Shown here one piece after another: positions 1 to 64,000 of a stretch of 64,000 bases of DNA. The position numbers were made by a program, and so were the translations under genes. The notes below the pieces were generated by a model that made no database searches, was not told where the DNA came from, and saw nothing but the letters and a program-made list of their open reading frames with translations. Source of the DNA: Octopus vulgaris (taxonomy: Eukaryota); assembly GCA_951406725.2 (NCBI GenBank), contig OX597818.1, positions 146,072,001 to 146,136,000 on the forward strand. The letters are read 5' to 3'. Every line of letters starts with the position of its first letter. Positions within the stretch are counted from its first letter, which is position 1.

Positions 1-186
1 CCCTACCCAAATCCTTGCCAAATTTCATACTACCGTCACCAAAAAGAAAAGAAATAAGACTCATTGAATAATATAGCTATGAGTAAAGAGTTTTCTTTGA
101 ATTCGAATCCTGCCGAAGTCAACTTTGCCTTTCATTTTTTCGTGGTCGATAAAATAACGTACGACCCAAGTGCAAGGGACAAGGAT

Positions 187-295
<109 letters not shown>

Positions 296-812
296 GCTTT
301 GTTATTATAATCCAAATTATTATTCCACCCGTTTCCAAAGCCGGGTGAAATAGACAGATTGAGCAAGAACCTACCAAACTCTTCTCATAAAAATAGGAAA
401 TTGCATTCTTTAAGAAAAAAAAAAAAAATCAAATGAAACCATTGCATACATGTCCGGCCATTATAAGCGTGGGCGCGCCCATATGTCGACTAAAGGGAAA
501 ACATACATATCACATATGTAGATCGTGAAGTAGGTTTTTTTTTTTCTATCGCTTTAAAAGGTCAATTAACAAATGGAACGTTGGCATCCGTCACTTTGGT
601 TACCCAATTATTAGAAGCAATTTATCGATTAAAACTTACCATATGGAACCCAACAATGATTTACAGATTATTTCTTAAATGTCTTCAGTGTCTCAGTCTA
701 GATGTCAATAGTGTAATTATTGATGTATAAGCATTCATCCACACACATGCGGGTGTGTGTGTGTGTGTGTGAGCGAACAAATGTCTGCAGAGACGGACGT
801 GCTTAAACGTCC

Positions 813-855
<43 letters not shown>

Positions 856-858
<3 letters not shown>

Positions 859-975
859 CGTGACCACCGTGACCGACCAGGCTATCAGCTGTTGATACAC
901 ATCGCTGGTCACAATGCGCTTCACATTGTTTGAACCTTCAAATAACGCCACCCCGCTGGCTAAGCGAGCAGGCCA
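856..975 (-). mobile_element. 3' tail of tRNA-headed SINE family C, between (TA)n arrays
   Basis: Matches tails at 43561-43680 and 54752-54870 (GACCGACCAG...CGCCACCCCGCTGGCTAAGCGAGCAGGCC). Confidence 0.85.
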
Positions 976-988
976 ATATATATATATA

Positions 989-1042
<54 letters not shown>

Positions 1043-1074
1043 GGGTATGAGTATTTCATTTATATCTCGCGTAT

Positions 1075-1156
1075 TTGCCGCTGAAGATGTGTGGATGGGA
1101 AAATTTCTAATGGTGAATTAATTTCTGAATTACCCGAAATTGGACCAATACGGTAA
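1075..1156 (+). ncRNA. Hammerhead-like ribozyme, type I topology (variant A)
   Basis: TTGCCG-CTGAAGA(1081)...CCC-GAAA(1136)-TTGGACCAA-TA-CGGTAA; stem I TTGCCG/CGGTAA, near-palindromic stem III, AUA site; stem II irregular. Confidence 0.6.
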
Positions 1157-1505
1157 TAACGAATTTTTTAGAGATTTCTATGGTTTGTTTCGAGACGCAT
1201 AAATTTAATGTTTATCGACAATTTTTTGTTTCGGCGTATCTGGCATTAGAATTTTTCTTCTGCCCTTATCTTGTAAATTATGTATAAATTTTACCTTTAA
1301 AGGCATTTTTTGATATGCTGGCCATTGATAAAATTTTTTTCCCGAAAACAATTTTATCCTATATCAATTATATATATATATATATATATAATGTGAAATA
1401 GAAAGATGAATAATCTTGTTGTAGATTAATCAAAAGTTAACCGATACCTTAGTAGCAAAAATCACAGCCTCTGTTCTGTTTTTGTTTCTCTAACGGATTT
1501 CCTTT

Positions 1506-1594
1506 TTTCTTCCTGAAGAGAAAGACACAATATGGTCCCATTATTCAATCGGATTTTGGTAATTTGTGCCTTTCGAAACACGTGTAGAATGAAA
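1506..1594 (+). ncRNA. Type I hammerhead ribozyme (variant B) in PLE-type cassette 1392-1647
   Basis: TTTCTTC-CTGAAGA-GAAAGACACAA...TTGTGCCTTTC-GAAAC-ACGT-GTA-GAATGAAA; canonical core, 11-bp stem II with 1 mismatch, palindromic ACGT loop III, GUA site. Confidence 0.85.
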
Positions 1595-1642
1595 TAAAAC
1601 GATTTCTGTTCAATCTGCGTTCAGCTCCATTTCTTCAATTCA

Positions 1643-1702
<60 letters not shown>

Positions 1703-1705
<3 letters not shown>

Positions 1706-2991
1706 ATAGAAATGGTAAGACAACAAAAGAATGAAAGAGACCTCGATATTATGTAAATAGGGGAATTTATTTATAATATAATATGTGACAATTATTCGGT
1801 TGCCATAATAAAATTCCAAGTTTTAACCGCAGATACCAATGGACCAGCACAAGATCGTTTTAGGAAGGACATATCCAGATGATGAAAACTTTCAGTCTTA
1901 GCATAACTACAGATACCAATCTGACGGTTGGCAATTTCCTAGATGTATCCTTAGATTTAAATAAGAGTATTTACAAACCTTACAGGAAGCCCAACGATAG
2001 ACTTAGTTATATTAATGTCGGTTCCTGCCATCCGCGCATAGTGTTTAAAAATTTACTTAAAATCATTAACAAGAGAATTTCTAGCCTCTTCTCCGATAGG
2101 GATACTTTTAATAGCGCTGCCCCAGGATATAATAAAGCTCAAAAAGATAGTGAATTTAGCGAGGAAATAACCTATACACCTGTCAACCAGTGTAATTATA
2201 AAGAAACAGAAACGTAGGAATAGGAAAACCATCTGGTTCACACACCCCTACTTCCCCGAAGGTCACTTCAGGAGAGTAGGGGTGTGTAAGTCGGCATATG
2301 CATATATAGCGTGTACGTATTTTAGAGGTGTATTTGAATATAACTGTGCGCGTATGGGTATGTGCACGTGTGTGTGTGCGGTAGTACATGTGTGCACATC
2401 GTGCGTGTGTGTGTGTGCGCGTGTGTGCGGGTATGTATATATGTACGTGTATATGTACATGTGTATGGTTGCATGTATGTGTGGGTGTACACGCACGTGT
2501 TCCTCGTGAGTGTGAGCGAGCATACAGCATGTGCGTATTTGAATATAACTGTGCGCGTATGGGTATGTGCACGTGTGTGTGTGTGTGTGCGTGTGCGTGG
2601 ATTTGTATACGTGTACATGCCTGGATGCATATATATGTGTGCATCTATTTGGCGTATGTGTGTGTTTCATGCGAGTCTGAGTGAGCATATGCATGTAGGC
2701 ACATGTACGTGGGTGTGCGTGCGCACATGTGTATGTATGTCCATTTTTACTCCTTTACTTTTTACTTCCTCCCCTTCGGTTTTCGTCCCTTTTTTAACGG
2801 TCTTTCTAATAATAGCCCTTTTGTCTTAATAACGGTCAATTACATAGTAATTTCCCTTTGTTTAACGGTCATTTTCATAGCATATTTTAATTGCCTCGAT
2901 AACTGAAGAGATGCCGGAGCAGGTTTCCGCCCCAACATCTGAAACTCGGAGTTTTATTATGGCAACCGAATAATTGTCACATATTATATTA

Positions 2992-2995
<4 letters not shown>
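1703..2995 (+). mobile_element. 5'-truncated Penelope-like element with inverted pseudo-LTR piece, flanked by (TA)n
   Basis: ORF 1879-2217 NFLDVSLDL..YKPYRKPND..YINVGSCHP..KRISSL resembles PLE RT C-terminus/thumb; 1778-1825 is the reverse complement of 2941-2988; HHR at 2898-2958. Confidence 0.85.
2898..2958 (+). ncRNA. Hammerhead-like ribozyme (variant C) in PLE pseudo-LTR
   Basis: GATAA-CTGAAGA-GATG...CATC-T-GAAAC-TCGGA-GTT-TTATT; one extra nt before GAAA. Confidence 0.7.
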
Positions 2996-3067
<72 letters not shown>

Positions 3068-3068
<1 letters not shown>

Positions 3069-3508
3069 GTTCTTTTTCTTTTTGTTCTATTACTTGTTTC
3101 AGTTATCTGACTGCCTCCATGCTGGAACACCGCTTTTAGTCGAACAAATCGACCCCAGCATTTATTCTTTGTAAGCCTAGTACTTGTACTGTCGGTCGCT
3201 GTTGCCGAACCGCTAAGTTACAGGGATGTAAACACACAAGCATCGGTTGTCAAGCGATGGTGGGGGGACAAACATCAGACACACAAATAAACACACACCC
3301 ACATACACATACATATACACACACACATATATATATATTACGGGCTTCTTTCAGTTTCCGTCTACCAAATCCAATCACAAGGCTTTGGTCAGCCCGAGAC
3401 TGTAGTAGAATAGTAGAAGACACTAGCCCAAAGTGCCACACAGTGGGACTGAACCCGGAACAATGTGGTTAGTAAGCAAGATTCTTACAACACAGCTACT
3501 CCTGCGCC
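3068..3508 (-). mobile_element. tRNA-derived SINE family B
   Basis: Head GGCGCAGGAGTAGCTGTGTTGTAAG...GGTTCAGTCCC, internal microsatellite and tail shared with 49782-50212. Confidence 0.9.
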
Positions 3509-3515
3509 TATATAT

Positions 3516-3571
<56 letters not shown>

Positions 3572-3574
3572 TAT

Positions 3575-3618
<44 letters not shown>

Positions 3619-3695
3619 ATATATATATATATATAGCTAAACCACCGAAATCTAGAAGTTTTTTTTCATTCTCTCTCTGTTTATTTTCCCTTATT

Positions 3696-3733
3696 CCTTT
3701 CTGTTCAAGAGCGTAGGCTCGAAACGTAAAAGA
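3696..3733 (+). ncRNA. Minimal hammerhead-like motif (variant D) in cassette 3635-3757
   Basis: CTTT-CTGTTCAA-GAGC-GTAG-GCTC-GAAACGTA-AAAG; same family as 63456-63493. Confidence 0.55.
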
Positions 3734-3756
3734 CTTTTTCATTTTTCCCAAGCGTC

Positions 3757-3787
<31 letters not shown>

Positions 3788-3840
3788 AGATCATTAGCTC
3801 CTACACGCAATTTTTTCTCTCCTTGTTTTTTTCTGTGTAC

Positions 3841-3878
3841 CTTTCTGTAGAAGAGCGTAGGCTCGAAACGAAAAAGAC
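3841..3878 (+). ncRNA. Minimal hammerhead-like motif (variant D) in solo PLE pseudo-LTR 3785-3960
   Basis: CTTT-CTGTAGAA-GAGCGTAGGCTC-GAAACG; flanks match pseudo-LTR 63358-63560 in reverse complement; cleavage triplet mutated. Confidence 0.5.
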
Positions 3879-3965
3879 TTGTTCTATTTCTATTCCTGAG
3901 CGCCATACTAATACATTTGTTTGCTTGTACTCCACCTGCCTTCGTCTTTTGTTTATTGTTGTTGT

Positions 3966-4009
<44 letters not shown>

Positions 4010-4999
4010 CGTGTGTGTGTGTATATAGTATACACATATGTATGTATATATTCATAAATATTGTTAAAATAATATATACACACACATTTGCATACAAACA
4101 TATATACGTACACATACATACACATATTACACACACACATACACACACACACAAGCGCTCACTCAGACTTATGCTCTTAAATATTCAACCTTGCAAATAC
4201 ACTCGCACATACAAACACGTACACGTATTTTTTTGTGTGTGTATGTGTATGTTTGCGTATGTGTATGGATGTACGTATATATGTATGTATGTGTGTGTGT
4301 GTGTAAACCACGTGTCACAGCTAGTGAAAGGAAGGCATGTACTTATGTATATGGTAATGTTCACGTCATCTTTATTACAGCTTCGTTGCTAATCAACCAA
4401 ATTGTTTGTCTGTCACTTAATTCCCCAATCACATTCATTATAACAGCCACACGTTATCACAGTCATTTAATAATTAGTTCTATTTCCATTGAGACGTTTC
4501 GGTTATAAAACAACTCTAAAATATACGCTGATATATACAGAGAGGTCTCTTCGTATTCTAGTCTCTGTTAAGGGTTTACATTCGAAGCCGTTATAACATC
4601 CAGAACAAAGCAATGTGGTCCCTACATACACAACCATGGCATTGATAGATTAGCTTTGGATTCCCTAATCCGTGCCCACCCCTACCACCACCGAGTAATT
4701 ACCCAGTGTGTACATGATTTATGATGACATTGCTTTACACCATTCTTGGAGCATATTGTGGTGACAACGAGAAAAAAATAATGTCCTGCATAATCATTGA
4801 CCTACAACATGGTCATTGACCCAGAAACCGCAACCAAATCCCTCACATTTCAATCCTACGTCATTAAAATAATGGATAGGATAATGTAGTTCTGAATAAG
4901 ACGTAATATCTTTGATGGTAGTTCTACTCAACGAGTGCTGAGATGGGCTAAACAACAACAACAACAGCAACAACAACAACAACAGTTATTATTGCTCTG

Positions 5000-5175
5000 C
5001 TGAATGTCAGAATCGTTAAAACGCCGATCAAAATACTTTCGTCCTTTGCGTTTTGAGTTCAAATTTTCGAAGCCGATTTTTCCTTTCCTCCAAGGTGAAT
5101 ATTGGAGTCGATGTAATTGACTAGCCCCCCTCCTATCGAATTTTCAGTCTTTGTGTCTGTAGAAGAAAGGAATAT
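5000..5175 (+). mobile_element. Decayed SINE family A
   Basis: CAGAATCGTTA...GAGTTCAAAT...GTCGATGTAATTGAC motifs shared with 29089-29299. Confidence 0.7.
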
Positions 5176-5204
5176 TGGTTGGTTTTCAGAAAGCAACTTG
5201 ATGT

Positions 5205-6279
5205 AATAATCAGTTCTTCTCTTTGTTGATTTATCCAAGGCCTTTCACTCTGTACGCAGATAAGATGGGAGAAATCCTTTGGGCACATAGAATCCTCGAT
5301 GAAACAATAAAGGCGGTAATGATGCTGTATAAAACACCCGAGCGATGGTGCTGCCATCAGATGGAGATACTGACTTCTTCGATGTTCATGACGGAGTACT
5401 GCAGTGTGAGACATTAGCTCCTTACTTGTTCATCCTGTGTCTCGATTATGTATTGCGTACCTCAGTAGAGCAACACAATGATCTGGGTTACACTTTACAG
5501 AAGACTAGAAGCAGAAGATATCCTACTTGACTGACGGCGATTATGCTGATGACATAGCGCTCTTTGCAGACAACACAAAAGATGCTGAACGTTTACTCTT
5601 TCTCCTGGAAAATGCGCCGCTAACATAGGACTATATGTGAATGAAAAGAGGACAGAGTTTATCATCCTGAATACAACAGGTAAAATAATGACCATCAAAC
5701 AGAAGCCCTTGAAAAATGTCAACGAGTTTACTTACCTAGACAGCAATATCGTGTCCACTGAAAATGATATTAAATCTTGCGTTGCTAAGGCTTGGGCAGC
5801 TATAGACGGTCTTAGAACAATATGGAAGTCAACCCTACCAGATAATATGAAGAGACAGCTCTTCAGAGCAGTTGTCGAATCTGTGTTTATATATGGATTT
5901 CCGACTTGGACTCTCACCAAGAGACTCAGGTGCATGCTGGACGGTGCCTGCGCCAGATGTTACGTGCAGTGCTTAATATCTCTTGGAGGGAGCACCCAAC
6001 AAAACAACGGTTGTATGGGAATCTACCAACTTTCTCATCAACCATCCGAGAGCGGAAATTGAGGTTTGCTGGCCACTGCTAGAGAAGTAAAAAAGAACTT
6101 GTGAGTGATGTGTTGCTGTGGACACCAAATCATGGTATCGCAGTGACTAAGACATAGATACAACAGCTTTCAGAAGACGTTGGATGCCAAGTTGACGACC
6201 TAAAAATACTAATAGAAGATCGGGAGGGATGGAGAAAGGCAGTCAGGCTGGACAGGGCAATCAGCCTCTATAAAAAAAA
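5205..6279 (+). mobile_element. 5'-truncated RTE-clade LINE (RT pseudogene) with poly(A) and 10-bp TSD
   Basis: FVDLSKAF, GVLQCETLAPYLFILCLDYVL, DYADDIAL, EFTYLDSNI motifs with frameshifts; A-tail 6272-6281; TSD AACTTGATGT at 5195-5204 and 6280-6289. Confidence 0.9.
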
Positions 6280-6519
6280 AACTTGATGTGAATTTTGATT
6301 TTTCTTTACTCCTTTCAGTCAACGGAGGGCAACTATGCTGTGACATGGCCTTCAAGGATTTTAATCAGTTATATCGACGCCCCAGTACTTTATCTTGAAC
6401 TTATATTATCTACATCGCAGGGGAACAGATACGAAGTTGACTTGGGTGCAAAGGAACGGAACCCGGAAATCGGAATACGACATGGTGATCTCATATCAAG
6501 ATTAATAGCACGTGAGCTT

Positions 6520-6906
6520 GCAGGTGAGGTCCAGTTAGAATTTTCTTTAGGTTGAGTAGCCCATCCCGTTCAAAAAGTCCCTGGATAAGGTTGTTTAAGG
6601 ATGTTGAACGAAACTACCATGTTTCCAGGGGTGAATTATCCAATTTCCCAAGCATTCCTCTCAACACATGACTATGATGCTCCCCCACTACTCCTGCTCA
6701 TGATCAGAGATGCACATATCGTCAGCCACTAAGGGACATGCTCAACTGGTTAAGGTCAAACAACTGACAAACAAATCTGTGGTATTGAGCAGAATATTTG
6801 CTAAAGCCATCTTTTATACCAAGACAAAACAATGTACATGATAACACTTCCAATCAGTTAAGATGAGAAGCCATGAAAGCCACTGTCTGGTACTGCATCT
6901 GGGCAT
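6520..6906 (+). mobile_element. Retroelement 3' end or SINE ending in (ATT)n, unclassified
   Basis: Partial second copy at ~13960-14130 (CTACTCCTGCTCATGATCAGAGATG...GCAGAATATTTGCTA). Confidence 0.65.
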
Positions 6907-6934
6907 TTATTATTATTATTGTTGTTGTTGTTGT

Positions 6935-8048
6935 TATTTACTTTTAATCTGCATATTTGTTACAAACACTCACCCAGACACACCCAGCGTCCTTGGGTGA
7001 GTGAAGGATAAAAGATGTTACAGTATGACTGAAAGCTTGGGAAGGGAAAAAGGCAGGAGCAGTAGCGAAATATCTTCATGTAATACAACACATACATTTA
7101 AATAGATAGGGTTTTTCTAAGAATGTGGACAGTACTTGTCAGCACAATGTTTTGGATTTCTCGGAGACATGGTTCTCCTGGGATATTATCTAGATGTTTC
7201 TGACATCCCTTTCTTATACCAAAGGCACCCACAATAACAGGAACAGTTCTCATTTTAGAATGCCACATCTTTTGTATTTCAATTTCCAAGTCCTTATATT
7301 TACTTAATTTGTCAAATTCCTTTACAGATATATTTTTATCAGTGGGAACACTTACATCTATTAGTCTACGAGTATTTTCTTCTCTGTCTTTAATGATTAT
7401 GTCTGGTCGATTCGCCTGGATCGTTCTGTCGGTGTTGACTGGAAAATCCCAGAGGATAGTGACATGTTTACCTTCAACGACTGGCACAAAACAAGATGTT
7501 CAAGACAGATGAAAAAAAATTTACAGGGAGTTTGGCAAAAGCAAGATAGAAGTAAAGGAAATGGAATAATTCTGGAAGATATGGAGCAACAGAAAAGAAT
7601 ATAATGCTGAAACTCACTAGATAGAACGTAACATGATGAAATGAGATTGGATGAAGTTGAAGAGCAGAAATGTGAGGCAATAGGAGTAGAAAAGCTAAGA
7701 TGTGTTCTTAGAAAGTCTCACAAACGGAAAACCCCAGGACTGGACTGGATCCTTAACTTCTAGCTAAATTGTTTGACAGAAGTACACCAAAATGTTGCTT
7801 CATCTCGAACTGATATAATCTCGAACCCAGAGCAAATACCTGCCTGGCTAACCGACTGAACAACATGCCTTCTACCAAAATCTGAAGACACGAAAAATCC
7901 AAAGAACTACCGCCTTCTCAACGCCATCTACAAGATCCTCACATCGATACTAACTGAAAGGATATACACTTTCCTGGAACAGAACTCTATCCTTCCACAA
8001 GCTCAAAAAAGGTTGTGAAAGGAATTCTTATGGATTCAAAACACAGTT

Positions 8049-8052
<4 letters not shown>
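6935..8052 (-). mobile_element. R4/Dong-type RLE non-LTR retrotransposon fragment with 5' inversion, between (TAA)n-type arrays
   Basis: Minus ORF 7098-7487 ILWDFPVNTDRTIQANRPDIII...IDVSVP..KLSKYKDL (PD-D/ExK endonuclease); plus-strand 7487-8052 QNKMFKTD...PAWLT..LLPKSEDTKNPKNYR..YKILTSIL (RT N-terminal part). Confidence 0.9.
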
Positions 8053-8144
<92 letters not shown>

Positions 8145-8180
8145 CATCATCATCATCATTATTATTATACAGACTATTAT
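8053..8180 (+). repeat. (ATT)n/(ATC)n microsatellite
   Basis: Trinucleotide array; explains poly-L/I/N ORFs. Confidence 0.97.
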
Positions 8181-10454
8181 TACTCCTGCACCACCATTGT
8201 TCCTGGTAGCCTTTTTTCTTTTCACAGGCAACGCTTTTCACAGTCAAAATCACAACAGTTATTGAAACAAAGTTAAAAATGTATTAAAGATTTTTTTCTC
8301 AAAAATAGAAAAGAAAGTTTTATGAATTGATGGAAAGTAAAGTATATAAAATGCCAATAAGGGATCTACAAACGAAGAAGAACATTCCAGCATAGCAGTA
8401 GTTAAAGAATTAAATGATGCCAGTCTGAAAGCGACACACCAAATATCAATCAAACAGCTTGAGGCAAAAAGGGTTCTGGTCACGTTCACATTCTCGAGAA
8501 ATACCTTGAGCACACTGTCAGTTTCCTTGTTGCCTTGATGCTGGATAAGCAAGTTTTAAATGCTCCAAATGACCTTAAATTTTCTCAAATATGGCGATTT
8601 GTCCACTCACTGTTCACTCTAAACAACACCCAGGAGCACATTTTTCCCTCTGTGTAAATCACTGCTATAATGTACACTTGATGTGAATGGAATTGTAATT
8701 GAAGACTAGGAAACTAGCCAAATAGTATGGAGCAAGTCTACAAGAATTTTTGAAGTATTATTTATTGAAAGAAATAATGAAATACGGTATACATCAAATT
8801 ACTGAAGGCTATACATTAAATATATTAAATTACAGCGTTTTTGGTGATTGCTTTTAGAGACAATTTGAAACACTTAAAACTTGTGCAATATTATGAAGAA
8901 AGCAGAATTATTTAGATAGGAAATCTATTTCATCGTCTCATTGATAAATAGAGAAAAACAATTCTTATGTTTCGATATAAGTTGGTTGGGTGGAGAGAGC
9001 TTGACGACTTTGTTGGCACATTCCTTATCGCTGTTGGGAAGATGACCATATTCAGAAAATCGGCGACGAAGGGGTAATTTAAAAAAGTGGAATTTCGGAT
9101 AGATAAGTTTTCAGTTTTGATTATTATTTATAGCATGTCGTTTTTTTTAAATAACAGAGATATGATGATTTACAGACGTTATAAAACATTATTCGCTTCG
9201 CAGTTTGACCATTTGGTCTGTGAAGTGACGTTGTTCAGGGCAGTAATAGCTAGTTTTGAAATTGTTTCTGTTGAATACTGTGTGAAATTTGTGTGCGGCT
9301 GCGAAGTATTTATCTAATAACGACAACAATGTTTTAGTTAGGTTATTTTAATGCTATTTAGTTGGAAAGAACCAAATTATATTCCTTTTCTGTTTTTTAT
9401 TTTAAATGAGCCCTCCTGGTAAACTGCTTTCCTATTAAAGCTGCTTTTAGATGCAGCAGAATTGTTGTCGGTAAGCAAGATTATTTCCTTATCCCTAGAG
9501 GTTTCGTATAATAGAGTTTTATTGCCAACCTCACTGTGTGTATGTGTGAATGCACTACATCACGTTTTTTGTAGGGGGTAATTTCAAGTGTCAGGTACTC
9601 TTTTTGTAAACATAAAATTTAACCACTCAGACAGAACTAAACTGACCTAGCAATTTTGCATGACTGTATAGATTCTAGTAACGTGAATTAATTAATAATG
9701 CATTAAACATACAATTTAGCCTGACTGTGGTAAAACAATGAGAAAAGCAGTAGGTAAAAACTTTTGCTTAGACAATGATGTTTGATCTAGCTACAGTCAA
9801 ACTGTAATGAATATGTTGAAGGAGATCTGACTGCTGATTTTAGCTGGTCAAACAACCGTATTGAACCTCTTGCTCCGAGTTGCATCGTTGACTTGTTACA
9901 AAACCGTCATCATCTGCTCCAATAAAGACTCTTATTTTGTCTCATCGAAAGGCGTCTATGTGGGCTTATCGAAATTCCATCGATAGCTCATATAGAAATT
10001 TTGTCTCTCTATATAATGGAAACTCACTAATTCAGATTACCTATGATCTAAAAAATGAGGACTCCACATTGAAGATTTCAAGATTTTGGGACTTCATTTA
10101 ATGCACATCAGGCTCGTCGAATTGCAGTCCGTATTCTTTCTAGTTAGACACTTAACGAAACATGCAGGAATTTTACTGAGTATTTTTACAACTTGGTAGG
10201 CAAAGTTGGTTGAGTACTCTTATCACATACACAATGCATTACCATTCTCAGAATATGAACCGCCACAAAGCACACAGTTGGTATTTCAGAATTATTAGGT
10301 CACAAACATGATTAAGAAGTTGACTTCTTAATCATGGATTTGCCTGTTGTGTCCTTATCAGTCATGATGGGCTTCGTATATTTTACCCCACTGTCACTTT
10401 GATGGCATGCACTTCTCTCTCACCCAATAATAATAATAATGATAATGATAATAA

Positions 10455-11000
10455 TCCTTTTAATAATGTTTTCTTTATTGGCCACGAGAGCCGAACACAA
10501 AACAAAAACGGTCATACATAAGGGACAAGTGGGGCTTAGCACAAAACTTCATGTATAAAATTGAAACAAGAACAATTAACAACAAAAATCAACAATAACA
10601 TTTCCTAAAATGGGTAAGTTCCACCCAGGGACAACCAACGAACCTCACACATCTTAGTTATCAGGGCACCTCAGCAGATACCTTCTCAACTCCTCTCCGG
10701 CTTACAAGCGTATGTCGAGTAGGCCCATCCACACGGGCTACATTCCTTGCCACATTCACCCACCTTTCAACAAAAATACTGGGTGGAAGTACTTCACTCT
10801 CAATCCTTACTTTCCTTCTCAAGTGGAATTTGAAGAAAGTTGATTGGGGCTTGGCCTAAAAGCAAAGTATCTTTCCATCAAACACAAGACAGCTATACTC
10901 CCTTCCCAACCAAAAACAAAAAAGCAGTGGTGTGATCTTCAGGATGGACTCGGCTGATAACCGGATCCGTCCTACACGCGTCAACAGCTGTACGGCCAAG
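10455..11000 (-). mobile_element. Tx1/L1-clade LINE 3' remnant
   Basis: Minus-strand FFKFHLRRKVRIESEVLPPSIFVERWVNVA, homologous to translation of ~20440-20550; AATAAA then (ATT)-rich tail. Confidence 0.7.
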
Positions 11001-11505
11001 CTCTGGTTCTCGGGCAGAGTCGGTATGACACTGTATGCGATAGATCCGGACCTGAGAATTATAGGAACAACTCATTTTTGCTAGGACAAGAAGTGGAAGC
11101 TTAAAAGTATCACATCTGGTATAGTGACTTAAGTAAGATTTACCTTCCCCCACTAGAAAATGAAAATGTATTCCCTAGGGAGACAAAAGATTCCTCAGAT
11201 TCAGCATAAACTATTCAGTATGATATCAATTAGACATGCACATGGGAGAATGCTATGGGGGGAAACTGTGACCCTTCTTTTTAGCTACATCACTAACATG
11301 CTGTCTAAGAGCACAACAGTCTTATCTTTAAAGTTTTCCGTATTTTTAATCTATTCAAAATACATATTATTTGAATTCAAATTCCATCTTCAGCTGCAAG
11401 ATTTTTAAGGTTCTACAACTTGATCTGTGCTTTCCAGGTACAATAAAATAAGAATATTGCCACTCACGCGTCCACAATTTTCCTGGTAGTATATGCACGC
11501 ATACA

Positions 11506-11564
<59 letters not shown>

Positions 11565-12819
11565 ACACATCTGTCAACTTGTTGATGAGTATGACCATCA
11601 CTGACAAATTATCTTATCCTAGATATTAAAGAAATGACCGTCAACAATGCCTGTGCTACAATTAAAGTCAATAACAACAAAGGCAGGTTGTCCAGAAACA
11701 TGCAAGAGCAATGAGGCGGGTGTTATATGGGAATTTCCTTCTCCTAGAGAGATGTCTAAGCAAAACCTAAGGGTCTTTCAGTCCCTCCTGTAGGACGGAC
11801 GTTGATTCTGCTGAGTTCATGTACCCTTTCACAGAATTTGCGTTTCGTTTTGCAGGCGGTCCAACGAAAACCATCCTCCTTACCAAGCAGGCTCGGCTGG
11901 GTTGGGTTGCCGGTTCAAGTTGCCAATGGCCCGACGAAGGAACAGTTTGTACTGGGTTACATGATAACAGTAGCACTAAGAGTGATGAAACGTGCACCCA
12001 AACAGAGGCGCGCGGACACACACACACACAACCCCACACATGCACACACATACACAAATAGCTGCATACATAGGGTGATACACACACGTACACACATACA
12101 CGCACGCACGCACACACACACACACACATAAATAAATGTTTATGAGTTTGCATGTGTACGCATTGTCCTGTCCCCAAAGATACTAAAATGAATATTGTAA
12201 TAGTTTACTAAGAGATCTAATGCAGTGTGAACCGAAAGCATTAAGTAAATATAATTAATGTATGAAAATAATATATAGAAGGTAAAATGAACATTTTGAG
12301 ATGGAAACGAAAAAAATAAACGAGTGAAGAAACTGGTGTTTGTCAGAGAAATGATGGTTGGCGTTTGGAATGATTGAAAGTCGGAATGGTAAAGACGTGA
12401 TATTTTCAACCTAAATCACCAGCAGCAAAATAAATACGCAGAATCACAAAGGCATACACGGAGAGACACTCCATGCACATGCGTGTGGTGTGCACACACA
12501 CACATGCACGCGTGCGCATACACACATGCACCCACGCACGCACGCACTCACTCACACATACACGCACTGACACATACGCACACAGGCACGCACTCATGCA
12601 CTCATGCACACGTACACTTATTGACATCCTCACATGCACACAAAAAACATACAGATACACATTCACACTCACACTCAGAACATTTTATAAAAACACGTTC
12701 AATCGTATATACCTGTATACCCACTCGCACTCATACACCATATACGTATGCATATATAAAAAGGTAAAAAAACACATCTAACGATTTTGATCGGACACAA
12801 ACAATACACTTCAATAATC

Positions 12820-13080
12820 ATCTATATTTATGCATATCTATTATACAAAATCCATTCTGTCTGTCTGTGTGTGTCTCTTCTAGGATATCGGGCATCCTCC
12901 ATCTGATTGCGCTCAAATTTGATATGTAGGTACCGACGGTATCAGGGCGTGTATAAGTCTTGAAAAAATTTAAAAATCGATTCCAGGTGAGAATGCGATC
13001 GATAAAGCCGTTTTTGTCCTGCTTTTCTTCCGTCAACCTGTACACAACTGCACCTTCCATTTTTTGTTGTTTTTGTACTG
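12820..13080 (+). mobile_element. Non-autonomous Helitron-like 5' fragment
   Basis: TCTAT..ATACAAAA..(CTGT)n..CTGATTGCGCTCAAATTTG layout resembling HINE/DINE-like elements. Confidence 0.5.
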
Positions 13081-13503
13081 CTTAAAGGCACGTTTCTTTC
13101 CTGCCAAGCCTACTGTTTAAACCATGTTTGTGTTCTCCCAGTCAACAGCCTTATCATTACTGGTACTTTAAACTCTTCGGTTGCATATTTGTGTCAATAA
13201 AATCGTTTATCTTTGGAATAGAAAAAAAGGCTATCTTTATTTCTTCTTTTGCTAGTGTCTCAAATTTAGGTTAAATCAGTGTTTCTCAAAGGGGAGACCT
13301 ATGTGACGATCGGACAAGTTGTTTTGACAAAATTTGGTTTAAATGTTTGACAACTCAGCACCGTCCATTGGACGGGGGTGGCGTTTTGCTCTTATATATA
13401 TTTATGCACACACACACACACACAATTGCAGCGTGGAAGATGTTTATAAGCCATTTAAGAACACACAAAAAACCATTAGATTCACTTCAACATTTAAATT
13501 TAA

Positions 13504-13556
13504 TTTGTGGCAAAATATTTTCGTCGCTTTCAAACCTCGACCTGTTCACTGACAAA
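13504..13556 (-). ncRNA. Hammerhead-like ribozyme with G3-C8 swapped core (variant H)
   Basis: Minus strand TTTGTCA-GTGAACA-G-GTCG...CGAC-GAAA-ATAT-TT-TG(CC)ACAAA; cassette ~13425-13562 abuts a (CA)n array. Confidence 0.6.
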
Positions 13557-15206
13557 ACTTCGAACGAGTAGGTAATTTTGTAGCGTGTACAATACATTCA
13601 TTCATTGTATTAGATGTCCATTTTGTTGCGAGCAGGCATGAACATCCTATCGGCCATCCTACTCTTGGCATAATAGAACATTTATGGTCTGACAGGTGTG
13701 GGAGAGATAGAGCCGCAACAGCAACTGGCTAGTACTCATTACAGCTGAGTAGGACAGGTGATAAGCTTCACTAAGATTTTAGGCGCATCAAACCTCCTGG
13801 TTGTTGCTCAAACTCAGGTCAACTCTGACTGAGCAGACATATAACACTGTGTAACACGATTTTTGTTCTTGGGTAGCAACTGTTATTTCCTATTTTGCTT
13901 ACAACTAGAAAGTGTGAAAAATGGCTATATTTTCTCCAAACTTTGCTTTTGTTACATTTATACAAACCCTGAAGAATCCCTCTCAATACAAGGCTATGAT
14001 GCACTTCCACTACTCCTGCTCATGATCAGAGATGTTTATATTGTCAGCTACTAAAGGACATGCCCAAGTGGTTACGGTCAGGCAACTGACAAGCAAATCT
14101 GAGGTATTAGGCAGAATATTTGCTATAATGCTATTTCTGCTTCAGCAAATCACCGCTGAATCTTTCAGAAATGTAATGGGAAATAGGTCAGTTTCAAAAC
14201 ATTGACATCCAGGTTACAAAAGCAAAGTTTGAAGGGAATAATAGTAATTTCCTTTGATTACTAGATAGAAGCAAGCAGGAAATAACATTTATTAGCCAAA
14301 AACAAAAATAAATAAATAAAATAGAAAATAAAAATTTTGTTGCACAGTGTAATCGGAGACATTCTAGACGTGACCATTCCTACTTATGATTATGACTATA
14401 TTATCTAACGTTTTCTTTCCTCTTATTCCTTTGCCTCTCCAAAGCATTTTTATAAGTTTGTCCTAAATGTCCACGCTTGTTTTCAGACTTTTAATTAGCC
14501 TTTGTTTCATATATTTTGAGTGATAAAAAGCTTTCTTTTCATGAATACTAAGTTACTCTGCTAGTTAAAAAAAATGGGAATATCTATCATATATGATGCA
14601 TAGAACAGGCAGATTTTAAAGGGAGATTTGGCTACTATTTTTGCAGACCAAATGATCAGGTAAAAGCTCCAGACGTTTTGGTATTTTGAAATACGGTGTA
14701 TTACAAATACTTATTTCCCTTTGCTTTTACGTCCAAGTTACTACTTGGAAATAACAGTTGTGGAATATGAACAGGTGTCGAGCTGTCATAGTGTTTACTG
14801 CTTCACTAGATCGGAGTTATTTTCTCCTCATAACGCCATTTACTACTAACGTTGCGCTGCAAGTTTCTTGCCATCTTTTATCAATGTCTTTTCAAGCATT
14901 AGTAATTTTGAGAAACAAACAATGCTTTTCTTGAATTGTATTTTAAAGGTTTCAACGATGCTGAACTGGGCAGTAACGTGTGCATAAACGTATGTATGTG
15001 CTAATGCATTAAATGTTTAAATGTGTCTGTGTATAATGATTTATCTTTTAGCCATAAACACTACGATGGTGGGGATAGTGTGGAAGTCTCAGAAGAAATG
15101 TGACGGTGTTGAATTTATGCCTTAGCATTATTTAGTTTCGTTCCTCTATTTATCATCACGTCTACAAACAGTTATATATACACACACATACACACATACA
15201 TATATA

Positions 15207-15273
<67 letters not shown>

Positions 15274-15287
<14 letters not shown>

Positions 15288-15533
15288 GTGTATATGTATG
15301 TATGTATGTGTATATGTATGCATGTATGTATGCATGCATGTATGTATGCATGCATGTATGTATGTATGTATGTATGTATGTATGTATGTATGTATGTATG
15401 CATGTATGTATGTATGTATGTATGCATGTATGTATGTATGTATGTATGTATGTATGTATGTATGTATGTATGTATGTATGTATTTATGTATGTATGTATG
15501 TATGTATTTTATGTATGTATGTATTTATGTATG
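15274..15533 (+). repeat. (TATG)n microsatellite preceded by (TA)n
   Basis: Explains MYVC/HTYI ORFs. Confidence 0.97.
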
Positions 15534-15642
15534 TAATCATTACTAGTGATGGAAGCAGAAGTGGTTCAGAATATCATTTTGCAAATCTTATTTATCATGC
15601 ATATTCTGTAGAAAGCCAAAATACTGCACTATTCGTCTAGAG

Positions 15643-16002
15643 CAGTGGTTCCCAAAGTGGGAGCTACTGCCCCCTGTGGGCGGCGGAAAGATCAAGAAAG
15701 GTGTTGAAGAAAAGTGGAGTGATAATAGGTTGGTCAAAAGGGGGCGATGGATATAACCCCACACACACACATACACACAACCAGTAATAGGTTAATTACT
15801 CTTTTATTTGTTTCAGTTGTATGACTGCGGCCATCGTACTTTTTCTAGTACCTTCTAGCCGAGTACTTTTTCTATCGGTTTCTTTTGCCGAACCACTAAG
15901 CTACAGAGCCATAAACACACCAACATCCAGTCAGGGTCTGGAGCAACTAACACAGACACACAAATACATACATACAAATACATAAATATGCATATACATA
16001 CA

Positions 16003-16034
<32 letters not shown>

Positions 16035-16369
16035 CACACACACACACATATATATACGACGAGCTTCTTTCAACTTCCATCTACTAAATCCACTCACAAG
16101 GCTTTGGTCAGCCCGAGGCTACAGTAGAAGACACTTGACCGAAGTGTCACGCAGTGGGACTGAACCCAGAGCCATGTGGTTGGGAAGCAAGCTTCTTACT
16201 ACACAGCCACTCCTGCTAGGTTAAGTTATATTTGTGAAATACTGCTTTTTAAAATTTGCTGCAGAAAGTTGTCTATGTTTGTGGTGCTAAGTGTGTTTGT
16301 GTGGGAGGGACTAAGAATCTGGGTCACGTGTCAAGGGGGCAGCAACCCGAAAAAGCTTGGGAATCACTG
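15643..16369. mobile_element. hAT (Charlie-like) MITE with nested SINE
   Basis: TIRs CAGTGGTTCCCAA / TTGGGAATCACTG; 8-bp TSD GTCTAGAG / CTCCAGAG (2 mismatches). Confidence 0.8.
15796..16216 (-). mobile_element. SINE family B nested in the hAT MITE
   Basis: Family B head and tail; TSD TAGGTTAA at 15788-15795 and 16217-16224. Confidence 0.88.
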
Positions 16370-16692
16370 CTCCAGAGAGAGTTTCTCGTATGGACGTATA
16401 ATGTTAAACAGCAAAGAAAAATAGCAGCAGACAAAAAGTGTCCAGTAACAGCGATGAAATTGCAAAATCTAGATTTCTGTGTCTTTGCAGGTCATCAGTA
16501 GCAAGTGTCCACTATCAGTCGCAAGCTTAGACAAAGGAACGTGTGTAACTCGATGCAGAGCACATAGCTTCACTCGTAAAGCACCATATTTTCGATTTCT
16601 TCATATCCTTCGCCGATATGCATCGGGAAAAGATATATGCGTATATACAAATGAATATTTACATACATACAAACAGAGCATTTATACAGACA

Positions 16693-16893
16693 TGCAAGGG
16701 GGTGCTGAAAAGTTCCTGGCTTTGGGTAGAAGAAAATACTGGAGGATCGTTTAATTGCGATTTTATTTAACAGATTCCTCTCTCAGATTCACAGTTATTG
16801 CAGCGGTCCTTCAGTTTTTCTAATCCCTGTAAAAGTACTCGGAAGATTGAGCCTCCAACCAGGCCTTTCACGAAACCCTTAAAGCAAAGAACT
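16693..16893. mobile_element. Mariner-derived MITE
   Basis: GGGGGTGCTGAAAAGTTCCTGGCTTT end with partial inverted partner AAAGCAAAGAACTT. Confidence 0.6.
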
Positions 16894-17404
16894 TATAACA
16901 TTATGCGCACATAAACATAAGGTGAGATTCTGCACAGTTTCCATCAACCGATGGAATGGTAGAAAGCATTTGCCCAAGGTTCAAACCGTGTCACTACGCC
17001 TGTGATCACATTAATGTGAAAGGAACTGCCTAACTACACCGCCATAGCTAAAATTTTCTTTACGAGTAACCAGATACAATGTTAAGTGTATGTAAAAGAA
17101 ACCAACAACAACAAAATAACAACAAAACCGAGTACAACTAGAACCACTCACCGTTATTTTAGAATTACGTAATAAACTTTATTTTTACATACTGTAGGAT
17201 TGTTATTCAGTTATTTATACATAAACGCAAACAAGTACATGTACACATATATACACATATGCACATATATATACACGTAAACAAACAAACAGTTGACAAA
17301 CGCATCGCCTTTTTTTTATAGTTCTCACTACAAAAGAAACCGAACGAGGAAAATTGTGATTTATCTGTTCATAGAACTGCTTATCTTTTCTCGTATCTAT
17401 AATA

Positions 17405-17720
17405 CCCGAGCAGCTAAACCCGGTTTCACCCGGTCGGTTTGGATGATGTGGCTATAAAACCTGCTCTGTGTAAGCATTCGACTTGTTTGGGCACGTCTAC
17501 GTTAAAAACAATTTTAGGATGACTTTTTTCTGTCAAAACGCTAAAAATAACTGACCAAACAAAAAAGCAACCAAGATTCAACCAAATAAAAAAAAAAAAA
17601 CCCAAATACTAAGCGAACAAGGATGAACCGTCCCACTTCTATTGCGCGCGCACACGACACACACGCACAAACACAAACACACACACACATATACATTCAC
17701 ATATCCCCTTTTACATACAC
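17405..17720 (-). mobile_element. Non-autonomous Helitron-like element
   Basis: Minus-strand subterminal hairpin CCGGGTGAAACCGG followed by a degenerate CTAG (CTCG); internal (CA)n. Confidence 0.5.
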
Positions 17721-18104
17721 GCACATATATTCACACAGAGTTGAAACGCTGTTTGATTCATTTTTTCATCATACAATTTTCATCATTCTACTACCAAGTA
17801 TGACCCCTTCCTTTCTCATTCATGAACACAAGAGTATTATTATAGTAGATTATTTCGGTAACCATGGGAGCTATGAAATAAAATACAAATCCCAGCAACA
17901 CCACCGGATCATTCTTCACATCTGAGTAATTTTTCATGCAATTCAACCCAGTCGTTTTACCGTCAATCCCAAGACAAGAAAGAATCGCCCATGTCATATT
18001 TATATGTATAGATTTATTGTAGAACGTCTTTACATATTCATTTAAACTCAACAAATTGACAGTAACTAAAGTGGACTTCAAAGGTGCTTCCACATCACCT
18101 GATT

Positions 18105-18312
18105 ATAGAACAAGGCAAACAATTTTGAATGGGGATGGGGATTAGTCGATACTAGCGACACCTGTAGCCAACTTGTACATTAATTTATCAAACCTGAAAG
18201 AATGGAAGGCAAAGTTGGTTTCTGGGATTTGAACACAGAAAGAAAAGTGCCGAAAGAAATACCGTTAGTCATTTTTGTCCGATCCTTTTACTATGTTGCT
18301 TCTTCACCGCTC
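18105..18312 (-). mobile_element. Decayed SINE family A
   Basis: GAAAGAATGGAAGGCAAAGTTGG...ATTTGAAC, reverse complement of family A core. Confidence 0.65.
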
Positions 18313-19330
18313 TATGTCAATTTATAACTTAGGTATAAGGTTAATAATTTGGGCCGGGCGTTCGTTGTTTCATTGGGTCTTGTGTACTTAACTGGCAGAC
18401 TTCCAACCAATTTAAGAAGAATGACAAGCAGTATTAACTTCAATGGTATACGAATGCAAAATCTAAACTGCCGGAACAAATACCACGATTAGTTTGTCCG
18501 ACGTTAACAATTCTGTCAATTCACTCTTTATTAATTACAGCTATCATTTTCTTTTTAGCATTGGCACACAATAAGGGAAAGGGTAATAATCGATTATATC
18601 GACTCCAGAATAATAATAGATATCAGGGTCAGAAGTTCGAATCTCAAAATAATATAGAAACTGGTGTGATAACTACGATTCCCAAATATATTTTACTTCA
18701 TCTCTCCAGATGAAGTCAAGTGTATTTTATGGCTCAGTTGTGGGCTGCATCAATGCTTACAGAAGTTTAACAGAGAGGATGGATGCTGATATACATTAGA
18801 ATATCTGCATCTACAACCAGATTTACTCCTTAAATAAGTGAAACGAGCATACCCCAAAGAGGAAGTAAAGCGAAAGAACGAGAAAAAAAGAATGTGTTGT
18901 GGTATATGATGTGTTGTGTATGTTTGTTGAAGGGAGGTGGTATGATGGAGATGTGAAGTAATTTGGTCCGCAGTCATGAAGCCCCTATCCGATCCCACTG
19001 TATCTGGTGTTATGACATCACTTTCTTTTTGTTTTGTCTTATTACCACAGCCTTAATCTTAGAGGTCGATCCAAACTTTATTTCTAAAGTTGGACCCAAG
19101 GAAATTGTTTGCAGGTCCTTCGGATCGACTGTACGTATAACGAAAGAGTCAGCTTTGTGTCACACACACACACTGTCTCACTGATTATACTTGAGTATTA
19201 CATGAGTAGGTCGTTCAGTCGATCTTACAACCGAAATAATAATCATCAAAACCGACGGAACATCCATTTATTATTTTTGCTATGTGTACGTGTGTGTTTG
19301 AGAGCGTTTGTGTGTTTCTGTGTATTTGTG

Positions 19331-19375
<45 letters not shown>

Positions 19376-19739
19376 TCATTAAGGATGGCGAAAAATCCTC
19401 TGAGATATCAACAAATTGCAAAAGATGAAAACAAAATCGAACGGACCAGACATACCAAATAAAGACTAAAATAGATATTATGAAGACCCTAATTAATATA
19501 TATGTATCCCCCGCGACGAACGTTGTTTATAAAGAAAGTAGAGGAAAAGGTATATAAATAGTATGTTCTGGTGTTAGATTTCAGAAATACGAGGCTGGAA
19601 ATCAATTATAGAGTTCTTAAATATTGAAACTATTGGGAATAGGGATAAACATTAAAAAGAACTGCATTTGCAATCTGTTCCAGACTGGAACACCTGCATT
19701 TTTGCATTCTGTGTATGGGATGCATTCAACTAGTCAGGT

Positions 19740-20818
19740 GCTCTATTTGTTGTGAACACCACTACGTTGAGATCTAGACATTGCGTGGGTGTTGATGCGG
19801 AGACATGCACTGAGGTTGCAACATCTCCAGTGTTTCCTTGACCATGAGCAAGTGCGGTCGCCATTTGTCAGACTGGCTTTTCCACAGCTCGCCTCTTTTA
19901 CAGTCCTGGATCAAGTAAAGACGAAGACCGAAGTAGGGTGTCTGATACCCAGAGTGATGTCAAGCGCTCACAACTCCCTGGAATGCTGTCGGTGGAAGTT
20001 CCGCTTTGAAGTTCTATAGAAGGTCAGTGGCGAGCAAGAGTGACGACATTTCCGATAGAACTCTGGGTGTCGGCGAGAATTCAGGGCCTATGGATAATTC
20101 AGAAGTCTTTGGCTTGGCAGTGCTACAGAATGACATTGTCCATTTGAGATAAACTCTTATGAAAGTAATGTCAGCCAGAAATGTCGGGGATGCGTGTTAG
20201 CGATGAAACAGGTATGCACGTATTTATTCAGTGTCCGAGAATTTCTGACCTGTGGAGTGATGTCGAACATCTGCTGTTACGTGTAGAACCGATCTGGCTA
20301 TCAGATTAATCCATTATAATGTTCGTGCTATTGCCTTTATTTCGCCGGGTAGGCAGTTTTATATGTTTGGTAGTCATACTGAAAGAAGTTGTAAAGTAGA
20401 CAAGACTGAAAGAGCTGAAGACCAGCACTTACCTCTTTGGACAAACTCTCATCAACCTTTTCAGGTGTTACGTGTAAAGAAAACTGAGGGTGGAGAAGGA
20501 AGTGTTACCTTCCAGCAAGTTCACTGAAAAGTAGATGGCCGTGGAGAACATGGTACCAATGAACAGGCCTGATCTATGTCTGTCTTTTTAAATAGGATGA
20601 GGACTAAACGGGGAGGGTGTATGCCTAAAAGATCAGGGTGACCGTATTTTTGTGGAATTTGTGGAATGCCTCGCACCTATTCAGGAATTATTATTATTAT
20701 TTTTCATTGTTAAAATTTTCTTGTTTCCTCATTATTTCTGTGCATCTGGGTACACAGACCTCTCTGTGTTTAACCGTTTAGAACCGTTAATGAAGACGAC
20801 CCCTGGGACCGATAAAAA
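19740..20818 (+). mobile_element. Tx1/L1-clade LINE 3' part (pseudogene) followed by (TTC)n
   Basis: PFVRLAFPQL, QKSLAWQCYR, CCHC-like CRGC..HVFIQCP, RKLRVEKEVLPSSKF motifs with stops. Confidence 0.75.
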
Positions 20819-20916
20819 TTTCTTCTTCTTCTTCTTCTTCTTCTTCTTCTTCTTCTTCTTCTTCTTCTTCTTCTTCTTCTTCTTCTTCTTCTTCTTCTTC
20901 TTCTTCTTCTTCTTCT
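20819..20916 (+). repeat. (TTC)n microsatellite
   Basis: Pure array of about 32 units. Confidence 0.97.
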
Positions 20917-20929
20917 AATTATTATCGTT

Positions 20930-21140
20930 CGAGCTAGCAGAATCGTTAGTACGATGGGCAAAATGCATAGCGGTATTTTGTCTGCCTTAATGTTTTGAGC
21001 CGAAATTTCGCCGAGGTCGGCTTTGCCTTTCATCCTTTCGGGGTCGATAAATTAAGTACTAGTGAAACACTGGGGGTCGATATAATCGACCAGTCCCCCT
21101 TCCCGCAAATTTCAGGCCTTGCGCCTTAAGTAGAAAGGAA

Positions 21141-21141
<1 letters not shown>
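20930..21141 (+). mobile_element. SINE family A (tRNA head plus MetaSINE-like core)
   Basis: GAGCTAGCAGAATCGTTAG...TTTGCCTTTCATCCTTTCGGGGTCGATAAA; (ATT)n tail. Confidence 0.88.
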
Positions 21142-21179
<38 letters not shown>

Positions 21180-21190
21180 CATTATTATTA

Positions 21191-21233
<43 letters not shown>

Positions 21234-21234
21234 T

Positions 21235-21425
21235 CGAGCTGGCAGAGTCGTTAGTACACCTGGCAAAATGCTTAGCGGTCCGTTTCTGCTTTCTGAGTTC
21301 AAACGCCATCGAAGTCGATTTTGCCGTTCATTCTTTTGGAGGTCGATAAAATAAGTATCAGTGGAACACTGGGGTTGATATAATCGATTTACACCCTTCC
21401 TGAAATTACTGGTTTTATGTCATTT
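21235..21425 (+). mobile_element. SINE family A
   Basis: Second adjacent copy after the (ATT)n array. Confidence 0.85.
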
Positions 21426-21917
21426 GAAGTCATTCATTGTTGTTATCCCGTTAGTGATCTTATTTGGGGATTATGTACAATGCTTAGATTTGATTTTACG
21501 TCATTTTTTTGCATCTTAATAAATTTACTTTACAAAAACGCATAACTGCACCTCTCTCTTATTGTGATATTTTATGTGTCTTTTATGTGTCCACTCTCAA
21601 TCGCAAGCTTAGACAAAGGAGTGTGTGTAACTCGATGCAGAGCACATAGTTTCACTCATAAAGCACCATGCACACACACACACGCTCACATGCATACACA
21701 CGCACACACACATAGGTATGTATGTATGTATGTATATATGTATGTATATATGTATGTATGTGCGTGTGTGTGCGTGCGTGAGTGTACATATGCGTGTGTG
21801 TACATATGCATGTACATATGTACGTACATATACTACACACACTACATACACACATACACACACTCATACATACATGATACTTACATCTATCCATCCATCC
21901 ATCCATCCATCCATACA

Positions 21918-21950
<33 letters not shown>

Positions 21951-22321
21951 GTATTCAGGACTAAGTTCTAGAGTGATGGTTGTGTCATTGCATTCTGTTT
22001 TATAATATCTCCAATTATTTGGAGGATCATTTCTGTCCTTTAATCTCTACATTCTAGCTCGTATCTCGACTTCTCTATATCTAAACTTAGATAATTTCTG
22101 AATTTCTTTCTGAAATGCTATATTATCATTTGTCAAAAGTGATATATCGAGAAGACATTTCTTATCCTGATAGTCTTTGACTGTACTATCTGGATGATTA
22201 ACCTTAATCTCCTTTTGTGCATGAATTATCTTCTTCCAGAATATGGATGCTTTGTTATATTCTTGGACCTATTGAAGCGTAGGCTCATTCCGTTTCTTTT
22301 CTGTCGATATTTTATAATTCT

Positions 22322-23108
<787 letters not shown>

Positions 23109-23114
23109 TAATAG

Positions 23115-23350
23115 TTTATCTTTTATCTTTCACTTGTTTCAGTCATTAGACTGCGACCATGCTGAGGCACCACCTTGAAGAATTTTTAGTCGAATGAATC
23201 GACCTCAGTACTTATTATCATTATTTTTCGCTTGTTTTGTAAGCCTGGTACTTATACTATTGGCCTCTTTTACCGAACCGCTAAGTTACGGGGATGTAAA
23301 CACACCAGCACTGGTTTTCAGGCGATGGCGGTGGATAAACACAAGGAACA
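23115..23350 (-). mobile_element. SINE family B 3' half
   Basis: TTGTTTCAGTCATTAGACTGCG...CCGAACCGCTAAGTTACGGG. Confidence 0.75.
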
Positions 23351-24989
23351 AGACACACAAGACCCGAAAATGATTTTTTGTTTTGTAGAGATTTTTTAAT
23401 TAAGACCAACTTCACATTTGATTCCCAGAACCTTTTTTTGTATGATTTTTTAAAAGAAAAATACCAAGTATTGTTTTCAACGGTTAGATTTAAATTACAT
23501 TGGTACCGTTTTCTTATTGGATATTTCTCGAAACTACTCGCCCTATGCTTCATATATGGAGTTATAATTAGCCAATCTATACAGATCTAAAAAGAGGAAG
23601 TTATCGATATTTTTATATTTTTATATCACCCCCCCCCCCCCACCGTTCATCTATTAGTTGCGGTTTAATAATTGACATGATTCCCATCACTTTTACACAG
23701 CGACAGGAACAAATAGGCATGAAACTCATACGTCCAACGTCTCTGCACTTTTTTAAATTCTAGTTTTTCTGCACTAATGAGTAATTTAATATTTGCGAAT
23801 TTTAAAATGAATTTATATACCGATGTACGAAACGATCATATGCATGAATAAACTTCTTACAACTTCTTAACATCTTATCTCATCCATTTTTAACAGATAT
23901 AATTAGATTTATAGAACTTCATTCTATAACTTAATCATACACTTAATATACTATATACTTACATATGTATATACGTATATATATACTTGTACGTATATAA
24001 ATACGCATGTAAATACATATATACATATATATATATATATACGTGTATGTAAAAATAAACACACACGCTCGCACACACACACATCCCCCACACATATGTA
24101 TATGTAAATATATGCATACACACACACATATATATACACAGTCAGTAACAAAAATCAGTCAATTTCTTGCAGTCAATTTCTTAATTTCTTTTTCCTTGTT
24201 ATAATTAAATTTCTCGCACAAGCACTGGTATCGTACGCATCTCATTACAACTGCGTTTTTATACCAATAATAACAAAATCTGCATTGGACACGGTATAAT
24301 AAATAAAAGTAGTAATATTACATTTACTTGGTTCCAAAAAATGAGTCTTCCGTGTATTGAAAAGAAAATCAGATTTCTTTTGTAATCTCTCTCGTTGTTG
24401 ATAATTGTCCCTAGATGCCTAGATGTAGACTATTTATACAAATAGCTGGTAAGACATGAGTCTGTTCTTCTGAGATGATGCCTTTGAGCTGATGGAGAAT
24501 TGATTGTTGCCACTCTTCAGTTTCCCCTCTTTAGAACTACCTACAGGTGACACACTGGGCCAGTCTATTACCTCCTCTTACGAAACACTGCCGTTGCTCG
24601 ATTAGAATGCGCGGGGTCATTGTCGAGTATAAACAGGGTACCTTGGCCAAAGAATTCTTAGTGACTGCCGTATGTTTTCTTCCAGGGTGTTGCAGTATTT
24701 ATCAGTCTCAATGATACCATCATCAATGATATGTAGACTGTCGACACTGAGCATATTGAACTGGACACAACCACATCTTCTCTACTGTGAGTCATAAGTA
24801 GGTGTGGAGCAGCTCTTAGCATTTGTTTCTTCAAGTGTCCACCCCACCTTTGGCTCACCATCAAATCTAAATAGGCAAAATTTTGTCTCATTGAGTTAAA
24901 GCACCTTATTCTAGAATACCTTAGCTTTGACCATGTGAACATTGGCGAACTCCAAACGGGTGTCTTTGTGCTGCTTCTTCAGCAGTAGT

Positions 24990-25203
24990 TTTCGTTGTGG
25001 TTGCTGGTCATGCAGACTCGAGGAGGAACACAGAGTGCGCGCCGAATGGTTTTCGCTGATGTCATGTAGTTAGTAACGTCAAACACTTCCAAAACAAGTT
25101 TTGATGCGTTTTTTCTGCGACCTTTAATGACCTTTCTTGTGGTCTGATGTGGTAGTCGCTCTGTGATTTTCTTTGAACATCCAGTACGGGCAGTCACAGG
25201 TTT

Positions 25204-25205
<2 letters not shown>
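24990..25205 (-). mobile_element. Tc1-like transposase fragment
   Basis: RTGCSKKITER...RRKNASKL...SAKTIRRAL resembles the Tc1 second HTH region. Confidence 0.55.
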
Positions 25206-25234
<29 letters not shown>

Positions 25235-26049
25235 ACGCACACACACACACACATACACACACACACACGAACACACACGAACACAGGCAAGTACAAGCAC
25301 ACACGCACACCACACACACACACGCTCACAGGCACACACGCACACAGGCACACACACGCACATATGCACACACAGGCACACACACACACACTATATATAC
25401 CAGATTATCCACAGTCAAAACCAATATCATTAGTCGATTCTTCGCAACCCTTACATGTTCTGCACTGGGTTTTTATATTCCATTTCACTTTTTAGTAGCT
25501 TCTAGTAGGAAGGCTTTTAGTTTTGTGTTTCAAAAGTCCATTCTTATATTTGAGACTTGCACTTCTTGACTGCTGCTGGACCTTTTCTTTATCTAAACCC
25601 CTTTCGCTTAACACTGTCTGCTATTGGCAAACATTTTAGAATTACATTTTGTAATCCCATTCACAATGTATACTTTAATTATTTATACTAATTTCTGTCA
25701 TTAATTTTCCATTCCCCCCCCCTCGCGGCAGTCTGTTACTTCAGCCTCTTTATTAGTTTTGTTGGTTTCTTCGTTGACAGAAAACTGTTTAATTTGAATT
25801 TTGTTATGTTTTACATCTGTGTATATCAGCCACTCTTTACTGTTTCGTAGATAATCTGTTCTTCCTTAATAAATATTTTATAAATGTGTTTGTGTAACAT
25901 CAATAATTCAGTAGCGTTTTTTGGGTGGTGGCTTCGAAACGCAGTCATTACTTTACTTCTATTTTGCTAATTCTTTTAGCGTCCAGTTAAGAATATTGAA
26001 AATATATTAATGACGTATGTTATCTGTTACCTTTACTTTTAATATTTAA

Positions 26050-28490
26050 CCCTTGGTCTACCAGAGAAAATGCATGTCACTAATTACCAACTGGGTCCAA
26101 TGGACCTAATATTTTTCTTTTAATTAAATTTTATTCAAGCTACCACTATTTCTTTGCTACATTATATATGCTATCAGGTGAATGAAGAATTACAGCTTAC
26201 AGAATATATTATAAATTAAGAAAATGACAAAAATACAGAATTACAGCTCTTCATGACAATGAATGCAGACAACATTGGAATATTCTTGGCAAATATGGAT
26301 ATTACAATTCTTACATGTAGTTCGAGTTTTCCTGTCTTCTTTTTTTGGACTACACAAAGAACATCTTCCTTTTTGCTTTGGCTGAGGAATCTCAAATGAA
26401 GCTGAAGATCGTCTTCTTTTCTTGTTTGGTTGAGAAATGTTAGCGGAACTAGAAGATTGTTTGTCATGTTCTTGTTTAGCATCAACTCCAGCAAATTCCT
26501 TTCTTAACTGAATTAGGCTCCGTCTTCTTTTATCCTTGAAACTCTGCAAGTGAAGCTGTTTAACAACAATGAAAACATTCACTGCATTTACATCAATCAT
26601 GTTGTAGAATATAACCCTAGGCCATCTTCGAGTCATTCTTTTGCAAGCGTATACCCGTACCATCTTATCTAGCGTATCTACCTTCTTTTCTTTTCTTGTA
26701 ACATGCAATAACTCCAGGTTTCTTTTCAGTACCTTTTGAATCAATTGAAGGCTGAGAGTACATTGTACTCATAAGTGTGACGACATAATTTTCCTTGGGA
26801 CAATAGGACAGGATCATAGAATCTTTTTGAAATTCAAATATTGTGCTGTTGATTTCTCTTTCTTTTCCATTTGTAAAAGCACTTAGAAGTTCAACTCTGT
26901 TCTTTCTAATTGTTGCAGCTTTCGAGCTAATCCTAGACTTGTAAACAAATTATCACAAATTATATTGCAACCAGTATTTTCAAGTTCTTTTACTAGGTTT
27001 TGAACAACCTCTGAACCTTGATTTGTTTCTCCCCACTTTTACTGGGTCTTTTTCAGTGTAAATTTGCATTTTACAGGCATAAGATGTTTCACTATCACAT
27101 ATTGCTCAAATTTTAATTCCATATTTCCCTGGTTTGGAAGGAATAAATATCTGGAATGGGCAGCGCCCTCTGAATGAAACTTATTGTTCATCAACTGTCA
27201 TCCATGAACTTGGAACATATCCATCTTGCAAATTCTGATTCGACATTTCAAATACTTCCTTTATGGGCTCCACTTTATCACCACTTCTCTTTTTTCTTCT
27301 TGCACTAGCATCATCAAAGCACAATACTTGTAAAATCTGTTGAAATCGTCCCCGGATCATAATTTTGTTGAATATTGGGCGGCCATCTTCTTAACTCCAC
27401 AACTGTGTGACATTTTCACATTTAGATGTATAAACACCTATAAGAATAGTCAGTCCAATAAATTTCTTTAGTTCAGAGTGATCAATTTCCTTCCATTTAT
27501 CTCTGTAAACAACCTGGCCTTCAACATTTGTCCATTTACGAATTACTTCAAGAAGATTCTGGCGCATAAAGATAGTAAAACATGTTTCAATGTTATCGCA
27601 AGACCTTTTATCAAAAGGGAATGGTCCACATTCTTGGCACACAATACTGCAAGATGAAGTTCTTACTGCTGCTTGAGTAAGATGATTAAAATGTCATACT
27701 TCTTGTTTGTATCTAGAAGCATATCGCTCATTCATAACTGGGTGGCTTGCAGATAATTGTTTTTGAGTATCTTCATCATCTGATGGCGTAGAACCTAAAC
27801 TGTCCAGCACACAATCACTTTCACCATCATCTTCAGAGCAATAGAAGGAATCACTACTATTTTCTTCCCATTCTTCCTCTAATTCCAATAAGCTTTTCGA
27901 TATTTGATCTTCACTCAGATTTTTGTGTTTAGGGATATTGGAAAGCACAACTGAACAATATGGAACTTGATAGCAGACTAAAGGCAGATATTGATCTCTC
28001 ACATATCTATACTCTCCTGAAAGATGATGCACTATATTGTAAGAATTGTGTCATCACATAGAAATATTGCATCACCCTATAACCTAGCAGATTGAAGGTG
28101 ATGCAATACCACACAAATTTACAAGAATATTTTCATAATTTTTCCTATTTTATCTAAAATTCAGCAAGTAAATTGAATATAATTTTATCTATTTTATATC
28201 CGATAATTATTTAGGAAAATAATATTTTATATTGCTTTTATTGTTTAGAATGGCAAGAGTATTGTCTGAATTTATTTCGAGGGTCCAATGGACCCATACG
28301 GTAGTTAATGTATAAAGTGAAATTTTGTAGCTTTTATAAACATACGGAAAATTTTCCATTTGACAAATAAAAGAGAATAAAAAAAAATACGAGTCACGAG
28401 AAATCAGCAGAATCAAATAATATAAACAGTAGGTAAAAGCAACTGAAAAAAACTGAAATGGGTCTATTGGTCCCATTGGCAGACAGAAGG
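26050..28490 (-). mobile_element. Full-length decayed piggyBac (PGBD4-like) transposon
   Basis: TTAA at 26046-26049 and 28491-28494; imperfect TIRs CCCTTGGTCTACCA / CCTTCTGTCTGCCA; subterminal GGGTCCAATGGACC-type repeats at ~26093, 28281, 28460. Confidence 0.95.
26241..27960 (-). pseudogene. piggyBac transposase with frameshifts and stops
   Basis: MTVDEQ..FRGRCPFQIFIPSKPGKYGIK, NIICDNLFT, VDTLDKM (DDD triad), RRWP, C-terminal CSLC..CKNCNIHIC..C..C domain. Confidence 0.93.
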
Positions 28491-29088
28491 TTAACTAGTT
28501 AGTAGTGCATCCTTCAAATTCATTCCTAAACTCTTATATTTCATTTTTTGTATTATGCTCTATATAGTTCATTATTTTCTAAGTATTTGTCAGTCAGTTT
28601 TTGCTATAATTCTCTTATTTCTATTTCTATAGCATTTCTTTCAAGATACCATTTGGATTTTATTAATGTTTCATTCTACAAGTTTGCCTAGGCACATTTT
28701 TGTAAACCAAATTTGATGTAAATTTCTTTATAAATCCGTGCAGTTTGTAATAATGATTCTATTTGTAAACATCTTCAGCGTACAAATTAGGAGTCGACCC
28801 TATACAAACGATGGCTGATTGTACGCCTATAGCATTTATATTCGAATCCAATCTGCTTTAGTATGTTTGTTGACGTCAGGCAGAAAGGTATGAATTGAGA
28901 AATAAAGAGGGTATCAGAAACATTGAAAATATTTCTCTTTTGATAGGATTCAGCATCTTCTTTTTCATATTTCTCTCTCTCTCTCCCTCTCTCTCTCTCC
29001 CTTCTCTCCTCTCTGTCTTTGAATTTGTGGAATTGCTTGACATTCATTCAGAGTATGCTTCTGTACCTGCTGGTTATCAGTGCTGTTA

Positions 29089-29299
29089 GACGGCGAGCTG
29101 GCAGAAACGTTAGCACGCTGGGCGAAATGCTTAGCGGTATTTCGTCTGTTTACGTTCTGAGTTCAAATTCCGCCGAGGTCGACTTTGCCTTTTATCCTTT
29201 CTGGGTCGATAAATTAAGCACCAGTTGCGTACTGGTATCGATCTAATCGACTGGCCCCTCGGTCAAAATTTCGGGCCTAGTGCCTAGAGTAGAAAAAAA
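29089..29299 (+). mobile_element. SINE family A, well preserved
   Basis: GGCGAGCTGGCAGAAACGTTAGC head, GAGTTCAAATT B-box; TSD AGTGCTGT at 29079-29086 and 29300-29307. Confidence 0.92.
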
Positions 29300-30714
29300 A
29301 GTGCTGTCTTATGCAAATGCTTCCACAATTCACATGTAAGAAATATTGTCAAAAGACATCAGTATTCAATATTCGCCATGCTGATTTTTTAAACCTTCTT
29401 TTGCAGTCTGATGACAGTTTTTTTAAACAGAAATTGATCCTTCTGACCATACGAGATTTTCAGAATATTCTGTCTTGGTAGCGAGTTGATGCGTACCATG
29501 TGGTCTTTTGTATGGTGTAGAAGGGCAGGGTATGGGTCTGTGGGTTTTGTGGTTTATTATATTCGTAGTATTGGAGATTAAGATGGTTTTATCCGCTGTG
29601 AATAATTCAGATTTTATTTCAGGATCTTTCAATAAAGCATTAAATATTTTAGTTAAAGTCTGTTTTGAGCCAAGCCCATTAAATCAGAGATTAACCGGTT
29701 TTGTGATGTTTAAGTATCTAAGAGTTGAAGAACCTCCTCTAAACGGGACGTCAATCCGTCACAGGAATAAACCCCAGAATACTACTGGTATTCATTTTCA
29801 GCTGAGTTGGCTGAAGTGATATGAAATGAAGTCTTTTGCTCAAGAAGACAATCCTGCATTTGTTTCGAAAATCGAACATACGACCTAATGATCGAGAATT
29901 CAATACCCTTAAGACCCCAATTCTTTTGTTTTCATAAGCACTTTGTATGTCTGTTAAATATTTTAACCAGAAATTTACTATTTATTTAGTTAGTTGTGTT
30001 TTCTAGTTGTTCAATGCCTGAGGTATATATTCTGCTGTTATTTGATTGTTACGATTGTTGAGCTGCTGCACACTTATTCTTAGTAATATCATCCTTAACA
30101 ATCCCTTCATTGTCTAAACCTCTCTTCTTGGAGTTCAAATCTCGCCCTGGCGTATTTGAAAGATGTAATTCATGGCCCGGTTTAATACCTCCAGATGGTC
30201 ATTATGTGCATTTCACAATGCCTACACTGTTGTAAAATTCGTGCTAGGTCTTCGGTTCAAGGAAAGCTTTCTCTTTTCCTCTCTCCGTCCAGTCAGTCTC
30301 GGAAATCCCTGAACATGGTCATGCATCAAGCGATAACTAACATTAAGTTTGTCAGCTCCTACTTAACTATGTGTTTTCATGCAGCTAGCGTCACTGGTTA
30401 TTTTAATTTTAAACTAGATCACATTGGTTTCCTTTCCATTTTATATAGATCAAGGAAAAACTAAGATAATGTAATATAGAATTCTATGTCCTTCTTCAAT
30501 AAACCTCAGTCGATCTTTTTAAAATTATATATATATGTATACGTGTGTCTGTGTGTGTTGTGTCTGTGTGCGCGAGAGAGTTGTGTGTGTGTGTGTAGTA
30601 AAAAATGAAAACAGAGGGAAAATGCACAGAATGTATATATTTTTTGAAATAAAATATTAACAGTCTACCGGTTTCGCTTTTGCTAATCACGACTAAGGGA
30701 TTAGTGATATATAT

Positions 30715-31092
30715 TCTTTTATTGTTTCATGACTGTGGCCATGCTGGAGCACCACCTTTAGTCAAACACATCGACCCCAGGATTTATTCTTTGTAAGCCT
30801 TGTACTTATTCTTTCGATCCCTTTTGCCGAACTGCTAAGTTTAGGCGGACGAAAACACACCAACATCGGTTGTCAAGCGATGGTGGGGCGACAAACACAG
30901 ACACATGCACAAAAACACACACATATATATATACGATGGGCTTTCAGTTTCCGTCTACCAAATCCACTCACAAGGCTTTGGTCGCCCCGAGGCTATAGTA
31001 GAAGACGCTTACCCAAAGTGCCACGCAGTAGAACTGAACCCGGAAGCATGTGGTTAGGAAGCAAGCTTCTAGCCACACAGCGACGCTGCGCC
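30715..31092 (-). mobile_element. SINE family B
   Basis: Head-to-tail match to 49782-50212 in reverse complement. Confidence 0.9.
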
Positions 31093-31128
31093 TATGTTGA
31101 AATTAGTGATACATACATACATGCATAC

Positions 31129-31159
<31 letters not shown>

Positions 31160-31168
31160 CATACATAC

Positions 31169-31480
31169 ATACAAAATATCACATGTACAAAGATTATTTG
31201 AGAACGCTCACGTTCTAGATTAGTCGAATTAAACTCGACTCAGTTTTTTAGTGCTTTCAAATCCAAATTAAGAAATGTTGAGCTGACGAAAGAAATGTCG
31301 AGTTTAATTCGACTAATCTAGAAACGTGAGCGTTCTCAAATAATCTTTGTACATGTGATATTTTGTATTTTCCCTCCATATCTACGTGAATTATTTTTGA
31401 GTAAACACTATCTGGGAGACTCTTCTTAAAGTAGTGGAAATGGCTAAAAAAATTTCAGTGTGGCAAATAAATTATACACA

Positions 31481-31547
<67 letters not shown>

Positions 31548-32151
31548 GTATCAATGATTAAGGGTAAAATCAATTAATTATTAATTAATTTCACCAAGTA
31601 GTGTTCAGTATGTAAAGGACCATTGAAGGCGTATTCAATATATTACGTCATATAATTAGGGCTCAATAAAATAATTTACTTTGCCACATACTGAAATTTT
31701 AAAATAGCAGCCAAAAAGTTTTTTAGCCATTTCCACTACTTTAGAAGAGTCTCCCAGGTAGTGTTTACTCAAAAATAATTCAAGTAGATATGGAGGGAAA
31801 ATACAAAATATCACATGTACAAAGATTATTTGAGAACGCTCACGTTTCTAGATTAGTCGAATTAAACTCGATCAGTTTTTAGTGCTTTCAAATCCAAATT
31901 AAGAAATGTTGAGTGACGAAAGAAATGTCGAGTTTAATTCGACTAATCTAGAAACGTGAGCGTTCTCAAATAATCTTTGTACATGTGATATTTTGTATTT
32001 TCCCTCCATATCTACGTGAATTATTTTTAGTACACTATCTGGGAGACTCTTCTTAAAGTAGTGGAAATGGCTAAAAACTTTTTGGCTGCTATTTCTAAAA
32101 ATTTCAGTATGTGGCAAAGTAAATTATTTTACTGAGCCCTAATTATATAAC

Positions 32152-32153
<2 letters not shown>
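31169..32153. mobile_element. Tandem pair of palindromic PLE pseudo-LTR-like units with hammerheads
   Basis: 31169-31247 inverted vs 31297-31370; ~31655-31870 inverted vs ~31927-32153; both units share the same spacer; bounded by (TACA)n and (TA)n. Confidence 0.85.
31278..31339 (+). ncRNA. Hammerhead-like ribozyme (variant E)
   Basis: TTGAG-CTGACGA-AAGAAAT-GTCGAG-TTTA-ATTCGAC-TAATCTA-GAAAC-GTGAGC-GTT-CTCAA; second copy ~31909-31969 lacks C3. Confidence 0.7.
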
Positions 32154-32226
<73 letters not shown>

Positions 32227-33226
32227 TGTATGTATGTATAGTTCTGTTTAGTCAATAAACACACTAATATGTAGAACTTGTTCTATGAAGGTTAAGTGCT
32301 TGCCCAAAAAGACAACGCATCACCAATAATATGATACGAACCATCGATTACTGTTTTAGCTGTTCAATATCCGGTCGACGAGACCATCCACGATCTTTAC
32401 TTCATATCATAAATCTGTTAAAAAACCTACAAATGATGTGACAGAGTCGTTAGAGAGTGAGACTAAATATCTAATGGTATTTGTTCGGCTGTCTGCTCTC
32501 TGAGTTCAAAACCCGCTGAGCTGGACCCTTTCTTTTGGGACCGATGAAAGAAATTACCTGCCAAGCTCAGCAGACAAACAAATTTGCTGGAGCAGTATTT
32601 ATTCAGGCTTTTTGTGTTCCGAGTTTTTGGATGGTAGACTTAATTCGTATCCCGGTTTACCCACCGCTATCTAATACTTAGGTATCTTTTCTAGAGTTCA
32701 CCCTGTTGTAAGTCTCCGGTTTGTAGGATATTTTCCTCCTATCCTTTTTCTAGTCAAGGAAAAGACAAAAAATTGAATATCATGAGAATTTCTCATCCTT
32801 CCTTGACTAAGCAGTAAAACTTTCCCACAAAACTATGACAGTAAGAAATTTATTAGCTTATCCTTTCCTTCATCATTTGTAGCCACAAAACGCTTTTATT
32901 GATTTTCTTCTTGCTAACAGAAATGCCACATACATCAATTAGAGGGGAAGCGTAAACAGTGTGAATGCTTTTGTTCTTTCTTGTTTTCACCAGCCATATT
33001 GTTCGTTTTCTTTCTTTAACATTTTAGCAGGCGCTGGTCATATAATATCGAGTAAATCGTTAATTGATAGCTTATCTGAGTAAGTAAACTGAATGAAAAT
33101 GGCAGATTCTTCAGTTTCCAAGTATACATCACCACAACATTTTATTACTGCTTCAAAACATTAGTATTTATATCTGAACGTATGTATGAACACACACACA
33201 CACACGCACAGACATACACTCATATA

Positions 33227-33284
<58 letters not shown>

Positions 33285-33529
33285 GCTTTTCTGGAATGAC
33301 CAGCACAGGAAGTATGAGTGACACAATGAAGGCAAGGTTACTGATAGAAATTTTCGATAACGCACGTTGTATATTTGCAGTTAATATATAACTATAAGAC
33401 ATTTATTAGCACTAATTTACGATGCAAACACTACACATACACACACGCACTCTCATTCATATACATACATAAAGAAATACGGTAACACGTATATACTGAA
33501 ATACACACATATAATCAAATTGTAATCTC

Positions 33530-34260
33530 ACTTAATCATCTCCGTTTTGTCATGGGTTTGATATGTCTGTCATAGATTTCATAGCTACTCATCTCTTCGT
33601 TATCTTCTCGCCTATAAAGCGAAATTTGTTCTATCTCATCACTTTTCAATAACTTCCTGGTACTCTCCTGCCATAACTCTCACTCCATAGTCACATTCCC
33701 CTCCATTAATATATTTGCATCCCCTATTCTTAACAACGCAGCCCGTTCTGCCGCAAACCGTTAAACAGTTGAATCTAATGTCCAGCCACTCACCTAGCTT
33801 AGCATTTTTAGCTTCTGCAAATTTTCCACATTCAACGCATAATCGCATGTTAGCTTTTCATGAACGCCCGATCTACTAAATACTACTGCGTGAGACACTA
33901 TTTTGTTGTTTACACTTAATCTCAAAAATAAGACTCTAGGTTTCAAAATTCTGCTGCTGCTCTTCTGTAATGAGCACCATGTGATCTGTTTCCAAAGATA
34001 ATCGCCTCGTACTTTCATCTCAACAAATGTTATGCATAGAACAGAGTTAAGGACAGAACCTTGGTGTACAGCTTCACGTGTAAACTAACTTCTTCATTGA
34101 ATTTGCTGCCAATTCTTGCATTGCTGATAATATCCACACTACGGGGATGAAATCCTGTTGAAGACATCCAGGCCGTTTATTAGCAAATGCAGAGCAAAGA
34201 ACTTATCTAGTAGTTGTCTAACAAATGTTTTGAATGCTTTCAATCTCCGCTGATACGAAT
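33530..34260 (-). mobile_element. Old RTE-like LINE RT remnant
   Basis: VHQGSVLNSVL resembles RT motif GVHQGSVLSPLLF; heavily decayed. Confidence 0.6.
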
Positions 34261-34411
34261 TGAATTCAGAATAGACACAGACGTAGCAAAATACGATAAG
34301 ACTTTCTTTCTGGTATTCTTCCTGCGAAATCTAAGCTTTAATCATAACAAATTTACATAATACATTTTTATCTGTTGCTATATTTCGTTTTATCATTTCA
34401 TATTTGATCAA

Positions 34412-34620
34412 AGGCGGTGAGCTGGTAGGATCGTTAGCACGCCGGACAAAGTACTGAGTGGCAATTCTTCTGGCTTTACGTTCAGTGTTCAAATTTCGCC
34501 GAGGTTCAGTTTGCCGTTCATCCATTCGGGGCCGACAAAATAAGAATCAGTTGAGTGCTGAGGTTGATGACATTAACTGTCTCCTTCCCTCAGACTTAAG
34601 GCATTGTGTCTATATCAGAA
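34412..34620 (+). mobile_element. SINE family A
   Basis: GGCGGTGAGCTGGTAGGATCGTTAGC head; TSD TTTCA(T/A)ATTTGATCA at ~34396-34410 and ~34626-34640. Confidence 0.88.
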
Positions 34621-35327
34621 TTAATTTTCAAATTTGATCATTTTTGTCCTAAATTATCTTTATCTGACTCCATTATCAGAAGTTATCTATATCCCAAACT
34701 TACACAAAAATTATCTTTTGAGTTAGAGGTTGTAGTGATCCTATAACGGCGCGCGCTCGCGCACCGTCCATTTGTATTTCGCGCGTGTTGGTGCCTTTAC
34801 CAAGGCAGAGAGAGGAAGGGCCCTCTCGCGCATGCGCGAAGCACCGGAAGAAGAACCCTTTTGCCTACGTAGCAGTTAGCCGAGGCAAGGGGGTCGTAAG
34901 ACGTTGACCACCAGCGTCCAGCAGCAGTGGCGACTTGGGACAGCTGCGACCGAAGGAGACGGACGTGTATTCTCGCTGTCCAGCTTTGATAGCAGTCGGC
35001 CGAAAGCTTTTAACCAAATTGTTGCCGACCACATTCAACTTCCCTGTTCGACGCCATCTTGAACCCGTTCTGGTTTTAGCGGCTGAATATTGTAAATATT
35101 ACAATCGATTAACTTTCAGCCTTGCGCGCCCCGAACCAAGGACATCAGATAACCACTTATTGTTATTGTTACCAAGAAAGAGAATAAAGTAGTATATATA
35201 TATTTTACGTCTGCGTCTTGTTGTTTCTGACTGGTAGAATTCTGGATTATTAAAGCAACGGCTAGTGATTGCTTTCTTGTACCCCGAAAGTACAAGAGAA
35301 GATATTCACTCACGAAGTTCGTTACAG

Positions 35328-35347
35328 TGGTGACCCCCCGACGTGAT
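35328..35347 (+). promoter_or_regulatory. Primer-binding site, tRNA-Trp type
   Basis: TGGTGACCCCCCGACGTGAT equals the tRNA-Trp PBS TGGTGACCCCGACGTGAT plus 2 C, 1 nt after the 5' LTR. Confidence 0.88.
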
Positions 35348-36844
35348 TCTGGTCTAAAACCAGAGATCACTTAACAACAAAGAAATCCAGTTTTTCTGCG
35401 AAGTCGGAACACGATTTAACTCTACGCATTCATCTTTCGACGATTTGTTTCCGTCCTCTCGGACCGTTATAGAAGGAGCCCTTTTTTCTCATTCTTCAAC
35501 ATAATGACGGACGCCATCACATCATCGATGTTTTTTCTCTGCCTTCGTCATCATCATCGTCGTCTTAGAACTTCACGTCGTCGTTATCTTCGTCGCCATC
35601 ATCACTAAGAACGATGTTGTCTCAAGTCCACTACAGTCGCCTTCCTCCACCACCGTCGACCTCCACAAGATGTACATAGCAACTCGCGGAACTTTAGCGT
35701 GCACGCTGTATGTGCATATGCACACCAAGGATAAACAGCACCGTCTATCTACGAGATTCTTCTGTTCCAGTTAACCTGTCACAGCATCGAAGCCACAACC
35801 GTTACACGATATGTGTTCAACCGGCATCTGCATTTTGTGATTTCAACATTTCTGTTACAGAACGAACTGCTATTGTGCTTCAGGCTATTACAGACTGGTA
35901 AATTAACTCTTGTCTGGAATAGCCCCGAGAGACATTTTTTTCTATGCGCTGTATTTTTTGTATTTTGCTCGCATTCACCTTGTATGTATTTCTGTCGCAC
36001 ACACGTACACACACATAAATGCTCTCTCTCACATACATACGTCACACATGCTTTTCTCGCTTGTTTTTTTCCATGCTAAATTTGCCTTTTGTGGACACAC
36101 CTCATTTCTATAGACCCTAGCGGTCACGTATACATAGAGAGGGTTGTTTGTCCATTATAACGCGCCAGCATGTCATACCTTTGTTCCTGTACGAACGAGG
36201 CATATAATCGCTCAACCACTGGCATATTCTTGCTGTTTTTTGGTCTGGCAAGCACTATTGCATTTCATGCGCCTTGCTTCGCACGTGTATTGCCTTGTTT
36301 TTTGCAACACGTTTGCGCTAGCTTAATTCTTTTCCCGACTCATAGGACGTCGGATGTTCACATGCGCTGCGCCATGTTTAGGCGTAATTATTTTCCCCTG
36401 TTAGACCACTGTTTGGTCACGTAATTAACAGAAAATTATCTGTGTCGCGCATCACACCAGCATGTTTGCACTTTTGCCTTTTGTGTTACTAGCGAGCTTC
36501 TGTCAATTCCATTTCCTCTCCTGCAGCAATTGATTTAACTGCTATTTCGCAGGATCAACTACCTTTAGAGAAGTTGGATTTTAATTTTCGCCTAGGTTCA
36601 ATAACTGTGAGTTCTGCCTTTTCTTCCGCTCCCTACAGCGGAAGGCTCTATACTTTGTGACGTATACACTTTCATGCATGCACTCTTGATTTTTGCTCAT
36701 TGAGTATTTTTTCTCTTGTTCCTTTAGTAAATTTCTTGTGTATGTTATAAATTTTGCCATTATATTATTGTGTGCTATTTGGTTATCTGGTGTCCACCTT
36801 GAGTTTTGCAGTCACTACAATAAGTTTCCTTTCGTGCGTACGCA

Positions 36845-36858
36845 CTGGAGGGGAGCCT
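36845..36858 (+). promoter_or_regulatory. Polypurine tract
   Basis: CTGGAGGGGAGCCT immediately 5' of the 3' LTR. Confidence 0.8.
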
Positions 36859-39699
36859 TGTAGTGATCCTATAACGGCGCGCGCTCGCGCACCGTCCATT
36901 TGTATTTCGCGCGTGTTGGTGCCTTTACCAAGGCAGAGAGAGGAGGGCCCTCTCGCGCATGCGCGAAGCACCGGAAGAAGAACCCTTTTGCCTACGTAGC
37001 AGTTAGCCGAGGCAAGGGGGTCGTAAGACGTTGACCACCAGCGTCCAGCAGACAGCGGCAGGCATTTCATAGAAGTAGACGTTTAATTCGCTCTCTCTCC
37101 GGTTGATAGCAGCAGTCTTTTGGCCGAAGACTTTTAACCTGAATTATTGCAGTCAAATCATCTTCTTCATCCGGACGCCATTTTTGACCCGTTCTGTTTT
37201 AGCGGCTGAACATTGTAAATATTACAATCGATTAACTTTCAGCCTTGCGCGCCCAGAACCAAGGACATCAGATATACCACTGATTTCTCACCGGTATAAA
37301 ACAATAAAGTATATCTATTTTTTACGTCTGCGTTTTGTGTTTCTTTGACTGGTAGAGTCTGGATATAAAAGCAAGGAAAGTGATTGCACCAACTTGCACC
37401 CCCAAAGTGCAAGAGGAGATATTCACATATTCCTTACAAGGTTAACTTAGGGTTCAAGACGTTAATCTGTTAACCTAAACCGTTTGCCATGTATACGATG
37501 TCTGTTTACAGTATGGTGTTTTTGTTGTTTAGCCCCTGATCTGCGTAGATCTACATTTACAAGCATTCCACACATGAACAGTTAGATTCTTTCCTGACAT
37601 AGTGTACCTTTGATTATTTTGTTCAATGAGTCATTTCTTAAATAGACCAGGATGTAATTTTAGAGAGATGTAGTTGTTAATTCTAGCTAGTTGAGTGACT
37701 GCTTAGGAGCTCCCTCGTTACTTTGTGTCAATAGTAGGCTTTATCTATGGAAATATCTGTACTAATACCGCGAGTTTACGAAAAGGTCATAATTATATAA
37801 TACATCTGCTGTTTGTACACTTAACATGTAATCTATTGCAGCCGGGCTGCACTGTACTAATGGAGGCAAGTGAAGTGACTTTGGCTCACACGCACACATA
37901 CAGACGCACTCAGACATGTATACGTGCACTCACACATGTATACGTGCACACCTGACCCAGTAAGATCAAGCTCATGAGAGAGCCTCTACGTGGCAGTTCG
38001 ATCTTCCAGAATAGTAACCAAATCTTGAATCACACCATATTTGCATAAGATAAGAAAAACTTGATGGTAATAGGTTTGATCAACCAGGACTGACCTGAGG
38101 CCAAACAACAACAATAACAAAACAACAACAACGCAACAACCACATGCGAACAGTAAAACAATTCGTTAAGTAAAAGAGAAGTTAGATAAACTATTACCAT
38201 TGTTTAGTAATTGTTGCCGCCATATCTATCGTCATCTTTCTTTAAATAAAATGTCTACTTAACCATGGATGCTTACTCAGGATGAGTTCAACATGAGTTC
38301 ATCTGTTTATCTTAATTAGTTACAAGGAACTGGAGTGGAATGATTGAGGTGAGTGAAGGACCTTAGCCTGAGATTGTGTACAACAACAATTTCCTGTGCT
38401 GCACGAAACAATAAAATGGATGGTATGAAATCATGGAGTACTGGACTCTATTGTTCAGAATCTAAATAATACTGGTGCTGAATTTACCTTGTAATCACTC
38501 CAATATCGATAAAAAGTATCTATCAAACTGAGGTTTGATTCAGTCAATAACAACCAATTGCAAAAGAAAAAAAAAATAACAGAAAAAATAACGACTTCAT
38601 ATTTTTGTAAATAGACGATTCCAAATTTTATTGAATAGGATTTATTTTTGTCAATAGTTTCCAACCGAGATGTCACTGCGTTCTAAACAATATTTAAGGA
38701 TGTCGTGGAATTTGAATTAAATAATACAATATTATGCCAGGAAATAACAATAAACCTTAGGCATAGAGAAAGATAAGGTGACGAGTTTAGAGAAACATTG
38801 GAAACCTTGGTGAAGTGAACTTGGATATTTTGTCATTGTATGAGGCAAGACCGATGAGAGGTTACAAACTATTGAACGTCTCAGTCGGCAGGTGGATAAC
38901 TATAACGTATCGTCCATTTAAGATACTCATCTTAATTTTTACCGACCATGATGTTAATCTAATATCACATGAACTTCACCAAATACGATCTTCATACAAC
39001 TTTTTCTTCTCTCAGTTAATTATAAATATTCAAATTACAAAATTACAGCAGTAAACTCTATTGAAAGTCTTCTTTCCAGGTGTTTTATAGAAAAGGTTAG
39101 CGATACATTCACATTTGCTATCAATAAAATATCAATTTGAATTTTGATACGCCATTTTTCGATTCAACATTATATCAACTTCATCTTTGATATCAAACAA
39201 AGTATAAAATTACACATACTCATAAGTGAATTTTCTGACAAACAAACCGGTGGATGTACGCACACAAATCAATCTTCTTTATTTGAAAAATGCTTCATTA
39301 TTTGAAGAAATACTATCTTCCCATAATTCCTTTGATACTACAAATGATTGTGCAGGGAAGACTGATTTATTTTCCATATCTGAAGAAATATGCGACTGTT
39401 TTTCCTTAAATATTTCCTACCTTCACGCTTCGAAGATCCTGTACGAGATAATTACCTTACAAAACAAAAATAAATAAAAAATACACGCATTCTAACAACA
39501 CATGTGTTGTAAATTAAAATGCAGAATGCTTTTTTCTGTTAGTTTCTACAATCTCACATTCTTAGGTCAAACATTCCACTCTACTTAAATTCAGAATGGT
39601 ACAGCTGAGTTCCGCAATCGCAGCTATCCTCGGATATCATTTCAGAGAAACGCATTAATTTCTACTGATTCTCGAACAAACTTCACTCCGCTATGACAT

Positions 39700-39830
39700 G
39701 TAATACTTGTCCAAAGGATTGTAGAGACCGTACCTTTCGATACTTTAAACAATTTAGTAGTATTAGTCAGTGAATCTCCAGTCATCTGCACACTATCAAT
39801 TTACCTTTGGAAGTCAGACAGGTCGCGCAT
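39700..39830 (-). mobile_element. Tc1 transposase N-terminal remnant
   Basis: DLSDFQR*IDSVQMTGDSLTNTTKLFKVSKGTVSTI resembles the Tc1 first HTH. Confidence 0.55.
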
Positions 39831-39931
39831 TCTAGCTTATTTAAATAAATCTGAAAAAATACCCAACAACAAAACAAAAAAATCAAAACAAAGACAGAGG
39901 GCTATATCATGACATACATATGTATGAATGG

Positions 39932-40312
39932 GGAGACGCAATGGTCCAGTGGTTAGGGCAGAAGACTCGCGGTTATAGGATCGCGGTTTCGATTCCCAGA
40001 CCGGGCATTGTGAGTGTTTATTGAACGAAAACACCTAAAGCTCCAGAGGCTCCGGCAGGGACGGGGTGGCGAACCCTGCTGTACTCTTTCACCAAATCTT
40101 TCTCTCACTCTTTCTTCCTGTTTCTGTTATACCTGTATTTCAAAGAGCCAGCCTTTTCACTCTCTGTGTCAAGCTGAATCTCCCCGAGAACTATGTCAAG
40201 AGTACATGTGTCTGTGAAGTGCTCAGCCACTTGCTCGTTAATTTCACGTGCAGGCTGTTCCGTTAATCGGATCAACTGGAACCCTCATCGACGTAACTGA
40301 CGGAGTGCCACG
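39932..40312 (+). mobile_element. SINE family C (tRNA-Arg-like head), tail type 2
   Basis: GGAGACGCAATGGTCCAGTGGTTAGGGCAG..ACTCGCGG..GGTTTCGATTCCC A/B boxes. Confidence 0.9.
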
Positions 40313-41117
40313 ATGTATGAATACATAATATACAAACCAGAACAGTTTCGAATTGGTCATAATGCCAATAGAAAAAGGAGTTAAATAAAAAGTGGTCTTT
40401 CTATTATTTTGCCCAACAAATGTGTGTGTGTGTTTAGCATAAATGACAATTGAAAACTAATAGGGTATGACAGCACACGAGTAAAAACAGGCATTTAAAA
40501 TAAAAGTCAACATCACGTAACGTATGAAAAATAAAACCGGATTAAGCTTTAAGATTAAAACGGTAATTTAATATAATTTGTTTTCAACACTCCCATAAGG
40601 CATAAATTTCTGTCAGCTGTAATACTTGTCATGTGACATTAATCATGAGCCGGCGTACTTGTGAACTGATGACGTCTTTAGTTACACCTTTATTACTGTC
40701 AATTAGCTTTTAGCACATACTTTCTTTTCATGTTTTCCTTTCTATTAGGTACTGCTATTGGTAATGAACAATGGGCGATAATTAAGTTTTGTCTCGGCTG
40801 ATTGTCGATTACGTCATTACAAATAATGTGTAATCATTTTGAAAGTTAGCAACATTTGCAGTCGTATTGCCCATTTAGATAATTATTTTAAATCAATGCT
40901 GTAATCCCTTCTGCCATAGTTGGTACTAATGATAAAATGATTGTCAGAAATGACTCTTTCTTCCATTAAAATTGATAATTATTTTTTTTCTTAGTAGTAA
41001 ACGAAAATTATGGTTTATTGGCAGATAGATTTCGTTTATATGAAGATTATCTCGGACTGATTTACGAGTTGATCCTACTATTTACAAGTGAGATTTTTTT
41101 TTAAATGTGTGCATACA

Positions 41118-41272
41118 GGCACAGGTGTGACTGTGTGGTAAGAAGCTTGCTTTCTAACTACATGGTTCCGGGTTCAGTCCCACTGCGTGGTACTTTAGGC
41201 AACTGCCTACTACTATACTTCACGCATACCGAAGCCGTGTGAGAGGATTTGGTTGATGGAAACTGAAATAAA
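41118..41272 (+). mobile_element. SINE family B 5' part
   Basis: GGCACAGGTGTGACTGTGTGGTAAGAAGCTTGC...GGTTCAGTCCC. Confidence 0.85.
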
Positions 41273-41397
41273 CACGCCTGTTCCGTTCGAGCGGAATTTA
41301 CTGCGATTTTTTAACCCAAAGAGGATATCTCCCCCAGTTGGTTAACGATGCACAGTTGCATCTGATACATTGCAAGCAGGAGAACGAACCCCTACCG

Positions 41398-41444
41398 CCT
41401 TCTAGCGACGGTTTCGGGCTATTTCTGCCTCTCTTCAGTACAGG
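41398..41444 (-). ncRNA. Degenerate hammerhead-like motif (variant F)
   Basis: Minus CCTGTA-CTGAAGA-GAGGC-AGAAATA-GCCC-GAAAC-CGTC; stem I poorly paired. Confidence 0.45.
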
Positions 41445-43560
41445 ACACCTCGTCTGCTAGAGATGAATTTTTCTTTGGATATTTAATATCGTACATAGAG
41501 GGGACACAATAAGGCAATGAGGTGGAAGCTGAGTCTGGCTACGTTAAGTAAACTGTTTATTTCCCGGCCATAATCTAGTTGACATTTTTTGGTTTTTTTA
41601 AATGCTTTTATTTTTGGATTGGATATTGTGTTTCTTCTGCTTTATATGCAAACTAACAAATTTAATCCAAACGCCCTGTATATAGCGCCTGCACAAAATT
41701 CACAGCTCACTGGATATTGATAAAGATAGCAGAACTATTCGCAAATAATACTTAGGACCCTCAAAGATACCTCAACAGAACGAAACAGCTATTGTTGTAC
41801 AAACAAAACATGAAATCCACAGTAGATTACGCTAATCTTGCCTGTGTTTCTAACGGTTATAATCTCACCGATGCAGGAAGGCCTGCACAGACTCTCCTCC
41901 GAACCAAACCAGTAAAACAAACAAGAATTAACTCCAACGAATACAAAATAGTATCCATGCATTACAGCTGTTTACACATATGCTGCCTAGACACCGAATC
42001 AAAGATAATAAACCAGAAAGACTACATCAACAGAATTTTTGTTTTACTTGTGGTACTTATTAGACTGTGACTGGCCATGCTGGGGCAACACCTTGAAGAA
42101 TTTTTAGATAGCTGTATAGAAATTTTGTTTTAAGCTTGATCAAAACCACTTCTGTGGTTTAGTCAAGTGTATCAACCCCAGAATTATTTTAGATGATTTT
42201 CAAACAGTGCTGAAGTTAAGCCTAGAAGGTCTTTCGAATGCTAGAAGTAACAGCCAGGTCTCTTGAAATTATTTTATAACTCCACTTCTGTTATATTTTT
42301 TGGCTATTCTTGGTTTTTTTATATTTTCTAAAAATCATTTTACTTGTTTCAGTCACTGGACTGCGGCCATGCTGGGGCACCGCCTTGAAGCATCAGTTTT
42401 AGGTGATTTTCAACCAGCACATAAAGTTAAGCCTAGAAGGTCTTTCCACATGTTAGAAATAACAAACAAACCTTACAAACATTTTTAAAAATAATTTCAC
42501 GTAAACAAAGACAGAAATCGCGATTGTAAAAAAAATAAATTATTTCCAAAATTCCAATTTTTAAGTAAATACAATATATTCAATAAAAAAACGGTGCCAA
42601 AACATCTATAACAATGGTAATTTCCGTGTGTTTCAGTTTTTTTTCCTCGTTTTTAGAATAATTTTGAAGTTTGAAAATGTAAATAAATGAACCTTAATAA
42701 CAGCAATAATTGAATAATAGAACACCAGACTCTTTACTACTCAATGTACATATTGTCGGAATTTTAACAAAAGGGAAAGCATATTTACTTCAAGAAATGT
42801 GTAGAAACGTAAAAACGATAAGAAGTACATTTGAATGATTATATATACACACATAAAATGAAAGTAAATATTACACACGTCTCTGACATGTTTTTTTTTT
42901 CACAAAAACCAGAATTTGTCCTTTTTATGGAGAAATACCCATTTCCCTATTTAGGCAAACGATATGAGATACGTTTGACTGACTAGCCTTCTGTTAGACC
43001 TTCAACAGCCGGAGAAAGTTCAAACGGTCAACTTATTCTCATTAATCTGTAAGTGCTGGGAGAAGAAAACAAAAGACTTTAGATATATATTTTTCTGCGA
43101 CCAAAAATTCTTCAAGCTGGTGCTCCAACATGGCGGCAGTCCAATGACTGAAACAAGTAAAAAGATTTTAAAATAAAAAAAAAAAAAGCTGAGAGGGTTA
43201 TTAAAAAAATTTAAAGGCTGTTATTTCTAGCATGTGGAGATACCTTCTAGGCTTAACTTCATGCGCTGGTTGAAAATCATTTAAAGCAAATTCTGTGGTC
43301 GATACATTCGACTAAAAATTCTTCAAGGTGGTGCCCCAGCATGGCCGCAGTCTAATGACTGTAACAAGTAAAAGATGAGAAAAACGAAAGAAAAAAATCG
43401 AAAAATTTAACCGTGGAGCCTTTGTCCACTTTCACATTTTAACTATGGTGATTTTGGCCGAGGGGCTTTTGTCCGTGGGTTTTTTTCCTACACTCATATA
43501 TATATATATATAACGGGAAGCTTTATGAAAATAGACAAAAGACGAAGGCAGGTGGGAAAT

Positions 43561-44001
<441 letters not shown>

Positions 44002-44079
44002 CGACATGCCAAAGTTTCTTGTGCGTTTTGTAAAAGGCGACTAAAATCCTCACTAGCAACGACTACCCAAACAGACCTA

Positions 44080-44372
44080 TGAGTTTGTTGTTTATTGTTT
44101 GTTCATAACAGCCGCTTTCCCGGTTTCTTGGCGTATAGTTTTCCCACCTGGACGGGACGCCGGTCCGTCGCAGGTTAGCTGCAAGATGCAGGAGGAAAGA
44201 GTGGGAGATAGTTGTGGCGAAAGAGTCAGCAGAAGTTCGCCATTATCTTCTGCCGGAGCCGCGTGGGGCTTAGGTGTTTCACTCATAATCACACACATTG
44301 CTCGGTCTGAGATTCGAACCCGTAATCCCTCGACCGCGAGTCCGCTGCTGTAACCACTAGGCCATGTGCCTC
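44080..44372 (-). mobile_element. SINE family C-related, tail type 3
   Basis: Similar tRNA head; tail CTGCGACGGACCGGCGTCCCGTCCAGG. Confidence 0.85.
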
Positions 44373-44480
44373 CACAGACCTATTGGTTGGAGAATTATGC
44401 AGAGGTGCAATCCGCCAGGAGGAAGGGAAATCACCAACAAATGGTGCATGCTGCGTCGCACTGTTTCAGCGCATGTCTCA

Positions 44481-44524
<44 letters not shown>

Positions 44525-44941
44525 TTCTATGTAAGAGACAGATGTAAACATCGTGTCTTTATATACATCTTCGTGGACAGAAAAAAATATATTGTATATA
44601 ATGCCCGCATTAATAAACTTTATTAGTTCCAAGTATTGTGCTAGTATGTACATACAACAGGTGTTGAGAAACGGTGATTGTCAGAGTCTAATAAAGTTTA
44701 CGGCGTCTCCCTTCGCTGTGCTCACTCCAAATATTGGGAGTCTTTACATGGTTGATTATCGGCAAGAAACAGCAACTAAATCACTTTCAAAACATTATCG
44801 TCTTAAATAAGGATATGAAGCTTTAGACAATGTAAACCGGGATTTTTAAAAAGTCTGTAAAGAAAAATTTAATAGTCACAGCTAAATCGTCTTTAATCAT
44901 GGGGATACTGAATTAAAGTTGATTTGAGGTAGGGTTAAACA

Positions 44942-45585
44942 GGATCTTTACCTTTTGACCTACAGATTTAAAAAATAATTTTTTGTAACTAAACACTTTC
45001 AAATTTCGGACACTGGTAGAATGTGTCATATAAAATATCTTTTACTCTTAGCGTTTTTGAGAAAAACTTGTATTTACGAAGTTATTTCACGTTAAAGTTG
45101 TCGTATTTCGGTAATTTCAACCAATCAACGACGTGTATTCAGCTGACTAAAATTACTGCCGTTGTTTGTCAACAACACCTATCGGCGGTGTAGTTTTCGT
45201 TTGTCACTGTTATTTATGACATCGTTCGTGCGTTTGTACTGGTTTTAAGGTTTTAGGGTTAGGGTTGGGGTTTTAGGGTTACGGTTAAGGTTTTAGGGTT
45301 AGGGTTGTCATAAATAATAGTGACAAACGAAAATTACACAACCGGAAGTTCTTGTTGACAAACAACAGCAGTAATTTTATTCAGCTGAATACACGTCATT
45401 GATTGGTTGAAATTACCGAAATACGAGAACTTTAACGTGAAATAACTTCGTAAATATAAGTTTTTCTCAAAAATGCTGACAGTAAAACATGTTTTATATG
45501 ACACATTCTACCAGTGTTCGAAGTTTGAAAGTGTTTAGTAACAAAAAATTATTTTTTAAATCTGTCTGTCAAAAGGTGAAGATAC
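44942..45585. mobile_element. Palindromic MITE with ~280-bp TIRs, 8-bp TSD and TTAGGG-rich spacer
   Basis: Arms ~44942-45221 and ~45306-45585; TSD GTTAAACA at 44934-44941 and 45586-45593; superfamily not determined. Confidence 0.92.
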
Positions 45586-46109
45586 GTTAAACAACAACAA
45601 AATAACAAATCGCAAATGGAATTAAACTGGACAGCGGAGAAAGGCATACGTGATCAGAATGCAATACTTAACAATGAGTATTTAGCTTCATAAGCAAATT
45701 TAAAATAGCTCCTAAACGTATGTTCAATTTGCTAACTTAATCAAGCAAATCTTTCTCAGATGTCTCCACGTTTCAAAGATAGGAGGGACACAGAGGATAA
45801 TATAATCTGGATATAAAGGGACATGAAAAAAACAAACAAAAAAAAGAAGACAGGATGGTTATGGATGGAATATCTTCGACCATTGGTCTACTCAATTAGG
45901 GTCGAACTGGGAATAAACAACAATAACACTGGTGACCAGCTGCGACAATCATTTGACATTTATGAATATTTATCAATACTGAAATTGTTTATTGGTGGTT
46001 ACAAGGATTTGAACACAGAGGGCAGAACACTAAAAAAAAAAAAAATTACGACGCTATTCAACTTTCTCTTTCTCTCTCTCTCATTCTTTCTCTATCGCTT
46101 TCTCCTTTC

Positions 46110-46155
<46 letters not shown>

Positions 46156-46321
46156 CATACACATGTATATGGTTAGAACGTGGAGCTGCAGTAGTGACTA
46201 TCATATCTACGCATATACACACGCGCGCGCATACGCACACACTCACACACACACATGTATATGCCATTGTTGTATATATATGTATATCCATTGTAAATTT
46301 CTTTTATATATGTATGTATGC

Positions 46322-46397
<76 letters not shown>

Positions 46398-46426
46398 GTC
46401 TGTCTGTCTGTCTATATGTCTGTCTG

Positions 46427-46505
<79 letters not shown>

Positions 46506-46510
46506 GTCTG

Positions 46511-46542
<32 letters not shown>

Positions 46543-46565
46543 CCTATCTACCTATCTACCTATCT
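46322..46565 (+). repeat. (TATC)n/(TGTC)n microsatellite
   Basis: Explains YLSI ORFs. Confidence 0.97.
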
Positions 46566-47820
46566 AGATAAATAGATAGCGAGACACACACACATACACA
46601 CACGCACGCACACACACATACACACACGCACGCACACATACACACACACACATATGTATACATATTCACCGGTTGTCACAGATCAAACGTATGGCGATTG
46701 ATTTATTGTATCTATAGTGAAAGGGATTTATTGTATTTTTTATCTCCTCACCAGTTTATCTAATGCAGTTATTGTCAATGGTTTCAATTGATCATGTCAG
46801 AGAACGACACTCTACCTAATCGTATGCTGTCCTCCCATTGGTTAATATTTTCAACAATGGAATAATCTTTAGATCATGTTTGATGCATTCTTCGTAGCTT
46901 AAAACTGAAACATTCATAACCTTTTGTGCATGTATCGTAGTTTGCCATTAAACACCTACCCATTTTCCGGACTTCATAGTTGCATGTGTGCGTAAAAATA
47001 CCGACTACCTTTGATCGTTGAAGTGTACAATATTGGAGAATCTGTCCTACCGTTTGAGGACGAGCATGACTCTTAGGTATCTTCACTGGATGTGATATAG
47101 TTTTTCAATAAGTCTACGACGTAATGTGTACATTTCGAGAGTCTCTACTTAGTCATTCGACCTATTAGGAATGGTAGCTAGATCTTCCTTAAATCAAGAT
47201 CTACCATCATACATAGGAGCGGACACATTATATAATGTAGCCTGATGTACAACTTAAAAGATGGGATGGTCATAGTTAGAACGTCTTAGCCCATAAATCT
47301 TCTTGATTAGGGTTGATTTGAAGCTAAATAACGAAAACAATTGGCAGTGCAAAGCAACAACACTGTAAACCGTGTATTTTGTGTCTTTTGTTCTTACTTA
47401 ACGAAGCCATACATAGATCTATCACGAAGGGAAAATATTCCAAAGAAGCACCTGATCTCATTATCTCTCATTATCACTTCTACTGTCTCTGCAGACTACA
47501 CATCTCACAGATATTATGAGTTTTTGGAAGGAGAGAATTTTTCTCGAAGAAGGGCCTGCAAAACCGATACGCTCGACACCTTTAATTCTCATCTTGAACA
47601 AACACAAGGCGACGGTTGCTGGAAAAACACGAGCCACGAGGGAGTCTATAGGACCGACTTTTACACTATAACCATGTAGTACCAATAATATATATAACGA
47701 AGCAGAGTAACAACAACGTAACAATCCAACAAACTTCCCCACGAACTCTTCCGACAACTACCAAAACGACACCTTACGACTTCCTGCGATTAACACCTGC
47801 TCCCTCACTCAGACCGCTAC

Positions 47821-47828
47821 TATTTATA
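47821..47828 (-). promoter_or_regulatory. Candidate TATA box of a minus-strand transcript
   Basis: TATAAATA at the edge of a unique, CpG-containing 400-bp block. Confidence 0.3.
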
Positions 47829-47880
47829 GTCATTCAGTCAAATCTATTCTCCCAAGGGGTGTCATGAGTCTCACCACAGC

Positions 47881-47936
47881 ACACATACATACATAAACAC
47901 ATACATACATACATACATACATACATACATACATGC

Positions 47937-47967
<31 letters not shown>

Positions 47968-48094
47968 CATACATACATACATACATACATACATACATAC
48001 ATACATACATACATACACATACATACATACATACATGCTTACATACATACATACGTACATACATACATACATACATACATACATACATACATGC

Positions 48095-48125
<31 letters not shown>

Positions 48126-48358
48126 AACACATACATACATACATACATACATACATACATACATACATACATACATACATACATACATACATACACACAC
48201 ACATACATACATACATACATACATACATACATACATACATACATACATAAACACATACATACATACATACATACATACATACATACATACATACATACAT
48301 ACATACATACATACATACATACATACATACATACATACATACATACATACATACATAC
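47881..48358 (+). repeat. (TACA)n microsatellite
   Basis: Long tetranucleotide array. Confidence 0.98.
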
Positions 48359-48359
48359 A

Positions 48360-48487
48360 AAGGTTTTAGGGTTAGGTTTTTCTTTTGAGATTTTTTAAAA
48401 ATCCCGGTTTACATTGTCTAAAGCTTCATTTCCTTATTTAAGACGATAATGTTTTGAAAGTGATTTAGTTGCTGCTTCTTGCCGATA
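48360..48487. other. Locally templated insertion (17 bp direct plus 111 bp inverted)
   Basis: 48377-48487 is the reverse complement of 44757-44867 (5 mismatches by eye); 48360-48376 equals 45247-45263. Confidence 0.8.
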
Positions 48488-48746
48488 CATACATTTATTA
48501 GTTTGAAGATTATCTCTGTCGCAACTATCGAATGGCAAAAATTGAGGAAAGGACAGTCATAAAACATTAGTTTGTAATCGGGTCATCACGCAGGAAGATA
48601 TTTGCATTGCTTTTAGATTAATTGTTCTCCGAATATTGTGTTGAAATCTGATATGGGCGATCTAGACAATATTGTTGGCCTGGTGTACTAACAAAGAGCT
48701 TATGAAGTATTTTGCCCGGAATGATAATTCCTCAGAAATAACTCCG

Positions 48747-48832
<86 letters not shown>

Positions 48833-49565
48833 GCAAGCATTTTTGAAAAGAGTTAAAAGCAATTGCGAAATTTTCTACGGCAATGGAAACAAGCTAATAG
48901 AAACAAGAATTTTTTTTAAATCAAAGGTTAAAACCTTTAGCTTATATTTCAATGTTTTGGCTATAAAACTACCTTATATTCAATAGAAGTGAATGCGCAT
49001 AGTTATAACCTGCACGAATATGTTAAGTGGGATATTTTGCAACAAGTGTAGACTGGTGCATTTAAATCAGCCAGTTGACGTTGCACAACACTTGACTGAT
49101 TTTCTTGCTGGGTTTTAATCGTTTCACTTCGTTAATTATCTGATATTCAATAATACATTATTGGACTCGATGGCGGCTATCGTGTTTGGTTACGGCAATC
49201 ACGGTCTCCAATAAAACCACTGAGCGGGGTATCGTACTTCAGAGAAGGAAACGCCGGCTTTAATAAAAATGATGCCCATCATCTGCTACATATAAGAGTT
49301 ACTCGATGTTAATCAGATAAATTAACACCATCTGCTCATTTGGCAATTCCTCCTTACTGTATTCATCTGCGTAGGCCAACACTTTCCTAACTCTTGTCTC
49401 ACTCCGATACGGGCATTTTATCGCCGAAATATTGAATAAATGAATACAGAAAATATTGATTTTTTTCTCTCTTTTTGTATTTAAATCTCTGATTTATTTC
49501 CAGTTTGCATTGCCATAGCTTTCTTTCATCAGCTACAAACGCATATTACACAAATACATCCACAT

Positions 49566-49607
<42 letters not shown>

Positions 49608-49662
49608 TCTCTCTATCTCTTTCTCATACGCACAAATGTTAATATAATATGCATGCATATCT

Positions 49663-49759
<97 letters not shown>

Positions 49760-49781
49760 GTATGTATATAAAATTAATACA

Positions 49782-49943
49782 GGCGCAGGAGTGGCTGTGT
49801 TGTAAGAAGCTTGCTTACCAACCACACCGTTTCGGGTTCGACCCCACTGCGCGGACTTTGGGCGAGTGTCTTCTACTATAGCCTCGGGCCGACCAAATCC
49901 TTGTGAGTGAATTTGGTAGACAGAAACTGAAAGAAGCCCATCG

Positions 49944-50001
<58 letters not shown>

Positions 50002-50212
50002 TTATTTGTATCTGTGTTTGTCCCCCCACCATCACTTGACAACCGATCTTGTTGTGTTCACGTCCACATAACTTACCAGTTCGGCAAAAGAGAACGATAG
50101 AATAAGTACTAGGTTTACAAAAAACAAGTCCTGGGGTCGATTTGTTCGACTAAAGGTGATGCTCTATCAAGGCCGCAGTCAAATGACTGAAACAAGTAAA
50201 AGAATAAAAGAA
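49782..50212 (+). mobile_element. SINE family B, full length
   Basis: GGCGCAGGAGTGGCTGTG head, GGTTCGACCCC B-box, GTAAAAGAATAAAAG tail. Confidence 0.92.
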
Positions 50213-50390
50213 TATAAACAGCAGTTTCACCAAAAAGGAGAATTATAATTGTCACTAAATGCGACTAGTGTGTTAGAAAACATTTACTAGAAATAAAAGC
50301 TAAAACACTCTAATGCTGTAGTCAACGCGCATGACTGAGAACAAACCCTTACAGGGACCATAATTGTCTGAAAAATGCCGCTCGAGAATT

Positions 50391-50439
50391 CTTAATACCG
50401 ACGTCAGTTTCGGCAATTTCCGTTGCCTCATCAGTTAAG
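50391..50439 (-). ncRNA. Canonical type I hammerhead ribozyme (variant G), antisense to the HERO ORF
   Basis: Minus CTTAA-CTGATGA-GGCAAC-GGAA-ATTGCC-GAAA-CTG-ACGT-CGG-TA-TTAAG; all core nt canonical, three stems, palindromic ACGT loop III, GUA site. Confidence 0.9.
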
Positions 50440-50503
50440 CCTGCCCGATTGTTCGGCTTTTCCTGATGTTTTCGTCATCCAAATTATTGGATGATTTAGC
50501 GAT

Positions 50504-53500
50504 ATGCTAAAAAGGAATGGACCCGAACCGGAAATGGACAATGAGAAAAGAAGCGGTAAAGGAAAAGTAGATGAGGAATTCAGCTGCTGTGGAAAGGTGT
50601 TTTCTAGTTACATCGGGCTTAGAATTCACCAAGGGAAGGTGTATCAGAAGAAAGTGATTCAACAGCGCGGGTTGAAAAACCAAAAGACGTGTCGCCAGAA
50701 CCTCCTGGAAATAAACCATAGCGAGAGTCATTCCATAGTTGAATCGGAAAAGCCAAGAAAAGAGAAAGGCGTGAAGAAGCCAAAGATTAAGTAGCCGAAG
50801 GCAAATGTTGCAGCTAGCTATAAGGAATTCGACAACGAATTTCTTATAAATTCAAAAGGGGCGATGAACAAAAGCTCGAAAACTTGGCTAATATAATCTC
50901 TCAGGAAGGAGAGAAAAGATTTGGACTTGAAACAACAAGGAATGGAGAATCATCGGCAACGGGGGAACCATCGAGAAGAGAAAGATGGATCGCAAAGATA
51001 CGTGAAGAGAACAAAAAACTCAGAACCAGATGGAGGGATGCAAAAGAAGAGGAAAGCGAAGGGTTAAAACAATTATATGAAGAGATAAAAAAGGGGCATC
51101 GAGAACAACTAAGAAAGAAATGAAATAAGAACAGAAGAAAGGAGAGAGAAAAGAACTATCGTAGTTTTGTAAACAACCCATATCAATATGCTAAACATTT
51201 GTTTACTGAAAGTAAGAGCGGAAGATTGGATTGCACTAAAAAAGAGCTCGAACACGATCTTAAAAGGACGTACAGCGACGCTGATAGAAATAAAGTACTC
51301 CTAGAAATGCTCGGGCTGAAGAAACCACCTGAACCAAGTGTACCATTCGATTTGAGTGTCATCGGACGGAAAGAAATGGATGAGTTCATTAGAAAAGCAA
51401 GAGCAAAAAGTTCACAAAGGAACGACGGAGTTAGCTACAAGATTTATAAATATTACTCGAAATTGCGTTTATAACTATTTACATTAAGAGAAATGTGGAA
51501 GAAAAAAGACGTAGCAGAACGATGTTGTATAGCTCTCTAAAGAGAGGGAAGCAAAAACACTAGGACAATTCAGACCCATATCACTGCTAAATATCGATGT
51601 TTGTCAAGTGAATCATAAGATTCGTACAGCATAACGGATATGTTAATGAAGCAATCCAGAAGCCAGGGATCCCTGGAATCCCTGGATACATAGAACATGC
51701 ATTTGCCATCTGGGAAGCTATCAACGGTGCAAAACAACTGAAAAATACTGTACATTGTATGGCTAGATCTTGCCAGTGCTTATGGATCTGTTCCACACGC
51801 ACTAATTCAAGCAGCTATGGATCTCTTTTGGGCTCCAGAAGATATTCAACGAATGCTCATGTGTTGCTCCGATAAACTGAAGAGGAGATTTACAGCAGGA
51901 AATTTCTCAACGGTGTGGCAACAGTTTGAAGTAGTTATTGCAGCTGGATGCACGATATCAGTCATCTTATTTGTGCTAGTCATGGAAATGTTACTAAGAT
52001 CAACAAACTGTGAGAAATATATTACAAAGACACCATTAAGGGCTTTTATGGACGACGTTACGGTATTACCAGAAAGTAGAGAAGCAGCAGATGCAACGTT
52101 AGAACGGTTGGACGAACTAACAGGATGGATGAGAATGAAATTCAAGCCAAAAAATCTCGAAGCGTGGCTTTCATGAAGAGTCCAAAAAGAAGTGAAATGC
52201 AGGATATGAGGTGAAGATAGACCAACGGTGAAAGAACAACCAGTAAAAAGTCTCTGCAGATGGTACAGAGATTTATTAAATGATAAGAAGCAAAGCAAAG
52301 AAACACAAGATTTAGTGGAAAAGGGACTAAAGGCAATCGACAGAACAACATTATCGGGGAAATTCGAATGCTGGATATTGCAACTTGGATTGTACCCAAG
52401 GATAATGTGGTTATTGCCAATGTACGAAATAGCCTCGAGCAGAGTAGAAAGGATGGAACGAAGATAGAGTGTGTTTATCAGAAAATGGCTTGATATTCCA
52501 AAACCACTGAATACAACTGACTATATGGAAAACGCGTGCTGCAACTACCGGTAACATCAATCGCCGAAGAATATAAGGCAGGGAATGCAAGGAGAGTAAT
52601 ATTGCTGAGGTATTCGAAAGATCAGAACAACCAAGAAAATCCTCCAAAGGTACGAACAGGGAGTAAATTGAAAATGGAAGAGGTAGTAAACAAGGGGATC
52701 GGAAAACTAAGGTATGCCGATATAATCGGAGCGACGCAAGAAGCAAGAGCTGGTCTAGGGTTGCATAATTTCAAGCCATTTTGCATGAACAGTGTAAAGG
52801 AGATGAAAAAGGCAGTGGTACTCGAAGTGAGATAGAAGAAAGGCGAAATATACATTTGGTGCAATGTAGCCAACAGGGACAGTGCTTGAGATGGGAAGAA
52901 TATGTGGTCAGTCGCAGAATCTCATGGAAGGAACTTTGGGTCTGGGAACAAGCAAGAACATCCTTTCTGATCAAGTCTACCTTCGACGTTTTACCTTCAC
53001 CGGCCAATTTTGTTCGGTGGTACATACAAACAGCTGATGAATGTAGATGCGAAGAAAAAGCGACGTTGAAACATGTTCTGTCAAACTGCAGGCTATCACG
53101 AGACAGATGTACATGGCCTCACAATCAAGTCCTCGGTGTCATAAGATTGAGGGATGTTATAGGGGAGAATACCCAAAAGTGGAAAAGCGCGGATAGATAT
53201 AGTTCCAGAAGAAGGGAAAAGGACATAAGGCCAAGCCTTCCAATAACGTATACGAGACAAACGAAAGAAGGAAGAGAGATTGGGAGCTGACCACGTGTTT
53301 GGAGAGACTGTGAATATTTCCATTCATAAAAGCAACAAAAAGACCGGACTTAATCCTATGGAACACAGAATGGAGAATTGGAATTTTGCTAGAGCTGACA
53401 GTGCCATGGGAAGAGAACATCGCTAATGCAGAGCAACGGAAGAAGAGGCATGAAAAATTAATCGAAGAGTGCAGAGAACAGGGATGGGGCTTCATTGAAA

Positions 53501-53619
53501 GGAAAATGGAGACGTTATTTAAAAGAAGGTTTGCATTTTCGAACTCAGAACTGAGAAAAGTAATAAGGAGAGTACAGGAGGCAGTCGACAAAGCTAGCTT
53601 CTATATATGGCTGAAATGA
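50504..53619 (+). pseudogene. HERO polyprotein (ZnF-RT-CCHC-RLE) with frameshifts and stops
   Basis: CCGKVFSSYIGLRIHQ; LDLASAYGSVPH; IAAGCTISVILF; AFMDDVT; CRCEEKATLKHVLSNC..TWPHNQVL; RPDLILW..LELTVPWEEN. Confidence 0.92.
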
Positions 53620-53884
53620 GAAGACCAAAAATGGCTTGAAAGCCGTAACATGCCGACTGGGAAATAGCATCGCTAGGTGGGGCTGGCTGACACTTAAACA
53701 GCATCGCTGATTGACTGGTAGGCCAAGGTAGTGATCTCATTCATAGCACACCCTCCTCCTGGTTCGAAGGCTTGTACCACCAAACAGCTAATTGGCTCTG
53801 GCTGCTGGAACTGAAACTAACACGACACTGTTAGAAGGCAGGTTTAGAGAGGACGCGGGCCAAAACTACGCACCCTTCCCCTCC

Positions 53885-53985
53885 ATTGGTCACTTGAAGC
53901 TTAGACAGTGTCACGTGACAGTTGGCGCTGGCTGCTGGAGCCTACCGGCGAGTATTTAAAAGAAAATTTGGCAGGATGGTCATTC
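53885..53985 (+). promoter_or_regulatory. Pol II-like core promoter in the HERO 3' region
   Basis: ATTGG 53885; palindromic E-box TGTCACGTGACA 53909-53920; TATTTAAA 53953-53960; Inr TCATTC 53980-53985 (A+1 at 53982, TATA at -29); AATAAA 54015. Confidence 0.6.
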
Positions 53986-54330
53986 GCCCGCTGACATTCG
54001 TTGAAGCTGCATCGAATAAACCAAAGAACAAAAGAAAAACGGAGAAAGTAAAAACGCACTCAACACCAGAGCTGAAGACACCTCCAAAAGTGGGAGCTCC
54101 GCCACGTTGGAAACGGTAGAAGTGTAGGGCCTGAAACCGGACGAGATTCCCCCCGATGATGTCTTTAGCCATTGGATCCTATAAAGGAACTGTTGAGGTA
54201 GCGAACCACGAAAGGTGGTTGGAATTCCTATGTTTTCGTCATCCAAAATTATTGGACGATTTTCCGATACGCTGCGTAAAATACAAAATTAATATAAGCA
54301 GCAGTTTGCAATGTTTCACACGCACGCACG

Positions 54331-54390
<60 letters not shown>

Positions 54391-54629
54391 TACGTGCACT
54401 TATTTAAGGATGATTGTATGCGTAGATGTTCAACCGGGATTAACGTTTCAGTCAAGATGAACAAAGTAATTCGTGTTCTTTAGTGATGTTTAGAAACTCA
54501 TTTGTTTCCTTTGTTTTTCTTGCCATGTCAATATACATACACATACCATACCATACGTTAATTTCATGCGCAGGCTGGTCCGTTGATCGTATCAGCGGGG
54601 ACCTTCGTCGTCGTAACCGACGGAGTGCT

Positions 54630-54663
<34 letters not shown>

Positions 54664-54751
54664 ATATGATATTATATATAGTATTATATGTTATGTCATA
54701 TGTATATCATATTATTTATTATCAAACATTATATATATATATGTATATATA

Positions 54752-55061
54752 TATCACGTGATCACGTGACCGACCAGACCATCAGATGTTGTTACACATC
54801 GCTGGTCACAATGCATTCGCATTGTTTTATCCTTCGAACGACGCCACCCCGCTGGCTAAGCGAGCAGGCCAACAGAAGAAAGAGTGGGAGAAAGTTGTGG
54901 TGAAAGAGTACAGCAGGGATCACCACCACCCCCTGCCGGAGTTTCGTGGAGCTTTTAGGTGTTTTCGCTCAAAAAACACTCACAACGCCCGGCCAGAGAA
55001 TCGAAACCGCGATCCTACGACCGCGAGTCCGCTGCCCTAACCACTGGGCCATTGCGCCTCC
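54752..55061 (-). mobile_element. SINE family C, tail type 1, full length
   Basis: GGAGGCGCAATGGCCCAGTGGTTAGGGCAGCGGACTCGCGG head; CACGTGATCACGTGA end. Confidence 0.93.
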
Positions 55062-55289
55062 ATGTGTGTGTGTATATATATATTATTTCTACATATATGT
55101 GTGCGTTTGTATGAATGTATTTATAAACACACATGTATGCAGCATTCATATGTGTGTACACACCACACACACACATATATTTATAAAGAAGTATATTTAT
55201 ATATGTATATGTTTATGGATATACATGTATATTGATATGTATGTATATATGTATATACATATATGCATGCATATATGTGTATATATATA

Positions 55290-55354
<65 letters not shown>

Positions 55355-56073
55355 ATATTAATGCGTAGAAACATGCATACATGCTTACAAACATAGATAC
55401 ATATACACATACATATACACATTCATGCATGCATACATACATACATATTCATGCATGCAAATGTGCGTGCACATATTGTGCTTTTTACAGCTGTAGCCAC
55501 GATTATTCATTGAGCGTTGACAACGCATCAACGCGAACATTAAGTTTGCCTACGTCAGTAAATCTTCATGGAAATAAGAAGAGAATCTAATTAGAACGGT
55601 GTAAAGCTTTGTAAGGTTGGTGTTTCTTAGCCGTTAGGAAAATAGTTGGAGAAAGAATCATAATAGCTATAGACATTTGCATATTTTGAGATATTCCTCA
55701 AGCACACACACGAAAGAAAAGAAGTGAGAGAGGGGGAGAAGTAGAGGAGAGAGTGAGAGTGGGGAAGAGGGAAGATAGCCACAGAAATGTGAGTATACAT
55801 GAAAAAGAGAATTGTTAGTACTTGTCAGTCGATGTCTGAGAAAGAGACACTAGGATGCAGCCATAACAATACAACATAGAATGGGTGATGATGTGGATAG
55901 GAGTGTGGGTTAGGTGTAATGGCGGTGGTTGCGGTGGTGGCCGTGGTGTAGTGGTGTAGGTGGTAATAGCGGTGGTGGTGTTTTGTGGTGGTTTCAGGCG
56001 TGATGTTGATGTTAGTCTCTTCTGACTCTTAAATGGCTACTTTGTTCTTGTTTCTATCTGTACCATTATTTCC

Positions 56074-56145
<72 letters not shown>

Positions 56146-56238
56146 GTCTATCTATTCGCATGTTCTTCACTTCTGTAGTTTTTTCGATTGTTTTAGTTGT
56201 CACGACTAAGGTCATGTTAAAGTACAACCTTGTATACA

Positions 56239-56875
<637 letters not shown>

Positions 56876-57437
56876 GTGTCTCTGAGAACTCTTGAATAAT
56901 TAAACTGGTTACGGTAACTACGTCGATATGCTTTTTACTATGGTTCTGTCGCAGCTTAACAGACCTCCAAGAGTGAATGCATCTATGTGTGAGATGGTCC
57001 TTCATATGTTCTGCATCTGGGAGACTACTTGTGTGTTTAGTAGCCAGTGCAGCTGAAGTGTCAGTCTGCTGTTGTTTGCTCTAACCGGACACGTTCAGCA
57101 GCAGCAGCAGCAGCAGTAGCAGCAGCAGCAACACTTGTAGTAGTTGTTGCCATTTAGCATCAGGTCGTCTCTGATGGCAAAAGACTTTCCATTTGTGACC
57201 ATCTTGTTTTCTTGTATATCAAGGAGGACTACGTTGTCCAATGTATACTTTCTCAAGACAGTACTTCGTGATTTAAGGGAGATTTGGTTGCGTTTTCTAA
57301 CCAGTCAAGCTACCACTTAATGGCGTTTCTCTTTCACTTGTGGTGGTCGTGGCGAAGGCGTTGTCTTTACAATATTGGTGGTTGTGGGAGCGGGTGTGGT
57401 AGAGATGGTGTCGGTGCTAATAGTAATAATTATTTCA

Positions 57438-57790
57438 AATTTTTGCCACAAGGGCACCTTGGGGATGGTGGGGATGAATCGATTACATTGACTCGTGTTC
57501 AACTGATACTTAATTTATCGACCCCGATAGGATGAAAAGCAAAGTCGACCTCGGCGGACTTTGAACTCAGAACGTAGCGACGGGCGAAGTACCGCTATGC
57601 ATTTCATCCAGTGTGCTAACGATTCTTTTCTACTCTAGGCACAAGGCCCGAAATTTTTTGTGGAGAGGGCCAGTCGATTAGATCGACCCCAGTACGCAAC
57701 TGGTACTTAATTTATCGACCCCGAAAGGATAAAAGGCAAAGTCGTCCTCAGCGGAATTTGAACTCAGAACATAAAGACAGACGAAATGCT
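57438..57790 (-). mobile_element. Two adjacent or nested SINE family A copies
   Basis: ATTTATCGACCCCGA..GCAAAGTCG..TTGAACTCAGAAC occurs twice. Confidence 0.85.
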
Positions 57791-57892
57791 AATAGTAATA
57801 ATAATAGTTGATAATGATATTAGTGGTTGTAGTTGTGGTTATGGTGGCATTGGTGGTAAAAATAATGTTTGCAGTATTAATGCTGACGAAAT

Positions 57893-58070
57893 AGTTGGTA
57901 TCATTTCGTCCGTCTTTACGTTCTGTGATCAAATTCCGCCGAGGTTAACTTAGCCTTTCAATCTTTCGGGATGGACAAACTAAGTACCAGTTGAGCACTG
58001 GGATCGATGTATTGAGGGCAATGTAATCGACTCGTCCCCTACCTTCAAAATCGCTGGCCTTTTGCAAAAC
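57893..58070 (+). mobile_element. SINE family A
   Basis: CTTTACGTTCTG..AATTCCGCCGAGG..GCCTTTCA..AAGTACCAGTTGAGCACTGGG. Confidence 0.8.
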
Positions 58071-58131
58071 TTACAATGAATTAATATCAGATGTAAATTT
58101 AATGAAAATGATAACGATGGTGGTGATGTTT

Positions 58132-58163
<32 letters not shown>

Positions 58164-59292
58164 GAGGGCGGTTTTAGTAAAGATCTTTACCTTCCGATAG
58201 GAAATTTTTGCTGCTATTTAGATTGAAAAGGGAAGTTGCTGCTACACGGTGGGATTGGACCCAAAACTACGTGGCTGTGAAGCATACAGCTAAGCATGCA
58301 CATGTATACACACAAGCCTCGGATGTATACATACGTACATAAATATTCGTTTCATTTTTATTACTACGCACACAAACTCATACACACACTTACACACGCG
58401 CGCGCATTTATACACACATTTTCAATTTTTACCTTTCGTTGGTCCAAAGGAAGATCTATCGATTTTATTTCTTTAGCTATTTACACATTCAAACTATTTT
58501 CATATGTAAAAATCTTCATCTTTAGAATTCGCTGAGAAGTATTGCTACAGCTTTTGATGGTCCGTATTCTGTCGTTATTCCCTGGTTTGATTTCCTTGCG
58601 TTTTGCTGTATAATATTTGTGTTTTGTTTGCCTAAAAGCCTGTCTTTATCATTTACGTTCTCAATGTTTCAAGCGTTAATGTTTGCCTTTTTATCGTTCG
58701 GTTTTTGGCCATTATATATTTCTTGTGTTATCTTTATTTTACTGTTCTATTTTTATGTTCAATGTTGTTTTGCTTTTTTTTTATTTGATGATAAATCTTC
58801 TTTTGAAGGATTCATATAGAATAGAATATGACAGTTGTTTCTTTTTTATTTTTGCCACTCCGTGTCTGCGCTCTATCTAAGTGTCTTTTAGTCCTATAAA
58901 AACCGTTTCGGTGTTGTTTCTAACTTCCATATGACAATTGTAATAACATTTAATGGCTCACGTAAAGCTTTCTTAGTTCTCTACTCCAACTCCAAATATC
59001 TTTATTATAATTTTTGCTTCTTTTGCTTCAACCCAGTTGCCTTTTGTAACAGAATAAAAAAACCTACGGTTTTTCTAACTTTGCTGTTCTCTTTGTCTTT
59101 TTATATCATTATGAAATCTAGTCCTGTGGCCTCGAATCAATTATATAAATATAAATGCCACTGGATCTTCAATGACTTCTGATTACCTTTCGAGCTCATG
59201 AATTTGCATTTCCGAGGGGCAGACTGGAGCAAGGTGTTTTTCCATGGAAAGCCAACAGCTTTCTATGAAACGTCTCTGTCTGTCTGTCTGTT

Positions 59293-59377
<85 letters not shown>

Positions 59378-59599
59378 GTACTGTAGATATTGTTTCAAAG
59401 AAAGGCAATAGTTTATACAGCTAGACAATAGTGCTATCGCAGTCATTATCATCAAAACTCAAAACCTTGGTGGAATTTGAGCTCAGAACGAAAAGACAGA
59501 CGAAATGTTGCTAAGCCTTTTGCCTGGCGTGCTTAACGATTCTGTCAGCTCGACGCTTGAATCGAACAAATATTTTCATTGACAGTTTCTTACTATCAT

Positions 59600-60140
59600 T
59601 TTAATTCTATTTTGACTGCACACTTTCTGTCATTACACAACATCCTTGGCCATAACTGATAAAAGGCAGCAAAACCGAATTGAAGATAGCCAGTTTGGCT
59701 TTTTTATAACAATTTCTCCTCTTCTGAGGATCCATTGATGGAGTGGCGCATTTCTGAGCCAGGACATGCAAGTCTAGTATCCAATTCAGCCTCCTGTTTC
59801 CCATCACTCGTGACCACGACTCTGGTATACTTTAAAATTCCCAACTTACCTCAGAGATGTTCCACTAATATGCTGAGAGCATTGGCAAGACTTTCTTGAG
59901 AGAGTTAATGTCTCAATCTTCGCAACACTTATTCTCATCCCTGTCTTGCAGCACTCAACAGCAAACCCATTCAGGTCACGATAGGGAATCCGGCCGGAAA
60001 GTATAATGAAGGCTGCTTCTGATAGAACCCGTGGAGGAGGTGACTAAGGACTCAACCCTCACGACCCTTCAATGAATAGTGGGTGGAGAAGAGGGACAGA
60101 AGGGGAGAATGCAGATTTCCTCATAACGTCTCATAATGCA
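59600..60140 (-). mobile_element. RTE (Rex3/Expander-like) LINE RT remnant
   Basis: KAKLAIFNSVLLPFISYGQGCCVMTE and RISVAKIETLTLSRK. Confidence 0.7.
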
Positions 60141-60329
60141 TCCTTTTGAACCCTCTTTCCATCTTCTTTCTGCGCAATGTTCTTGCTGTATTCACATACT
60201 TTACGTCGCAAGTGTTACTGTCAGAACACAAAGAACCAGGAACAGATACTCCAAGACATCAGTTATGGTAAATATCTGCCTTTCATCAGTACCAGTTAGT
60301 TATATGGAAACCAGATTCCATCATAATAT

Positions 60330-60700
60330 GTCTTTCATATTTCACTCGTTTCAGTCATTATACTGCATTCATGTTGGGGCACCGCATTGAAGGGTCGAGG
60401 CGAAGAAATCGACACCAGTATTTATTTCTTAAGTTTTGTACTTATTCCAACCGTCTCTTTTGTTGAGAACCGCTAAATAACGGGATTGCCCGGTGGGGGA
60501 GGGTGTAGGGATAAACACAAAGGCTCAAACACACTTATGTGAAAAACAGCTTCCACGCAGTTTTCCATCTACTAAATTCAATTCCAAGGTATTGGTCGGT
60601 CTAGGGCTATATTAAAAAAAAAAAAACACTTACCCAAGGTGCTTCGCAGTGAGACTGAACTCGAAAACACGTGGTTGCGAAGCGAGCTTCTTCAATCGGC
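60330..60700 (-). mobile_element. Decayed SINE family B
   Basis: GCAGTGAGACTGAACTCG head and TTTCAGTCATTA tail in reverse. Confidence 0.7.
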
Positions 60701-61092
60701 CGCTATGATATTTCACCATACAACTTCCTTCTCCTGTCTCTTTCACTAGTACCATTCTAACAAATATCACCCAATCTCTTTCCTGCTGCTACGGCAACGA
60801 AAACATGCACTCTTTCATACAAGGAAAAATTAACTCTCGAAAATTTTGTGTACGCCTGTCCACCGTGATTTGGCTATACATATTAAGTAACGGTAAATAA
60901 AATATATGCTATCTACAACTTCGACCACTGTCCTTATTCCTTGAAGTCCAACACAATGACGTTCACATCAGCTTTCTCTTCTTCGACATCCCACCTGTTA
61001 CAATTGGTGACTCCGCCGACAAAAGCCGTTACACTTGGTGACTACGCTGTCAAAAGCCGTTATATACATACATACATACATACATACATACA

Positions 61093-61125
<33 letters not shown>

Positions 61126-61169
61126 TCATACATACATACATACATACATACTTACATACATACACACAT

Positions 61170-63560
61170 ATAGTGAGAATTTACGAAAAAGCAAAAAATG
61201 AAGACAGGTGTGTAAATAATAAATAGATGTATTAGTTTAACGCTCGGAAAGTAAGAAAGTATTTTTATGTTTCCAGCCTACGCTCTTTGACAGAAAGGGA
61301 CACAGAAATAAACAAGGAGAGAAAATAAAAAAGGTTTAGTGGCTGACGATCTATCATGGCGAATGCCGGACAGAGGAAAGTTAGGGAGAAGTGGAGATAA
61401 TAAAGTAGTGGTGATCCCAAAACGAAAGTGCGCGTGCGTTTGTATGTGAGAGTGTGTATGTGCGTGTGGAAGGGGGCTGGTGTCCTTCACGTGTGCATGT
61501 GTAGGTGTGTGGATGATGGAGTGGGTGCTGGGAAGTGGTCGGTGCTAGTGTGTACATGGTGGTGTGATGTGGTGTGGAGTGGTGTCGTATGGTGGTGTGT
61601 GGTGTGGTGGTGTGGTGTTGTAGTGTGTGGAGTGGTGGTGTTAGGGTGGGGGAATCGAGAGTGGGGGAAGCAAGGGTGGAGTGTAAGGGATGGGGTGGGT
61701 TGGAATGTGTAGGTGTGGGGTAACGAGAGAGGGGTGATGATGAAGGGAGAAGGTGGGTAGGAGTGAAGAGGGAAGTAGGTGTTAGAGCAAGACAGGAGAG
61801 GTGGGCGGGAGGAAGTAGGTGTGAGAGAGGAGGAGAGTTAGATGAAGAGGGAGGAGAGTTGAGCCCATGTGACCCATAGGAGCGAAGAGAGAATATTAAT
61901 CCCTGTTCACAGCGAAGAAGGGAGTCCAGATGGCCCCTGTGTAAGGACAATCCAAACACAAAGAGGTATTGTAAAGAATGACCGGAAGAGCAGAGCGGAA
62001 ATGATGGAGGAATTGGGAGTAGGGGCTAGAGATCTTGGTGTATTTAGGCTGGGTGGCGGAGAAGTTGAGGTTTAAGTGTGAGTCTGTGTGTTTGTAGTGG
62101 ATGGAGGTGGTGAGAGTGGAGTGATGAATGCTGACCGAAATGTCGAGAAAGGCGACTGAAGTGTCGGAAATAGTGCAGAAGTGGAGGGCAGGATAGAAAG
62201 ATTCAGGAATGGGACTTGTGAAACTTGAGAATTTTTGGACCTCAACGTAGCTAATGAACAGGTTCGCATAGTTGGGGCCCATTCTCGTTGAGAAGCAGTT
62301 AAATGAGAGGACAAGTTCAACCAGACGAAAGAATGTGGATGTATCAGGTTGGGGGTTGGGTCGAAGATCAACGAAATGTTGGAATGCACGCAGCCCCTTG
62401 TGGTGAGGAATCACCGTGTATAGGCTCTTGATGTCAAAAGTGAAGAGAAGTTTAGAAGGGCCAAGAGGGAAGGAGAAAGAGTTGAACAAACGAAAAGCAT
62501 GGCTTGTGTGATGAATGTGAGAGGGGAAGGAAGCCACTAGGGGACAAGTACATGGTCAAAATATCTGGAGATGAGTTCGGTGGGGAAGTTGCAGGTGGAA
62601 ACGATGGGGCGGCCAGGGTTGTTAGGCTTGTGGATTTGGGGGACGAAGTAAATTGTGGGGATGCGAGGGGTGCGGACAATGAGGTTAGAGGTGGAGAGGG
62701 AGACGGGAGGAGGAGATGAGGTCATGGATAGTGGAGTACACAGTTTGTTGGTAGCTGGGCGTGGGATTAGAGGGCAGAGGGTAGTAGAGGTGTCTTGAAA
62801 TTGGCGGAGAGCTTCCGCCTTGTAGAGGTCTGCGTGCCACAACACCATGGCTCCACCCTTGTCGGTCAGTTTTATGATGATGTCCGTGCGGCGTCGGAGA
62901 CATCGAAGGGCCGAGAGTTCGGCTGGGGAGATGTTCAGATGTCGGAAACGCTTGGAAAAGTCAAACCAGTCCACAGCGCGCAAACAGATCAACTGCTTGG
63001 AACTGGCCAGGAGCTGGCGTCCACTGGGATGGTCGGTGGCCCAAGTCAGTGAAGCAGTCCTTCTCATTAGATACAGGTGGAGTGTCGCAGAAAAGCACAC
63101 ACAACGTAACGCGGCGCACAAAGCACGAGTCCGAAATTCATTGCTGGATGGAGCGAGGGGGATGAAGCGCAGACCCCTACTGAGAGGAGAGCGCTCTACC
63201 CCAGAGAGGGGGAGATCTGGAGGGATGGTAACAATAGACTGAAGTGGAGAAGGGGTGGAAGGCTGGGAGGGAGGGAATGAGGGGTATGTGGGTAGGGCTT
63301 GGGAGGGACGGGGTTGGTGAGGGTGGGAGAGCGTATATATATATATATATATATATAACGGGAAGCTTTATGAAAATAAACAAAAGACGAAGGCAGGTGG
63401 AAAACAAACGAACAATTGTATTAGTATGGCGCTCAGGAAATATAAATAAAACAAGTCTTTAACGTTTCGAGCCTACGCTCTTCAACAGAAAGATACACAG
63501 AGAGAGAGAAAAACACAGAAAGAAGGAGAGAAAAAAATGCGTGCAGTAGCTAACGAATCA
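61170..63560 (-). mobile_element. Penelope-like element, decayed and internally deleted, with pseudo-LTRs at both ends
   Basis: IIIKLTDKGG, PQIHKPNNPGRPIVS, FDIKSLYTVIP, MGPNYANLF, FLDISV..YKHTD RT motifs; EQGLIFSLRSYGSHGLN resembles the GIY-YIG C-terminus; pseudo-LTRs ~61170-61340 and 63358-63560, the latter separated from the body by (TA)n. Confidence 0.92.
63456..63493 (-). ncRNA. Minimal hammerhead-like motif (variant D, best copy)
   Basis: Minus TCTTT-CTGTTGA-A-GAGC-GTAG-GCTC-GAAACGTT-AAAGA; stem III reduced to palindrome AACGTT; decayed copy at 61262-61299. Confidence 0.7.
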
Positions 63561-63957
63561 ACATGGCGATCTGATTTCGGCCAGAGGTCAAAGATCAAAC
63601 ATGAGACGCGAGAGCGAAATAAGGGGAGATAATAGGGTTGATAAAAGGGTTGAGGGACCAGCTAAAAGTGCGTGGGAGGGGTCTGGATGTGTGTATGTAT
63701 AGGGTTGGTGTATGTATTAGTATGTATAAGGGTGTGTGTGTGTGTGTGTGTGTATGAGAGAGTATTAGTGCGTAAGATTGGTCTGGACGTGCGTATGTAT
63801 GGGGTTGGTGTATGTATTAGTATGTATTAGTATGTATTAGTACGTATTGGTAGGTATAGGTGTGTGTGTGTGTGTGTGTGAGAGTATAAGTATGCATACG
63901 AATCATACAATATACATACATTCATCTGTTTATCTTTCTCTCTCTCTGTGAGTATGC

Positions 63958-63960
<3 letters not shown>

Positions 63961-64000
<40 letters not shown>
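63961..64000 (+). repeat. (GA)n microsatellite running to the window end
   Basis: Pure array. Confidence 0.97.

What the first reader, a model, noticed from the sequence alone, without database searches (positions are those of the whole stretch)
976..3970. (TA)n nest holding five hammerhead cassettes of four unrelated types in 3 kb
Seen: the non-SINE islands between (TA)n arrays (1041-1368, 1392-1647, 1703-2995, 3635-3757, 3785-3960) each contain a CUG-N-N-(G/C)A...GAAA..UH-type hammerhead motif, with different stem sequences between types. Only one island has RT coding sequence. Window-wide I count about 13 motifs of about 8 types. Established: PLE pseudo-LTRs carry minimal HHRs with short palindromic stem III thought to act as dimers. 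Inference: several PLE lineages, or non-coding retrozyme-like derivatives, repeatedly target (TA)n, making microsatellites into clusters of self-cleaving RNA sites in this genome.
Basis: partly seen in the sequence, partly recalled or inferred. Interest (0 to 1): 0.8.

Follow-up and report, generated by a model that had tools for sequence, protein, structure and literature searches.

The report
Stacked Penelope retroelement ends with hammerheads
The five ribozyme-shaped motifs in this TA-repeat stretch are real, but they are leftover tail ends of a known kind of jumping gene (Penelope-like elements) that likely piled up here because these elements prefer TA repeats, and most of the five copies are damaged and predicted not to cut.

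Summary
Observation confirmed: five type I hammerhead motifs of four sequence types lie on the + strand at 1081, 1513, 2903, 3701 and 3845; per-island shuffles reach their scores in 0-4 of 400. All four types are multi-copy repeats. Type C ends a 5'-truncated Hydra-clade Penelope-like element (PLE) with its RT thumb, an inverted tail and a one-sided extension; it is a sister of published Hydra-1_Obim, and 26 of 27 Hydra families are listed as (TA)n-targeting (PMC8557442). Type D flanks a decayed Neptune-like RT at 61.2-63.6 kb of this window. Types A and B have Hydra-like hammerheads, parents not found. No tandem retrozyme organisation. Only B has an undamaged core; A has a 9-nt insertion, both D copies carry a second core defect, C a weakened stem II, so this is a pile of mostly disabled PLE ends, not a cluster of working ribozymes. 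The odd point is A6U in 4 of 4 type D copies. TA enrichment outside the nest is weak and SINEs share it. The scan noted the same reading, and the A6U family, before on other DNA. Cleavage untested.

The parts
813..855 (.). (TA)n array at the left edge of the nest
856..975 (-). End fragment of a repeat without hammerhead (tRNA-type SINE by recall), 2 more copies in the window, all beside (TA)n
976..1039 (.). (TA)n array
1041..1368 (+). Island 1: 5'-truncated 3' end of repeat family A; ends in a hairpin (1327-1358)
1075..1156 (+). Hammerhead type A: stem I 6 bp, box 1081-1087, 9-nt insertion 1088-1096 before stem II, GAAA 1136-1139, palindromic stem III 1139-1149, predicted cut after 1150; likely disabled in this copy
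   Evidence: one contig lacks the insertion (table 5c)
1391..1466 (.). Piece of a different repeat joined to family B; by analogy an inverted tail of another element (inferred)
   Evidence: second B copy and contigs part at 1467
1467..1643 (+). Island 2: 5'-truncated 3' end of repeat family B, ending on (TA)n; 94% like 22709-22885 on the - strand
1510..1589 (+). Hammerhead type B: box 1513-1519, stem II 5+5 bp, GAAA 1575-1578, 8-nt palindrome 1578-1585, predicted cut after 1586; the only undamaged copy in the nest
1646..1703 (.). (TA)29
1704..1823 (-). Inverted copy of the type C tail (1774-1823, 96% to 2942-2991) plus a ~70-bp extension (1704-1772) absent from the direct end
   Evidence: contigs continue from 1770 into the tail in all 4 runs
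1864..2250 (+). Decayed C-terminal part (thumb) of a Hydra-clade PLE reverse transcriptase; endonuclease part not present
2270..2740 (+). GT-rich spacer; parts (2308-2393, 2652-2737) recur in other genomic copies
2898..2958 (+). Hammerhead type C: stem I 5 bp, box 2903-2909, GAAA 2941-2944, stem III 2944-2952 with 1-nt centre, predicted cut after U2953; stem II weakened by copy-specific changes at 2934 and 2940
2994..3064 (.). (TA)35
3073..3510 (.). Two abundant repeats without hammerhead (SINEs by recall), 6 or more copies each in the window
3636..3757 (+). Island 4: type D end, cut short at its 3' side; minimal hammerhead box 3701-3707 with A6U and G8C, extra base before stem II, ACGU palindrome, predicted site after 3728
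3785..3960 (+). Island 5: type D end; minimal hammerhead box 3845-3851 with A6U, and A in place of U16.1 at 3871
61170..63560 (-). Outside the finding: type D end (63556-63358), (TA)12, decayed Neptune-like RT (63241-61995, no endonuclease), type D end (61355-61186): RT-bearing parent of type D

Best explanation
The nest is a pile of independent, truncated 3' ends (pseudo-LTR or 3' UTR pieces) of at least four Penelope-like element families, likely inserted one after another into the same TA microsatellite, each carrying its family's type I hammerhead, most now damaged. Shown: the five motifs; multi-copy families; Hydra-type RT upstream of type C with an inverted tail and one-sided extension; Neptune-like RT flanked by type D elsewhere in the window; lesions in four of five copies. 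Inferred from published PLE biology: the element's GIY-YIG endonuclease nicks (TA)n, target-primed reverse transcription starts at the RNA 3' end and stops early, so the hammerhead near that end is the part most often left; each insertion leaves TA on both sides, and SINE tails add more, so the site stays a target. In an intact parent RNA the hammerhead would cut as a dimer through its palindromic stem III. That A and B belong to Hydra-type parents is inferred from architecture only.
For: Island 3 matches 79 RT proteins (best 54%, E 5e-17); of the 12 longest, 12 have DKT, 10 RWK, 10 CxCX5C, the Hydra signatures of PMC8557442 section 11. By eye 60 of 89 residues equal Hydra-1_Obim (supplement). 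File S1 lists (TA)n for 26 of 27 Hydra families; File S2 lists 26 Hydra hammerhead rows, 2 with the same stem III as type C, 2 with the type B stem III plus a central base, 10 with U17. Inverted tail 1774-1823 and extension match the published PLE insertion form. Type D brackets an RT whose 16 longest of 36 homologs all have DKG and 13 the CX2-5CxxC linker. 1928-3188 contigs per DNA run lie on islands 1-2 and 4851-8012 on island 3. B ends run on into TA-like letters in 7, 5, 4 and 3 contigs of the four runs; strand-switch joints occur in A. 0 of 5 common variants of B fall in core or stems II-III. Stem III palindromes fold no hairpin but give self-duplexes of -8.9, -10.3, -9.7 kcal/mol. Islands 4 and 5 are 80% alike, no closer than to copies 58 kb away (74-86%). 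Two of 4 metagenome loci near or within Hydra-like ORFs carry sense-strand hammerheads (L002, L003).
Against: No RT-bearing parent was found for A or B. Both RT-bearing copies lack the endonuclease, so autonomy of these very families is not shown. Outside the nest only 2 of 7 motifs lie within 200 bp of (TA)6+ (p 0.24) and 4 of 7 within 500 bp (p 0.06), while 9 of 15 non-hammerhead repeat copies lie within 200 bp: TA proximity is not special to hammerhead elements and may partly be made by tails. No compensatory change was seen within any family. Clades were assigned by motifs, no tree. Rfam gives no hammerhead match.
Confidence: 0.85

Rival explanations
1. Types A and B (perhaps D) are non-autonomous, protein-free elements (retrozyme-like or SINE-like) that spread through their own hammerhead-cut, circular RNA with a borrowed PLE reverse transcriptase.
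For: No RT found for A or B; very many contigs on their 3' ends; for C the tail bins are 5 to over 100 times deeper than the RT bins; both RT copies lack the endonuclease. A preprint argues animal retrozymes derive from PLE pLTRs (10.64898/2026.07.22.740005).
Against: No head-to-tail tandem of units with hammerheads, the defining layout (PMC7229834). No copy examined in the window begins at the predicted cut (inverted C copy starts at 2942, 11 bases before the cut; the D tail at 43530-43555 lies well past it). Deep 3' ends are what 5' truncation gives anyway.
Confidence: 0.12
2. The nest works as a unit: a read-through RNA is cut at several sites, the co-oriented hammerheads being kept or useful to the host.
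For: All five motifs are on the + strand (p 0.06). Islands 4 and 5 could complement: the core of 5 with the intact cut site of 4 gives a type III-like junction with 3-bp stem III.
Against: Four of five copies are damaged; the complementing fold lies 11.8 kcal/mol above the minimum-energy fold; B and C have no same-type partner nearby; no conservation of the nest as a whole was seen (no contig spans either laid stretch).
Confidence: 0.03
3. The motifs are chance matches to a loose pattern in AT-rich DNA.
For: The strictest scan found 1 of 5; the common descriptor was written after seeing the motifs; island 4 is reached by 4 of 400 shuffles; no Rfam hit.
Against: 0 of 400 shuffles for four islands; second copies keep the motif; family-majority letters strengthen stem II of C and one A contig lacks the insertion; match to tabulated Hydra hammerheads.
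Confidence: 0.01

Closest known systems
Hydra clade of Penelope-like elements, incl. Hydra-1_Obim of Octopus bimaculoides (Craig et al. 2021, PMC8557442; passages, section 11, supplement parts 2 and 52 read)
   Same: RT thumb about two-thirds identical to Hydra-1_Obim by eye; hammerhead near the 3' end with CUGAAGA-G box, palindromic stem III with 1-nt centre and U17; (TA)n target; inverted 5' copy.
   Different: Type C hammerhead and tail are not those of Hydra-1_Obim (three diagnostic short words of A-C not found in the supplement, one found in Hydra-2_Amil); GT-rich spacer; no endonuclease in this copy; extension about 70 bp, not 30-40.
[quoted passage not shown]
   Same: Type D: extra base between 9 and 10.1, G10.1-C11.1, palindromic 15.2-16.2 with no loop, short stem I, mostly solo copies, many families per genome; found around a Neptune-like RT.
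   Different: A6U in 4 of 4 copies, not mentioned in the parts read (which report U3-A8); stem II 4 bp rather than 7-8.
Animal non-LTR retrozymes (Cervera and de la Pena 2020, PMC7229834, passages; Li, Clavereau and Pollet preprint 10.64898/2026.07.22.740005, first fifth read)
   Same: Short, protein-free, type I hammerhead-bearing, high-copy sequences.
   Different: No tandem 150-450 bp units; no copy starting at the cut; two types tied to RT genes.
Type-SGC permuted hammerheads (Eckert et al. 2023, PMC10085705; passages read)
   Same: Considered for a second motif on the - strand of island 1 (stem, GAAA, stem, UC).
   Different: No CUGAnGA block up- or downstream in this copy or among common variants; all five accepted motifs are ordinary type I order.

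Membership tests
Hydra-clade PLE (island 3) | PLE-type RT | tested here: met
   tblastn P0029 residues 371-470 on 1876-2175, 45%, E 6e-21; 79 homologs
Hydra-clade PLE (island 3) | RWK, DKT and CxCX5C motifs | tested here: inconclusive
   These parts are missing from the truncated copy; in the 12 longest homologs 10, 12 and 10 have them
Hydra-clade PLE (island 3) | C-terminal GIY-YIG endonuclease without CCHH | tested here: inconclusive
   No endonuclease sequence in this copy; depth dips at 2265-2307, as at a deletion joint; family state unknown
Hydra-clade PLE (island 3) | Canonical hammerhead near the 3' end, sense strand | tested here: met
   2898-2958, stem III identical to 2 of 26 tabulated rows
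Hydra-clade PLE (island 3) | Insertion in (TA)n; inverted 5' copy and one-sided tail | tested here: met
   (TA)29 and (TA)35 flank; inverted 1774-1823; extension 1704-1772
Hydra-clade PLE (island 3) | Placement in the RT tree | not tested
   No tree built; closeness to Hydra-1_Obim counted by eye
Hydra-clade PLE (islands 1, 2) | Link to a Hydra RT | tested here: inconclusive
   No RT next to A or B in the window; contigs too short; no assembly held
Neptune-like PLE (type D) | DKG-type RT flanked by hammerhead-bearing repeats on the sense strand | tested here: met
Neptune-like PLE (type D) | CX2-5CxxC linker and GIY-YIG endonuclease | tested here: inconclusive
   Absent from the window copy (alignment ends at residue 647 of 904); 13 of 16 long homologs have the linker, which Nematis shares
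Type I hammerhead ribozyme | CUGAnGA and GAAA boxes, stems I-III, UH site | tested here: met
   Met for B and C; A has a 9-nt insertion after the box
Type I hammerhead ribozyme (type D copies) | Conserved core letters A6, G8, U16.1 | tested here: not met
   U at 6 in 4 of 4 copies; G8C at 3701 copy; U16.1A at 3845 copy
Type I hammerhead ribozyme | Site-specific self-cleavage | not testable with these tools
   Needs transcription assays; runs laid were contigs, which show no RNA ends
Type I hammerhead ribozyme | Compensatory changes within a family | tested here: inconclusive
   None among 2 B and 4 D copies; variant tables give single positions only and 102 of 142 rows were cut
Animal non-LTR retrozyme | Two or more head-to-tail 150-450 bp units each with a complete hammerhead | tested here: not met
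   TRF finds none; islands 4-5 are 80% alike, split by (TA)14, both defective
Animal non-LTR retrozyme | Abundant circular RNA | not testable with these tools
   No raw RNA reads offered

The most novel reading that the evidence does not exclude
Type D is a Neptune-type PLE family whose minimal hammerhead has replaced the near-invariant core base A6 by U family-wide while keeping stems, G8 and a free position 7, and still cuts as a dimer: a natural, slow, very abundant core variant. In this nest two neighbouring broken copies could even rebuild one active site in cis (core of island 5, cut site of island 4), so that TA nests would pool complementing ribozyme halves.
Probability: 0.15. Interest if true: 0.55.

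Novelty: new member of a known kind. Interest (0 to 1): 0.27.

Why it matters
It adds undescribed octopus-type Hydra and Neptune-like PLE families and shows how TA microsatellites become sinks for PLE ends, which matters for repeat annotation and for not mistaking such motifs for host regulatory ribozymes. The role of PLE hammerheads is still open (PMC8557442); type B (intact, 8-nt palindrome) and the A6U family give simple constructs for testing dimer cleavage and core tolerance.

Tried and rejected
No assembly is held for this window, so no genome-wide scan, enrichment test or family reconstruction. Rfam: no hammerhead among the 150 listed of 190 window matches or the 55 matches in 1040-3965; all are microsatellite noise. 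Pfam: nothing on the island 3 frames, P0029 or the two Neptune-like frames. A 20-base type D pattern found 0 stretches in metagenome contigs; P0029 found 4 loci, none with TA runs of 5 or more units. Sequencing runs: no RNA holder listed; one run guessed to be RNA (X9) has contigs on islands 1-2 but shows neither strand nor ends. Second motif on the - strand of island 1 (1205-1285): rejected, no CUGAnGA block. Motif at 53034: rejected, it lies in a retroelement ORF and is explained by codons; 34124 and 22136 treated as chance. My first guess of Nematis for island 3 (recalled) was dropped. A split of type D into two subfamilies is not supported by identities. Complementation of islands 4 and 5: possible on paper, 11.8 kcal/mol above the minimum. 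Sequence look-ups in earlier scan notes gave nothing. Luense et al. 2017 on PLE hammerhead variants is not held; I saw only its title and a review's summary, and it may describe A6 variants. Paper searches for A6U or CUGUAGA-type cores gave no listing that looked relevant by title (none opened).
Full report
Observation. The region 813-3977 is a run of TA arrays with islands between them. A strict scan caught only the 3701 copy; allowing one bulge and one core change caught 3 in the nest against 0.03 in 30 shuffles, and 8 in the window against 0.97. One descriptor wide enough for all five, written after I had seen them, is reached by 0, 0, 0, 4 and 0 of 400 shuffles of each island. The four types do not align with each other. 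Rfam has no model that finds them. Window-wide I count 13 motifs of 7 types plus one unverified candidate. Hammerhead position numbers follow the usual convention (own knowledge).

All four types are repeats. B has a 94% copy at 22709-22885 and D three more copies plus a 26-base tail match. Contigs of public runs laid at 80% likeness number 1928-3188 per DNA-type run on islands 1-2 (three runs, plus 188 in a run guessed to be RNA) and 4851-8012 on island 3 (four runs). The tool warns that depth is no copy number; I take only that these are abundant families whose 3' ends are the deepest parts.

Island 3 is one Penelope-like insertion. Its frame 1864-2214 matches 79 proteins, best 54%. Of the 12 homologs of 580 residues or more, 12 have DKT, 10 RWK and 10 CxCX5C, which PMC8557442 (section 11) gives as marks of the Hydra clade. 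That paper's supplement lists Hydra-1_Obim from Octopus bimaculoides; translating its DNA by eye, 60 of 89 residues equal the window's, so the host is likely an octopus and the family a sister of it. File S1 gives (TA)n for 26 of 27 Hydra families, and File S2 tabulates 26 Hydra hammerhead rows: all with A6, 10 with U at the cut as in C, 2 with exactly C's stem III, 2 with B's stem III plus one central base. The last 50 bases of the island are repeated inverted at 1774-1823 (96%), and 37, 35, 32 and 19 contigs of the four runs show that 1706-1770 normally continues into that tail: an inverted 5' copy with an extension on one side only, the published PLE insertion form, though the extension is about 70 bases rather than 30-40. 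No endonuclease sequence follows the RT; a GT-rich spacer does, parts of which recur in other copies, with a dip in cover at 2265-2307. About 85% of depth reads C at 2940 and G at 2934 in run X1, which strengthens stem II: this copy has decayed. Only 40 of 142 variant rows were shown, so I cannot call the other positions invariant.

Type D has a parent in the window. Copies at 63556-63358 and 61355-61186 bracket a decayed RT on the same strand, the first followed by (TA)12. Its 36 homologs include 16 of 680 residues or more, all with DKG and 13 with the CX2-5CxxC linker, and its letters resemble the Neptune rows of the supplement alignment; I call it Neptune-like, without a tree. It too lacks the endonuclease (domain at 808-859 of P0080). 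Type D fits the minimal PLE hammerhead of PMC4209133: extra base after A9, G10.1-C11.1, palindromic ACGU without loop. All 4 copies have U at position 6, while position 7 takes three states. A natural A6C variant cut at under 0.1 per minute (PMC3088659, passages). Islands 4 and 5 are 80% alike, within the 74-86% range of all pairs, so they are separate insertions, and each has a second defect (G8C; U16.1A).

Types A and B. B is intact; none of its 5 common variants falls in the core or stems II-III, and its 3' end runs into TA-like letters in 7, 5, 4 and 3 contigs. Island 2 is a join: before 1467 the second copy and the contigs differ, and 1391-1466 continues elsewhere as another repeat. A has perfect stems I and III but a 9-base insertion after the box; one contig shows the box followed directly by the G run of stem II, and three strand-switch joints suggest inverted copies. 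No RT was found for either; their long stem II and 8-11 base palindromes look like Hydra hammerheads, which is inference.

Mechanism. From PMC8557442, PMC4209133 and the review PMC6765202 (passages): the element's endonuclease nicks (TA)n, reverse transcription starts at the RNA's 3' end and often stops early, so the hammerhead near that end is the part most often left. Each insertion leaves TA on both sides. The stem III palindromes of A, B and C fold no hairpin alone but give self-duplexes of -8.9, -10.3 and -9.7 kcal/mol, as expected for cutting as dimers in the parent RNA. In the nest only B is undamaged and its nearest partner is 21 kb away on the other strand, so the nest is predicted to cut little or not at all. 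Islands 4 and 5 could pair the core of 5 with the cut site of 4, but that fold lies 11.8 kcal/mol above the minimum.

Against and open. Outside the nest, 2 of 7 motifs lie within 200 bases of (TA)6+ (13.5% of the window; p 0.24) and 4 of 7 within 500 (p 0.06), while 9 of 15 copies of three repeats without hammerheads (SINEs by recall) lie within 200. So TA proximity is not special to these elements, and some arrays may be tails. No compensatory change within a family was seen. All five motifs share a strand (p 0.06). Retrozyme tandems (PMC7229834 passages; preprint 10.64898/2026.07.22.740005, first part) are absent, and no copy examined begins at the cut, but non-autonomous status of A and B is not excluded. 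No assembly and no raw RNA reads were available.

Novelty. PLE hammerheads, their diversity within a genome, solo copies, dimer design and (TA)n preference are all in print, with an octopus example. The specific families were not found in the Craig supplement and searches for octopus PLE hammerheads listed only that paper; a cephalopod repeat survey has no 'hammerhead' (PMC8967140, term search). Searches for A6U cores listed nothing relevant by title, but Luense et al. 2017 could not be read and the supplement of PMC4209133 was not opened; either may hold it. Earlier notes of this scan reached the same reading, and the A6U family, on other DNA; they are unchecked and I use them as leads only. 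Verdict: real, well explained, new members of a known kind; interest 0.27.

Noticed in passing
window 61170-63560 (-) and 1864-2991 (+): Both RT-bearing PLE copies (Neptune-like and Hydra) lack the endonuclease and run from the RT straight into a long strand-biased spacer (C-rich; GT-rich) before the hammerhead; could be endonuclease-less derivative families or separate deletions.
   Followed up: partly
window 1391-1467: Junction of a type B end with a piece of a different abundant repeat, probably an inverted foreign tail; may record template switching between families.
   Followed up: partly
window 31172-31365 and 31804-31995: Further hammerhead type (box 31283) in an inverted-tail structure, duplicated locally at 97.5%.
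   Followed up: partly
window 45040-45487: Inverted pair (91%) of hammerheads with the U3-A8 core, separated by degenerate TTAGGG repeats rather than TA.
   Followed up: partly
window 50385-50442 (-), 50495-53620 (+), 54040-54273: Canonical-looking hammerhead antisense and just upstream of a decayed non-LTR element with RT and restriction-like endonuclease motifs (HERO-like by recall); 50460-50508 is repeated at 54225-54273 and an unverified CUGAAGA...GAAA motif lies near 54071.
   Followed up: no
window 43496-43560: A ~45-base type D tail sits between (TA)8 and the end of a SINE-like repeat: PLE tail inserted in a SINE's TA tail.
   Followed up: partly
window 9240-9398 (-): Second, isolated Hydra-type PLE coding fragment (49% to P0029 residues 481-535), no hammerhead found nearby.
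   Followed up: partly
window 1205-1285 (-): Stem, GAAA, stem-loop, UC arrangement like half a hammerhead, whose stem is stronger in most genomic copies, but with no CUGAnGA block.
   Followed up: yes
window 26219-28050 (-): Decayed frames that look like a piggyBac-type transposase (recalled motifs, not tested).
   Followed up: no
L002 2415 (+), L004 2350 (-), L003 2840 (+): Hammerheads beside Hydra-like ORFs in metagenome contigs; L002 and L004 share one type with a 9-10 bp stem II.
   Followed up: partly

Follow-up and report, generated by a model that had tools for sequence, protein, structure and literature searches.

Background

HERO is one of the five clades of LINEs with a restriction-like endonuclease (RLE). 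The Zebulon/HEROTn elements of Tetraodon (Bouneau et al. 2003; Kojima and Fujiwara 2004) reportedly join a reverse transcriptase (RT) to a C-terminal RLE, and their partial tandem arrangement has probably been published as well; these papers are not known to propose a ribozyme or a circular RNA. Template jumping by the R2 RT is a known activity.

HERO targets are mostly non-specific, with some microsatellite bias (PMC4640811). R2 and other LINEs are described with 5′ HDV-like ribozymes (PMC6765202, PMC13580325, PMC13708176). Penelope-like elements (PLEs) occur as tail-less partial tandems whose repeated end contains a hammerhead, with a proposed circular intermediate, and non-LTR retrozymes are ~300-bp low-GC repeats with a type I hammerhead (both in PMC7229834; bioRxiv 10.64898/2026.07.22.740005; PMC6765202). 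Among hammerheads, the type-SGC group (HRIMA-1 and variants) is assumed to have a chain that is uninterrupted between A9 and G10.1, and its authors detected none in the genome of any known organism (Eckert et al. 2023, PMC10085705).

Here we analysed a 64,000-nt stretch of the Octopus vulgaris genome (the window) in which a decayed HERO element lies beside a hammerhead (Table 1).

Results

Table 1. Features of the locus, in window positions
Feature	Positions	Strand
Type I hammerhead repeat of ~355 bp, non-coding and non-LTR-retrozyme-like, into which HERO inserted; left part	50211..50509	-
Host-repeat type I hammerhead with a palindromic stem III; cut predicted at GUA, between 50396 and 50395	50439-50391	-
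Left copy of the ~45-bp target duplication from the HERO insertion	50466..50509	.
HERO-type RLE LINE, family A, decayed, 5′-truncated	50509..54229	+
ORF, broken, with a zinc-finger-like motif at the N-terminus, RT (PF00078 at 51742-52173), a CCHC knuckle and motifs of a restriction-like endonuclease	50531..53643	+
Module resembling a Pol II promoter in the 3′ UTR of family A, with CCAAT, E-box, TATA and Inr words; predicted	53885..53985	+
HERO's own rewired hammerhead-like motif; GAAA 54133-54136, CUGAUGA position 54153-54159, predicted cut after 54118	54071..54169	+
Right part of the hammerhead repeat; starts with the second target-duplication copy (54230-54277) and contains the second 17-mer (54291-54307)	54230..54319	-

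The odd 4.06-kb unit is almost certainly two elements, an old HERO LINE inside an unrelated ~355-bp hammerhead repeat. The repeat is continuous across the HERO insertion point in 13 of the 19 other hammerhead-repeat loci, and all 19 lack the HERO ORF. Conversely, the hammerhead repeat was found at the element end in none of the 29 other HERO 5′ loci and none of the 19 other HERO 3′ loci. Homology to the repeat also extends to 54319, beyond the second 17-mer, and 23 bp present in other repeat copies are absent directly left of 50466. An Rfam scan of 48000-57000 returned microsatellite noise and nothing else.

A sequence-only reading of the locus had instead proposed a single PLE/HERO chimera of 4.06 kb, framed by a 17-bp target-site duplication (TSD) and equipped with its own antisense hammerhead and terminal hairpin repeats. 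Every feature does lie within the 17-mers at this one locus. However, the missing co-occurrence in the 19, 29 and 19 loci above, together with the uninterrupted repeat in 13/19, argues against a chimera and leaves it with hardly any probability. The reading had suggested testing whether the hammerhead and both repeats belong to the family consensus; the family copies that we collected lack these modules, the very outcome that the reading had named as decisive against itself.

Both its observations and its interpretation hold in part. The antisense-strand hammerhead exists and is of type I, but the ATG at 50504, taken as the first of HERO and 65 bp from the hammerhead, sits in duplicated host repeat, outside HERO. 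Both 17-mers are there with one mismatch, not as a TSD but as the repeated end of a 354-358-bp unit: the left one (50211-50227) is terminal redundancy of the host repeat, and the 17-mer lies within the repeat unit in other copies. The ~48-bp repeat with a hairpin is present too (45-48 bp, 88% identical), although it is target DNA duplicated by the insertion and not part of HERO.

The inserted element has a HERO-type make-up, with RT, CCHC knuckle and C-terminal RLE in a single ORF. Pfam gave no match for the RLE, which was recognised by its motifs; no match to a GIY-YIG endonuclease was found in the HERO ORF pieces or their relatives. Decay is advanced: tblastn splits the ORF into six segments, spread over three frames, which together contain 16 stops. 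The family A protein is 41% identical over 613 aa to the Tetraodon polyprotein AAN12398.1, which we take to be Zebulon (BAC82599.1 presumably being HEROTn), and chains of R2 and L1 reached at most 48 bits. This copy lacks the 205-bp 5′ segment of its family and an upstream copy of its own 3′ end. Its 3′ end at 54229 is fixed and tail-less, as in the rest of family A, so that the lack of a poly(A) tail noted earlier is a family trait. The O. vulgaris genome also holds a young HERO family whose ORFs are intact and whose 3′ UTR has 482 exact matches there.

HERO flanks vary between copies, and microsatellite lies on both sides in 11 of 61 family B inserts, which fits the target pattern of the clade. 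Regular TSDs were rejected as a feature: one clear non-microsatellite TSD (25 bp) was seen in the 61 family B inserts, and family A gave one TSD of 15 bp.

The promoter-like module reported after the ORF is present and common to family A, with the words ATTGG at 53885, GTCACGTGAC at 53910, TATTTAAA at 53953 and TCATTC at 53980. The E-box, TATA and Inr-like words are conserved between subfamilies A1 and A2; the 3′ UTR of family B, 196 nt long, is without this extension. We also considered whether 5′ ends cluster at the putative transcription start (53982), and dropped the idea because they are scattered from 53143 to 54215.

The head-to-tail tandems that the sequence-only reading suggested looking for were found. 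HERO copies that reach the 5′ end run on into their own 3′ end in 13/29 family A 5′ loci and 14/30 family B loci, and the remaining 16 of the 30 family B loci never stop within 45 nt of the junction. In 7/20 family B loci the terminal repeats measure 96-1682 bp and are 98.8-99.8% identical. A pseudo-LTR-like organisation thus exists, built from sequences other than those named in that reading. Three family A loci, two of them with a common flank, end 4-9 nt from the junction, which we count against our best explanation.

Rfam detected no ribozyme family and no hammerhead in either of the two HERO junction regions, and inspection by eye showed no structure, HDV-like or hammerhead, that would cut precisely at the junction. 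Another candidate, a hammerhead built from CTGTTGAG at 54186, was discarded because A6 is wrong throughout the family and subfamily A2 has a broken hairpin.

Further inside the tail, as read from its letters, HERO carries a hammerhead-ribozyme core wired in an order that we have not found described. It is a sense-strand core in the 3′ UTR with blocks in the order S-G-C, and the 5′ strand of stem II comes from upstream. The copy in the window is decayed at this motif (U4 and C11.1 changed). In 76 metagenomic loci (283,731 nt), a strict pattern of the motif matched 34 times in sense, never in antisense and 0-1 times per shuffle. A relaxed pattern, with 1-5 chance matches per shuffle, was found in 36 of the 41 metagenomic HERO loci whose sequence continues for 200 nt or more past the ORF; it was absent in the other five, whose contigs may end too early. 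A search by helices only, with no core letters and with spacing windows taken from known matches, recovered GAAA, NUH and CUGANGA or UUGACAA in 22 of the 24 top matches vs. 0/7 in antisense. Among these matches N7 is variable, H17 differs between loci without ever being G, and U3:A8 shows a double change at two loci. Motif-bearing loci fall in both main branches of a quick protein tree drawn without outgroup, including next to the Tetraodon element.

The helices are conserved as well. Stems I and III exchange pair types across 30 distinct motifs, in covariation counts that treat sequences irrespective of relatedness. The upstream stem II, the interaction helix and the k-turn played no part in motif selection. 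The stem II supplied from upstream forms G10.1-C11.1 in 30/31 motifs, and 19 of 21 non-consensus strands have their own partner. The interaction helix reaches -11.6 kcal/mol, vs. -9.0 for the best permutation, and a k-turn pattern stands at the required bend in 16/31 (3% by chance). In family B, no base is used twice in the helices as read from the sequence.

A strand directly after CUGAnGA/A9 that pairs in register as stem II was seen in 0/31; without the canonical stem II, cleavage may be slow or may not take place. The motif might then be a hammerhead-derived, non-catalytic dock on which the HERO protein settles where RT begins, with partial tandems arising by template jumps or from tandem source loci. 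In favour of such a role, RT crosses the site without a strong stop, and R2 3′ UTR structures are protein-binding sites (PMC6765202). We nevertheless consider it improbable: every catalytic letter is conserved, N7 and H17 vary just as an active ribozyme would permit, U3:A8 shows a double change, the upstream strand restores G10.1-C11.1, and the family B helices share no base. The motif is probably catalytically active, and it likely cuts HERO RNA into unit-length pieces, possibly circles, for copying.

Discussion

We propose that this HERO copy is nested in a repeat and that HERO uses its rewired hammerhead to cut read-through transcripts of partial tandems into a circularised template for repeated copying; we give this reading a probability of roughly 0.6. 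Two ribozymes would be present in any copy whose upstream repeat of the 3′ end is long enough. Such a copy could be transcribed by read-through; in family A, transcription could also start at the promoter-like module that closely precedes the ribozyme. Cutting at both sites would release one monomer (3737-3738 nt in family B), whose ends, kept together by the ribozyme fold, would be ligated. Target-primed reverse transcription (TPRT) would start downstream of the cut, at a distance of 110-120 nt that the protein defines, using a few bases of target microhomology, and would pass first the cut and then the junction, rebuilding the partial tandem over more than one round.

That the template is a covalent circle seems to us only a little better than an even bet. 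Of 71 family B 3′ ends, one starts at the predicted cut, two downstream and 68 upstream, and the ends extend 0-9 letters into downstream element sequence. Across the cut we saw point changes and, in few copies, single-base shifts, with no recurring insertion. The lack of a pile-up at the cut is as compatible with uncut as with ligated RNA. Run X1 gave one closed contig of 1254 nt, a deleted family B monomer at depth 76, whose junction is not among the 30 family B loci of its own genome; it is a weak hint of a circle and may also derive from DNA or a tandem-array transcript, X1 being only presumably RNA. The run search listed no RNA run as containing family B, and contigs of this kind reveal neither strand nor ends. 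The deletion junction shared by both repeats in loci L046 and L048 was considered as proof of a circle, an argument weakened by deleted derivatives that also spread as subfamilies (L200, L262).

An active hammerhead may also work without a covalent circle, if the monomer is closed by base pairing and the RT crosses the nick, if cleavage serves 5′ processing or cap-independent translation, or if the RT jumps templates end to end. The jumping known for the R2 RT supports this, as does the one family B copy that begins exactly at the predicted cut. At locus L134, two HERO copies from families 68% identical to each other lie head to tail, which one circle cannot give. Self-cleavage itself can promote cap-independent translation (PMC13725137). 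Against it, just 1/71 family B copies stop at the cut, insertions do not recur across it, and the X1 contig weakly favours a circle. We regard this alternative as unlikely, though less so than the non-catalytic dock. The full form of our proposal stands at even odds: HERO would replicate via a self-cleaved circular RNA, with a clade-conserved four-block hammerhead (stem II strand, S, G and C, with a k-turn bend) cutting monomers from partial tandems and TPRT rolling round the circle from an internal start.

If true, this would provide a mechanism for the partial-tandem, tail-less HERO/Zebulon LINEs, and TPRT would be able to start within a continuous template. It would describe a LINE with a retrozyme- or Penelope-like life cycle, give a non-circularly permuted ribozyme a defined genomic host, and take hammerhead permutations beyond the three-block rule. 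Since the motif is missed by standard searches (no Rfam hammerhead match), LINE-borne ribozymes may be undercounted. Our literature searches found no HERO hammerhead in print; Repbase Reports, subscription journals and the Zebulon paper lay outside their scope and could describe one.

The HERO motif resembles the type-SGC hammerheads (PMC10085705). It shares with them the block order S-G-C with stems I and III, all core letters, a short linker between stems I and II, and an extra helix joining the far sides of these stems. One defining feature, stem II directly after CUGAnGA, is absent: block S is preceded by the 5′ strand of stem II and by the interaction strand, and the chain is open between A9 and G10.1. 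Also unlike type-SGC, the motif has a k-turn or one-sided bulge at stem III and sits in a retrotransposon in genomic DNA.

Among mobile elements, the HERO families here are like Zebulon/HEROTn, as reported, in RT, C-terminal RLE and partial tandem, and family A differs by its additional promoter-like 3′ extension. Penelope-like elements likewise form tail-less partial tandems that repeat a hammerhead-bearing end, with a proposed circular intermediate; they use GIY-YIG and a type I hammerhead, where HERO has an RLE and a hammerhead that is non-circularly permuted. With R2-type LINEs, HERO would share the freeing of its RNA from a longer transcript by self-cleavage in an RLE LINE. Its candidate ribozyme is, however, of hammerhead type, is located in the 3′ UTR at ~110-120 nt from the insertion end and would have to be present twice in tandem, and HERO inserts without site specificity.

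The host repeat has a different likeness, to the non-LTR retrozymes: these too are ~300-bp low-GC repeats with a type I hammerhead, and the 355-bp unit is non-coding. Its hammerhead reads CUUAA-CUGAUGA-GGCAA/UUGCC-GAAA-palindromic stem III-GUA/UUAAG, and Rfam gave it a sub-threshold Hammerhead_3 match only (18.8 bits vs. a gathering score of 48.5). A search for a parent PLE found no match to the repeat beside 30 loci of one GIY-YIG PLE family (0/30), and a GIY-YIG fragment lies ~900 bp from one of the 19 host-repeat loci. The repeat occurs as partial tandems and fragments, with a period of 354-358 bp in eight of the nine loci tested and 344 in one.

A HERO copy nested in a hammerhead repeat

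The sequence-only reading took a 4.06-kb unit of the window for a PLE/HERO chimera bounded by a 17-bp TSD. Inspection of the sequence confirmed its type I antisense hammerhead and two 17-mers. The 45-48-bp repeat (copies 88% identical), the promoter-like words (CCAAT, E-box, TATA and Inr-like) and the absence of poly(A) were also borne out. Instead of a chimera, we found a nested insertion. The 5' module is a repeat in its own right, and an abundant one (1631 candidates at first look, of which 40 were scored): no HERO ORF was found at 19 other loci of it, and in 13 of these the repeat continues without a break from the position matching 50510 into 54274-54319. The HERO match ends at about 54229 in all 19 other HERO 3' loci, and the host repeat was not found at any of 29 HERO 5' loci. 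Since each occurs elsewhere without the other, HERO is inserted into the hammerhead repeat, in opposite orientation, with a duplication of about 45 bp of repeat sequence. The host repeat's own unit ends in the 17-mer. Because 23 bp are missing directly left of the duplication and TTCCT precedes both of its copies, a deletion with a microhomology-templated copy and a plain TSD would be equally likely. Long duplications are uncommon both in family A, to which this copy belongs, and in family B, a second HERO family.

The host repeat has a period of 354-358 bp in eight of nine loci tested and fits the description of non-LTR retrozymes in PMC7229834 and bioRxiv 10.64898/2026.07.22.740005. Its parent PLE was not found among 30 loci of one GIY-YIG family. 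This abundant Penelope-type family (at least 151 matches, with a fragment in locus L082) holds a single hammerhead-like string in those loci. An abundant SINE-like repeat stops exactly at the hammerhead repeat start, with an identical junction at other loci (L003, L017), which may reflect either a search bias or a preference for SINE tails as target.

HERO families A and B

The window ORF, a decayed frame of RT-CCHC-RLE type, has a Tetraodon polyprotein as its closest named relative (41% over 613 aa) and reaches at most 48 bits against R2 and L1 structures; its apparent affinity in this unrooted comparison fits the HERO clade. The family A 3' end is sharp and tail-less. Most family A copies carry the promoter-like module (13-18 of 19 per word), and the E-box, TATA and Inr-like words are kept between its two subfamilies; the copies being dead, this shows consensus of a putative promoter, not function. 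A second TATAAA, located in a small hairpin 49 bp upstream of the HERO 3' end, is kept in both subfamilies.

Family B, from the same genome, is young, with intact ORFs, 55% protein identity to family A, a 3737-3738-nt monomer and a 196-nt 3' UTR without the promoter extension. Its intact frames (genome record G000, L180-L199) span 1100-1180 aa, and those of L180 and L190 are open from just past the head-to-tail junction. In some other HERO families (L113, L114, L148 and L167), long 3' UTRs (0.7-1.6 kb) precede the motif described below, comparable to the promoter-bearing extension of family A.

Locations of features in the window and in the comparison loci (L numbers)
Feature	Location	Strand
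SINE-like repeat	window 50007-50214	
Host hammerhead repeat	window 50211-50509, 54230-54319	-
Type I hammerhead	window 50439-50391	-
HERO copy	window 50509-54229	+
Promoter-like words	window 53885-53985	
Second TATAAA	window 54180	
Penelope-type GIY-YIG fragment	L082 6553-6975	-
Two HERO copies, head to tail	L134 85-7266	
Closed contig of run X1	L180 1765-3018	
GAAAGA-loop hairpin array	L047/L099 1514-1640 (family A 5' segment); L180 2191-2320 (family B); L108, L119, L126, L163	
Internally deleted HERO derivatives	L045, L046, L048, L053, L066, L068, L092, L094, L101, L200, L262, L282	

A hammerhead-like motif in the 3' UTR

Both families share one 3' UTR element, a rewired hammerhead-like core that is decayed in the window copy. 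From 5' to 3', its first half consists of an outer helix strand, hairpin, b, c, bulge, stem III strand, NUH and stem I strand; after a short linker, the second half consists of b', GAAA, stem III, c', stem I, CUGANGA and the outer helix strand. Among 76 metagenomic HERO loci, from the best 80 of 567 relatives, the strict pattern occurred 34 times in sense and never in antisense (0-1 per shuffle). Of the 41 loci that extend 200 nt or more past the ORF, 36 had the relaxed pattern (chance, 1-5 per whole set). Not all loci are independent, and 30 distinct motifs remained at <85% similarity. Searching by helices and spacing alone, no more than 330 nt from the ORF end (top score ≥13), gave 24 top sense matches, 22 with the complete core, and seven antisense matches, none with it; in the remaining 17 loci matches within that distance had lower scores or were absent. 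In a quick protein tree, motif-bearing loci fall in both main branches.

At the core, N7 is any of the four letters and H17 is U, C or A in the metagenomic motifs, and L128/L130 read UUGACAA, a U3:A8 swap of the C3:G8 pair. Bases after A9 pair with bases before G12 in none of 31 motifs; G10.1 is supplied by the upstream strand, as G-C, in 30. Non-consensus upstream strands have their own complement in 19 of 21 cases, and the c/c' interaction helix was better than all 5000 permutations. The k-turn consensus was matched between stem III and c/c' in 16/31 (chance 3%), and most of the others have a bulge on one side; both arrangements supply the bend that folding as a single molecule requires.

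Type-SGC hammerheads, shown to cleave (PMC10085705), resemble the HERO motif in block order, linker and interaction helix, but have stem II directly after CUGAnGA as a defining feature. Because stem II does not follow directly in HERO, the predicted fold represents one more permutation and is not itself type-SGC. The main text of that paper mentions neither 'HERO' nor 'reverse transcriptase', and a search of its supplement found no retrotransposon link; 'hammerhead' was not found in the accessible parts of two reviews of 2026. No published HERO-hammerhead link was found in the literature searched, with Repbase and subscription papers outside its scope, and the wiring of this clade-wide motif is apparently undescribed.

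Partial tandems and a possible circular template

The pseudo-LTR-like organisation proposed for the window unit is real in the HERO family, as a head-to-tail tandem, whereas the antisense hammerhead and 17-mers included in it belong to the host repeat. The 205-bp 5' segment of family A, which the window copy lacks, is preceded by the element's own 3' end, of variable length and with one fixed junction, in 13 of 29 5' loci. Family B is organised likewise: terminal repeats of 96-1682 bp (98.8-99.8% identical) occur in 7/20 loci, and the junction is crossed in 14 of 30 loci chosen by their 5' stretch. Such a structure was reportedly published for Zebulon of Tetraodon by Bouneau et al. in 2003, so this organisation is probably already in print. 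The clade-wide motif would explain it.

Internally deleted, SIDE-like, non-autonomous derivatives retain the 5' segment, the junction and the 3' UTR motif, and many are partial tandems. Just past the junction, short hairpins with GAAAGA-type loops and GACA spacers form an array. It is conserved between distant HERO families and may be a protein-binding site or an IRES-like element.

Because the predicted cut falls short of the insertion's 3' end, by 111 nt in family A and 122 nt in family B, it does not produce that end. In a partial-tandem copy, two sites would release one monomer, its ends kept together by the fold. Among 71 family B copies, 68 extend upstream of the predicted cut, one starts at it and two downstream, suggesting that RT passes it freely. 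Their 3' ends include a varying number of letters, from 0 to 9, of the element sequence that lies downstream, so the template goes on past the 'end'; 5' truncation only shortens terminal repeats, so these need rebuilding. A ligated circle as template would account for cut position, RT passage, template continuity and rebuilt repeats. Its rivals are template jumps on a nicked pseudo-circle and an RNA that stays uncut and carries a docking structure. In run X1, whose RNA status is guessed, a weak hint of a circle comes from a closed contig of 1254 nt (depth 76) that represents a deleted family B monomer and whose junction was absent among 30 own-genome loci. In L134, two copies of different families (68% identical) joined head to tail, each with its own motif variant, point to template jumps or misassembly.
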